A DNA stretch of 64,000 nt from assembly GCA_010015585.1 (NCBI GenBank), contig ML975158.1. One strand, 5' to 3'. This document shows positions 1-64,000 of this stretch, one piece after another. Below the pieces are notes generated by a model, which did no database searches, was not told where the DNA came from, and worked only from the letters and a program-made list of their open reading frames with translations. The translations under genes and the position numbers were made by a program. Within the stretch, counting starts at the first letter, position 1. Every line of letters begins with the position of its first letter. This stretch comes from Eremomyces bilateralis CBS 781.70 (lineage: Eukaryota).

Positions 1-3000
1 GGCGTGGTGGTCCCCGAGTCGAACGGAGTCGAGCTAGGTCTAGCACTAGACTTGGGGCTTCCATGACCAGGCTGATGGAGAGAATTGCGACTGCTCTGGC
101 GACTGCTCTGGACGTTCAGTTCGCTGTAGATGCTGGTGAAGGAGGTGGCGCCGGATGCACGGTCGCGGCCGCGAAGCCATGGTGTCTTCGGATGAGCCAT
201 TTTTTCTAGCTGCTTATCGCTCTTCTGCTCCATTGTGGCGGACACTGCAGGTAGGATCTCAAGGTCCAAGGCTTCCCAGCGGGCTTTGCCAATCCAGAGC
301 ATCTGCTCGTGTTCGCGGAGATAGCGCGCCCCACTGAAGGATTTCTGGACGATGGTGCGTGCTTTCATGCCGAGGGCACGACGGTGGTCGCTCTTGTCAT
401 ACATGCGCTGAGTGATTCGCTTAACGTCCTCAGGGGTTGGTTCAAAGGGTAGGGCGGGGGCAGGTTCATTCGGGTTGTCATCGGCGAACTTGGACCACTC
501 TCCAAGCATGGCGAGGATGTTGACTTGTGCCCGAGCAAGTGAGTAGGGGTCGTTGGGGGCGACAACCTCGCTATATCGCTCGCCTGTGTCTGGGTCCGTC
601 AAGACTCGCAACGATGCACCGACATCTGTTGCGACAACAGGTGCACCGGTTAAAGCCGCTTCTCCGAGTGCCAAGGGAAGACCTTCAGACACTGAAGAGT
701 TGAGGAATAGCCACGTGGTTGCCAGCACCTTTGTGGGGTCCGCTGTTCCCCGCAGAGTGACTTGAGGTGCAAGTCCCTTGGTCGCGATCAACTCCTGGCA
801 TTCGGATGAATAGATGGGGGCTTTGTTCAAAGCGCCGTATATGTCAAGAACATAGTCATCGAAACCCCACTTGTTGATGATGATGTCGGCGGCCAGAAGC
901 GCGGTCTTGATATCTTTCGCAAGCCAAAGATGGCTTAGCATGGTTACCGTCGGTTTCTTGGTCGTGATCTCGGTGACCGGAGCAAACTTGTGCATGTCTG
1001 TGATCCCATTGACGACTGGGTCGATCTTGCGACGGAACTTGTTCCGATGTTCGATTCCACCTTGAGATGTTCCAATTTCAATTTCCCAGCCAGGATTGAA
1101 AGTGTCCGTGCAAGGTAAGATAACATCCGCGTGATGAAGGATGAGCATGGACGTAAGACGCATGAGACCAAGGAGAGAATTGCGAATGAATGGTGGTAGA
1201 GTGCAAAGAGCGGAAGACTGTGTAAAGTTAGAAGCACATCTTATGGATGGGCCGGAAAATCGCTCTTACCAAGTAGAGGTTTGTCTCCCGCCAGCTAATA
1301 GCATGGTCCCAAATTTGGAGAGTACAGTTACGCTTAATTTTACAAACAATCCCGTAAGACGCCGAAACACTATGATGCGATGCTTGGAAAATGGCCGGTA
1401 TCCGCTCCGGGATAGGTATCGAGAAAATGAAAAGATCTAAGGCACGGTTAGCACTTGACAGTAGCAGAAAAGTTTGCTCGGCTTACAACGGAACCATAAA
1501 TCCAAAGCCGAATCAAAATGACCGATCGTGGGGTATTCGGTGTCAAACCACTCTGATGGCGGTTTCGCGTTCGGGATGCTCTCGAGCCAGAGGTTGCGCC
1601 AGGCGTCTTTCACAATATCGCTTGTCCACACTTCCTTCCAGTGCCTGGAGTCCTGGAAGTAGGTATTGAGGTTTACCAAAGCCCGAGTCGCTTGTTTGAC
1701 ATGCGCTGGGGTGATCCGGACGGCTCTGGCACCTCTCACAAGAGCCGTCAATGTTGGAACGAAATTGCGCTTGATATCATCTCTGGTGGACTCAATTGTA
1801 AGCTGGTCAACTTCGCTGTCCAACTTGTTGAAGAACATTCCGTGAATAGGAGCCATAAAATCGAGACCCCACAAGGGAATGACCTTCAAAGACTCCACGT
1901 TTTCTTCAGTCTGGTGCTTCGGGAGACCGAAATCGTTGGCGGATTCCACAACCATATGCCATCGAATGGATTTAAGGTTGTTGATGAGGTCTCTTCGGCA
2001 GGCACTGACACCTCCACCTTCGTTAGGCCAGGTTCCCGTGTCTGATGCCACAACATGAAGAGTATCTTCGGTATCAGGCTGTAGTGCCTTTGTGCGGGTA
2101 TACACGACAGCATCGCCCCCCTGGCCGAAACTAAATAGGTCTCCCATTCGGATAGCAAGCGGAGTCCAGGCACTGATATCGTTGGTCAGCTCGGCGCTGG
2201 CAGTGACTGTGTCCGCATTGAGCGCTAAATAGTCTTCAGCTTTGACTAGAGCTCCCCGATCACGCTTTCTCCAATACGGCCGCAGAATGGGGTCATCGCG
2301 AAGAAGCTGTTCGTCAAGCCAGCGAACAACCACGCCATCTATTTCTACACTTGCTTTCCAAGACTTCCAAAGCTGGGAGCGCATTGCCGAGGTTGAGACG
2401 GGATGCCGTTGGACATTCATACGGAATAGTCTGTGGAAGAAACCGTAATGGAGGGATGTGAACTGTCCAAGCGGGTTGTCCGAGATGAAGGTGCACCTGG
2501 TTGGCTTCTTCAGCAACCGGAGCCAGTCGAAGCGAATCATGTCAGGCGTATCGACCTGCTGACCATTGAGTTTGGTCATGATTGTGGGATGGTACTGATG
2601 ATTGTATATCCAGATGCACTCATATACGTCTGAACCTTGCACAAATGTTGCTTCACGGACCCGGGAATGAGGAATCCACCGATCCGTCTTATGGGGATGT
2701 CGGATCGGGGGTGCCGCCCAACTGACGTTGACGGAGAGATGTGGAAGGATAAACTCTGCGCGAAGGAGTTTGTCGGTGAACTTGGCATTCTTCCGGTAGT
2801 GGTACTTGAAACGGACCAAGTTATTGCTGGACAGCATGTAGCTACCAGATGTGAGGAATCCCTTGTTGTTATATTGAACGACCGAAGATTCGTCGCTGCC
2901 GCGAACACAGATGCGGCAAAGGGGTATTTTAGAGTGCCCCTGCTTGGTGAGTTTGCCAGGATTCGCGTGCGACTTGGTGGCATACTCGTACACGAACTCG

Positions 3001-6000
3001 TTGACGCATTCGCCATTTTCGAACTCCTGCCGGGAGAGCAGTTTGGTGTCCTTTGCATACTTTCCAATGCTAACGACCTTGGACTTCCCGGGTTCAGATG
3101 TGTGAGATCCGTCGTACTGATACAGCTCGAAACCACCCTTGCTATCTTTGTGGATAAAGCCGGTGAAGGTTTTGTTGTTACTCCTCACAGTGAGCCGCTT
3201 GCTCTTCAGCGTCAGCATGGTGCCCTTGATGTCGTGCCAAAGAACCACGAGGTCCTCGCGGTCATGGAGCAGGTAGAATGGAAGAACGAATCTTTGGATA
3301 GCCCTAGAATATTGCCAGAAACTTGTCAGAAACCAGACAGCTGGTTTGGAGAATACTGGAAATACACCCTGAAGGGTACAATCCAGCTCTCGCTGATATT
3401 CCAAGTCGGCCATTGGTGCAATGACGAAGAATTTGATGCAGGTTCCCAGCACACGGAAAATGAAGGCAATCGGCTTGCGTAGATTTGAGAGGGCCCGTGA
3501 GAGGAATGGCTTCTCCAGATCGCCGGTAGGTCCGATGAATTGAATGTCCGGTGCTTGTTGATAGACTTTCTTCCCATTATGAATGGGACCCGCCCGCTTG
3601 AAGTAGTTGTAGTTGCTCACAGCGAGAATGGCGCCTAGGTCATATCGGGCCAACCGAGTGTTGAGCAGGCAGCTTTCTTCGGCATCCGTATTCGATTGTA
3701 ACCAAAGGATCTCTGCGGCAGAAAATGAGCCAAAGTCACCCATGCATCGGTTTAACAGCGCGCGACGGATGTCGAGCGGAAGGAGGTCCCAAGCAGTCTC
3801 GATTTGCAACCCCAAGCAAAGGTTACGGAGCAAGGTTTTTCTTGACACGTTCGCAAGAGCCGCAACCTCTCCAGTAGAGGTGTCTGTTGAAAGAGACCTC
3901 TTCAAGCTCTCCGTGATATGGCTTTCACTATTGAGTTTGCATACCAGAAGTGACTCCAGAATGGTCGCATACTCGTGACGAAGACCAAAATATGACACGC
4001 CACCGACATGCAGGAGCATTTCGACGATAGCTCGACAATTGCTAGTGATATTCGGCTGCCGCCCTGAAGTTGGGCCCCCATCTGATGATACGATAAGATG
4101 GAGGCGTCCCTCATGGAATGCGCTAATTGCACTGATCTCGCATCCCTGAGGCAGGACTGACTTCATCTGGGCAAGCTCGATGACAATATCTCCATCTCTC
4201 CACTTCTTGACAATGATCTCGACGATTTCAGGTCCAGTGGGGAATGCTTCAAGACAAGTACTCGAAAGAGATTCTTGGTTGCAAGATAGGAGTAGAGTTT
4301 GAATCTCGACGCCCGGGTGCCCGTCCGCTTTGATCTTGAATCGGGATTTCGACGGTGAGTCCATGACCATCTCGTAGAATGCCTCTAGCTCCGTTTGACT
4401 CCATTGCTGGTCGACGCCAGGATCTCGATATGCATGGAACACAAAATCTCTCCTTCTCTTTGATGAACTTCGTCTCTTTGGGAGGCCGATCTTTGCCGTA
4501 TATATGGATGTAATAGCAGCAACCCATGTTGCAAAAGCCAAGGAGATAACCGGGGTATACACAAAACTGCTTTTGAAATGTCGCAGCAGGCAGCCAGCCG
4601 GGAGACCAAGGAGAGTCGCTGTGAATAAGGGCATGACTGCATGTGGGCCGGAAAAGATTTTGTTGTACTGATACCATAGCAGGCCGCTGTATGCACCGGT
4701 ATAAGCGAGGAACATGACGACGGCCTCGTAACCATTTTCACTCGCAAAAATCCATACAAGTGCCGAGCATAGTGCAAGTGTCCATACGTGGACTCCGAGG
4801 AACTTGCCCAGGGTGCTCCAATACAGCTTTCGCTTGACTCTAGCATCTCGGGTTTTCGCGTCGTGGATCATCTCTGGAGAACTGATAGACAGGGGAATTG
4901 TTTCTTGGGACTGCTGATGAAGGTGCTGTGCCTTGTAGTCTAATAAGACGGCACCAATTAGATAATAGGCCAGACCGAAACCAGTTGCAACACTGAAGGC
5001 ATCATTCGAGCCAATTAATCCAAGACCAACAACCGGTCCGCCGAAGAACAGTTCGATCCACCGATCGAGTAGGGCAACTATGAAGTATAAAACGCCGCAA
5101 CCGATCTCGTCCCCCGAGTTTCGCCAGTGGAGGAAGGAGTTGTGCAAGCGGATTGCTTTCTGGTTCTGTTGGAGACTGTCAAAGGCGACCCGCACTTCGA
5201 TATTCCAAGTGGAGCTATAAGGTCGCGGTCTCTTGACACTTGTTAAGCGGCAGTACCAGTTCAGTAAAAACACGGTCGCTTCCCAAGATTGCGCTAATTC
5301 TCGGACCAGGTTATCAGCACTTGATTTCCGCCAGAATCCTCTACGTCGCTCCCTCTCGACTGCGTCGTTGAGATTCTGGCGGGACAGGTTCATCGCAGCG
5401 GGAGCAGTGAGTCCATGGAAAACCTTGTCGTTCCCATTTGCTCGGTTATCGATATACCACTTCTTCACGGTTGCGTCATCGACGGTCTTGACCTTTGAGC
5501 ACCAAGTGACCCACTGAGCGACTACTCTGCGAAGCCCAATGAATAGTAGAGAGATGAAAAAGAAGAGAAGGAGTATGTAGATCAGGGTGTTGTACTGCGA
5601 GACAAAACTTGTAACGATCGGTGCAATCATCAGAGTCGGAAGGATGGTGATGATAACAATGCGACCATTCAAGAAGGATGATCCTGGAAACTGATAGATC
5701 GAAAGAGCAGCAAGGACGGTGAGATAAGCTGTTAGGATGAGGAGGTAGCAGAAGAAAATGACTCCTGCCTTAAAGTTCTCAAGGATACCGATGATGATCA
5801 GTCCAATCACACCACCCAGGATGGTGATCGACAGCCCTCCAACAAGTCTTGTTAGAACAAACATATTGGCTGCCGAGAAAGCCATGGAGATGAGGTAGTA
5901 TGTCCCTCCCATAGCAATCCATGTTCCGATTGCACCAGAGAGGAGGAGAGATACCAAGAGAGCGAGTGTCGCGTTCTCCTTCTCGTCTTGCTGCATATAC

Positions 6001-8864
6001 TTGCTCAGGTACAGACCGCGTCCGGTGGTTGTAAGGAGGATGATATCAACAAGAGCGGGGATAGCAAATACGCTAAGGAAAGTGAATCGTTGATATCCCG
6101 GAAGTGTCTCATGCACCTGGTCCTTGTCGATATCCGACTCAGCCGCAGCATAGACTGTTGCAAAACTCGGGGCATTGTCGACTTGAACAGGCGGCTGGTT
6201 TTCAGGAAGCATATAGTGTGCTCGATGCTTCTCTGATAAGAGCTTGCCCATCTCATTCGGTGTGATATCGAAATAGGCGTCGCATCGTGAGCCAAGGGCA
6301 AACAGCTCGGCAAAAGCAGCACTTTGGTCCGAGAACTCGTTGAAGAGCGGATTGCGATCGGACACTTCAATGAAAACTTCATCGAAGGCGAATTTCCGAG
6401 CCACGCAGAAGATCGAAAATGCTACTATATCCGCATAGCAATCAATGCTTCCCAGCTCTTGACCTTTGGTGGGACCGAGGAGACTTGATAGCGTATTTGT
6501 GAAGATGTTCAGGCAATCATAGCGGCGGTGTTTCAGCGCAAATTGGAAGGCAACGTCAACTTCTTCGAAAATTTGGATGCATGTCGGTAGATCCAAATGC
6601 ACGCAGCCATGTTGTTTGTACCAAGAAACCCTAGCAGAAACCAAGGCAGGAACCTGGATGGTACCTTTGAGATAGTCCACGTTTCCCAGCTCTTTCAGTT
6701 GCTTGTAAGATGGAATGTCCAGCAAGATCTCCTCGCAAGTTCGGTAAATGGCAGATAGTAAATGGCAGTCGAGGTTAGAGTATGAAAACTTCAAGTGCTG
6801 TAGGAATAGCAGGATATCTGCGGGAGTGAGGATACGAAGGTCCTGTAGGAGTCGGGGAGGGAGTGGTTCTCGGCTGGATGGCGCCACATACTCGTGCAAG
6901 GAGGCTTCGGTGAGGAAGCAGTTATACCGAAGGACATTCTTACTACTCAGGTACGTATGTACCACGGTCGACAGTAGATCCGGAGCATTGTTGGATACGT
7001 AGATAACGAGACCTCCGCTCCTTCGATCGTCCTCATACACCGCCCAGAATTGGGCCTCTGTGTCGGCACCAACTTGAAATCCGGAATTCAAACCGCGGAA
7101 TATCTGCACCGGGTCGCCTGTAGGATCGGAATCTGACGCCTTGCTTAAGCCATCGGATAAGTCGCGGATGAAACGTCGAACCGATGGCGAGAGCTTTGAA
7201 GAAGGTTCTGATGCTAAGAAAGCATTGAGGCGTTCGCCAAGGCTGACAACATCATCAGCACCGACGCGATCCAACAACTCCAATCGCTGAAGACGCGTTT
7301 GGGATTTCACAATCTTTTTGAAATCTTCTTTTGTCACGTCGATCCCAAGCGGGAAGCATCCGAATGATGTGAAGTCGGCTCCGAGATGAGAAACAGACAA
7401 TGCGTTGATCGGGCTTTGTTCCATTCGAGCAACCCATTCCAACGCTTTCTGTTGGTCGAGCAGGGCCGTTCGCTCCGTCTCGTCAGAGACTATTCCGCGC
7501 CAATCGATCTCTGGCTCTTCGTTCTGACTTTGGAGTGTGATTGTTGTGATAGTTGACATGGCATCGGATTGACTTCCTGATCTCAGAGCCGAGACGATGC
7601 TCTGCAAAGATGGTACCAGTTCTAACATCTCTCGATAATCGGCAGCGTGAGAAACGGCTCTTGAAGATAACTACCACAGTTAGAACACCTCAATACAGTT
7701 ATCAAGGAGACTTACCAGGCGGGTATTCCTATACGTCTCATGATACTCCATGACCTTTTGCTCCTTGAGCCATCTGAACGCGCCTAGGGGTTCATCAACG
7801 CGCACGTTTTGAGACGCATCAACCAGCGCCATGGCAGGATTGGTCCAGACCACGGCGTCATGATAACTGCACCAACCGAAACTTCGGCGCAATACGGCTA
7901 AGGACATCTCAGCCTGGTCGTCCACTGTCTCCCACATCATGACCGTGAAGTCCCTAAGACAGGACTGCGAGACGAATGCCTTTACCGTGGATGCCATCTT
8001 GCCCATGGCAAAATAGTCTCTGGACTCTCCGTCCGCAAGAACGGTCGCATTGCGCACTACGACGCCATCGAAGGGACTGAGATCCAATTGCTGCACATCA
8101 TCTAGGAACTGTGGTGGAGCTACCTCGAGGTACACCTCCAGACCCAGGTCGCCGAAGAACTGTGCTAGGCCCATAAGCAACGGGAATAGCACGGTATCTT
8201 CCCATCCTGCCAATAAGATGCCGCTGAAAGGCGATTCCTCGCCAGGTTTCTTGATAGAAAAGCCGACAGCTTGGAGGAAGGACTTCACAAATTCCACGGA
8301 AACTCGGTTGCCGACTTTGAAACCCCCTTCCTTATCTGGCTCGGTGGTCATATGCTTTCGAAAATCGTATCTAGCGACAACGCGAGCAGCTCGTGGAATT
8401 CTAGATGTGCTGAGCGTATCTAGAACGCCCTTCTCGTATGGTTCCAGGATGATGAGATCGGATTGCGAAAGCACGCGTGTTTCATCTTCGCTCGGAGGGT
8501 TCGATATTGGCCCCAAATATACATCAAAAGTCGAAGGTTTTTTGAGTCGTCTCGTCGAATGTGCCCGGAGGCTTGGTTCTATTTTAAGAGACGATTGGAG
8601 AAAACGAGCGATTTCTTGAGGCAGCACTAGTGCTGAATTGCGGTTCTTGACTCCTGTCAGCAACTTCTAACCTTCAAATCCTGCTGTCACAGGCAAACTC
8701 ACTCGCAACGATTTTCGCAACTTGTCCAACGCGATGAGGAGGATGATTGCGGCGCCGATTAGGACACTAACTCCAATCACCGCAACCAGGACGGTCTGCC
8801 ACCAACTTTTCAGGACACTTCCATAGCGAAATGGCGTAATCGAACCGGTCTCAGGTATCGCCAT
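1..8864 (-). CDS. gtb3: Very large multi-domain GT4 glycosyltransferase, putative GAG synthase; 3' end lies beyond the left edge of the window
   Basis: Inferred exons 8864-8703, 8645-7716, 7670-1487, ~1435-1270 and ~1217-<1, with GT donors, CTRAC branch points and AG acceptors keeping frame. N-terminal TM helix, a central multi-TM block, and a C-terminal GT4 domain with the EX7E motif EGLPLALGE at 660-686. Neighbours are agd3, ega3, sph3 and uge3 homologues. Confidence 0.9.
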
Positions 8865-10601
8865 ATCGTCCTGATGCTCTGAGCATCAAAGGTCAAAGCA
8901 ATACAACGGAGTACTTTGTCCTCTCGCGGACACTTTGGGCAATATTACGACTGGGTCAAGTGGACATTATACAACCACCCCACACAACGGCCATCCCAAA
9001 ACCCATCTCATTCCAGGAAAATCAAGAGCTCGAGATAACGAGAAACAGGGTAGCATGCGGAGGCGCTTCAAACCCGTGAAAGGTAATGACTATTATGGAA
9101 ACGATGAAGGGTCCAAATTGCAGCCCATGAAAATGATATTAAACACGTGCAGATTGTATGAGGAGAGGGAGAAGCCGAAAATACCGACTTCCGGATTTTG
9201 ATTCCAGGCTCTCACGGATGCAGTGATTCAATAGACTTCACGCAGTATTGAGTGAATGGAGAGTATTTTTTTCTTAAAAGCTGACTGCAGGATGAAGAAC
9301 TCTTTCTTTAGGGTTCAGGAGGCGACGGTAGGAAGCGAATGATGCGACAAGGACTAAATTCAAGAGATGAAAACTCCACCATCTTCATACGGTTCGTCTA
9401 GACCATGGCCACGATTCTCGCAGTGCCCGTCCGAAAAACGAGTTAGGGCCATTTTCACGGAACAATCGATATCTCTAGCAGGATGGGATTTCAGCTCCTA
9501 GGGTCATGGCGATGGCTCTCTCCTCATCCACGGCTTATGCAAGGCCCACACCTCGGGAACATTGTATGGGCCCTGTAACCATTGAACGAACAGAGACATT
9601 CGAATATTGAAAATGCCACCAGGATTAGCTGTGAAGACTCGAGTACGACGAACCATTTAGACGAGACATTGTTGGGCTGACTAGAAGTCTTGCACAGACC
9701 AGGACAAAGTAAGGCAATCAAGGGTCAAGTTAAAAGTTCATTACTGAGAGGTGGTACGGATAGTGCTGTGTCGTCAAAGCAATCGTCGAAACGAAGACTT
9801 GGCACAGTGTATGGTAGGTCTTGATCGGATCACAAGAATCGGGATGTTTTCCGCCACATTTATGCAGTATGGTAATTGGTACAGGGTATCGGCTGCACCC
9901 TTGATTACTGCTGATATATTACATCGAACACGAGATCGAGGGTTGTGCTCGGGATGTTGAAAAGGGCATCGGAATTTCAACCCGTGGGCACGCCTCCCCT
10001 GCCTTACCATTATTTTCAGAATTCTGATAACCTCTGCCTTGGCGATGTCCCCCTGCACTTCGTTCCGCCCCTTGTCGATCCCGCAATTGCGGCCGGACTG
10101 CTAAACCCCCCCATTCATCCATCACGAGCCGCGCTCAAGATTCATCATCGATTCTGATTCCTTGCCTTTCCCATCGATTACGTATCATATCCAGAATTTC
10201 CGTATCTTGTCTTGTATTTGAAACAATAGGCGCGGCTCCACCCATCTGGACACGTTATTTATCCGTACTTTCAGTGTTTTTTAGTTATTGTCAATCAATC
10301 TGTTGCATCAAACAGAGTACTCGGCCCTCACCAGGCACTACGCTCAAGCCCTCCCATATCTAAAGTTTCCCTTCTTGGATCCATAAATGCACGGTTGCCG
10401 CATTGGGACGCTTGCGCAATGGCTAGTACCTGGTCGAAAGTTTGGCTACAACATTTCTCGTCCTGAATCAACTCACCACAGCCTCCTTGAAGGTCGACTA
10501 CGGACTCTCGAGTCCATACCCCTCGCCAAATCCTGTGTAACATGTGGTACGAGTTTTCTGTGTCTGTTGACAATGCCAAACATAGCACTGCCCACTACGG
10601 A

Positions 10602-10612
10602 GTACGGAGTAC
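10602..10612 (-). promoter_or_regulatory. GTACTCCGTAC motif (SomA-type site) in the divergent gtb3/agd3 promoter
   Basis: Exact 11-mer (plus strand GTACGGAGTAC, within TACGGAGTACGGAGTAC) about 500 bp upstream of the agd3 ATG. It matches the motif I recall being reported for A. fumigatus SomA. Confidence 0.5.
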
Positions 10613-11113
10613 ATGACCACAGACTCCACATGTCATCATGGATTGATACACCTGCCCTTGACGGCTCGGCGTGTGACCATGCTTGGGTTTTCAATATTTG
10701 GCTTACATCAATCCATTTTAGAGGAAGACTTGTCCAGTTCATCCTATCAGCCCATCCGGTTTGTCTCCTGCACTTATTCTGACCTGGCAGTGTGGAGGTG
10801 CGAGAAGCGGAGATTGGACATTTGCTGCTTTTTCATACTTCTTCACTCGTTACCGACAGCCATCATCTTCATTGAGAGCCCGAGTCGTCGGCAGAGCAGT
10901 CCATCCACGGCTTCGCTAGCCAAAATTACCCTCGCTTGTGGCTGTATTGGGCGTCAGTTTGTTTTGGCGAGTTGGCACCTATCTCTGCGATTGCGAAGGC
11001 GACATTTAATTCTTAAAGTTCCTACCCTAGACATATTCATTTATTTTCTTATCATCAACTTTCTACGCGCCATCCAATTTGTTTAGATTGTCATTCGTTA
11101 TACCTTCCTCATC

Positions 11114-13356
11114 ATGTTGTTCAAGTTGATGCTGGCTTGGCTGGGTAGCATACTACTACTCGGCGCTGATGCAGCTATTAGCAATAAGGGGACAATTCTA
11201 GTGCTTGCCCGTGACCAAGGCAGTGCCAACTCGGCAACTCTAGGACTTCAAGGCTATGGAATTCCGTACCAAGTGGTACTCGTTCCCCAGACTGGTGTCG
11301 CTCTTCCTCAACTGAATAGCTCTGCTTCAGCTGGTAACTATGGTGGTATCCTTGTGGTGAGCGAAGTGAGCTATCAGTATAGCACTGGATTTACCAGTGC
11401 CTTGACAACCGCACAATGGCAGCAACTGTATGACTACCAGACCAATTATGGTGTCCGTATGGTCCGCATCGATGCATATCCTGGGCCGGATTTTGGTAAG
11501 CCATCCCATCTTTCAAGTCCAATCCAGCTTCCATGCCCAGAACATGCCCGTGCCCTTAGGAATAGAATGATACTTATCTCTAATCATTTGAAGCAATACT
11601 GACACATTGCTGAACAGGCACTACTACCGCCCTTCCTGGCGCTGGATGCTGTGATGCTGGAGTAGAACAACTCATATCATTCTCTGATCTCTCTGCCTTC
11701 CCTACCGCAAACCTCAAGAGTGGTGCGACTATGAGCACCCAGGGGCTGTGGCACTACCCTTCGACAATCACCAACTCTAGCATCGCAACGGAAATTGCCC
11801 GCTTTGCTCCTAGTGGTAGTTTTACCACAACGACCACAGCTGGTGAGCAGTCCACCATTCCATTATCAATATCATCAGTTAACACTCTCCTAGCTGTTAT
11901 TAACAAGATTGGAAATCGCCAGCAGATGGTCTTCTTCATTTCTTGGGCCTCTGATTGGGCTGTGGCATCCAACTTCCTGCAGCACGCATGGATTCACTGG
12001 ATGACCAGAGGTCTGTATGTCGGGTTCCGCAGAATCTACCTTGGGACTCAAGTGGATGACATGTTCTTGGAGAGCGACCTCTACCGTCCTGTTGGGGGTC
12101 TCTTCCGTCTCCGCGCTGGAGACATTGCCAACCATGTCACCTGGCAGACTCAGCTCAACAACAAGCTTCCTGCCGGCTCCAAATACTTCATGGAGATTGG
12201 TCATAACGGCAACGGAGATATCGAAGCGGCGGTCAATACCCCGGCCGGTGGCTCCATGTGCAACCCACCAGACGCGATCGAATATGACTCCCCACCAGAC
12301 ACGCCTTTGGAATTTCAGAAGCCGTTGGGCACTGGAACCAATATCTGGCCAACAACTCCAACAACATACCCGTGGTCATTGACTTGTGCTCGCCTTGATA
12401 CCCTTGAGAACTGGTTCCAGATCGCTAGCAACCGCGATGCCTTTGCCCATATGTCGCACACCTTCACTCACTACGAGTTGAATAACGCTACCTACTCGGA
12501 TGCTGCTAAGGAGATCCAGTTTAACAAAGCATGGATGCAGCAAATCGAACTATCATCCGGCAATAAGTTCAGCAGCAAGGGCCTTATCCCCCCAGCCATC
12601 ACTGGTTTGCACAATGGAGACGCCATCAAGGCATGGATGGACAATGGCATCACCTCCGTCGTCGGAGACAACACCCGCCCACCTCTACGACACGCCGTAA
12701 ACACTTTTTGGCCACGCCTAACCACCGTTGCTGACAATGGATACGCTGGGCTCTGGATCATCCCCCGTTGGGCGACCACAATATACTTCAACTGCGATTT
12801 ACCTGCTTGCACCCTTCAAGAGTGGATCGACACCTCCGGTGGCAGCGGTGGCTTCCAAAATCTAATCAATGATGCCCGCGCCACCAACACTCGTTATCTC
12901 CTCGGCCTTCGCCACGATCCCTACATGTTCCACCAGGCGAACTTGCGCCAGATCGACGTCCCCAACACGGACGTGAACGGCGTCTCCTCGAAGTTGTCCC
13001 TCATTCAAATTTGGGTTGAGGTGATCACACAGGAGTTGACCCGTCTGACCAGCTGGCCGGTTATCACCCTCAAGCATGATGACATCGCGACAGACTTCAT
13101 CAACCGCATGACTCGAGACAAGTGCAATCCGAACCTAATTTACAATTATTCCGCGGATGGTACCAAGATCGTGTCGGTGACGGTCAGTGCAAATGCAAAC
13201 AGCTGCGCTACTAAGATCCCGGTGACATTCCCTGGCAGTGTCATAAACACCAATGGCGGGATTTCGGAGCAGATTGGAAGCGACCCGTTGACTATTTGGA
13301 CTACTCTGAGTGGCTCGACCCAGACGTTTACTTTGACGACTCCGATCAAAGCCTAG
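11114..13356 (+). CDS. agd3: Secreted GAG deacetylase (CBM87 + CE18), about 689 aa
   Basis: Signal peptide MLFKLMLAWLGSILLLGADA. Inferred exons 11114-11495, 11618-11842 and 11894-13356. Deacetylase motifs TQVDD and SHTFTH, plus IGHNGNGD and YMFHQANL. Divergent from gtb3. Confidence 0.92.
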
Positions 13357-15040
13357 TGGCTACACATTTACCATATAATCGTATAATATTAAAATGCAGA
13401 GAGTGGCGTTCGGAGGAAGCTCTGGCTTCCATAAGGCACTAATACACGGGGCCTATATGACTACGTCTCTCGAGATAAGAATACAATCACTATCAGACTC
13501 TGAGTTAGCCTTAATGCCAACGGCTGTCAACCATGCACGCTAAAATAGCTTTTCCACTGCATTTTCGGAAATACGGTATACGGCTAAGCAACATCAGTCA
13601 TAGAACAATTGCTCCGCTTTCCAACCCGTCAGGTCGCTTTCACGGCAGCAGTGTTGCACTGCATTATCAATCCCCTATTCTGCTAACTCTCCGTTCCGCA
13701 TTACGCCAGAAGACCCAGGCCCTCTCCCGTTACCTAATAAATATTGCCATCGCGAATCAATTCTGTAGTCAAAACCCGTTTCCGCATCCCGCATCGTCCA
13801 ACCCGATATACGTGGAGCAAGGACTCGACGACCTCAATCATAGACTGGCGACCTGGGCGGCCGGCGCTGTACCTCCCTAAGCCAGCCGTCCGCCATTCCG
13901 AACTAGAAGTGTCGTTGTATTCTATCGTTTTTAAAACAGCCACTCGAAATCTTTTGCATGATCCCTTGAGATGATCGAAAATAGCTCCAAGCCACAGCCG
14001 TCTTCGTGGGCGCCTACGAGCTCGATACGGAGTTTTGGGTGCCGATCCGGGGTGATCGGTCCCGGGATCAAAACCGCTCGAATCCGCTCCACAGCCCAAG
14101 CCGCAAACGGCAAATAGTTTTTCTACCGGTTTTACCCCCTTTTCGACCTGTTGCATTCCGCGTCGATCAGACAACGTTGCAACGTGCAAGCCTCCTAAGT
14201 CCTAACTTTCTGAGTGCGCGACTGGAATCCGTTCCCTGCATTCGATCGCAGTGTTCCAGATCATTCTACATTCCACATCGCGTCCCCGAAAATAATCTCG
14301 GAGAAATGCCCTAGGATAGGCGAGTCTGGTGAAACGAGGCGACGATTTCGCCCTTTTCCTAATCAGCACCTCCCTATCGTGCCAAATGGTTCTTGTTTGC
14401 AGCACTTGTCAGTTGTCACAGGTCACCCGTCTTGCTGGTTCCATTGAGTCGTAGGCTTCCGGCTTACTTCACAAGATCGGTTGGCCGTGGCAAGTCTCGG
14501 AGCTGTACGTTGCCAATATTTCCCTGCATGCATGTCAAATCCAATCGTTTCGCGTTCCTTCACCAGCTCTGTTTACGACCACGGACGGCGTTCGCATTTG
14601 AAAATTTCATGTGAGCTAGTTGATGCTATCAAGTACGGTATGCACCTGAAGCCATCGGATCGCGAATGTTTCCCACGATCAGGTAGCGGTCGAGGTGCCA
14701 CGTCATTTGCGTTTTTGGGTGCCAGATTCTAAGATTCTACTGCTCGGAATATTTGGATTTGGCCCCCAAGGCCATTTCACTTCTCCTCCTGCGGCTCTGG
14801 GAGCAGTGCGATTTGAATCATTCCGGCCCTTCCTCGGAATCATTCCGCAGCACCAAACCAAGCTTCATGCTATACCTTCCTTTGAGCTGGAATAACTTAG
14901 CGGATCCTCAGAAAAAAAATTCGAGCTCAAAGTCAAGACTCTGCAGTTGGATATACACAGCATCCGCTTGTTTTGTTGATGATCGCTGACCGTTTCGGCT
15001 CACCAGGTACGTTTTCGATGAAGCTTGGAAGATAGACATA

Positions 15041-16121
15041 ATGGCCCGTCCACTCTCCGCCTCTATGGCCTTCGACGAAGCAATGGCGAAACCAAATACT
15101 GGTCATCAATCCTGGTGGAGTGGGCAATCCCGTCGCAAGAAAGTCTTGCTGCTCCTAACCATCCTAATTATCATCCTTGGCCTTGCTCTAGGACTTGGTT
15201 TAGGCCTCACAATCGGCCGTGAAGGCGGTGAGGAAGAGGAGGAACAACCTCCTACGACCATTCCCCCAGGGACAAATGGCACGACTTGGCAGCCAGCGGT
15301 GAACAGTACCTGGCAGATTGCACTACTTCATCCTTTGGACTTGTCGGACGGCGTCGAATCGTTACGTCCCGACGTCGGTATATATGACATTGACTTGTTC
15401 ACGAATCCTCCGAGTACTATCCAGGCACTACATCGGGCTGGCAAGCGGGTGATCTGCTATTTCAGCGCTGGATCTTATGAGGATTTCAGACCGGATAGCT
15501 CACAGTTCAAGAAGGATGATCTGGGTAAAGAATTGGACGGCTGGCCAGGCGAAAGGTGGTTGAATCTAAGATCTGAGACTGTATGGAAGATCATCGAAGC
15601 GCGGATGAGGATGGCGAGAGAAAAAGGATGCGATGCAGTTGACCCTGACAATGTTGATGGCTATGTAAATCATTCCCCTCTATGATTCTTCAAAATGATG
15701 GTACGCTAACCTCCAACTCCAGCAAAACGACAACGGCGTCTCATTAACCCAAGCCGACTCCGAGCGATTCATGCTCCGCCTCTCCTCACTTGCTTCCAAC
15801 CTTTCCATGTCAATTGGGCTCAAGAACGCCGCTGACCTGATTCCTTCCCTCATTAGCCGCACGCAATTTTCCGTCAATGAGCAATGCGTTCAATTTTCCG
15901 AATGCTCCAGTTTCTCACCGTATATCAGTGCTGGCAAGCCGGTCTTCCACATCGAGTACCCACATAATGCGCCCCAGATCGCCAGCAACGACACCTTCTG
16001 CAGAGACTCTGGACAAGGCGAAGGGTCTGAATTGTTCAGTACTGTATTGAAGGATATGGATCTAGACGGGTACGTCCAGTTTTGCAATGGGCAAACAGCC
16101 AATACTACGCTATCGTTGTGA
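15041..16121 (+). CDS. ega3: GH114 endo-alpha-1,4-galactosaminidase, type II membrane anchored
   Basis: N-terminal TM segment (VLLLLTILIIILGLALGLGLGL). Motifs ICYFSAGSYE, GWPGERWL, DAVDPDNVDGY, IGLKN and VNEQC. One intron, 15665-15722. Confidence 0.92.
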
Positions 16122-19100
16122 TTTTGACTTTGGCTTTTGCCGACCAATGGTGAGCTATGAGAGGCCTTTTGTTTGCATTTCAGCTCATCAATTGTAATAT
16201 CAGCGATTCACTACCTAGTTTCCCATTCTGTGTTACAATTGCATGCACTGGTGCTGGTGAGATAACATTTTGAGGAAGAAAGTCCCGGCTATGGTTATTA
16301 GAGGATCAACAGTGAAGGCGGATTCAAAACCAGTCTGTAGCTAATCGAGATAATGTTCTAAATATCGAACTGTTACACTCGTTCTGGCCTTCTTTAATAC
16401 ACTGGTTAGGTGTATTGGCAGATACTCTTATCATTTGTCTTCCTGTAGGATTCCTCATGTCTTTTTCCCAAGGTTACTTCATATAGTCCTTCGCATTTCG
16501 GATGCCCTCTGTTCATATGCCATCTTCGGCAACGGTACACAACTTCTCTGCACACCGGCAACCTGACTCTCAGCTGGAGATCAAGTTTGGCTGGCCAGAA
16601 CATTGTACACGCGCCACATTGAGTCATCGGCCATCGCCGTCCTATTGCAGCCAATACTATTATAATTATAGCAAGCAGCCTGTGACCTGTCAATGGCTTC
16701 CACGACGTTGGTGGACAGTCTGATTTTGGATCTGTATAATGCAGACATTCCGAGCCGGCGCCAGCCCTACGGAGCTGCACTTCTCAGTAATCCAACTCCT
16801 GTCTATCGGAGTACACGCATAGTGTTCAGTGGGCTAACAAATCTGCAGTGCAGAGCAAAGATGTCGTGCTCGCTATTTCTAATCAAGTGATGTTGGAGGG
16901 TTAATACAGCTGCAGCACGATCATGCAAGATCAATAAATAGTTACGGCATGGGCCATGCCCATAACAAATAGGGGTTTGAAGATTCCAATGCCCTCATTT
17001 ATATTACAAGATTAAGCCCAGCGGAAATGTTTTAAAACCCGGTAACATCTAGTATCGTGGGCGAAGCTCGGAAAATTGATAGTATAGGCTAATATGCCCT
17101 GGCTGGCAAATCCCTGGCGGTTTTAATATACACAATGTAGTTCCTCAAAGTACAACTACTATACCCCGGCCCTAAAAAGCCGTTACCTGCCTTGTTCGCT
17201 TGAATATTCCCCAAATCTCCAAATGTTACCCCATATACCTTTCGATCGACGAGATAATTTTTGCGTCACTGGTGGCACTGGTGACCAACCCATAGCGCGA
17301 CAACAACATAATAACTCTCCTTGTGAGAACTCAAAAATTCGAACTTGCACTGAGGGGATATTTGGCTCTATCCATTATTGATAGCCCTTGGCGCTGTTCT
17401 AATTTGTTTTTGCCCGATATTGAGCTGCATCGGTGTCAAACCCTCCTCGGCTTCGTTGGAATAGTCGTATCTTACCGCCGCACATCGCAAACAATATGCA
17501 AGGCATACGCAAATTGCTCGTTCAGTTTCCGTACATCATGGCTTCTAGTCCAGATTTGGGCTACGTTGTTTGCAGGAATGAATCCACCAGTGTGACTAGG
17601 ATGCATGCGGCTCAACCAAGGCGGGTCCAGGCGGCGTCTCCCCAGACCAAACTTCTCTTGTCTTACCATTCTACCACAATCTCGGATGTAACGGATAGTT
17701 GAGACTGCGCCACGTATTGCTACCGTCAGGATACATGTACAAGTAACATTAACCCAAACGTCTATTGTGCCATAGAAATATTCCATCAGCTGCACGGACT
17801 GTGTGCAACTATTTTCATGATAGCAATTGCCATCTACCCCTATTGACTGTCGTACGCACCTTCACTGGTTCCACGACCCCTCTACCGCAACGAGAATAGT
17901 TTGTGTATCCAGTGCTCGCGCTGAAAATAACGGTGACGCTGACTGATGCCTGACAATGTTGTACAGGTATATACGTGACATTTCGAGATGTGCTACAACT
18001 GAAACGCCCTTTACCAAATTTACAACATGCTCCGTTGTAATACTTGCCTTGTCCATTGCCGAAGTAGTTTCGTCTCGACATTTATGAGGCTCCGCGGCTC
18101 CAGGGTAAGGTTCACGGCTAGACTACCTGCCACAGCAGAAAGCACCGAAAATCATAACCAAAGAGAGAAATGGAATGGGGCATGATGCTTAAAAGAACAG
18201 TTCTAGAACAATATCAAGATCAAGTATTATTGAGAGGATGGAAAATATGTGAGGGGGGGCTTCCTTAGGTGAATAGATGAAACTGACAACACACATCCCT
18301 CTTGTCAATATAGGTCCAGGCCCAAAACGTCTCAACTCAGCAGTAATAAGTCCGCTCTATGGCTAGTTTCTTCTGTCCAATGGGTTTTACAATCTCCGCG
18401 GAGCCGAACCCACTGAGAAAGAATTGGAATATACGGGGCTCGATCTAGCCTACAAATATGGTTTGTCACGGCTAGGATCAAGCTTGAATCGCAACTACCA
18501 GCCATGAAATCAGTCAGTCTTCCTAACATCCCCTAGGCCAATTTTCTGCTACAAAGGCCCTTGAAAGAATTGCTCCTCACAGAGGCGTGGGTTAGCACCA
18601 TTCAGTCCTCTTGTTATATAGGCATAGTCCGTTGGGTGGGCTAATTTACCTGAAACTTCGTCTTTTATCACGTGGAGGAAAGCTTCTAGAATACTATCGA
18701 CACCCAGGCATGTGGAACCAAGTCTGTTGACTATCTTTTCTAAGACTCAGAGAGAATTTGATAGATACTGGACAATGGAGAAATACTGTCTGAGTACCAA
18801 GTCCCTGGAGTATTCTTCGTGAGAATAATAGGAGCTTGATAGAAGCTGAAAAATGGAGAAGAACTCGAAGTACAGAATAAGCAAATAATTTGAAAGTTGG
18901 AGCTCAACGCGTCCAGCCACTCGGACACAGTGGGACTTCAGGTACCAAACCGGGAACCCATGGAATGGCAGCAGTGCCCGTCAGAGAAGAAAAATGGAAC
19001 GCTCGACAGCAGCAAGGTCTCTGCCTAAATTCTTCTGAATTCTCCACCGTCTTGAGATGCACGCGTGCAGTGGCAAACTGCTGCACGATGACTAGAATCT

Positions 19101-21644
19101 AAAATCTTGATAGTACACCGGAGCTTTTTCCGTGGATCATTCAAATTCTAGGCTTACTAGTTCCCGGGAGAACCGGAAAACTGGGACGGAAAGCTGGTAA
19201 GTATGGCACTCCGGTCCAGTTAATGGGTTTTCGATGAACCGGAAGTAACACTGCCTCCAAGCTCCTTCGCTTGAAGATCGAGGAGGGAGATGACACTTCG
19301 ATCTTGGTTCCAACGCATAGGAAGTGAAGTTTCCATTGCTGTTTTAGATGGGGCAGACTAGATTCGGATAGTAAGCAGCAACCAATTTCTCGATCGGGGA
19401 CCTAAGCTTATCGATCGCAGCAGTATTCGATTTGGTATCGTATGGAAGCTTGACTCTACTCACGTCTGGATGACGGTGAAGCGACTCGTCCATCTCTGAT
19501 TCTAATGGAGTTGCTGATGTCGGCATCTCGCTGACTAGCACATGTGGGGCAATTAACTTCACAATATTTGAGAATGCAGCAAAATTTCCGTTCATATTAA
19601 TATTGACCTTACCAGTGTATCGATCAGACTTTGCAACGTTGCAATAGGTGTGCGTCGCCTCGGCGTCGGTTGACCAGGGGCATTAGAATCGATTAGCCCT
19701 GGCCAATTATGATACAGGCCCACACATAAAATACCCCAATAATTGGTTTTATTCCAAACAGCGGATTAGTCAAAAGGGAGAACCCCGCATTGGGCTGAAA
19801 TCCCTGCCTTAACCCCATTCCCACTTCCCGGCCCTGCATTAGCGCCATGAACTACGGCAAACTAGCAAGGAGGTTAATTCGACAGGGCTCTCATCATTTC
19901 CTTGGGTTGCCGTTCAGCAAGAGACATTTTCTCGCTCCCTCTCCGCACTTCTCGTATGCCGGCGGTACCTCTTCGGTATAGACACATATTTATTATTCCA
20001 CGTATGGAGCTTGTCTTATTCTTAATATCGTGGTTCGTGTCTCGCTATCCGATGACCTAGCCTAATCGTACTTGGTGTCATCCCGTGTGTCCCGGATGAT
20101 CAACGACAGGTCCCTATGGCATTTCGCCCGTAAGACAGGTAGTATATTGAGTCCGTTGTCTCGCGTGCGGAGGCTGGTCTGAGACAAGAGTGGTGCTGCA
20201 TGTGCTCATCGGTTGGATGATGTGTGGGTGAGTGATCCGCGCATAATTTGTTGTGACGAGGCTTTCACCAGTCATTACCGGGATAGATTCAATAGTGGGC
20301 TGCCTGATATCCCCTTCGGAAAACAGGGATTTTGCTGAACATCTCAATCTTGGAACCTCGAAGATCCCACCATTTGATTAACTAGTGTATGAAATTTCTC
20401 CTTGCCTGGGCAGACAGCCATGCACGACAGAACCGATCTTGACGAGGCAATGAATTGGAAAGGTAAGGGATATGGAGTATGGATTGGCAGACATCCCGGA
20501 AGCTTCACCATCCACTAACCGGTTGACTTTCAGCCTTATATCCGTTCCGGGCCAGAGGTCGAACCCAGTTGTTGACGACTCCTGCCTGCCAACCTAAGAA
20601 TTCATGAATCTCGCTTGCCAATTCAACTAGGACTATGAAAGGTCAATGGGATTGATAGCAAACGATCTTCACATTACGTCTGGCAGCGATATTCTTTCCA
20701 GTCCGCAAGGAAGCTTAGTGCAGACCGGTTATTTTGAAGCATGGAAGAACTGGGATCTATAATCCCTGTTCCCGAGTGCGGGATCGAGGTTTTGTTCTTG
20801 GGTTGCTTGCTTAAAGTGGCATTATACACAGCTCGATCCCGATTCTACCAAATCTTGTCGTTGCTCTGTATCCAATCCGGAAGTGGTCGTAAACTTGCCT
20901 CTGCAGCGGTAGACACGGCTCTGCAAGACCGTTCACAACTCACGTTCATGCAGTTCACATTTCACGTTTCGGAGCCGTCCGAAGGTGGTAATAATACCCA
21001 CTAGATAATGCAACCGAGTCACTCAGTGTTGCATCAGATAGCTACCCTTCTGAATCCAGGTGCCTTGGGCTAGTCAACAGCTTTGTTATTCGCCTCTCTG
21101 TAGTTTGCCTCGTGCTGGATTGACACTGTCCAAGACTGCCCCATTCAATATCTCACTGACTATAGGTTATGGTTGCATTGATCTTCTTATGATAATAGCC
21201 ATACTATTTCGATTATGTGACCCTGGTGTGATGGAAACACAAGCTTTGAAGTTGGGCACAAATACATTCCCGAAGCCCCAGATTCGTAAGCTATAGGGTA
21301 ACCTTTGATGATGGTTCGCATCACGGCGAAATGGGTCGGATCACGCCGGAAAATTGAGACCACCTCCGCACGTTGACAGGTTCCGAGGTCTTAAGACTGA
21401 AACGACTGAAAATCTTCGAGAACAAATAAGAAGCCACAAAAGAATACTGTACGCCTCGTGTTCACATAGTAAGGCCCACTATTCGCACGAAAACATGTTA
21501 TGTATTCTATAAATAAAAACACCCAAAGTGAATCGGACAATATGCATACATCTCCTACATTGCAGACACGTGGGGTGACCCATTGATCCGATGCCCATCA
21601 AAGATGCCACGACATATCTCAGAAACCTCATGTGGAATGTGCCA

Positions 21645-23061
21645 TTAGACGTACTGAACAAACTCTAAGAATCGGGTGCTGAAGTTGTGGTAGTAATTCT
21701 CTCCAAGGTCAGTCAGGTAGAGCCAGCCAAATTTGACCTCCACCTCCTCGACAAACTGCTTCATCTCTTGAGGGCCCAGATCATCCGGGCATGTGTGGAC
21801 GATCGCCCCAATTCGCTCCCGGTCAAACAACAGTGTCGCAGGAGCGACCGTGTCGTTCGCACTTCGGGCGACGTAGACATCATACGTTTGTTCGAACAGA
21901 ACCGTCACATCCGCCGCGGCCGCAAAGCGAACATCCGGGATCGTTCCGGGATTGTGCACTAGAAAGAGAAGCCGGTTAGTACGAGGTGGACTAATGAAGA
22001 AATTGATGCAATACGGAGCGTGATTCCCGGTCCGAGTGACAGGGAAATTTCTAAAAACCTAAAGACAACGGAAAAGCAGAATGACGCGAGCATGCAATAC
22101 AGCCACATCCGGCGACAATATGAGGTAAGAATGCGTGCTTCCCAACGGCGCCCAACCGTGTCACCAGCAATGTGAATAAACGAGTGTTGAATTGCTGAGA
22201 CAGGGCGGCCCAGGGTTTAAGCGTCGCTTGGCAGTCCGGGGTGCAGGGGCTGGTGGGGCTCCGATTGATCGCTCGTGCTCCACAAATGGTAGGCCCATTT
22301 AGCAATTGAGTGCATGTAAAGTACGAACCCCTGCTAGCGCATTGTTCGAAATGACTTCAGACAAGCAAATGCAGTAGAAACGAGGTCTCGCCTTGACTCA
22401 CCAACAAGCCCACTTCCCAAGCCTACCGTATTCTTGATGTTGGTCTGGATCATTGGTAGATATGCACCGTTCGCGTCGGTGTACAGAGTTGGTGTCTCGT
22501 CCAGGAAAATTCCGCTCAGCTCCAGCGCGGGGTCCAATAAGGCCCAGTTGGCATATCTATCGATTTCTTGCATCACTGCTTCCAGGCTCTTCTTGCCATA
22601 CGTGGTGGCAACATAACCAATGGTGCGCACGTTGTCGAAGGTATTCAATGTGGCGATCTCCCGGGTGTAGTTGTAATCAGGCAGCGGTCCATCTCCTGGC
22701 CCGCTTGCCGGATTGATGACGACTGTAAACCGAACGGCAGGGTATGCGAGGATGCTACGAGAGAACGTGGTATGGTCAGCCACTCGCTCGCGTTTGAGCA
22801 CTTTGAGATATTGCAATTCAGGAACAAGAACCACCATGCTTACACTTGATGAAGTGGATTCCATGCACCCGAGGTAGGATAGATGTAGAGTGGGAGCAGG
22901 ATCTCAGACCTCGGCGACATAGTGAGCCAACCAACTGCGAATGTAGCCGGGATGGCAGCCCAGATTATTGCTGGAGCAAGCAAAAGTTGGACTGCTTGAA
23001 GTGTCCATCGAAGGAATTTGAATGATGATGTTCCTGAAGGCCTGGAGCGCACGAAGCGCAT
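21645..23061 (-). CDS. sph3: Spherulin-4 family (GH135) alpha-1,4-N-acetylgalactosaminidase
   Basis: Inferred exons 23061 (or 22920)-22844, 22754-22402 and 21958-21645. Motifs LPLYIYP, VINPASGPG, GYVAT, GIFLDETP, VHNPGT and VLFEQ. An in-frame hydrophobic stretch between the two candidate ATGs fits an N-terminal anchor. Confidence 0.9.
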
Positions 23062-23641
23062 CGATTCTGGTGGACCCACGTCGGTGGTTCTCTGCACCTA
23101 GCGGTTGGGACGGTAGCACAAAATCTATTGCGGCGACAATTCAGTCGATCCGGGTCGAGGTTGGAGTTCAGCTGTTCAACGATGGTGCGATGAGAGGCTT
23201 TTGACTTGTTTCCCTCAGGTGCTAAATTTACCACATAAAGTTGCAACCCTAGTACCTCGTCAGCCCAATATACTTCATCGCTGTTCCCGTGATGTGCCAA
23301 GGAGTCCGCCAGTATTAGATGTGGGATAATATTTGGCAGGGATAACGCCCAACCGTTCATACCATTCCCCTATACGAACCCCACCACCACAAGGGAGACT
23401 GTTTGACTGAATTCCCGAAGGAGCCGGTATGGCCACCGGTGGTCTAGGCGGGTAAATCTAGACAAGTACTATGCCAGCCACTCCGATGCCCTGCTGCGGA
23501 ACATTTCTGGTTTCGTCGTGAGATCGAGAGACAAATTTTCCGCTTAAGTGACGTGACGTCTCGACCGTATTTAAGATATAATCCGAAGTAGCCTTCGACG
23601 GCTTTGTCGATCCCTCGTCGACTAACTCTCGCTTATCACTC

Positions 23642-24973
23642 ATGGAGTTCTGTCTGTCGTCCAGGGCTTTGAGCCCCTCACGCTCGTTTTCATCCTTATC
23701 TTTCACCAACAGCTCGTCCGAGTCCATTGGCACGCCAGATACGCAGCGATCGGTGCTGTTCGACGATTTGACAGAGGATTCTTTTGACCTAACCGTCGTT
23801 GAGAACCCATATATCCTAGTTGTTGGCGGACTCGGATACATCGGGAGCCACACGACCCTGGAATTGTTGAAGGCATCATACAATGTGGTCGTAATCGACG
23901 ATCTGAGCAACTCTTTCTCGGCCGTCCTGGACCGGGTCATCCTGTTGGCTTCCGAATATTGCAAGAGCGACAACAAGCCATTGCCCTCAGTAGACTTCCA
24001 TGAGGTCGACTATAAGGATTCCTCGGCCATCCGCGCCATTCTCAGCAAATACGACATCAGCGAGTCCATTAGCAAAAACTCGGTGGCGCCAAGAAGCTCC
24101 AGAATAGCGGGCGTAATCCACTTTGCCGCTTTCAAATCGGTCGAAGAGTCGATTGAAAAGCCACTTCCATATTACAGGAACAATGTTTGTGGCTTGGTCG
24201 ATTTTCTCGATGTTTTGCAAGAATTTGGGATCAAAAACTTCGTCTTCTCCTCATCTGCAACGGTGTATGGGTCCAAAGCCAATAGTGGCGTTCCACTGAG
24301 TGAAGAGCACATGGTGCATCATCCGGAATCGTACTTCGACTCTCGAGGAGACGTGCAATTCGCCGAGCCAGGTGTTTCGGGTATCACTTCGCCATACGGT
24401 CGGACCAAGTATATGTGCGAGGCCATCCTTGCCGACCTGGCACATTCCGACCCATCGTGGTCGATTACACTTTTGAGGTATTTCAATCCGGTCGGTTGCC
24501 ATGAATCCGGCCTTCTCGGAGAACACCCTCGACAGCGACCCACGAACCTGGTTCCTGTGGTAATCCGCGTCTTGACTGGACAACTGTCCGAGCTTAATGT
24601 CTACGGAACCGATTACGACACAGCCGATGGAACGGCTGTTCGCGACTTTATTCATGTGCAAGACCTTGCTTGCGGTCACATCGCTGCTCTTGATGCTGCT
24701 GCCAGAGGTACCATCAAAGGATTTCGAGCGTACAACCTCGGAACTGGCAGAGGGCACACAGTCCGTGAAGTCGTGATGAGCCTAGAAAAGGCATCAAACC
24801 AGGGAATTCCTGCCCGAGAAGTTGGTCGTCGGAAGGGTGATGTCGGGTTCTGTGTTGCTGCCGTCGACCGCGCGGAGACTGAACTGAACTGGAAAGCGGA
24901 GAAAACGCTCGAGGATTGTGCTCGGGACGTGTGGAGATACACAGAGCTCTCACAGGTGATGGAGTCGACATGA
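23642..24973 (+). CDS. uge3: UDP-glucose/UDP-GlcNAc 4-epimerase
   Basis: Intronless 443 aa ORF with GGLGYIGSH Rossmann motif, FSSSATVYG, YGRTK (YxxxK), LRYFNPVG and RDFIHV. Ser-rich N-terminal extension. Divergent from sph3. Confidence 0.93.
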   Translation: MEFCLSSRALSPSRSFSSLSFTNSSSESIGTPDTQRSVLFDDLTEDSFDLTVVENPYILVVGGLGYIGSHTTLELLKASYNVVVIDDLSNSFSAVLDRVILLASEYCKSDNKPLPSVDFHEVDYKDSSAIRAILSKYDISESISKNSVAPRSSRIAGVIHFAAFKSVEESIEKPLPYYRNNVCGLVDFLDVLQEFGIKNFVFSSSATVYGSKANSGVPLSEEHMVHHPESYFDSRGDVQFAEPGVSGITSPYGRTKYMCEAILADLAHSDPSWSITLLRYFNPVGCHESGLLGEHPRQRPTNLVPVVIRVLTGQLSELNVYGTDYDTADGTAVRDFIHVQDLACGHIAALDAAARGTIKGFRAYNLGTGRGHTVREVVMSLEKASNQGIPAREVGRRKGDVGFCVAAVDRAETELNWKAEKTLEDCARDVWRYTELSQVMEST

Positions 24974-26699
24974 TAACAGCAAGGGCGATAACAATCTTGT
25001 GTCATTGTTCGGTTTGGGTACGTTGATTAGACTCCGCGGGCAGCGATGGTTCAAGCGAGCACGGTCAAGAGTCATTGATAAGAAACTGGCGCAATAGTTA
25101 ATTTTTGGATATTAATCGCGTAAGTCTTTAATAGAACTGTTCTCTTACCTTCCCTAATTGTTCTCGTCGGGATTCCAACCGGACAGTATACATGCTTTAA
25201 TATGCCAAGGTGTCCGTAGAGGCAAAGGCTGATGGGAGATTTCGACTGATGTATAATAGGCCGCTGGTTCGTATTTAATGGACCTGGTCATGTCATCTAG
25301 CTGATCGGTCTACGCCATCCTCTCTTGAATCGTGCCAGTCATCAGGGAATCGATATCGTTGAAACAGTTGAGTGATACCACAGCTGCGGTGTGTTCCACG
25401 GCGGTATACGATTGTATTTACCATATGTCCCATCGCAGGCAGATTTAGAATGCCGTTTGATATTCCAATTTTGCAGCCACCCTGGCTAGGTGAGGGATCA
25501 GATCGAGGTGGTGCTTTGGAGTGGTTTGACAACCGATCTTCAAATTGACAGTTGGATACTGGTCAGGCTGTTGAATTATCGTCGGGAGCTGGAGTATCAA
25601 AGGCGTCCATTCCCTGTCCGTCACGCAGTTACCCGTATCCGCAAAGGATAGTTTTCTTCCCCACCTCCCGGAATCCTTCCCTATTTTCCATCGTCTAGCC
25701 GGATGCTCGTTGCTGTGTCATGAGGCAGCATTTGAGCTCGTATCTGCCTCCGATCGGGGTTTCCAATTTTCTCTACACGTGAAAGGTATCCTCCAAGCTC
25801 GTTGAATCGGTACTGGAACAAAATCCAGGGGTCCGGCGTATTGTCATGGCACTGCAAGGCAAAGAAATAAACACTTACTTGCTTCACTAATAGTCGTCAA
25901 TACCAAGGAAAATGTCTCGGAGAGCAGCCACACTCTCGAAATTTCACATATGAGAAGAGAGCCTTGGTAACGTTCTGCGAGTTCGGAAAATAGCCATGCA
26001 CGGTGACGGTCAAAATATAGCTTCGATCAAAAAGACTCATAGTCAGATTTCGGTAGCTCCCGTACAGTTTCAGAAACCGCTGCCGGATAATTCAACCGTT
26101 CCGATTGTATCGTCGCTCAGTAATACCGCTCATTCAATCCACAAGGTCGGATAAGTTGGGAAAAGTTATGGGAGGAGATAATGTTGATGAACCTATCCTC
26201 AGTTTGAGCGGTCACGGTTGAGATTGTGATCGGCATTAGGAGGATGCAGCTCTAATTGGTTGATTTGAGTACGATATCAAAGTACCTCCAGTCTTGGCGT
26301 TTATGAGTCTTCGTTCTTCTTCAACGTCCTGTGAGAATTATCTCCTTGATACAGACCACACAATATCAAATTCTGTTATCGACTCTCTCGGGAATCTTAG
26401 TAAAATGAAATAGTCATCCACAGTCGTTCCTTAGACCAATGAGATTCTCCTCGTCCCTAATGTAGAAAATATCCGACTGTAGTCTTCGGCATTCTGTCGC
26501 GTAGAGTTATCCACTGGCGTAGCGGTAGTTGGAGAAGACCCTTTCTTAGTTGGCACCAGTGGTCGGAAATTGATCTTGAACTGCTCTAATTATAAGATCC
26601 CAGACTTCGCCTGACATCATCCACGTTCCATGTACGCGCGCAATGGACTATGGCCATTGCTGAAATAAGGCACACTAATGAGTTGTCGTTGTTCGTCTC

Positions 26700-28222
26700 T
26701 GCAGCTAGCGTCGAGGCGTAGCTGTATTGCATGGTCTCTCCTCATAGGTACTGCTGGGGTAAATTCTCCCTTATATAGTCAGAGCATGCAGATTCGGCTT
26801 GAAGGACCTCCTTGATGTCTTCTCCGTCCATGTCACCCGCGTCCTTGGCAGCCCATCCTGCTGCAATGGGACTCACGGATGCCACCCTGTCCAGTATAAT
26901 ACAAGGAAGCTCCATTGCTATTATGGGGAACAGTTTGCGTTTCCCAGGTTTCCCAGGTTCCCCAGCTGGCTTGATATATGTGGGATGGGCCGGAGCGCTA
27001 TTACGAGGCAGCGAACATGGCTTAAATTTTAGCGGAATCTGTCTTTGGACGAGCGTTCCACCTGCTCACCACTCCACCTGATGCTGGAACAAGGGTTCCC
27101 CAGGCTCCCTCCAGTCAGGCACCCAAGATGGCAGAGCATCATCATTCTGCTGGGAAAGGCCGGCCTGTCTCACCGCGCTCATCCACCCACTTCTATAAAT
27201 GTGCTGAGCCGCATCGGTGTAAATGATTTGCCACGGCAATTTGTAGTCGATTCGAACAGCCTATTCGGTCGGTTCGATAGGACGTCCTAGAATAGCGTAT
27301 GCCTTGTCCTCAGCATTCGTGACCAAGCAGTAGGAAGTGTCTTCGATCATACCATAAAAGGTAAAGGCCATTCTTATGCCAATACGTTCCTTGATACCGT
27401 TTACCCTTGCAAATAGGTTGGTTTGGATACATTGGACTGCCACCAAGCCGGGTTGGATGTCGTAGCACTGGTACTCAAACCAGTCAGGCCAGTCTAAGTT
27501 TAGATCCGATGAGGTGAAAAGCCATGCCAATGAGAAAAATTGTTCCCAAGAGACCTGCCACTTCCCACACATGACAACAGTATCTTCGCAAACGGCAGCC
27601 TCCTGTTGAATCCAGACTCTTCTGGCCCAGGGGCAGTTAGGGAGTGTAATGAGCCCTTTCACCACACGTCTATTCTATAGAGAATAGACTAGATCGTGGA
27701 ACAGTAACGACTTTGGAATAATCAAACTTGAAGGAATATATCCATATTTTGTTTGCTTTGCAAACTCTTGGACCAATTTGTCCCCAGGGACGTTGGACAA
27801 GTAATACATCGCCATATCGCTGTCGTTTTGTTTCTCACCCAAACATACCACAACTGACCTAGCAAGGGTGTAGGTTTCATTCATGAATGCGACTAGCCCG
27901 GATTTCTCATCGTCGTCATTTTGATCGATATAGATGGCATCCATACAAAACAAATAATCGTGAATCACAGGGCGCAGGTGGTGGAGAAACCTGACGGCGT
28001 TCAAATTCGCCTGAAATGGCTGGCCGTTGCAGCTTATTTCTCTTGTAATCTTTGGCCCCCCTCATGTGTATTAGCTGGCTTCAAACACTCCTCTTGCTTG
28101 ATCCAAATGAGAATAGACAAGCTCAACGGAGACCTGGCTACACTCAGCTACCCAGGCAGAAGCCTGAGGAAGCGGATGAGCTTCTCGTCACTCAAAGGCT
28201 GGTATAAGGAGTCTTTAGTCAT
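26700..28222 (-). pseudogene. Disrupted HET-domain (heterokaryon incompatibility-like) gene
   Basis: Start MTKDSLYQPLSDEKLIRFLRLLPG is followed by an immediate TAG. Later fragments in changing frames: MDAIYIDQNDDDEKS..MNETY..ARSVVVCLG, WARRVWIQQEA, DKAYAILG, and LPSWVPDW (27111-27134). Several stops and frameshifts; the 3' limit is uncertain. Confidence 0.8.
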
Positions 28223-28726
28223 GGTGGAGCTAAATAATGAGTGTTCTGTACTGATTAGCATCACCTTTTAACACTTAATATGATAAATGCGAGACTCGGA
28301 TAATATAGAGAGGATTGTGCTTGATGAATGAGGAAAATCAGGAGGGCATCACAAACTGAAGCAAGTACGGTTTGTTGTCAGGGTGGCTGGGACACGAAGT
28401 CTCCGCTCACACAGCCACTGACAGGACAGCAACAGAACGCGCCTCAGTTGTTTGGAGTTCAAGTGTCCAGCCTGAAGTAACAACATGATCGCAAAATAGA
28501 AAAATAAATCAATAACATCCTCGACAAGATTTACTAGAAACCAGAAGGCCATACAGAGTCCCAAATCCTTCATCGCTGTATATTTATGGTTTAACATTTG
28601 ATACCCCGTCTCATCCAAAGACCCGTTCACAGTTGATACAGTGTTTCCTCAAGGCTACGGTCGCTAAGGGTACCTTGCGTTAATGAATGAAGCTGATTTA
28701 TGTAAGCCAGCCCAATTTGATATATC

Positions 28727-30834
28727 ATGGCTACTCGTGCTCTAGAGCTGTGTGTTTTCTGCAGGAAGCAGGAGTTCTTTGATCAGCAATGCTCCCTAGC
28801 AGAAAAGCGAGCTGCAATCATTGCTCGTCCGGTCAAATCGACGAAGCTGGCTCCAAGTTTCAGGCATGCCCCTCTTCTTCTGCAACCGGCAAAAAGCAGG
28901 GAGAGTGAATTGTGTCCGCGTTGTTCGGATTACAATATCCTGTCGAAGTTTGAGGCCGCCGACACGCTCGATGAACTTGATCGGGATGAGTTTGTCCGCG
29001 GAACTCACCAAGCGCATGACCTTAGCTTGGCGGTCATAAAACATCAAAACGAAGAGATATGCACAATCTCAACCTTGGATCGCTGGAGTCGTTGCAGTTG
29101 TTCTCGTCTTGTCCGCTCTGTCGGCTGATGTACAATTCATTTCCGTTTTCTGAGTTCCCCGAGCTGATGGACGACCTTTCGAACATTTCTATATCGCTTA
29201 TTCCATTCAGAACTTACGAACGATTGGACGAGTCCTGGAATGTTCCGAAAGATGACACTCTAAAAGCGTCTTATGCAATCTCTTTTGCTGTTGTTCTCAG
29301 CGGTTCGTCATTCAAACGTCTGAATTCGAGCCGTTTTGTGTCTGCAAGCGAAGGTGCAAATGCCTCATCCGTCATTGCTTTAGACCAATCCAGCGCTTTC
29401 TCAAACAGGACATCCTTAACGGGAGGAAAAATCAGGGAGCAACTAGATGCGTCTTTCGTGAAGGGATGGATCGAGCGATGTCAGACTTCTCACGGATCGA
29501 ACTGCGAAGTATCATTTTCAGATGACCTTCTCCAAGAGCGGGTGATTCATGTACCAAGCATGCAAATTGTACCGTGTCCGAAAAACTGCCGATATGCCGC
29601 TCTTTCTTATGTGTGGGGTGCCTACAAGAACGTCCGGATTCAGAATCTTCCGAGGACTCTGAAAAATTCTATCGAACTGGCGAGCATACTTGAGATCGAG
29701 TACATGTGGATTGATGCACTATGTGTGGATCAAGCGCCGGCGCCACTGAAGACGATCCAATTACAAATGATGGACAAGATTTATCAGTCGGCATGGGTGG
29801 CCTTCATAGTTGTTACGGGAGAAGACTCGAACTCTGGTTTGCCTGGGGTTGATTTGCGTCGTTCTCGGGCTCCATCACATGAGGAATATATCCAAGGTCG
29901 GAAGATTATATCGTCGCCTCCAAAATTATCTCTCTATGTGCAGGACTGCCCTTGGAGCAAGCGGGCGTGGACCTTTCAAGAAGGGATTCTCTGGAAGCGG
30001 CGACTGTTCTTGACGCCATATGATGCCATATATTGGTGCAATTCAGCACAATATTTTGAGGCCATCGACGAGACCAACGATCCACTGCACTGCCTTGGGA
30101 CGCCGGGTGCACGAGCAGACATTCCAAACGAGCCATCCAGGTTCTCAACTGCGGAGCGGGTGTTCTGCGATGAATTGGCAGCGTATACATCGCGGGAGAT
30201 GTTGTTTGATGCGGACTCTCTGAACGCGTTCCTTGGAATGTTAGCATTCTACAAGAGGCATTTCAAATTTCGAGATTTTGTTTGGGGTCTCCCTTTGCTC
30301 GACTTGCCGCAATCGCTGCGCTGGTTTCACGATAAAACCGTGACACCGAGGAGGCGCGATAAGTTCCCTAGCTGGAGTTGGGCGGGCTGGGAAGGGCGAG
30401 TGCGTTATAGTGAGGATTGGGAAATTAAGCCAAATGACCGAAGAAACAGTGCTGCGTTTGACATGAGCGTCTTGTTCCAGAAAGTCGACGGGCAACTACT
30501 GACAATACAAGGCTTCACAGTCCGCCTCAAGATCCGGACTGATCCATTCAGCGATGCATACGTGCCGAACACCGACATACTGCTCGGCTCTGTCAGAAAA
30601 CGGAATATGCTGCATAGCAACACGATCCCGACTGGGGAATATGACCTCCTGGTAATTCAGAGGCTCCGTTACAGGAGGACGCCAAACAGTCCCGAGAAAC
30701 AGGAGATCTTCATGTTATTATTGGACTGGAAAGGTACAATCGGATATCGCCTTACCAAAGTCCGGTTGTTCCTTGATCCTGGGGTCGATTTCGCGACTGC
30801 GATGCCGCGTCATTCTAGCCTTACTCTGGGCTAG
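28727..30834 (+). CDS. HET-domain protein with a probable frameshift near 29000-29060
   Basis: ORF 29059-30834 has YAALSYVWG, LPRT, YMWIDALCVDQ, MDKIYQSA, WSKRAWTFQEG and FPSWSWAGW. Upstream ORF 28727-29128 supplies an LCPRC motif in a different frame. Confidence 0.8.
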
Positions 30835-31919
30835 GTGGCTGTGGACGTTGGTCTCCCTTGACTAACTTACCATCACCCTTCACTTGGAACATGGTGGAGG
30901 TTGTATGGGACTTCGGGAGTGCATACCTGAATCGTCAGACTGACCTGTCCTACAAGGCTGAATCCAAATGGCCAAACTCAACGCCATGCCATGGTGGTTT
31001 GCACAGTCCCGCTACCAGTGGGTTAACACAACTTTTTGACGTGGAGAAAATATGGGATCATCACCTTTATGGTATTCTACGAACCTTATCCCCAATAACA
31101 TACGATCTGCTGACCATCAATGAGCAGAACCAGATGCAACAAGTCACAACCGTAGAATCGCGGTATCTCTGGTCTGAAGATTAGCGGCGTACAATCCGCA
31201 TTGGGATAGATTGTTTTGCTCCGCCGACAACAGTATTTGCTGTCTTCCCTTGACAACACTTGCCTAAGAGCGCGACAGGAATGACGAGGTGATTTCCCAA
31301 GTTATTCCTGGACTGGGCGGATCCATATTGATGCTACTGGGGTGTCGAAAGTCGATGCCGTTGGAGAACGGAAAGTTCGGACTGCTTCAAAAGATTTGAC
31401 ATGGATCAAGTGATTTGCCATCTGTCAAGCCGGACCTTATCACCCTCTGCTACGCGAGGGAGCTGTGGATGTTGAGGAAGCCATTCAGTCCGTCCCTTAT
31501 CTAGAACCCGACCCATGCCGTGTTTGTGCGCTTAGGGGCTCTGCAGATGTCCCAATTAGTGCAGTTGCCATGGTGGACTCTGTTGCACGGATTTAGGGCT
31601 GTCCGTTGGCCACAAATTGCTTTGTGTTTGAACTATTTCATTGACACTAACTGTGAAGGAAGTAGAGGACGCGGATCAACCCGGATTAGAATATGAGGCG
31701 CAGGTAGTTGGACTGAATGTTGTCCAATTCGGGAACGCTCGGATCGACATTCAAAATATGAATTGCGCGACTATTCTCGTTGAATGTGGATAAACTTTTG
31801 AGGAATAATCACCGACTTGGTTAGTCTTTTCGTTTAGCTCTTTCAAACTTCTGCGCGCTTATTGTAGTTATCGTATTCCCAAATCGCATAGTAATCCAAA
31901 CGCCAATCGTACACCTCCT

Positions 31920-32675
31920 CTACTCAAGCGAGAACCCCATTTCATACTCCATGATGCTGCGTGGCTCAACCGGAACTACTGGTCTCCCGGTGTTCACATT
32001 AATCTGCTCTTTCTGCTTCCTCCGAAGCAACTTCGAGTCATCCAACGCTTTCGGGAGGTTCCTATCGAAGCACACATAAGCTCTTATTAAAGCAGGCGAG
32101 TTGCATAGGAAAATAAAGGGGGCTAGATGATGAATTACCTCAACTCTCCATAGACCAGATAGCCCTGGTCCGAAAAGACTTCGGCAAGCTCGATTTGATG
32201 GTTATCGAGCAACTCCGGGTTTGGGACAACGATCAACGGCACGTCGAGCCGCATTGCGTCAAGGATTGTGCCAGAGCCTAGGAAATAGATAAGCAAAGCT
32301 GTACTATCCGCAAGACAAAAACGTCCAAATACCGGCATGACTAATCACCAGTCCTTCGCTGACGTCTTGAGATGCCTTGACGGCCCTCAGCTCAGATGTA
32401 AGACCATTAACATTTATGTCGAACCCCGAGATCTCTACCCAAGTTCCTAGAGCCGCTTGGTTCAGCCCTTTCGACAAGTCATCAAATAGCTCCTGCCCTC
32501 CTTTCCCATATTGAATGCGGAGCTCCGTAAACCCGTGCTTGTCAAGCGCCTGGACAAAAGATGGCTGTAAGCAGACGGAGATTAGGGATCTAAAGGAGGC
32601 GGTTGCGCCGATGGTGACGAAGCATCGTCTTTGATTTGGGATGGTGGCAGGGCGGACATGAGATGTGGATGCCAT
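31920..32675 (-). CDS. ALG13: UDP-GlcNAc transferase catalytic subunit (Glyco_tran_28_C fold), N-glycan LLO synthesis
   Basis: Inferred exons 32675-32333, 32277-32139 and 32061-31920. Motifs CFVTIGATASF, IQYG, ISHAGSGTILDA and IVVPNPELLDNHQIELA. Confidence 0.93.
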
Positions 32676-33105
32676 GATCGGCTTATATTGCTTGTACGAA
32701 ATCGACAGAACACATTGGTTCAATGAGAGGACTCGCCACCTGGAGGCTGATAGAACTTATATTGGATGACCATATTTATCGTGTATAAAATGAATTGATG
32801 AGCAGATGTCGAGGCTGAGTTGAGCGACGGCAGGAGGGATTTATGAATGCAGAATGCAATGCAATGCTGATGCTGATGCGATGCAGATCAGGATGCACGG
32901 TGGGACAACAGCAATCAGAATCAGAATCAGAATTGCAGGTGAGGCGATAAGGCAGAAACAATATGTTTTCCATGTCACGGATAGCCACAGCTTCGAAACA
33001 GAACGAATCAGATAAACATGAGCCAATCTCTTAATTATCACCAGGACAGGATGATTGTTTTGTGTTGGTACATGTATGATTTCATTGTCCTCTGGGTATC
33101 TTTCA

Positions 33106-34659
33106 TCAATCCTCTTTATCCTTATCATCCTCTTCCTCCTTTCTCTTCTTCGCCTTCTTCGCTCCCTTTTTTAGCGCCTTCACAACTTTCTCATCCTGCT
33201 CGTCTTCCGCTTCGTTCCAATCAACATCATACTCGGACGCTACGGCTTTGACCTCGCGACGAAGCGCGTTGCCTTCTTCGATTAATGTTTGCCATTTGTG
33301 CACGTCGAAACCTTTTTGGTTGTAGAGCTTGGATTGGCGCCGGGAGATCGAGAAGTTCATGGCGCTTTGATAGGAGACTTCGCGGTTATGGTAAAGGAAC
33401 CAGACGTAGCCCCCGATCAGGGTCGATAATCCGACAAGGTACTAGCGCTTGGTTAGAGTCATGAAAGGATGTTTTGGTTGGAACACATACAGTAACGGGC
33501 TCCATGAACTCTATCCATTGTAGGACCGGTTAGCAAGTCGTGTTTAAAAGACCCGTCTAGGATCGAACTTACCCCATCCGAGATCCGTCTCAAACGTGAG
33601 GCGGTATACCATATACCAATATACAACTAACACCCCGAATCCTCCGAGCGCCATTCTTCTCGCACCGCGATGTGCCAATTGGTTGCATTCCTTCTTCAAA
33701 TCCGCCATCCCTGCGATCTGGTGGCTCTTCTTCCTTAAGCGCATCCGCAAATAATACGTCCGGTCCTTGAAGCTCGGCACTCCCACCATGATCTGGTTCG
33801 GCGCGCCTTCGATCTCCACCGCAAACGTCTTCGCGCGTGCCGCATCGCGGATGAAGTCCCCCAATTCCGTCGATGATGACCATCTCACGAATTTCTCGTC
33901 TTCTTTCAGCTTCTCGTCTTTGCGATCTTGTCCAAGCCCGCTATACGATTCGACTCCGCCTTCTCCTGGCCGACCACGGAGCGTAGATTCCGCTACACCC
34001 GAGTCGGATGCATCCTTCAGCTTCCCTGTCTTCTGGACCTTCCCGTCTATGTTGACTTCATCCGCATCTTCGACATTTTCCGCTTCCGAGTTGTGTTGTT
34101 CGTCGGTTTCGTCCGACTCGGCAGTGTTGATCCTGTCGCCTATTGAGTTGACGGCGCGGAAGTAGACGTTGGGGACGCAGTCCTTGCCGTCGTGTTTGAT
34201 AAAGGGCAGTTCAGCTTGTATGAGTCGCTCGAGGTAGGAGAGTGGTTGTTGAGGGTGAACCAGAAGCGCGAGAGGTTCGACGTTCTTGCGGTCAGCGTTG
34301 TAATCGCGTGTCGTTAGTGGTAGGATGAGTTTAAGCATCCGTGATGGCGTCGTGAGGATTTTGCCCTTGGTCATCGCACTAGAACTCCGTAACCGTGCGA
34401 CTGGTGGTTGGCCTGTTCCCTCTCGATGCCATGGCGTTCGGATCCCTCTGCCCGACTCCTCTGCGATTCTCCGGTCGTAGTCAAGTTTTTCTTCTTTGGT
34501 GACATTGTGACTGAGGTTCTCTGCTGGCTGACTATATGATTTGTCTCCTTCCACGTCCACGAATACTCTGGAGGATTGCGAAAACGGGCGAAATGATACT
34601 CGTGTCCCTGCCGATCTGCAGCAGCCGCTGGCCGTGACGAGAAGGGCACAGGATCTCAT
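33106..34659 (-). CDS. MCU: Mitochondrial calcium uniporter pore subunit
   Basis: Arg/Ser-rich N-terminus resembling a mitochondrial presequence. LLVHPQQPLSYLERLIQAE N-terminal domain, coiled coil, then TM1-GWEFMEPVTY-TM2 and NREVSY. Inferred exons 34659-33573, 33510-33491 and 33441-33106. Confidence 0.93.
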
Positions 34660-34869
34660 TTCAAGACCATCTGAGAAAAGTAAAAGGGTTCTATGGGGAG
34701 TTCATGATCAATATGATGACATTGTTAATAAACTCCGTAACAAACGCTAATTTGAGATCTTTAAGGAGCACAAAAACAATATGGAGCAGCTTGCGGTGAG
34801 CTTGGGTAGCTCGATGTCGATCCTAGATTCAAGGATCTAGGATGGCAACGACGTCATACATACCAATTA

Positions 34870-34894
34870 CCGTATTCCGTATTCCGTATTCCGT
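34870..34894. repeat. Short tandem repeat (CCGTATT) x ~3.5
   Basis: ccgtattccgtattccgtattccgta in the MCU/GGCT divergent intergenic region. Confidence 0.7.
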
Positions 34895-35379
34895 AGATGG
34901 AGCTCCATTCAAAACCTCAGCAACATCCAGATGTGTAATCTCCAAATTTGAGAAACCGGAGTAAACAATACCTTCAGCGATGACAATGTAAATCCCGCCC
35001 ATCAAGAAACAAGTGATTCTTAGAAGTCATTAACACCGAGTTAGTTCTTTCATATACACTGCATTCACTTTGCTACTACGCCATTAGCTATCACAAGACC
35101 TATCCTATTCCTTAAGCATTCACCCCGATAATGAAACTTTTAAGACTTCTTTGAGCAGATATTTTTGAAAACCATACATGTCCCAATCTTTCACTTTGCC
35201 CCTCACGACTTGCGAGTGATTGCAAGTTAGTGATTCCATTACGCCAAAAAAGGATGTGCTCTGTCACCTCCGATAACTGAAACTCCATCATCAACCTGGA
35301 GCACGTATACGTATCATCTTGCAAAGCAGAAAGTCCCACATTTCACATTCGTCACCCTCATTTCATCCGATCATCAGTC

Positions 35380-35940
35380 ATGACTGTTCTCTACTTCTTT
35401 TACGGCTCTCTCCAAGATCCCGCGCAGATCCGTGGGGTGCTCGACCTGCCTGAAGCCCATGGCATCATCCTACGTCCGGCACGAATATCGGGCTACAACA
35501 TCAAGCTATGGGGCCCATATCCAGCGCTTATTCGCGACGAGCCGTCCAGGAATGAGGACACTACCGACGAACAATCCAAGGCCTATGTTGACGGGTCGGT
35601 TTTCGAAGTTCGGAGCGACAAACACGAGGCGCAGTTCCAATATTACGAAACACGCAACTACACTCCTCACTGGGTCCAGATTGAGGTCGGGACAGGAGTT
35701 GGGGTGCAGAGCGACGAGGCGTACGAGACGATAGCAGGGAAGACGTTCGTTTGGAACGGAGCAGCATCGGATCTCCAGGATGGCACTTTTGATTTGCAGG
35801 ACTTCCTGAGGCAAAAAGCTAGGTGGTTCAAGACTCTGAACGATGAAGTGGAGGAGGGGGAGATCAATTGCAAGCCGGTAGTGATGGAAATCAGGGAAAA
35901 CATCCACGCGGATATACATAGGGAAACCTTCGATGATTGA
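35380..35940 (+). CDS. Gamma-glutamylcyclotransferase / AIG2-like family protein
   Basis: 186 aa ORF with YFFYGSL, WGPYPAL, VDG and YYE motifs typical of the GGCT-like fold. Confidence 0.82.
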   Translation: MTVLYFFYGSLQDPAQIRGVLDLPEAHGIILRPARISGYNIKLWGPYPALIRDEPSRNEDTTDEQSKAYVDGSVFEVRSDKHEAQFQYYETRNYTPHWVQIEVGTGVGVQSDEAYETIAGKTFVWNGAASDLQDGTFDLQDFLRQKARWFKTLNDEVEEGEINCKPVVMEIRENIHADIHRETFDD

Positions 35941-36257
35941 AGCACACAACCTACCTAGGATAACGATCAGGATGCCAGGCGTGTCTGGAAAGGGTTCTGG
36001 TATCATATAGCGAAAAGATTGCGGAAAGGAGTCCAAGAACCCTTCTAAAAGTTCTTCAATCAATCAAACATGATTGGAATTCACATAACTATCCAATGAA
36101 CACTTCAAGATCACTGACATAGTGGAACCGTGTTATCCACCGAACTGGGCTCTACTACTTTCATATCCATTAGAATCATAAGACATTGGCTTTCAGTAAC
36201 GCTGGACTAGATGCTGTCTATCCATCCCTATACAACCGAAAGAGCGGCGTTAGCGCT

Positions 36258-39200
36258 TCAGGAAAGATCAAACCCAGCCCCCGAAAATGCAGCATACAGC
36301 ACCTTCTCCTTCATCGTCTGCTCGCTCGCATACCGCGGCAGCTTGAGCAGGTTCACGCACGTACTCGTGCTTGGCAGCCGATCCTGGTCATCGCCCGAGT
36401 CTCGGATGCTGAACCGGGGGTTCAAACTGCCGAAACCCAGCAACGGCGCGTTCGGTGTCGACGTCACGAATTTCAGCACCGCGCGTCGTTCGCCGTCGGA
36501 GAGGTCTTGCATGACTTTCCAAAAGAGCTCCACGGTCGGATGCTCCAGTCCATCATCGCCAATGACGTAGACGCCTCCGTATAAGGTATTGCGGCGGAGA
36601 TCAGAGATGTCAATCGAGGAACTGGTGCCTCCAAGAAGGGTTTGCAGTTCGGCTTGGTTGAACATGCCGAGCCAAGAGGGTTGAATGATGGTGCTGAGGC
36701 CGCGGAGGAAGGCATTGGTTTGTGGGCCTGGCTGGACTTGCAACCGATGTCGGGCGACGTAGGAGATATACTCCAATCTGTTCTGGTTGGTGACAGGAAT
36801 ATCGCTGCCACCGGGCTTGAGTTCGCGTTCGATGGCCTGGGCCTTGCCGGAGACAGAGATCTCATCCGTGATGGTAAAGTTGAGAGAAAATTCTTCGACG
36901 TTGCCTCGGTAATTTTTCAACTGTAGCAGGCCTTGGTAAAGGCTCTCATCCAGCTCACGCAGGTCGTTCAAGTTCGCACGATATCCAGACTCTTTAGGAG
37001 CCAAGCCCGATCCGCCTGTGAGAGCCCATTTGAGCAAAAAGAAACCAGCGAAGTTGACGTCGATGAGAATGCCCTCATACAAGCATTTGCCGATAATCCG
37101 TCCCAAGAACTCGTAATGTTGCAGGAGTTCTGAAATCTCTGCACGATAGTCCGAGGAGCCCTCCGGAACACCCATCGCTCTGAGGTGTGCCTTACGTTCT
37201 TCAAGGGATACTGGATTCGGGTGGAGGAGATGCTGGTCGTTCTCAATGAAGAGATGTGGACGCTCCTCGTTGCGGAATGCCTGACTGGTGACGCTGGTCA
37301 AGAACTCCTTCGTCACACCTCCACCATCGATGCCTGCCTCCACGCTCCCAAATTGGTCCACAAAGGTGATTTGGATCGGCTCTTTCAGGCCGTCTTTGAG
37401 CGGGTAAAATTGGTCGTACGCGTCTTCAAATTCGTGCTCGCGTCGGATCCTAGCGTGGTGTCGCTCTATTGTTTCATCCCGGAACATCCCATGCGTTACG
37501 GCCATTCGCCAGGATTCGGCATCCACATAGCCGTTCCGCCGCTTATGCTATGAATCGTTAAAAACGCCGCTGATCAATGGTTTACGGTTAACATACCTTG
37601 TCCAGAGTCACGAATTCCCGGAAAATCTGAACACGAGTCGTGAAGGGGGTGAAGAACGGCATATTTTGCAGGATCTCTAGTCGCGGCGTGACCGCTTGCA
37701 GGTATCTCCTCTTTGAAGCTTTCCGCTGCTGTCTCTTCAATCTTTCTTGCTGAATTGTCCGCTGTGTTCTGGCAGTGCCAATGAGATGATTGGCGTGTAT
37801 CTCATCATCACCAAATTGCAGGTCATCTTCGTCATCGCTTTCGATCTGGTGCCGGTTTTCCTCTTCCAAGACGACCGAGGAGATAAATCCGGACATATCG
37901 AACTTAGAGGTCATGAGCCAATGCCCTTTCTTGAGGAAGTTTCGCCGCGAATCCCGTTCGTACAGCATTCGCAACAGTGCCGTTACCAAGCCCCTGATAT
38001 GCTCGAGACTGAAGTCACTGATTCCACTAGCGGGTCGTTTACTCGATGGTCCCGTGCTTTTCGACGATGACGCGGGCGGTTGCGCAGAACCAATCCCAAA
38101 GAAAAGTCCGAGGTTCAGCTCATCTTCGTTGTGCTCGATAACATCTTCGATATCCTTGGCGTAAAAATTGAGAGCAAACCCCAAATTTTTGAGGAAAATC
38201 GTCAAGTCTCTGACTTCGTCCAACGCAAGTGCCATGTCGCGTCCGGGACCGGAAGACTTGTTACTCCACTTTGGTTCCGAATAGCCTGTGGAGAAGAATT
38301 CTTCATCATCCATGATCTTCAATACGAAGATGTAGAGCTCCATGAAGATCAGTATAACTCTCCATTCATCCGCAAGCCTCTGATCTATCTGTTCCTGGGA
38401 CTCGAACCGCGTGCTCTGCGATTTTAGTAGTGGAATTGCAGTCCGTGGTTCTTTCGATATCTGTTTAAAGATATGTGTGTGTTTTGTTGCGCTCCAGAAG
38501 TATTTGATCGCTGGCAAATCCCGCCTAGAGCCATCATCCGCGGCGATGGAGCCGGAACCAAGATATAGCCACATCCGGATCTCATCGGCTCGTTTGGGAA
38601 AGATACGGATGAGTGCTAAGGCGAACGCTGCAAATCTTCGCGCATTGGACGCAACGGTATCGGCGGCTGACTTAAATTTTGACCCGTCGAATGAGGCCGA
38701 CGTGTTCGACAGAAGGCCGCTTATGCTCTCCTGGTTAACCAAGGACAGCACCTGATCCCGGTAGAATTGGAATGAAATCTTCTCCTTAGCTGGACTTGGT
38801 GACTGGCTTCGATCCGTTTCATGTGCAAATCTCCTAAACTCCAGCAAGATAGGATGATCTGCAACGGATAATAATAGATTAGACACTACGGACACGAAGT
38901 CCTCGTTCGATGTGTATGCATGTGCATTGCGGAAGTCGTGCGTTTGGCGGTGGAAGTATATGAACAGAGAGAGGAGATTAAGTCTGCGATCAATGTCTGC
39001 GAGCTGGAGGTATCGTGTCCACCCGGAGACATCGACGGTCGATGAAAGCGCGCTCGCGAGCAATTTGTAATTTACGGAGCCTGACAATCGGTTCAGCCAG
39101 TCCCGCAACTGCGGATTTTCGGTCATTTTCGTCGAAGAGAGATACTCCAAGGCAAACGCCGCGTAGACTTCGAGAGTCTGGGCATTCATTTGGCGCAGAG

Positions 39201-39870
39201 GCAAAGCAACGGCGTTGAAGAACAGCCCTTCTCTCAGCGATTGTAAATCTTCAGAATCCAGTATCTCCTCCACAGCGGCCATTGTCTTATAGTACTCATC
39301 CGCAAGCGTTGCGTTCTCCGCTGGAATGCGCGTCGCAAGTGTCGATGCCGCGGAGAGCAGCACGTGCATATCATGGTACCGCTGCCGTTTAACAAAGCGC
39401 ATTAGGCCATCTAAAATGAGCTTTTGCAGCCGAAAAAGCGCAAATTTGAGAGGGCGTGTTAGTGGTTTGTCGTGAGAGTCATGAAGGCCTTCGCTCATGA
39501 ATCGTATTAACCGGCTGATATCGGCAGTCTCAAAGCAGTTCCAGAACAGCATCAGACGATTCAACTGTGATAGTGTAACCGATTCCCATTCTGCGGGATC
39601 GTTCGTCCAAATCGTGCCGTCATACTCCTCCCGCAACCTTTCCTTCGCCGCCCTTCGACTAGTGTGTCCTCTCCAGACCCGCTGTATCCGACTTACAGCA
39701 TTTTGTCTATCTCTTTCTCTCTGTCGTTGTATCCGTGCTTGTTCCGCACTCGCAAGAGCACTTCCTCCGGGCGCACCAAACCCTGGGGTGGCGGCAAACG
39801 GGTTCGTGTTTCGTCCGGAAAGGTTGACTTGACGTGGGCGTCTGCCTGATCCTGTGAAGGTCGGATGCAT
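36258..39870 (-). CDS. HUL5: IQ-motif HECT E3 ubiquitin ligase (Hul5/UBE3C family)
   Basis: N-terminal IQRVWRGH motif. HECT motifs EAGIDGGGVTKEFL, FLGRIIGKCLYEG and LPSTSTCVNLLKLP (catalytic Cys), ending in GAGFDLS. One intron, 37596-37548. Confidence 0.92.
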
Positions 39871-40379
39871 GTTTGGGAGGGTGTCGCGGCCGAGGTCGAG
39901 GATGGATGAGAACAGTTACGTTACGCCCGGTTCCGTCATTTACAATCGTTGAACCAAATGAGGATTCCGCAGTCTGTAGCTATTCTTGGAGACGTGATAT
40001 GTTCACGGCCGCGATGTTGCCTTCGTCCGTGTCAGAATCTAGAACCTTCGTCACGTACAGACTAGACCAATGAGGAATTAGTGCATACCTCGCATTCGTC
40101 GCTCTTTAGAACCATTAACATGTTATGTTTGAAGGAGGTATCATTTACAATCGCGATAACTGGAAGATGTAGCTATCTCAAGCTCGACCTTTGTAAAGGG
40201 CGGAGGACTGCAGCGGAGGTGCTCGGCAGGGCGGAATTCAAATGACGGAATATGGCCACGGATCGCTCCACTCCACCCAATCAGCAACATCCCGACGATC
40301 CAGCTTATTTCAACCTCGAACAAAGGTTTATAATACAGACATCTTTCTACACTAATTAACGAATTCAAGTCTTAACTTG

Positions 40380-40407
40380 GTTAGTTAACTAGTTAGTTAG
40401 TTAACTA
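40380..40407. repeat. Low-complexity GTTA/TAAC repeat
   Basis: gttagttaactagttagttagttaacta. Confidence 0.55.
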
Positions 40408-40628
40408 TCAGTTTTACCAATATGATAGATCACATCGAGGCTATCTAATGCTTCATACTATCCGTCACTTCCGCGGGCAACCTGATAAGCCAGGATGCAT
40501 CGCTATGAACAGGTGCAACCCTTTTGAAACCAATAAATCTTGCAAGGAGCCACCATGATTTTATGACCATCTGGGAGATCGACCAAGCCTCCAATCCTTC
40601 AGAAAAGTCACCATGAACACATCCATAG

Positions 40629-42791
40629 TTACAGATCCTTCCTGACGTACTCCACCGGTCCAACGTATATGTGTCTCCCTTTGACCCAGAAAAAAACCAG
40701 GGAGAATATCATTACGCATCCGTAGATCAGTATGCTCCAATTCATATGATCTGGGCTTGGATTCGGTTCGGCGGGGAAGAAGGAAAATATGTATACAACC
40801 AGGAGGAACGAGACCGCTGTGATGTTGAGAGGCAGGCCGTATTTGCCCAGACTGAAGTGACGCTTTAAGAGTGCCTGCTTTCGCAGACGCTTCAAGCAGA
40901 CGCATGATATGGAGACGATATACGACGAGATTAGAGCGCTGACGCCCAAGGAAATGATCTGATTCAATGCCACCGTCGAACCGATGTTTATGAGGGAGAG
41001 CAGAGACGTCACGCCGAGCGTGAATATAATGGCGTTGAAGGGAATTTCCCATTTGACCTATAGTTCGATCAATGCCGCACGACACAGTTCGGGTCGGTCC
41101 CACTTACCGTGGAAAAAATTTCCGGGTATGGGATCGCATGATCTCGTGCGAATGCAAAGAGTTGGCGTGACGCAGTGGCCATATTCGTCATGCAGCAGCA
41201 GGTGGAGAGGACGATCATGATGCTAGTCATCCCCGTTGCTGCTGCGATCGACTGCGTTCCGTCCGCGAATACCTGCACTCGGTGAGCCTCATCGGCGGTA
41301 CATATACGCGTATCAATCACATACCTGGATAAAGGGGTATCCTGTCGGGGTGGCAAGGACATGTTCAATGTTGCCAAGGCAGAACAAGAACGTTAGAAGC
41401 ATCCCAAACCCGAAGAGTCCGTTGAATATTATCGTGGCTATCATAGCCTTCGGTAGCGTCGCTGATGCATGTTGTAGCTCCTCAGACATATGAGTGGCGG
41501 CATCGGATCCAAGGAGTGACACGGTTGGTGTAAGGATTCCAACAAGGCACGACAACCCGACACTCCCCCAACCGTTATCGTTGAAATCGGTAAACACTGC
41601 TTCAGCCTTTCTTCTTGGCGATAGGACCAGGAGAGGGATCATGATCGCGAAGAAGCCAAGAACATGCAGGATGAGAATGCATCCTTCAACGAGAGGCAGT
41701 TTTCGTGCGAAGAACGTATTGAAGATGCAGCACACTGATGCGACCGCGATGGTGAGCAGCGTCCCATGCCATCTCTGGAAGACGTAGGTATCCGGGTAAT
41801 TGAGGGCGATCAGCCCCTGAATTTCAGTTCCGGCAAGAAAGGCACTCGCGGCACTCCCCGTTTGCCAGCCAAGGACCGATAGCCACCCGACCTGAGGTGA
41901 TTGTTAGGGTGCCAACCGTCAAATTGATGGCGATATAATAGCTTCCTGTGCAGAGGCACACTACTATCACTCACCACATAGCTAAGAAACCGTTGAGCAC
42001 GCCTGGGGGCGAATTCGGAAACCCAATGGTATTGTCCTCCAGCAGTAGGTGCCCTTTCAACCTAATTGTTAGCACTGACATGTCCGAGTAAGCGACTGAC
42101 CCACATTGAACCCATCTCAGCCATCGACAACACGACTGTTGAAAAACCACATGCCGTAGCGATGTACATATAGATAAGGCCTGCACTCCCTCCATTGAAG
42201 AGGCCAAATGCTGCCGTTCTGTGTGTGTTAAGTATTAGTATCGATTGAAATAGCAATTTGCGAACCACTGATTGTCTGAAGACTAGGTACGGCGTTTGAT
42301 ACCAGAGAATCACATCAGAAATGGAGAAAGGATTGACAAATTAACAAAACATATAGCAAGAAAAGAAATATCGCGCCTTCAGCGAGCCTAATTGCATTGA
42401 AGAGTAGTTGTTCATACTTACCCAAGTTGGGTCTCCCATGTGCTCAGCAAAATCATAGAAAATCTGCGACGTCAATACTTTGACCCAATATCCATTGACA
42501 GTATCTGTCATACCCAAAAATAGAGAAGAACCCAAAGTTACGCTTTGAGAATGTCAGAATTGGCAATGAGATGGTTTCTGTCTGCACTACTCACTCTCAA
42601 CTTCTGAATCTTTCCCATGCGCTGTCAAGAATTCTATATCAGTATCCTATCAACCCCTAATTGATGTCACTGGGGCTTACCAGCATATCATGTTGATCGT
42701 CGGCTGTTCCCAACTTCTCCGATACGATGGCGCCATCATGGACACCTTCGATATCGTGAATACCGAATATCGTCTTGTTGGCGTTTGCCAT
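40629..42791 (-). CDS. APC-superfamily amino-acid permease (GABA/choline transporter, ACT family), many introns
   Basis: Spliced reading gives RMGKIQKLR, RNFGFFSIFGFSMILLSTWE, NGGSAGLIY, MAEMGSMAPTAGGQYHWVSEFAP, GSDAATHMSEE, ASRQLFAFARD, FSLGKYG and MNWS. Confidence 0.9.
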
Positions 42792-44609
42792 CGTCGAGTG
42801 TCAATGCAACTGCTCAGACCCTCGGGTTCGATAATGTCGGGGAACAGGTAATGAGTCGGTTAGTTGCGAGAGGAGTGTATTGGATCCGACAACCTGGGTC
42901 AAGGTTGGACGTCCTCATGCCAGGTTAAATCGTCTCGATTTCGGCCACGACAAGATCAATCGAACTGGACGACTCAGCTCTGGGGTATCGGCTGCCGAGC
43001 AGGTGGCTGCAGTGGGCCTTCAAAGGAGATGTCGTACAGTCGTCTTGGCCCTATTGGGCAAATGCCTGACGGAATGGACTTAACCACGCTTGCAGACAAA
43101 GCCCAAGGAAGAGGATCGACAGGGCGAGGGATGATTGGGAGTGAAACCAGTCGCCAGGACAGGGCCAGACGATCGCGATGCGAGATCAGAGGTACGAACC
43201 AGTGATACCGCGGTGAATGGGGCTGCTCTCAGTTTTCAGTGCCTCTAGCCGATCCACAAGAGGCATGAGGAAGTACGACACTCACCGTTGTAGAGGGTAC
43301 TCGCAGATACTTTCTCGCAGATGCACGTCAACGGCGCAGATTCTCCAATTCTCCGTGTACCCGGCTCTGGTGATGCGGTGGAAATGCACTTAATGCAGCG
43401 TAATATTCCTCCCTACCTTCCTTTTTCCTACTGACCTCTTTTGCGCAAATCTGGAATGACACACGGCACGATAGTGTGACCGCCATACTCCCCGCTCCGT
43501 GGCCCGTTCCGGGGCATACTGTATAATCTCGCATAGATGGGACACTTCCACCTTTCCGATCGTAAGACGTTAATTGGCTGTATTCCTCTGTCAGCACCGT
43601 TAATCATACTCAAGCGCTTGAATTCATCCAACCAAGTCTCGTCGAGCAAAGTGGAAATGTCCCATCTGTGTGAGTTTATATGGTACACAAGAGCCAGGAA
43701 TGTATCCGGTCGAGATTTCATCCCGTGCTTCCGCCCACTATCATATTCTCCGAGGCAAACGGAAGACATCTCACGCATTCCAACAAGGAAGACATCTCCC
43801 GCGGAAACGGGCTCCTTTTGGGGTCAAAGAACACAAACGGTGGCACAAGTGTGTAAGAGTTGAACCAAGGGGGTACAAGAACACCAAGAGTTGACCTGTC
43901 ACGACGGTAGCTTGCCACGGCTCAGCGTCACACGAAGCGTTTCGGGGCTGCATAAAACCAGGTTATAATCGAGAACAAGAAGATCTATTGCTAATGCACA
44001 CTCGGCAAATTAGCGACAAGTCACCATTCAGCGAAACAAGCAGCGGTAACTAGCCCAAAGCAGTGCGAAGCAGTTGGGATGATGAAATACACAAAGATTT
44101 GATATTTCCTCACGATGGTCGGACGATGTCGTTCGGGAACATTTCAGAACGTCCCACTGACCAAGTCTATTGTGAACACAATTCTCTCACCGATGCGAGA
44201 TAGCGCCATGAATTGTGCCACCGCCCGTCGGGCCAAATCTCCAACGCGGTGTCCTGTCAGCAATCCGCTGTGTAATCTGAATGCCACTGCGCTGTTGCGA
44301 CAAATGCTGCCAACATACTTGACTTGGCCATGCGTCCGTCTGGATCCAATCTTGATTTGGGTGTGCTCCAGCAGCCATCAAAGCAGCAATCAAAGCAGCA
44401 TTGAAAGGGTGTGGAATGACAACTCCTGTTGACTCGAACGACTGCATCCGACTCAGCCGCCCATGTACCGGACATCGTGAAGTGCATCCCGAGCACCACA
44501 GGACATATTTTTTACGGCTCACGGCGACTCGGAACTCCGTCGGCCGGCGACGCCCATCTTTCCCGGCCGCTCCTCAAGGGATTTCTGGATGGACCAAGCC
44601 ACATAAGCT

Positions 44610-45929
44610 ATGGCATCCGTTGGCGATGCAGTGGATGTAACGCGCTTCTCGCCGATAACCGAATTCGACAAAGCGGGGATTGTCTGGATATTGGCTCTTC
44701 TGGGAGGGGTATACACGCTACTCACACTGTTCGTGAGATGGTTCATTAAACGCGACACGTTTGGGAGCGATGACTGGACCTTTGTTGGGACGACGGTAAG
44801 CAATCATATCAGTGCCCCTCTGGCGGAAAGTATTGACGGAATTTAGCTCTTCGCGGTCGGGGCATTCCTGCCAACATATATCGCGCTCTCCAGGGGCTTA
44901 GCCAAGTCCGAGAGCATCCTCAGCGAGCGCACGTTAATCACGATCGGAAGGATCGGACGGGTGAGATTTCGAGATCGTCCGAGACGCAAAATGCTAACCC
45001 CTTGCAGCCCTACCTTACATCTCAGATCTTCTTCATCCTCACGATCGCCTTGGCGAAATGCTCCGTCATACTCCTGATTCGAAGGCTCTTCTCGTTGGAT
45101 ATGGAGAGCCATCGACGCTGGTGTCATATCATGCTTGTGGTGGTCAGCGTCTGGGGTCTCGCATCGGTTCTTGCCCTATCAATCGATTGCGGCCCGAGAC
45201 AGGTTCTTGGGATCGGTGGATCATTCTGCTCGAACCAGGTTAGTTGGTGCAAGGGGGAAAATAAGTCGACCTTGGCCGCTAACGCAGCCTTCATAGTACC
45301 TCCGGTGGCAATTGGTAGGCGCATTCGACGCCATCACCGAATTGCTGACGTTCTGCCTGTCTTTCGCCCTCATCCACCGTCTCCAGATGAAACTCCACCT
45401 CCGAGTTCGCGTCATCCTGGCATTCGTTTTCCGTGTGCCACTCATTGCCATAGCGATCCTGAATATCCATTTGGTGCAGGGATGGACTACAAGCTTGGAT
45501 CCAGGAGTTGCCATCGCGGCACCGTTGGTATGCCAACTGGTAGAACTGGCATACTCGCTCATCTCAGCAACGATTCCAAACCTGAAATCGTTCCTCATGA
45601 GCTTCGACACTGCCTGGATGATGGAGGTGGGCACTTCATCCAAACCCATCCCCTATAGCAACCAAACACCGCCCGAGGAGTATCAACTAGATTCGTTCCC
45701 TAACTCTCCACGCCATGCCCCTGGACTATCGGGCCTTCGGATTGACCCGGAGCATCTGACGCTTCGTCCCGAAAGTCTGGAACATATTGCTGCGGTGCAG
45801 CACCCCGCGAGTGAACGGACGGGGTCTCGGGAAGGGTCGTTTGCAAGTACCAATTCTCGAGAGCGCATCATTCGCTGCGAACATCGGTGGAAGATTCAAT
45901 ACGGTCAACAACCGCAGGACGGTTCATGA
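44610..45929 (+). CDS. PTH11-like integral membrane protein (fungal rhodopsin domain, no CFEM)
   Basis: Inferred exons 44610-44795, 44847-44960, 45008-45238 and 45297-45929. About seven hydrophobic segments with motifs GSDDW, LAKCSV, AFVFR and SATIPNLKSF. Confidence 0.8.
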
Positions 45930-46091
45930 ATGCCAGGCGTTTTGATTTGGCGGTTCAAGAGGTTCTATTGAACTCGAGTACAGACAAGATAACGGAAGCA
46001 TATGCACATCTGACTTTAAATCTTTGTCGCCCGAGTAGTATGGATTAGGCTTTGACTTCGAAAATCAGACATTGAGAACTCGAGGACGGCA

Positions 46092-46796
46092 TCAGTGAGG
46101 GTCTTTGAAGAAGATGACGCCTCCCTTAACTTCACTCAACGGGTTATTTTCTCCTTCCGTAATTTTGCACAGTTCGACATCGAATCCGCATTTGCGGTAG
46201 AATTGCTCGCTGCCGTCCGACGTGATGACACCGGCAGAGATCCCCTCATCTTGAGCCTTCTGCAGGCCCCATCGAACCAGCTCCCTTCCATAGCCTTTCC
46301 CGTGCCCATCAGGATGCACACCGAGTGTGCTCAGCTTCCATCCATCGCTTCGGACGCCCACCAAATGTCGCGTGAAAAACGGCGCAGCGCGGCTAGATGC
46401 ATCCAGTCGATCCGGGACTGCTGCTCGGTTTGGCCACATCCATTCTTCTATGCGATTCCACACCTTCACCAGCGGCGCAACCAACCGTCGAGGATCCCAC
46501 CACGAGAGTCCCAATCCCAAACCCATCTTGAGTCCTAATGCGCTTGGACGACCAACCCGTCCCCATTCCGCCGCGCCGGTGATTCGACCGTCCTGATCGA
46601 CGGAGACGATGAGGCAGTTTCGGTAGTCCCAGAATGCAGCGCGGACTTTCCGGCGCCAGTAGTGGAGAACCGAGTCGGGGTATTGCTCGCGATAGGGATG
46701 CACGAAGCGGCCGCTGTAATCTTCGTCCCAGAACGCCGCGGTGAAGATGTGGGATATGGCGTCGAGGTCCCGGTGTGTTGCGTATCGGATGGGCAT
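46092..46796 (-). CDS. GNAT-family N-acetyltransferase
   Basis: MPIRYATHRD start, acetyl-CoA motif A LGVHPDGHGKGYGRELV, and FYRKCGF. Confidence 0.88.
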   Translation of the reverse strand: MPIRYATHRDLDAISHIFTAAFWDEDYSGRFVHPYREQYPDSVLHYWRRKVRAAFWDYRNCLIVSVDQDGRITGAAEWGRVGRPSALGLKMGLGLGLSWWDPRRLVAPLVKVWNRIEEWMWPNRAAVPDRLDASSRAAPFFTRHLVGVRSDGWKLSTLGVHPDGHGKGYGRELVRWGLQKAQDEGISAGVITSDGSEQFYRKCGFDVELCKITEGENNPLSEVKGGVIFFKDPH

Positions 46797-47882
46797 GATG
46801 AAGAATGACTTGGAAAGCGACAAGGCGTAAAAATGGACCGAGGAAATCCGAATTTCTCAGCACCAAGCCAGAGATCCAGGAGAAGAAATGGTTGAGATAG
46901 ACTTAAAACGCAGAATTCAACGATCGGACTCGACTTCGCCTATCTTATTGACTCTGACTCAACCTTAAGAGCTTTATGCTAGGTAAGGTAAAGGTACCTT
47001 ATGTTGCATTGAGCTGTGGGGTTTTAAGAATACGTGCAGGAAATCATCTCACGTTTGGTGGCACCTGATCGTATCACCCATTGAAACATGGGAACTCTAT
47101 TCCCAGTTCCCACGATACATAAACGCATTTCCCGGGAAGTTATTTCGCATTCTGTACGGAGTACGGAGGTCCATTTCAAAAGTTATTGCTCGCCAAGAAG
47201 GGGCTTGATTATATAAGCCGTTCGAAAGCCTATAGCACGGGCAGTAGGGTGTCTAGCCAACGGGCGGGTACTACGCGCGGTAAATCGAATGCCTGGCGCC
47301 CTTGCCTCGAATTAGGCTCTATAAGATCTAAAATAAATGCCCAGTTGATAGGCAGTCCAGTGCCCGTAGCATAGGCTCTCGAAACTGCTTATATAATCAC
47401 GCCACTTCCTTGGCGAGCAATAACTTTTGAAATAGACCTCCGTACGGAGTACGGAATACCAATGTATGGAATACGCACCATGCAGATCGAAAGTCGATGA
47501 TTCGTTCGTTGTGAAAGGAGAAGATCGAGGGAGTATCAGACCCTCGGTGTATATAAGGTGGCTGGTGTAATCAGCAATGTCACTGAATCATGCCAGCTCC
47601 CGACTCCTATGTAGTCTGGTTGCTTGTTTGGTTCCGGTGGTTGGTGCCCCGCATTGGAGACAAGGAGCTGCCGGGAGGGGATCCGGACTAGTCCGCTTTC
47701 AACCCCGACTTCAGAACGCGCCTCGTCGTCATATCATGGTCGCAATATCGCCATGTTTCGCTCCACTCAGCTTCTTTCTCCCAATCATTTTACCATCGCT
47801 GTGGAACATCCGAATAATTTATCTTCTAGGAATCTATCGTTCAAGCCATGCGCGCGGTTTTCGCGCCCTGGCCTTGTGGGTG

Positions 47883-50244
47883 ATGGAAACGGCACGGCGG
47901 AATCGCGACCAGTGTTGCTGTGGCATTGATACATGTCCGTACATTCTACATTCCAACCAGCGTCTCGAGGACCTCGAGCGCGACCTTTTGACGGCTGCGG
48001 AACTTGGGCAGGTGAATACTCACTTTCATTGCCTTGTGAATAATGCGCTGTCACTTTTGCGCCAGCGTGGCTGCCTTTCCATTGAACCTGATATTGCCGG
48101 TTGTTGCCTTGACGATGACTTCTTTGCTGACTTGGTCGCTGCAGGATCTCTTGATCCGGCATGAGGCGTATGTAGCCGATACTGAACAAGAACGTCGCCA
48201 AATGTCCGCGAAAATCGAGCAGATGGAGCGACAGAAGGCGGAGCTGGAAGCGCAAAACGCTCGAACCATCGACGAGAACCGTACCCTGTTGGACCAGCTG
48301 GAAGACCTCAATGGGGCGACGCTCGACTCCGATTCAACGATCCAATCCCTCACCGGCGCTCTCGAATCAACCCAAGAGGAACTTCGTCGCGTATCGATTC
48401 TTGCGTCGCGGGCGGAGACCTTGGAGCGGCAGCTTTCGCATCTGGAGAAGGACCAGGCGCAAATCCAAGGGACCTTGGTGACCACCGCGACGGAGGAACG
48501 GACGGCGATCCAGCGATGGCGGAACGCAGAGAAGACCATATCGCTTCTTCAAGATCAAATCGAGCAGATCGAGAAAGAAGCGCGAGAGGAGCGGGAGAGG
48601 CATGCAGAAGTTATTTCACGTACGGAGGGACGTATTGCCGTTGAGAGCGCTTTGGACACCACGGTTCGGAAAGTCAGAGGCACAGCGGCAGCGAAAGGCA
48701 CCGAGACAGGGGAGAACAGGATCGTGTCCAACTTCGTGCGCGATATTCTCCAGGACAATGCCAATCTCCAGGTTGGAATCGTGGAGTTACGCGATATGCT
48801 CACCAATTCCAATGAAGAGGTGGAGCGATTACGAGAACAGTTCATCGCACACCAACCCGTCGAAATCGATACAATCTCATCTCCCACCCTTGAGAGGGAG
48901 CTTGGGGATCACGAACCGGTTGGTCCACGAGAGGTCCACGTACACCATCACTACCATGCCGCGCCGGAAGCAAGTCCCAGGCTGAAAGTTCCTGTTCAAC
49001 GACGCGGAAAGAAAAGGCGCTCTCTCGGACAAGAAGGACAACATTCCGCACGATCGTCCATATCGCGCATTGCTCCTATCGCGCCAACGTCTACCACGGC
49101 AATCCTCTCGCAAACTTCAGTCACGATCCCCCATCAGCGTCCACCGAGATGGTCCCTTCAATCTACAGCCGGCGTTTCCATCGCATCCTCTCTGCCCAGC
49201 TCGCCTTACGCCCATTCTCGGCGGACATCGTCTGTGTTCGACCGCGTCTTCAGCGATGTGCCGATGGACTCTTCGCGCCCTACGAGCCCGGAGAGCAATG
49301 CGGCGGGCTCACCACTGCTAACCTCAATCGATGACAGCAATTGGCAGAGACCCCTTGGTGTGATTCGATCTATGGAGACCCTTAACACAGGCGATGAACC
49401 CGGCATGTCCACTCCGACGAAGGCGCGCCCAAGTCAAGAGATCACGGCAGCATCGCCCGTAGCCGGGCACTTCGCGCCGGACGCAAGCGCCTTGTCTCCT
49501 CGATCATTCAGCGCATTCCCACCGGAAATGACCATCTTCGAAGAAGGCTCCGAAACCACCCCTCAACCCACCAACTCCGATTCTGCCGACATCTTCGCCC
49601 CCCGTCTCCGCCGTGCCGCTTCCCATGACTCCATTCTTTCCCTCGCTCTCGATTCCGACTCCCTACAACCCACGCGAGGCCGACCAACCCACCAACCCTC
49701 CCTCTTCCCCAGCCACTCCCCCAATACCCCGACTTTCTATTCCACGCCCACAATCGCCACCCCCTCGTCCGCCATCCCCTCCCGCCCCATCTTCACCGCC
49801 GCCACCACCCTCCGCACCAGCCTCTCCCGCAGCGACCTCACGAGCAGCTCCCTCACCCGCTCCCTTCTCCGCGCCACCTCCCCGCACCCCTCCATCCCCT
49901 CCGCGCCCAACCTCTCCCCCACCCGCCGCTCTATCAGCACCACCCGCAAACTCGGCGGCTGGGTCTGGGGCAACTGGGGCGTCGCCCCCACCCCCTCGAT
50001 GATCTCCACGCATCCGGTGGACCGGGGCGTCCCGTCACAGCAGCCGTCGTCGCAGAGCGGGGGATCCGGCTCGCTGAAAGAGAGAAAGCCGAGACCGCGC
50101 CTGCCGGGGGTGAATCAGGCGGGATGGATTCTGGGATTTCAGCCGGAGCCGCCGGTGGCGTTTAACGTGGAGCCGGAGCGGGTGGATTCGGAGGCGTTGG
50201 GGGAGGCGTTAGGGGGGGCGGCGGAAGGGACGAGGCGGATGTAG
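47883..50244 (+). CDS. Uncharacterised ~742 aa protein: Cys-rich N-terminus, long coiled coil, Ser/Pro-rich tail
   Basis: Inferred exons 47883-48011 and 48145-50244 (GT donor, CTGAC branch point, CAG acceptor, phase 0). CCCGxxxC motif, AAELG motif, about 240 aa of heptad-like E/Q/R/L-rich sequence, C-terminal GWVWGNWG and PGVNQ motifs. Confidence 0.8.
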
Positions 50245-50976
50245 CGAGGTGGTTAGGTTGTTGCGACGCTGTGGCATCCACGCGCACTAGGCGCATCTCC
50301 TTTGTCTTTGGGGGATTGGGGGGGCTTTAGTTAGGGGTTCTTTCGCACGGAAAGGGGCGTCGTGATACCCAAATACCCATTTCCTATGTCCGGGGGTTGG
50401 AGTCCGTGGGAGGACTGGATCGCATCAGGCATATTTACATAGGGTTTAGGGTTAGAGGGTCATTCAATCGTTACAGACAAATTTAATCAAGTAGATTGTG
50501 CACTGTGCCCAATCCGTCTAGAACGAGCATCGCAAGCTTGAAATAGGCATCTGATGAATAACGCTCTTGATATGATGACAAGGAGTGTGGCTGAGTCAGT
50601 ACTAAGAAATATTCCACGTGACGCGCACGCGTCCTCGCCCACGCTACACCCGCCCTTGTCTGGTGGTTCCGCCCAAATTACGATTGTGGCTGAGCGGGTC
50701 TGGGGTGGATTCCGGTTGGCGACAAGTCGGAAGTAAACCTCCGTCCACTTGCTGACGTCGGAGGGCCACGAATTGCGACCCTTCAAGTGACATGTATCGC
50801 CATAACCCACAATTTCCCTTTCGCTTTCTTCCTTCCACTGTCCCTTTCCTCTTCTCCTCCTCGACACCGGATTTCGATCTTCCTCGAAGCCTTATCGCCA
50901 TACGTTTCCCCATCCCGTCGCACAAACGACTGCCTTGAGCCTCCACACGTATCCGACCGCATAGTCGAAGGCCGAT

Positions 50977-53900
50977 ATGGTAGGATCCCGAGTGGATTGA
51001 AGATGCAACTCGTTCGCCACGATCTGACCCTCGATAGGCTGTGACGAAGCGGGCAGGCCGCAAGAAAGATGCCGCCAATGCGAAGCAATCTGCGGGCGCG
51101 GGCCGCGGTGGCTCCAAAGGCATCCAGAAAGCCGCGTTCGAAATCGCGAAGAAGAAGGAGGTCGGCGTCTCCGACTTGACGCTGATCAGCAAGATCTCCA
51201 ACGAAGCCATCAACGACAACCTGAAGAAGCGGTTCGAGAATGCGGAGATCTATACGTATATCGGCCATGTGCTGGTGTCGGTGAACCCGTTCCGCGACTT
51301 GGGCATTTACACAGACCAGGTATTGGATAGCTACAAGGGGAAGAACCGGCTGGAGATGCCGCCGCATGTGTATGCCATCGCGGAAGCGTCGTATTACAAC
51401 ATGAACGCGTACAAAGAGAACCAATGCATCATTATCTCGGGGGAGTCAGGTGCAGGGAAGACGGAGGCGGCGAAGCGGATCATCCAGTACATCGCGAACG
51501 TTTCCGGCGGTAGCAACGGCTCCATTCAGGAGATCAAGGACATGGTCCTCGCGACGAATCCATTACTAGAGTCCTTCGGCAACGCCAAGACACTGCGGAA
51601 CAACAACTCGTCGCGGTTCGGGAAGTATCTGGAAATCCAGTTCAACGCGCAGGGGGAGCCGGTGGGCGCGAACATCAACAACTACCTCCTCGAAAAATCC
51701 CGCGTGGTGGGTCAAATCGCGAACGAGCGGAACTTCCACATCTTCTACCAGTTCACCAAATCGGCGTCGAACAACTACCGCGAGATCTTTGGGGTGCAGC
51801 AACCCCAGTCATACGATTACACGAGCCGATCAAAGTGTTACGATGTCGACGGAATTGATGACCATGCCGAATTCAAGGACACGTTAAATGCGATGAAGGT
51901 TATTGGCATGTCGCAAGAAGAGCAGGACAATGTTTTCCGGATGTTGACTTGCATCCTGTGGATCGGTAACATCACGTTCGGCGAAGATGAGCAGGGCGAT
52001 GCGAAGATCAAAGACCGATCAGTGATTGACTTCGTCGCATACCTATTGGAAGTCGATGCGGCACACGTCGACAAAGCATTGACCGAGAGAGTGATAGAAA
52101 CCAATCGCGGTGGGCGACGAGGGTCCGTCTACGATGTCCCACTCAACATCCCCCAAGCGCATTCTGTGCGCGACGCCCTTGCCAAAGCGATCTACACCAA
52201 CATGTTCGACTGGATCGTCCAGCGCGTCAACGCGTCGCTGAAAGCCCGCGGCGCCATCGCCTATTCGATCGGCATCCTCGACATCTACGGATTCGAGATC
52301 TTCGAGAAAAACAGCTTCGAGCAACTGTGCATCAACTACGTGAACGAGAAACTGCAGCAGATCTTCATCCAGCTGACGCTCAAGACCGAGCAAGAGGAGT
52401 ACGAGCGGGAGCAGATTAAGTGGACGCCGATCAAATATTTCGACAATAAGGTTGTCTGTGACTTGATCGAGGAAAAACGGCCTCCGGGTGTCTTCGCTGC
52501 GCTAAACGATGCATGCGCTACTGCTCATGCGGATCCAGGCGCGGCAGACCAGACATTCGTCCAGAGGATGAACATGCTGTCTTCGAATCAACATTTCCAG
52601 CCCCGACAAGGCCACTTTATCATCAAGCACTACGCTGGCGATGTCTCCTATGCCGTCGAGGGTATGACCGACAAGAACAAGGACCAGCTCCTTAAGGATC
52701 TTCTCAACCTCGTAGCTCAAAGCGGGAATAATTTCTTGCACACTCTATTCCCGCACGAAGTCGATCAAGATAACAGGCGTCGACCCCCGACAGCCGGTGA
52801 TAAGATCAAGGCGTCGGCGAATGATCTGGTTGCAACGCTCATGAAATGCTCTCCTTCTTATATTCGAACGATCAAACCCAACGAGAACAAGTCTGCGTCC
52901 GAGTACAATTCCGGTAATGTTCTTCACCAGATCAAATACCTCGGTCTCCAAGAGAACGTGCGGATTCGACGCTCCGGTTTCGCCTATCGACAAACGTTCG
53001 AGAAATTCGTCGAGCGGTTCTACTTGCTGTCACCGAAGACTTCGTACGCTGGCGAATATACCTGGACGGAAGATTACCCATCTGGGGCGCGTCAGATTTT
53101 GAAGGATACGAACATTCCAAACGAAGAGTACCAAATGGGCGTCACGAAGGCTTTCATCAAGACTCCGGAGACGCTGTTCGCGCTTGAAACGATGCGAGAT
53201 CGATACTGGCATAACATGGCCATCCGGATCCAGCGAGCGTGGAGGAACTACCTGCGGTACCGTACCGAGTGTGCCATTCGAATCCAGCGGTTCTGGAGAA
53301 GAATCAATGGAGGGAAGGAGTACATCCAGGTACGAGACTACGGGCACCAGGTGCTTGCTGGACGGAAAGAACGACGTCGTTTCAGTCTATTGGGCTACCG
53401 CCGGTTCATGGGAGATTACCTTGGTCTTGCTAATAAGGGTGGGCCCGGAGAAATGATTCGCGGCGCCATTGGGGTCAGCCCAGGCGAGCCGGTGCTGTTC
53501 TCCTGCCGTGCGGAACTGCTGGTCTCCAAGCTCGGTCGATCGAGTAAGCCCGAGCCTCGGATGCTGGTCCTCACCGGAAAGACCATCTACATCGTGAAGC
53601 AAGTCATGGCCAACAACCAAGTGCAGATCTTGGCGGAACGAACTATCTCGATTGGGGCCCTTCGATTTATCAGCGCGACGAATCTCAAGGATGACTGGTT
53701 CTCGATCGGGGCCGGATCTCCGCAGGAACCAGATCCTTTGGTCCGATGCGTTTTCAAGACCGAGTTCTTCACGCACTTGGCCAGGGCGCTCCGGGGGATG
53801 GATCTAAAGATAGGGCCACAGTAAGCAGTCGACTAGGGCTTGAGACCGTATTGCTGACTTCGTATAGAATCGAGTACAACAAAAAGCCGGGGAAGCCTGC

Positions 53901-54914
53901 CGTGGTCAAGTCGCAGCGGGATCCAACCGTTCCCAGGGACGATTTGTACAAAAGTGGCACTATCCACACCGGCCCTGGCGAGCCGCCTAATTCGGTATCG
54001 CGGCCGACCCCTCGAGGCAGGCAGATAGCTGCGAAGCCTATCACTAAGGGTAAGCTGCTACGACCCGGTGGCCCAGGCGGTGGTCCTTCGAAGCTGGCAT
54101 CTCGCGCTGTGCCGCAGGCCAGACCTGTCCCTTCCCAACCCACCCAACCACGGGCGGTTCCCCAACCCGTGGCCGCAGTCAACGGCGCCGCAAGAAGCAC
54201 GTCATCCATGCCGTCTGCGGCTACAGCTGCAGCCAGGGCGCCCCCTCCCCCTCCCCCTCCCGCCGCCGCACCGGCGCCAAGGGAACCCACGTACCGTGCC
54301 TTATACGATTTCGCCGGACAAACGAGCGGGGAGATGAGCGTGACGAAGCACGAAATCGTTGAGGTCACCCAGAAAGAGGGCAACGGTAAGTCCATCCTCC
54401 TGCCCCTCCTGCCCCTCCTTCCCCTCCTGGTCCCGCCACCGCACTTCTCGCTCCCGGGCCGATCGTCCAATATATCTCTAACGCGCCGCGTCCAGGTTGG
54501 TGGTTAGCTCGCCGCCTCGACCACTCCGCCTCGGGTTGGACCCCCTCGGCGTACCTCGAAGCATACACTCCCCCCGCAGTGCAGCAAGCCCCGCCTCCGC
54601 CTCCACCTCCGGCCGCTCGCGCCGTTCCCGCCCCTCCCGTCGCCAATGGTATCGCGGCTCACGGCCCCGCAGCCGGCGCCCGTGCCAAACCCACACCTCC
54701 CACCCCTCCGGCGAAGCGGCCTGCGGGCAACAAACCGCTGGTGCCGGTCGCGCCGCGCGACAGTGGGTATTCGGGCAGCGGGGCCAGCGCGGGGGGCGCG
54801 GACACGCCGGCACGTGATAGCGGGGGGAGTCTTGCGGGCGGGTTGGCGGAGGCATTGAAGGCGAGGCAAGCGGCGATGAATTCGAGGCGTCCGGCAAATG
54901 ACGATGATTGGTGA
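50977..54914 (+). CDS. myoA: Class I myosin
   Basis: P-loop [27 protein letters not shown]-site Ser (GRRGSVY), two IQ motifs, TH1, SH3 (ALYDF..GWW..PSAY) and acidic DDDW end. Inferred exons 50977-50979, 51038-53820, 53868-54385 and 54496-54914. Confidence 0.97.
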
Positions 54915-57900
54915 AGGGATATGAGGCACGGGAAAGAAGGGAGGAAGGTGGAGCTCGAGACGCCCGTGTGCAATGTAATTGAGTTTTTCGGTCCAGCGTT
55001 GCTTGCGGTGGAGGATTCGATTGGAAGCGGATCAGTTTCTTCGAGGGTTTTGCGCCGGTTGTCCACCTCCTCGCTTTCCTCGAGGGATGCAGGTCTATAT
55101 CAATTTCCTGGATGTTATAGTACCACCGCCGTGACGCGGTCCCCATGACACGATGGAAAAGTTTAAAATATTGGGATGGTCAGGCGGCCAGCGGTGTTGC
55201 TGCATGCTTTGAGCAGAGCGAGACAGGTGTTCGTATTGAGCGTTGGGTTAGCCGGTATGTGGTTATACAGGATCGCAGTATAGCAAGGTTAGCCTTGGTT
55301 TGACTTCCAAAATCACGCTTGCATGTCCATCCATCACCCAAGAGCGGAGTAACGGCTGGGAATTGTGCATCCTATTGGATTAGCAATGTACTTGGTGTGC
55401 TTTTCCGGTCGTATGCAGTCGTTTATGCTCCCGGCTGTCTCAGATATAGAGGATAGTGGAGTCAAGGCGAGGGTGCTTAGATCGTATAGGTATGCATGAA
55501 CTGTTACTTTTCGGATTCGGACGAGAGCACATGATGTTTCTGTACGAGGTTCGTCCTTCCATTGTCACGGCAGATAATTGCTGATGTGGTGTCCACGTTG
55601 CCTTCGTTAATGTCAACTTATTGTTTCGTACGTCGTCTCATACGTCACCACACTTTGAGGACTAGTTTTCGACCAAGTGTTTTAGCAAGAAGAAGCATCT
55701 GTGGTTCCGAACTGGTACCGACTGGTACCGCCGTTCATGCCAGCCCGAACCATGAGTCCTACCAAGCTCGGGACAGTTGGTGGCATTCGGCCGGATATAA
55801 CTTTCAACTGCCATCCAAGCTTTGCCTGACCGTTAACTTCGTAGAGGGAATACCTAGTAGTGAGTCGGTACTCTTGCAAGTAGCAGCAGATATTTAGCAG
55901 ACTAACCCCCACGTCCATCGTCAGGGCTATTTCAAAATGAATGGGACTACGCACTAGTTCTAACTGCTACCCGGTTGCTACGAAGAGGTCGAATGAGACT
56001 AGAGTGCGTTATCCAGTGCTGTAATCGCCAAATGGTATGGATCAAGGGCCTAATATTGATTGATAGCAGTTACAGCGTGAATCCTTTACCCGAACATAGG
56101 ATAGACCATTACCGATCTGCTGCTCGACATCAGATTATACTCCCACAGGCAACATCGTGATACAGGCCGGAAGTAAAGGTAGCCATTACCCCGCGTGGAG
56201 GATCCTTTTGCTTCAGAGGATCACAGTCCAATATCGGGTAATATCCTCGCCACGTTGTTCATCCCTGTCCCGTATAGATCTCATCGCTCAAGTGGATCGC
56301 GTCTGGGGAATATAGTGTGGACATATGTAACCACGGTATCCAGTAACTTTCCTCGTCGGTCCAGTTGTCGGTTCTTAGGCCCGTCTCAGCCGTCTGCGTG
56401 CGACCTGTTGAGGCAAATTGCTACCTCCAGGTATTCTTGCCGCGGCGCTTTCGGGCCTCCTCCCACCATCTCAACGATGCGTTTTCTCCCCGTTCGATGG
56501 GTATGGGAATGGACATGGCAAGGTGGTGTCACCTGGTCTATCCGACAATGCGGTCGGTTGGTCTGAAGATGCATCGATGCATGAAGCATGAAGCGGCAAA
56601 ATGCATATCATAACCGGAATCTCTCCAATGGGTCCTCTGCCCTTGCATATGTGTGGTGCATAATATTACCGTGCGTGTAAGGGCTAAATTATTGCAGCAG
56701 TCAGCGTTCGACCTTGTTTGCTGCTCGCTGGAGAATCATGGAGTGCACTGAGCGCCGTGGTGTCCGCACTTTATCCGTCAAACCGCAACGTCGGTCGAAT
56801 CCTTACACAATACAGGTACACAGGAACTCCCAACGACCCACGATTCGAATCACAACTGATCCACCCATTTCAAGGATGACGTCTCCAATGGTGCATAAGC
56901 ATGACATTCTGTGTTTTGCCATTTCATCCAGCCGAGCACATCAGCCACGATCCCTTCGCTGAAGCGGAGCTACCTGCTCCGAGATCAATTGATCCTACGA
57001 TAGGGTCGAGCTAGAGGCAGCGTACGCCTGAAACCAATTGGGCCGCTTTCCTTGGATCCTTTCGGACGACGATCGTGAGAGGAAGAATAGTATCTGGTCG
57101 GTACCGATAAGAACACAATTCTCCGAAACTCCATCCTTGATAGGAGTAATCGAGTTGATCTCGCATCGTTGCTGGATGCTCATTGTAGGGTTGGTCCAAC
57201 ATTCAATGCAGCGGAGCGGAGCCACACAGAGCTCGTTTCAGATGAAGAGCAAATCCAAACGGATTCTCGCGTGCTGCTGCCACGGGAACACCACGAGGTC
57301 CCGAAAAGTCAAAATCCTCAAATGCATAATCAACTTCGGGCTGAAATGTAGCGCGATTCGCGGCAACCAAAGAGCGCCGTTCCTTCATCCCATCACATTT
57401 GGTCCTTCAATTGACGTCGAACAGAGCAATGATCCCTGTTCCCATGGCCCGTCCAAAATTACTGGGGCCTTACTCCAGGGCAAGCAGGAGTAGCATATAT
57501 CATCTTGAATCGACTTTCCAGGGCTCAACTGCTATTCTGGATGGATGCATGCATCAGACCCGCATGTCCCATGTTCAAACCTAGCATAGTATCGTCGACT
57601 ACTAGAGAAACACTATTTATATTGGTTTGTACAGGTCTATCTAGTGAGAACGTGCTCGCGTCGATCTTTCATCTCAAAGAACTTCCTAACTTGTCCGTCT
57701 GGCCTCTTTTATCCCTTTCCCATACGGGTATTTCAAGGCGTTGGTATCCCTTGCTGTGCTTCATCGGCTCCCTGCGTTTTCCCAAGCTTTTGTCTCTTCA
57801 CACCGCTGTTCATTTTCCGCATTTATCCTCTTAGTTTGTCCGGTCATATTGCCGCGTTTACCGTTCAACTGAACCTTAACTCGGCGATCTCGTCATCATC

Positions 57901-58080
57901 TACGGCAGTTGTCTGATACCATCATACCTGCACCCCTGTCCGGAGTCTAAGAACCCACTCCTTGTCGCCTCCCAACCGACGTTTGCCCGGACCCTGTCCT
58001 GTAGTGGGCTGATACCCAAACGCTGTTCCGGTGCATCCACTTTGGAGGGTATATATATATACCTGTTCAGACACTTCGAT

Positions 58081-61048
58081 ATGGTCACGGCCAACACGCA
58101 CCTCTTTGCTGTCGTACCGGACGGAAACATGGCCGGAAAGAAAGTGTATTCGGCGCCAAGGGCTGACCAGCAAGCCAGAGAACTTGCGTCCAAGCTGACA
58201 CTGGAAGAACAGGCAAGTGTTGCACCTCTATACCCACTTGGCATGGAACGAAAGTCCTAGCATATCGATATCGTTTTCTATGATGACCTTCTGGTGTCTT
58301 CCTGTGCGTTTCAATGCACTTCAATATTCCTTTTCCGTGATACACTCAAACAGTTGTTGGGTCATCTAAAAACAGAGACAGCTATTGTTCCGATGCAGTG
58401 TTTCTTGGTAGAGGGTCACGTGAAGAGTGCCACTAACAGTGCTATTAGATATCTCTTCTTGCTGGAGCAGACTTCTGGAGGACAGTAAAGATACCAGGAA
58501 AGGGGATACCCTCGATCAAGACGACCGATGGTCCAAGTGGAGCCAGGGGCGAGTTCTTCAAGAACGGCACCAAGGTATGGGTCAGATTGTTCAAAATCCA
58601 TGATGGTCATTGTGCTCACATTTTCAGGCTGCCTTCTTTCCATGCGGGATATCCCTCGCTGCGACATGGAACCGAGATCTTATTGAGAAGGTCGGGGAGC
58701 ATCTCGGCGAGGAAACCAAAGCTCGTGGAGCGCAAGTGTTGCTCGCACCAACAGTATGCATGCATCGATCGCCGCTAGGCGGGAGGAACTTTGAATCCTT
58801 CTCCGAAGATCCATTTCTTACCGGCAAGCTTGCTGCGTCGTACATTCGCGGCGTGCAGAGCAAGGGGGTCGCAGCGACCATCAAGCATTTCGTTGCTAAC
58901 GAACAGGAGACGCTGCGGATGACCATTGACATTCTCGTGGCAGAAAGACCGTTACGTGAGATTTACCTCAAGCCATTTGAAATTGCTATTCGAGAGTGTT
59001 CACCCTGGGCGTTGATGAGTTCGTACAATCTGATCAATGGGATTCATGCGGACATGAATGAGCAGACCTTGACTCATATATTGAGAGAGGAGTGGGGATA
59101 TGACGGGTAAGTTAAGGAGTGCAGCTTTAGCAGCGCAGATGGATAACAGTCTTGGCAGCCTAGTCATGTCTGATTGGACTGGTACTAACTCCGTGGCCCA
59201 AGCCATCAGCGCAGGCTGCGATCTGGAGATGCCTGGTCCAGCCAAGTGGCGTGGCGAGCGTGCCATCAAGGCTGTCGAGGAGGGTGAGCTCTCAAAAGAG
59301 GCTGTCGAAAAAGCAGCGGGCAACGTTTTACGCTTAATCGATCGCACCCTCGGCCTCCGGGACGTCCCAGAGCCTCCGGAGAAATCCAATGACAACCCAG
59401 AGCTACGCGACCTGATTCGCGACGCTGGCATCCAAGGTTTGACATTGCTAAAGAATGAAAATGCATTGCTTCCAATCCGGTCGGCGAAAAAGGTTGCTGT
59501 CATTGGTCCCAATGCCCACCGCGCCATCGCCGGTGGTGGAGGAAGCGCCAGCTTGAATCCATATTACCTTACTTCACCACTGGACGGGATACAGAGTGTC
59601 TTCAAAGGAGAGGTTGTCTACGCACAAGGATGTGACACTGCGAAATGGCTGCCTTTAGCTTCCGATTTCTGTGAAACACCAGATGGGCGCAAAGGCGTCC
59701 TGCTGGAGTATTACCATGGCGATCGATTCAAAGGCGATCCAGGGGTGATTGAACACAAGAGCTCGACCGATCTCTGGCTTTGGGACTCGGCGCCGAAATC
59801 CGTTCTGCCAGTGTACTCATTCAAAGTGAAAGCCATCCTCACCCCCAAGACGACCGGAAATCACACATTTGGCTTTTCCTCCGTCGGGCCTGGACGGCTG
59901 TTCCTGGACGGTAAACTCTTTGTCGACAACTGGAACTGGACCGAAGAAGGCGAGGCGATGTTTGAAGCCTCTCAAGACGTCGCTAAGTCTATCTTCCTTG
60001 AAGCCGGCAAGGCGGTCACCATCCTCGTCGAAAGCACAAACGAGGTGCGTCCGGCCAGTAAACAATCACTCGGCCCCTCACACGGGTATGGCGGTTGTCG
60101 TATTGGTTACGAGGAAGAGTCGAAGGAAGATCTACTCGCAGCTGCTGTCGATGCGGCAAAGAATGCCGATGTGGCGGTCGTCGTCGTCGGACTCGATGGA
60201 GAATGGGAGTCAGAAGGCTACGACAGGCAGACTATGGACTTACCCAAGGATGGCAGCCAGGATCGTCTAGTCGAAGCGATCTACGCGGCCAATCCGCAAA
60301 CTGTGGTGGTGAACCAGTCCGGTACACCCGTGACGATGCCATGGGCAGACAGCGTCCCTACCATTCTCCAGGCCTGGTACCAAGGCCAGGAAGCCGGCAA
60401 TGCGCTTGCAGAGGTGCTGTTCGGATTACAGAGCCCCAGTGGTAAACTGCCAACGACGTTCCCACGACGACTGAAGGATAACCCGGCCTACCATAATTGG
60501 CCTGGCGAGAACGCGAAGGTGCTGTATGGTGAGGGGATCTATATCGGATATCGCCACTACGAGCGGTCCCATGTCGAACCGCTGTTCCCATTCGGCCACG
60601 GTCTCTCATACACGACATTCGCATATGGCGAGCCACGGATCTCGAATAACGTCCTCAACGAGAACCAAGTCATCGAGGTGTCGGTACCGGTCACCAACGC
60701 CGGGTCTTTCACCGCGTATGAGACGGTGCAAGGCTACATCAAGGACGTCAGATCCCGACTTCCACGACCCGAGAAGGAGCTACAGTCATTCGAGAAAGTC
60801 CTTCTGAACCCAGGAGAGACCAAGGTGGTCAAATTGCGGTTTGATAAGTATTCCGTGGGGTACTACGATACCAGCCTCGAGGCCTGGATCGCAGAGGAGG
60901 GTGAGTTTCAGGTTCTGGTCGGTGCGAGCTCGGCGGATATTCGGTACGTTTCTTGTCCTTTATCGTGCTTCCATTGTGACTAACGTTTGGTCTTCGTAGG
61001 GGTTCCATCTCATTCGCTGTTGTGGAATCGTTCACTTGGGTATTTTAG
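58081..61048 (+). CDS. GH3 beta-glucosidase with PA14-like insert and FnIII domain; no signal peptide, so probably intracellular
   Basis: Motifs LTLEEQ-ISLLAGADFW, TDGPSGARG, GGRNFESFSEDP, IKHFVANE, VMSDW (nucleophile), ESEGYDR and PFGHGLSYT. Inferred exons 58081 (or 58129)-58212, 58449-58574, 58628-59106, 59159-60943 and 61000-61048. Confidence 0.93.
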
Positions 61049-61942
61049 GAACATGGAGGTTATGGGCCAAGGAAATACTTGAGGGATATAATGATGGAGT
61101 ATCTGTGTTACATGGCGGCGTTGGAATGCATCCGTATAACAGTGAACCAGTGGGATTTCTTGCTCAGGTATCATAATTACAGAATAGTTCGGTAGATGGA
61201 TGTAATTGTCTTGTGGACTTGGATATGATATTGCATGGTTTTTAGATCAGTGAGATCCCTGGTACCGCTCTTCTGGTGATCGTCCTGGTGCAGTGGCGTG
61301 TTTCGTTGGAACTTAGAGCGATTTATAACATTACCGGATCAGCAGATTCATGCAAACCTCCATTTCTTTCCTTACCGTGCTAGAGACCGGTTCCCTTTAT
61401 CCCACCACAGTACGTGGTTTGGGATCTGATATCTTGACTTCTCAGCTCAGGGGCAGCAGTTAACTTTGTCGCCACTACAAATGGCTATCGAGTCCCGGTT
61501 CCTAATTTTAATACTAGTGGTTTCTTACCGGAGCAGAGGCCAGATCGAGTTATGACTCATATGCTTAATGATTAAGTCGCAGCTCAAACGCAGGCGATAA
61601 ATTGCAGCGAAGTCAAGATACGTTTATGGCCCCTTAGCCCTCTTCGAGGGTTTAGGTGCTTATACCCTGAATTCCTCTGTTAATGAGATATATCGTGTCG
61701 TGCCACAAGCTTGTACGACGGATGGCTCTCGCCATGTCGGACCTATATATTCTCTAAGGCATGTTGCATTTCTTCTTCAGACGCAACCAGTGCATCGTTC
61801 TACCATCCATACAGTCCGTGAAAGAGAACTGGCAATACATCGGGCATCCAGACTGGTGTTTAATGCCTCGAGGTTTTGGTTATGGCAAAGACTAATAGCA
61901 GGATTGACCCGTGGACTCGATCTGAGAGTGTCACTTCCACAA

Positions 61943-63840
61943 TTACTTCCCGTTCCCCGACTCACAAACCTCAATGGCATATTTTTGATCTTTGTCATTC
62001 CCCGATGCCGGTCGAAAAGCAATGTGTATATTCTCCAAAGATTCCGGAAGAGGATTAGCACCATCCGTGTCCGAGCCTCGGATAATCTTATCCAGATCAG
62101 GGTTACGAGACGTCCTGATCACGGTCGAAAATGCATTGGAATATGATCGTCTAGTCCTGAACATGGGTCGAGCGCCAATGATGTTTCCTAGAAAAGCCAT
62201 GCCGCCACAGATAACATAGGCTATGACGAGGTTCCGAGGTTCGTATTTGTATACGTTCTCGGACTTCCAATTGGTGACCATGACCGGGTTTGAATTGGTT
62301 TGCCTATTGAATTTTGATGTCAGATAATGCCTGAGACCATTATGCGCAGTAAATCTCGACTTACGTGAACGCCGCTTTGCTGAAAAGACCTAAAGTTATG
62401 TTCCTGGTCAGTTGTTCGACGCCGTATATAAACGTCGCATTTTTGGCGTTGAGACTGGTTCCAGTAATTTTTTCGCCCTGTGTATATTTGCCAGACTCTT
62501 CTGTATAAACCATGAATGCAGCGGCCAGAGCATTGGTTGGTCCGTAGATGCCTTCAAGCCAGCCACCAATCTGATATCCTAATGAATGCATCACTGCTTG
62601 ATAGTTCATGATCACTCGCTTGCTCTCATCGTAGGTACGGTGGTCCGGTCCGAGTCCGAGTTCAAGACTGTTCACGGCAGTGACTTCGTTCAGGACCGTT
62701 TCATTTCTTACCGCCAGCGTCTGAACCCCGCTGTCGAATGTGAACTCAACTGTATATGAAGAGTTATGCAAGCGGCAGTCAGACACCACATCACCAGTTT
62801 CCCAGGGTCCGGTCTCGTAGTGGTCTCCTGGTCGAAGAATATAAATTCGTGTGCCCACTCTTTGTCTGTCCACATCCAAGCCTGTGTTATTCATGCCCAG
62901 GAACTTGTAGAACACATCTTCAGCAGAGCATCCAGCGATACCCTGATCCCAATAATGGACATTATTTAAATTTCGAAACTGATCTTCGAATGATACTGAA
63001 TCGTTTAGCGGAGCCGAAGCGTAATATGAGATATTTCCTGCACGTCCCACATCTGAATAATTTAGTCGGACAGGGAAGGGGTGGCAATGGAGAGAGGGAC
63101 CGTAAAACTCGAGAATATAGGAAGAATTGTTGAACGGGGGTTCGATACGGGGGATATGGCCAGAGTATGCCACAATTGTGGACAATCCCAGGAGTAATCG
63201 ACTTGGCACGGCGTATTTTTCGGAGGTATCGTAGGACATTTCAACAAAACATTTGCTGTTGAAGTCTACTTGTGGGACTATCGCCGGGACTCTATCAGCA
63301 ACACCAATGGAGACAACTGTAAGTGTAGGTGGCGCAGTAATCACTGCGAAAGGGAGAAACCTTCTGCAGTCAGTCAATGTCGTCAGGAGAGTGCAAATCG
63401 GTACGCTGCCAGTGGACGACTGCCAAAAAGACCAAAAGGGGACTGAACTTCCAGAGCCTGTAACTGAAGAAGCCCATGGGGTTGGACGTTATATCAAACA
63501 AACTATCCGCAACACTAAGTTTGACAGGTTCTCGGTTGGTCTTGAGGCCATCCCAAAAGCACTGAATAATGGCAATGCTTATTGAAAGCGAGAGCAGAAT
63601 TCGAACGAGAAACGCGAGCGCGGTTCCAACTCGACTGACCCACTCCTGAGTTACTCCCGTGCCAACTATAACACCATCCATATATGAGTAAAAGCCATGA
63701 TGGATACAAGCGACGATGATGCCTGCGGCCAAACTTCCGACCATCAACGTCGGCTGCTGCCAGTGTATCTTCCCCGTCTTTTGTGGATGCTCACTTAGCA
63801 GGAAGTTCAATGAGGAAGGTGGAGTCGCTGGAGGTTCCAT
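61943..63840 (-). CDS. Fungal membrane glycoprotein of unknown function (N-terminal TM helices, luminal domain, C-terminal TM)
   Basis: Three ORF pieces (63840-~63410, ~63357-62365, 62303-61943). Motifs HHGFYSYMDG, VGTALAFLV, FYGPSLHC and YSNAFSTVIRTSRN, with many N-x-S/T sites. The first splice junction is uncertain. Confidence 0.7.
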
Positions 63841-64000
63841 TTTCTCATATCAACGACGAGGTCAATGACTATGCGAAGGGCAGTTGAACATTGGATTGAG
63901 GAAGCTGACGCTTGCTTCGAAGGATCGTCATCATTAAATCTCTTCCGACGCCCAGTGAACCTGAGCTATACGACACAAACTGCTTCAGCGTCCCTTACCA

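What the first reader, a model, noticed from the sequence alone, without database searches (positions are those of the whole stretch)
47883..50244. Candidate fungal CC1-box dynein activating adaptor (BICDR/TRAK/HAP1-like architecture)
Seen: after splicing, residues ~31-50 read LERDLLTAAELGQDLLIRHE (47976-48011 joined to 48145-48165; the motif is split by the intron and invisible in the ORF track). About 240 aa of coiled coil follow, then TLEREL (48886-48903, ~250 aa downstream), a disordered Ser/Pro tail, and a Trp-rich GGWVWGNWG segment. Established: animal dynein adaptors (BICD, BICDR1, Spindly, HAP1, TRAK) bind dynein LIC through an N-terminal AAxxG CC1 box in an ERDLxxAAxxGxxLL-like context, followed by a long coiled coil and a Spindly motif. 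The characterised cargo adaptor in filamentous fungi is Hook-type (HookA/Hok1). Inference: this could be an undescribed second adaptor class, with the Trp-rich tail binding cargo or membrane. The Spindly-like match is weak.
Basis: partly seen in the sequence, partly recalled or inferred. Interest (0 to 1): 0.8.

Follow-up and report, generated by a model that had tools for sequence, protein, structure and literature searches.

The report
Fungal BICDR-like, Vac17-tailed dynein adaptor candidate
This spliced gene encodes an unstudied protein, found throughout filamentous ascomycetes, whose front end resembles animal adaptors that switch on the dynein motor and whose tail resembles the yeast vacuole receptor Vac17, so it may show how these fungi attach vacuoles to dynein.

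Summary
The gene is exon 47883-48011, a 133-nt GT..AG intron, then exon 48145-50244. A public-run contig joins the exons exactly there. The protein reads LERDLLTAAELGQ|DLLIRHE.

The motif is conserved. 117 correctly spliced orthologue models have AAxxG and 4 have AGxxG. The conserved intron hides exon 1 in most database models.

A 14-sequence profile of the N-terminus finds the dynein adaptor BICDR1 first among 177,635 PDB sequences (E 8.5e-7). Its AA and G fall on BICDR1 A116/A117/G120. TRAK2 comes next.

An orthologue folds as a 200-residue helix, a break and a 44-residue helix, and is modelled as a parallel dimer. A near-invariant LxxEL lies about 255 residues after AA and fits the Spindly consensus.

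New here: the C-terminal 200 residues match Pfam Vac17 in 8 of 8 segments.

All relatives are unnamed, and no paper found describes a fungal CC1-box adaptor.

Best reading (about 0.5): a dynein-dynactin activating adaptor, perhaps for Vac8-bearing vacuoles. Binding to dynein LIC, dynactin p25 or Vac8 could not be tested, and the HBS1 QxxH motif is not conserved.

The parts
47883..48011 (+). Exon 1 (43 codons), METARRNRDQCCCGIDTCPYILHSNQRLEDLERDLLTAAELGQ. The start is chosen by homology; in-frame upstream ATGs exist at 47577 and 47736.
47913..47936 (+). Cys cluster CCCGIDTC (family CCCGxxxC), invariant in all 14 N-terminal segments of A6. Its function is unexplained.
   Evidence: touches across the dimer model
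47973..48011 (+). First half of the CC1-box-like motif, LERDLLTAAELGQ (AAELG = 47994-48008).
48012..48144 (+). Intron, 133 nt, GT..AG, phase 0, at a position conserved across the family.
   Evidence: contig joint; retained-intron models ending ..LTFALQ|ALL
48145..48165 (+). Second half of the motif, DLLIRHE (family LLxRHE, invariant in A1 and A2).
48145..50244 (+). Exon 2 (699 codons plus TAG).
48166..48678 (+). Rest of the long first coiled coil (CC1a). It corresponds to helix 23-225 of orthologue P0004 and is followed by a Gly/Ala-rich break (48679-48717).
48721..48858 (+). CC1b helix IVSNFVRDILQDNANLQVGIVELRDML..EEVERLREQ..HQP, the most conserved stretch of the family.
48886..48903 (+). TLEREL, a Spindly-like JxxE-phi motif (LEREL = 48889-48903) in the loop after the coiled coil.
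48934..48957 (+). His-rich motif VHVHHHYH (family HxHHHYH, near-invariant). Unexplained.
49000..49020 (+). Basic cluster RRGKKRR (family RRxKKKR).
49270..49296 (+). SSRPTSPES, a conserved Ser/Thr-Pro motif in the disordered middle. A phospho-regulatory site is inferred.
49603..50241 (+). Vac17-like C-terminal region, from LRRAASHDSILS (49606-49641) to the C-terminus.
49951..49980 (+). LGGWVWGNWG, the Trp/Gly motif (both W and the final G of GxWG invariant in A1 and A2).
50104..50139 (+). PGVNQAGWILGF (family PGVNQxGPIxGF).
50182..50217 (+). C-terminal short helix VDSEALGEALGG (family DxEALxExL).
47500..50511 (+). Extent covered by two contigs of run X1. The first runs about 102 nt beyond 47500, and the second ends at 50511 followed by adaptor letters.

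Best explanation
The gene encodes a 742-aa member of an uncharacterised protein family found across Pezizomycotina. I read it as a CC1-box-type dynein-dynactin activating adaptor.

Proposed mechanism:
- The protein dimerises through a parallel coiled coil of about 245 residues.
- Near its N-terminal end, the E-R/K-D-x-x-x-A-A-x-L-G-Q-x-L-L-x-R motif places small residues (Ala, Gly) at core d and a positions. This would open a pocket for the C-terminal helix of the dynein light intermediate chain (LIC).
- The coiled coil would run along the dynactin filament.
- The LxxEL motif in the loop after it would bind dynactin p25 at the pointed end.
- The disordered Ser/Pro-rich middle would be regulatory.
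- The last ~200 residues, which resemble the C-terminal (Vac8-binding) part of yeast Vac17, would bind cargo, most likely Vac8 on vacuoles.

Shown here: the gene model and its splicing, conservation of every motif, significant sequence similarity to the BICDR1/TRAK2 CC1-box segment and to the Vac17 C-terminus, and the helix layout in models.

Inferred only: binding to LIC, p25 and Vac8, and activation of motility.
For: Splicing and conservation.

N-terminal profile against 177,635 distinct PDB sequences:
- The top four hits are BICDR1 chains: E 4.2e-5 (26.6 bits) with 7 sequences, improving to 8.5e-7 (32.4 bits) with 14 sequences from four fungal classes.
- Profile AA and G fall on BICDR1 A116, A117 and G120. 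The 2022 preprint 10.1101/2022.03.17.482250 names these as the AAXXG residues (passages).
- The fifth hit is TRAK2, E 0.12 then 0.027.
- The first unrelated hit is at E 0.056.

Pfam HAP1_N matches 5 of 7 N-terminal segments, best E 1.2e-3.

Heptad register: PMC7655957 (passages) puts BICD2 A43 at d and G47 at a. In the dimer model, self-contacts at 53, 56, 60, 64, 67, 71, 74, 78 and 81 put family A42 at d and G46 at a.

Dimer: score 0.49 in 3 of 3 runs, best of 3 controls 0.00. The runs agree in at least 75% of contacts and the partner's pLDDT is at least 77. The mark was reached by 21 of 30 proteins solved as pairs of one chain and 0 of 23 solved as single chains. On eukaryotes it was reached by 17 of 29, but by only 1 of 7 with no older solved relative. 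A pass for a coiled coil may therefore reflect likeness to solved structures.

Layout: helix 23-225, break, helix 242-285, then a loop carrying LxxEL. The preprint 10.64898/2026.04.25.720804 (passages) places Spindly motifs in loops after the break that ends CC1 and gives the consensus JxxE-phi. The AA-to-LxxEL distance has a median of 258 (range 246-265, n = 72 of the 88 intact models) and is 254 in the window. BICD2 has A43 and LLSEL 336-340.

Vac17-like tail:
- 8 of 8 C-terminal segments match, best E 1.5e-7.
- The P0016 segment scores 31.4 bits, above the 25.8 cut-off, over profile positions 266-435 of 441.
- Full-length P0114 scores 28.7 bits.
- Yeast Vac17 binds Vac8 through its C-terminus (PMC2173761, passages).
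Against: - No binding was tested. No fungal LIC, p25 or Vac8 sequence could be obtained.
- The HBS1 QxxH motif (BICDR1 Q150-E-K-H153 in the alignment) aligns with family positions 76-79, where Q and H are not conserved.
- BICD2, Spindly and HAP1 chains were not among the 27 hits or 43 hits at E up to 10.
- The full-length profile found no adaptor in the PDB.
- All HAP1_N scores are below Pfam's gathering score. On full-length proteins HAP1_N hit only 1 of 34 and 1 of 65, and in P0108 the hit was over the CC1b helix, not the CC1 box.
- The window's own Vac17 score is sub-threshold (17.5 and 16.8 bits against 25.8). On full-length proteins Vac17 hit only 3 of 34 and 2 of 65.
- Position 2 of the LxxEL motif is polar, unlike the classical L-phi-x-E-phi.
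- Four members have AGxxG.
- The invariant Cys cluster and His motif have no counterpart in known adaptors.
Confidence: 0.5

Rival explanations
1. It is simply the Pezizomycotina orthologue of Vac17. On this reading it is a receptor linking Vac8 on vacuoles to class V myosin, as in budding yeast, and the N-terminal AAxxG motif serves coiled-coil assembly or another partner rather than dynein.
For: The C-terminal Vac17 match is seen in 8 of 8 segments, two of them above Pfam's cut-off. Yeast Vac17 has coiled coils, a PEST region and a C-terminal Vac8 site (PMC2173761, passages). The family has a similar order of coiled coil, Ser/Pro-rich middle and conserved tail.
Against: Only profile positions from about 244 to 435 of the 441-position Vac17 model are matched. 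The part holding the Myo2-binding site (yeast residues 97-170 or 112-157) never is. Vac17 is not among the 25 families shown, of 28 hit, for N-terminal segments. The N-terminus instead matches BICDR1/TRAK2 at E 8.5e-7.
Confidence: 0.17
2. It is a multi-motor scaffold. [quoted passage not shown] The cargo would then move in both directions.
For: The similarity is to the TRAK/BICDR branch of CC1-box adaptors. TRAK1 binds kinesin-1 within its CC1b (passages). The CC1b helix at 48721-48858 is the most conserved stretch of the family and has no assigned partner.
Against: There is no sequence evidence for any kinesin- or myosin-binding motif, so this is pure inference from analogy.
Confidence: 0.13
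3. It is a coiled-coil scaffold unrelated to motors, for instance a nuclear or signalling protein. The resemblance to CC1-box adaptors would be convergence in a short motif plus coiled-coil composition.
For: - The match to BICDR1 covers only about 55 residues of coiled coil.
- HBS1 is not conserved.
- There is a basic RRxKKKR cluster that could be a nuclear localisation signal.
- Pfam gives only sub-threshold hits.
- Atlas scores for BICDL2, HAP1_N and CDR2 clusters (0.76-0.77) are within the range reached by chance.
Against: - The E-value improved 50-fold when more diverse sequences were added.
- The five best of 177,635 PDB sequences are all CC1-box adaptors, aligned on the box itself.
- The AA/G register matches BICD2's d and a positions.
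- A second adaptor motif sits at the expected distance and in the expected structural place.
Confidence: 0.18
4. The gene model is wrong: exon 1 is not part of this gene and the motif is an artefact of joining.
For: The database's own call for this locus (P0003, 680 aa) starts at MSAKIEQ inside exon 2. The leader holds 10 upstream ATGs. Run X1 is only guessed to be RNA.
Against: A contig joins the exons exactly at GT..AG. 117 orthologue models carry the same joined motif. Retained-intron models show the same exon-intron-exon order.
Confidence: 0.02

Closest known systems
BICDR1/BICDL1 (BICD family-like cargo adapter 1), a CC1-box dynein-dynactin activating adaptor (PDB 6F1T, 6F1U, 6ZNM, 7Z8F)
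   Same: It is the best sequence match. Profile positions 22-77 align with BICDR1 105-160 at E 8.5e-7, and AA/G fall on A116/A117/G120. Both have an N-terminal CC1 box, a long dimeric coiled coil, and a Spindly-type motif after it.
   Different: Similarity is not detectable outside about 55 residues. BICDR1's QEKH (HBS1) is not conserved in the family. The family adds an invariant CCCGxxxC cluster before the box and HxHHHYH after the LxxEL. The cargo tail is unrelated, being Vac17-like rather than Rab6-binding (the Rab6 point is recalled, not checked here).
TRAK1/2 (Milton) and HAP1, Pfam HAP1_N (PF04849)
   Same: TRAK2 is the fifth PDB hit. RDRDLELAARIGQALLKRNH aligns with the family's LEkDVqtAAqLGQALLvRHE. 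HAP1_N matches 5 of 7 N-terminal segments. These are organelle adaptors with a CC1 box, HBS1 and Spindly motif.
   Different: All scores are below Pfam's gathering score (best about E 1e-3; the one printed score is 11.2 bits against 33.9). The family has a continuous 200-residue CC1a, whereas TRAK1 has a very short one. There is no Milton or kinesin-binding domain hit.
Vac17 of budding yeast (Pfam PF17321), the vacuole-specific myosin V receptor
   Same: The C-terminal ~200 residues match profile positions about 265-435 of 441, in the same order from the RRxxSHESxLS motif to the C-terminal DxxALxExL helix. In yeast this end binds Vac8.
   Different: The Myo2-binding part of Vac17 is not matched. 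The family is about 300 residues longer and its N-terminal third looks like a dynein adaptor. The papers read found no Vac17 homologue in higher eukaryotes (PMC2173761, passages) or in Cryptococcus neoformans (PMC12258714, passages).
HookA/Hok1, the characterised dynein adaptor of filamentous fungi
   Same: It would have the same job: a coiled-coil adaptor linking an organelle to dynein-dynactin in hyphae (passages).
   Different: No Hook family appeared in any Pfam list (one search shows 25 of 118 families and one search shows 25 of 28). The proposed LIC-binding element is a CC1 box, not a Hook domain.

Membership tests
CC1-box dynein-dynactin activating adaptors (BICD, BICDL, Spindly, TRAK, HAP1, CDR2) | CC1 box: AAxxG within the first coiled coil, in an E-K/R-x-x-x-A-A-x-x-G-x-x-L-L-like context | tested here: met
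   The window reads LERDLLTAAELGQDLLIRHE after splicing. 117 intact orthologue models have AAxxG and 4 have AGxxG. The profile aligns AA/G with BICDR1 A116/A117/G120 at E 8.5e-7.
CC1-box dynein-dynactin activating adaptors | Small residues at core heptad positions (BICD2 A43 = d, G47 = a) | tested here: met
   In the model only. The in-register self-contacts of the dimer model put family A42 at d and G46 at a. The register for BICD2 comes from PMC7655957.
CC1-box dynein-dynactin activating adaptors | Parallel dimeric coiled coil of roughly 200-300 residues after the LIC site | tested here: met
   In models only. AlphaFold2 gives helices 23-225 and 242-285 of orthologue P0004. Dimer score is 0.49 against a best control of 0.00. 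The mark was reached by 21 of 30 solved homodimers and 0 of 23 solved monomers, and on eukaryotes by 17 of 29. The runs agree in at least 75% of contacts and pLDDT is 77. The pass may reflect likeness to solved coiled coils.
CC1-box dynein-dynactin activating adaptors | HBS1 about 30 residues after the CC1 box (QxxH/Y plus an acidic patch) | tested here: not met
   BICDR1 Q150-E-K-H153 aligns with family positions 76-79 ([KQEH]-x-K-x), where neither Q nor H is conserved. A conserved acidic LLDQLE stretch lies about 55 residues after AA. Atypical HBS1 sites exist in NIN and HOOK3, so this does not exclude the function.
CC1-box dynein-dynactin activating adaptors | Spindly motif after the end of CC1 (L-phi-x-E-phi; updated to JxxE-phi) | tested here: met
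   Met for the updated consensus only. L and E are invariant in A1 and A2, and the following L is present in at least 90%. In 65 diverse representatives L is invariant and E and the following L are at least 90%. The motif lies in a loop after helix 242-285, a median of 258 residues after AA. Position 2 is polar.
CC1-box dynein-dynactin activating adaptors | Binds the LIC C-terminal helix, binds dynactin p25, and activates processive motility | not testable with these tools
   No fungal LIC or p25 sequence could be obtained. No whole genome is held for the window, and references are limited to bacteria, archaea and phages.
Pfam HAP1_N (PF04849) | Score at or above the gathering cut-off (33.9 bits) | tested here: not met
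   Best E is 1.2e-3 on N-terminal segments, with 5 of 7 matching. On full-length proteins 1 of 34 and 1 of 65 match. All are below the cut-off.
Vac17 (Pfam PF17321) | Score at or above the gathering cut-off (25.8 bits) | tested here: inconclusive
   The window's own protein scores 17.5 bits (full exon 2) and 16.8 bits (tail). Relatives P0114 (28.7 bits) and the P0016 tail (31.4 bits) pass. 8 of 8 tails match at E up to 10, and 7 of the 8 at E of 0.011 or less.
Vac17 (Pfam PF17321) | Myosin V (Myo2) binding region (yeast residues 97-170) | tested here: not met
   No hit ever covered profile positions before about 244. Vac17 is not among the 25 families shown, of 28 hit, for N-terminal segments.
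Vac17 (Pfam PF17321) | C-terminal binding to Vac8 | not testable with these tools
Only the sequence likeness of the region is shown.
Hook adaptors | N-terminal Hook domain | tested here: not met
   No Hook family appears in the Pfam lists (complete at their thresholds), or among the families shown (25 of 118; 25 of 28).
NudE/Nde1 (one source names relative P0026 'NUDE domain-containing') | NUDE_C domain | tested here: not met
   No NUDE family appears in the Pfam lists, or among the families shown. The Atlas neighbour score is 0.79, a lead only.

The most novel reading that the evidence does not exclude
This family is the ancestral form of Vac17: a Vac8-binding vacuole adaptor that drives organelle transport through dynein-dynactin in filamentous ascomycetes. 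Budding yeasts, which move organelles on actin, would have kept the Vac8-binding tail and replaced the dynein-activating N-terminus with a myosin V site.

It would also be the first CC1-box activating adaptor outside animals. That would place the BICDR/TRAK/HAP1-type LIC-binding module before the fungus-animal split. The invariant Cys cluster and HxHHHYH motif would add a metal- or acyl-dependent switch not known in any adaptor.
Probability: 0.3. Interest if true: 0.85.

Novelty: new variant of a known kind. Interest (0 to 1): 0.72.

Why it matters
The papers I read on filamentous fungi describe one dynein cargo adaptor, the Hook complex on early endosomes, with other organelles said to hitchhike on endosomes (passages). 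How vacuoles and other non-endosomal cargo engage dynein there is open.

A conserved CC1-box protein with a Vac17-like tail gives a concrete candidate, present in Aspergillus, Penicillium, Sordaria and Podospora. It comes with point mutations to test: AA in the box, and L and E in LxxEL.

It would also show that the BICDR/TRAK-type adaptor module is not confined to animals. It would connect the best-studied myosin V receptor of yeast to a dynein adaptor, which would be an example of motor swapping on a conserved cargo receptor.

There is a practical point as well. Because a conserved intron splits the motif, 143 of the 236 relatives held after lack it. That probably explains why the family went unnoticed.

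Tried and rejected
- Whole-genome search for Vac17, LIC or Hook in the window's genome: no genome is held.
- Full-length family profile against the PDB: only two chance-level hits.
- Full-length Pfam scans: mostly generic coiled-coil families. Vac17 and HAP1_N are rare there. Scanning the N- and C-terminal segments alone was what gave consistent results.
- Profile search of 1.84 billion representatives: 895 hits at E up to 1e-3, 505 up to 1e-10 and 299 up to 1e-30. The 150 listed are all close family (E below 1e-141), so relatives outside Pezizomycotina, budding-yeast Vac17 and animal adaptors could be neither seen nor excluded.
- Protein Atlas: the N-terminal part returns its own cluster (1501 members, unnamed). 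BICDL2, HAP1_N, CDR2-like and NUDE clusters score 0.76-0.79, which is within the chance range. The tail gave no usable hit.
- C-terminal profile against the PDB: no hit.
- Earlier findings of this scan: none for this sequence.
- RNA evidence: no RNA holder listed. The one holder, X1, is only guessed to be RNA. I report what its contigs bridge, not expression.
- Literature. Searches were 'CC1 box'+fungi+dynein (3 papers), 'CC1 box'+fung* (6), AAxxG+dynein (14), Vac17+dynein (14), Vac17+'filamentous fungi' (9), Vac17+Aspergillus (6), a dynein/activating adaptor/A. nidulans/vacuole search and a HookA/BICD search. Judged from listings and the passages I read, none describes this family or a fungal CC1-box adaptor.
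- One search was badly framed (it did not force the term Vac17) and gave nothing usable.
- The library lacks most subscription journals, including Tang et al. 2003, which maps the Vac8 site. The residue range 290-355 for that site is recalled, not seen.
- The NUDE label on one relative was rejected, as no Pfam support was found.
Full report
**1. What is in the sequence**

Reading 47400-50700 and translating gives a two-exon gene on the + strand.
- Exon 1 is 47883-48011 (43 codons): METARRNRDQCCCGIDTCPYILHSNQRLEDLERDLLTAAELGQ.
- The intron is 48012-48144 (133 nt, GTGAAT...gCTGACt...CAG).
- Exon 2 is 48145-50244 (699 codons plus TAG) and begins DLLIRHEAYVADTEQERR.

The joined protein has 742 residues. 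TLEREL is at 48886-48903 and GGWVWGNWG lies within 49951-49980. The database's own gene call for this locus (P0003, 680 aa) starts inside exon 2 and so lacks the motif.

**2. Is the splice real?**

Two independent lines say yes.
- A 2421-nt contig of public run X1 lies on 47500-48007 and 48141-49951. It skips 133 nt with GT..AG ends, and the cut fits equally at 48011|48145. The run's kind is only guessed to be RNA, so I report the joint and make no claim about expression. A second contig ends at 50511.
- Orthologues with a full N-terminus read ...AAQLGQ|ALLVRHE with no gap at the junction.

The first contig runs at least 485 nt upstream of the ATG. That leader holds 10 ATGs, two of them in frame (47577, 47736). 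I place the start at 47883 because orthologues begin 10-15 residues before the Cys cluster. The start is not proven, and it does not affect the motif.

**3. The family**

- Exon 2 finds 1223 clusters at E up to 1e-3. The best relative is 44% identical, and nearly all are named 'hypothetical' or 'uncharacterized'. The exceptions are generic or stray labels, such as 'NUDE domain-containing' for P0026.
- A Penicillium member finds 1294.
- A profile search of 1.84 billion representatives gives 895 hits at E up to 1e-3 and 299 at E up to 1e-30.
- Named members come from Dothideomycetes, Eurotiomycetes (Penicillium, Aspergillus niger ANI_1_72104, A. fumigatus, A. clavatus ACLA_065400, Fonsecaea), Sordariomycetes (Sordaria macrospora SMAC_05854, Podospora, Xylaria, Grosmannia, Niveomyces, Zalerion), lichen-forming classes and Geoglossomycetes.

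The family therefore spans Pezizomycotina. Whether it exists outside that group could not be seen, because the 150 listed representatives are all close.

**4. Conservation of the motifs**

Alignments of 34, 41 and 65 members show the following columns to be invariant or nearly so:
- CCCGxxxC;
- LExLExDV..AAxLGQALLxRHE.Y;
- a long heptad region;
- the helix VVSHFVKDILQDNANLQxGIxELREML..SNEEV..LREQ..HQP;
- LxxEL;
- HxHHHYH;
- RRxKKKR;
- SSRPTSPES;
- LRRxxSHESLxS;
- GGWVxGxWG;
- PGVNQxGPIxGF;
- a C-terminal DxEALxExL.

Counting all proteins held gives these results.
- Of the 236 relatives held after searches have AAxxG directly before LLxRHE.
- 143 have LLxRHE without it, and 5 start later.
- Of the 143, 114 have 30 or fewer residues upstream. 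Most end in ..LTFALQ, which is the translated 3' end of the intron. Eight visibly read AAxLGQ followed by intron text, and P0114 has AGRLG.
- Of 138 further proteins (the representatives first seen there plus the cluster members), 29 have AAxxG and 3 have AGxxG (P0243, P0254, P0354). The rest lack exon 1 or are fragments.

In total, 117 properly spliced models carry AAxxG and 4 carry AGxxG. The intron position is conserved and hides the motif in most automated gene calls.

**5. Is the N-terminus like known CC1-box adaptors?**

Full-length searches did not show it. The full profile hit nothing relevant in the PDB. Pfam on full-length proteins gave generic coiled-coil families, with HAP1_N in 1 of 34 and 1 of 65; in P0108 that hit lay over the CC1b helix, not the CC1 box.

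Searching the N-terminal 100-110 residues alone changed the picture.
- A 7-sequence profile found four BICDR1 sequences as the top hits among 177,635 distinct PDB sequences (E 4.2e-5). TRAK2 was fifth, at E 0.12.
- A 14-sequence profile from four fungal classes improved this to E 8.5e-7 (32.4 bits) for BICDR1 and 0.027 for TRAK2. The first unrelated hit was at 0.056.
- The alignment (family lLeslekdvqtaaklGqaLLarhe against BICDR1 105-VIRQKEKDLVLAARLGKALLERNQ) puts the family's AA and G on A116, A117 and G120. The BICDR1 structure paper names these as the AAXXG residues (10.1101/2022.03.17.482250, passages).
- HAP1_N matched 5 of 7 N-terminal segments (best E 1.2e-3), all below Pfam's cut-off.

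BICD2, Spindly and HAP1 chains were not among the hits at E up to 10. The likeness is therefore to the BICDR/TRAK branch specifically.

**6. Structure**

AlphaFold2 on orthologue P0004, using the family alignment, gives mean pLDDT 54.5. Within that:
- helix 23-225 is mostly above 90;
- there is a break at 226-241;
- helix 242-285 follows;
- the rest is mostly below 50, apart from short helices at 651-661 and 771-779.

Two copies of residues 12-310 were modelled as a parallel, in-register dimer.
- The score was 0.49 in 3 of 3 runs, and the best of 3 controls was 0.00.
- The runs agree in at least 75% of contacts, and the partner's pLDDT is at least 77.
- The mark was reached by 21 of 30 proteins solved as pairs of one chain and 0 of 23 solved as single chains.
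- On eukaryotes it was reached by 17 of 29, but by only 1 of 7 without an older solved relative.
- The tool did not use my alignment, and a coiled coil may pass through likeness to solved ones.

The self-contacts (53, 56, 60, 64, 67, 71, 74, 78, 81) set the heptad register. In that register A42 is at d and G46 is at a. These are the positions PMC7655957 reports for BICD2 A43 and G47, whose small size creates the LIC pocket (passages). The family has Leu (or another hydrophobic residue) where BICD2 has Y46.

**7. The second motif**

LxxEL lies in the loop 14 residues after the end of helix 242-285. It sits a median of 258 residues (range 246-265, n = 72) after the first Ala, and 254 residues after it in the window. 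The 2026 preprint 10.64898/2026.04.25.720804 (passages) says three relevant things:
- Spindly motifs lie in loops after the break that ends CC1, or at the start of CC2;
- the consensus is updated to JxxE-phi;
- examples include LLSEL (BICD2 336-340), LAAEI (FIP3) and IETEL (NIN).

TLEREL fits this consensus. It does not fit the older L-phi-x-E-phi, because position 2 is polar.

HBS1 is the weak point. BICDR1's Q150-E-K-H153 aligns with family positions 76-79, where Q and H vary.

**8. The tail**

The window's exon 2 product gave a sub-threshold Pfam Vac17 hit (E 0.0025, residues 462-567 against profile 244-333). A few relatives did better; P0114 scored 28.7 bits against a cut-off of 25.8. On full-length proteins the hit was rare: 3 of 34 and 2 of 65.

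Scanning only the last ~200 residues gave a consistent result.
- Vac17 matched 8 of 8 segments and was essentially the only family hit.
- The individual E-values seen were 1.5e-7, 4.2e-5, 1.4e-4, 4.9e-4, 0.0042 (the window), 0.011 and 0.28. The eighth segment matched at E up to 10, but its value was not shown.
- The best hit spans profile positions 266-435 of 441, from RRxxSHESLLS to the C-terminal helix.

Yeast Vac17 sits on the vacuole through its C-terminus bound to Vac8 (passages). The tail is therefore plausibly a Vac8-binding module. That is inference.

**9. Reading**

The protein combines a BICDR/TRAK-like dynein-adaptor front (CC1 box, long dimeric coiled coil, Spindly-like motif at the right place) with a Vac17-like cargo end. 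I put about 0.5 on its being a dynein-dynactin adaptor, and about 0.3 on the fuller story that it couples Vac8-bearing vacuoles to dynein.

The rivals are:
- a plain Vac17-type myosin V receptor (0.17);
- a multi-motor scaffold (0.13);
- a non-motor coiled-coil protein that resembles adaptors by convergence (0.18);
- a wrong gene model (0.02).

Nothing here tests binding. LIC, p25 and Vac8 sequences could not be obtained.

**10. Novelty**

Nearly all relatives are unnamed.

Searches of the held library found no description of a fungal CC1-box adaptor, or of a link between Vac17 and dynein. The searches were 'CC1 box' with fungi or fung*, AAxxG with dynein, Vac17 with dynein, filamentous fungi or Aspergillus, and HookA with BICD. 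I judged this from listings and from the passages I read; the library lacks most subscription journals.

Papers state that no Vac17 homologue was found in higher eukaryotes or in Cryptococcus. I file this as a new variant of a known kind: a CC1-box adaptor family in fungi with a Vac17-type tail and two unexplained invariant Cys and His motifs.

Noticed in passing
window 48012-48144, and the relatives: The phase-0 intron between ..LGQ and ALLxRHE is conserved across the family. In 143 of the 236 relatives held, the model starts inside it or reads through it (typical text ..LTFALQ), so the CC1-box-like motif is missing from most records. This is a systematic annotation artefact.
   Followed up: yes
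window 47913-47936 and 48934-48957: An invariant CCCGxxxC cluster lies just before the coiled coil, and a near-invariant HxHHHYH lies just after the LxxEL motif. Neither is known in dynein adaptors. Possible roles are a metal site, acylation or redox switching. In the dimer model the Cys residues of the two chains touch.
   Followed up: partly
window 47144-47462: A palindromic element: inverted arms of 54 nt (87% complementary) and 26 nt (88%) around a 160-nt centre. It looks like a MITE or a hairpin and lies in the promoter or leader of the gene. The X1 contig seems to reach into it, to about 47398.
   Followed up: partly
window 47398-47882: The leader is at least 485 nt long and holds 10 upstream ATGs. 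Two are in frame with the main ORF with no stop between (47577, 47736). Their predicted extensions do not resemble orthologue N-termini.
   Followed up: partly
window 51038-53824 (+): The next gene downstream encodes a class I myosin (Myosin_head E 6e-246, Myosin_TH1 E 1e-45). I take the adjacency to a motor-adaptor candidate as coincidence.
   Followed up: no
window 3-1265 (-), 11614-13356 (+), 23582-24973 (+): These ORFs carry a group 1 glycosyltransferase domain, the Agd3 deacetylase domains (E 8e-185) and an NAD-dependent epimerase domain. Together they look like a galactosaminogalactan-type exopolysaccharide cluster (the cluster identity is recalled, not tested). The 2077-aa ORF at 1437-7670 (-) had no Pfam hit at E up to 1e-5.
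   Followed up: no
window 29026-30834 (+), 36258-37547 (-), 46092-46856 (-), 59085-60983 (+): Other neighbours are a HET-domain protein, a HECT ubiquitin ligase C-terminus, a GNAT acetyltransferase, and a GH3 beta-glucosidase with a PA14 insert.
   Followed up: no
relatives P0242 (1402 aa, family part 673-1402) and P0249 (1255 aa, family part 17-757): Two representatives are much longer than the rest. They could be fusions or merged gene models.
   Followed up: no
relatives P0326, P0306, P0320, P0305, P0319 (Sordariomycetes): In the Sordariomycete members read, the Trp motif is K(L/W)(V/A/T)(S/G)WRPWG instead of GGWVxGKWG, and the PGVNQ motif reads PGINQPG. Only the two Trp and the final Gly are kept.
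   Followed up: no
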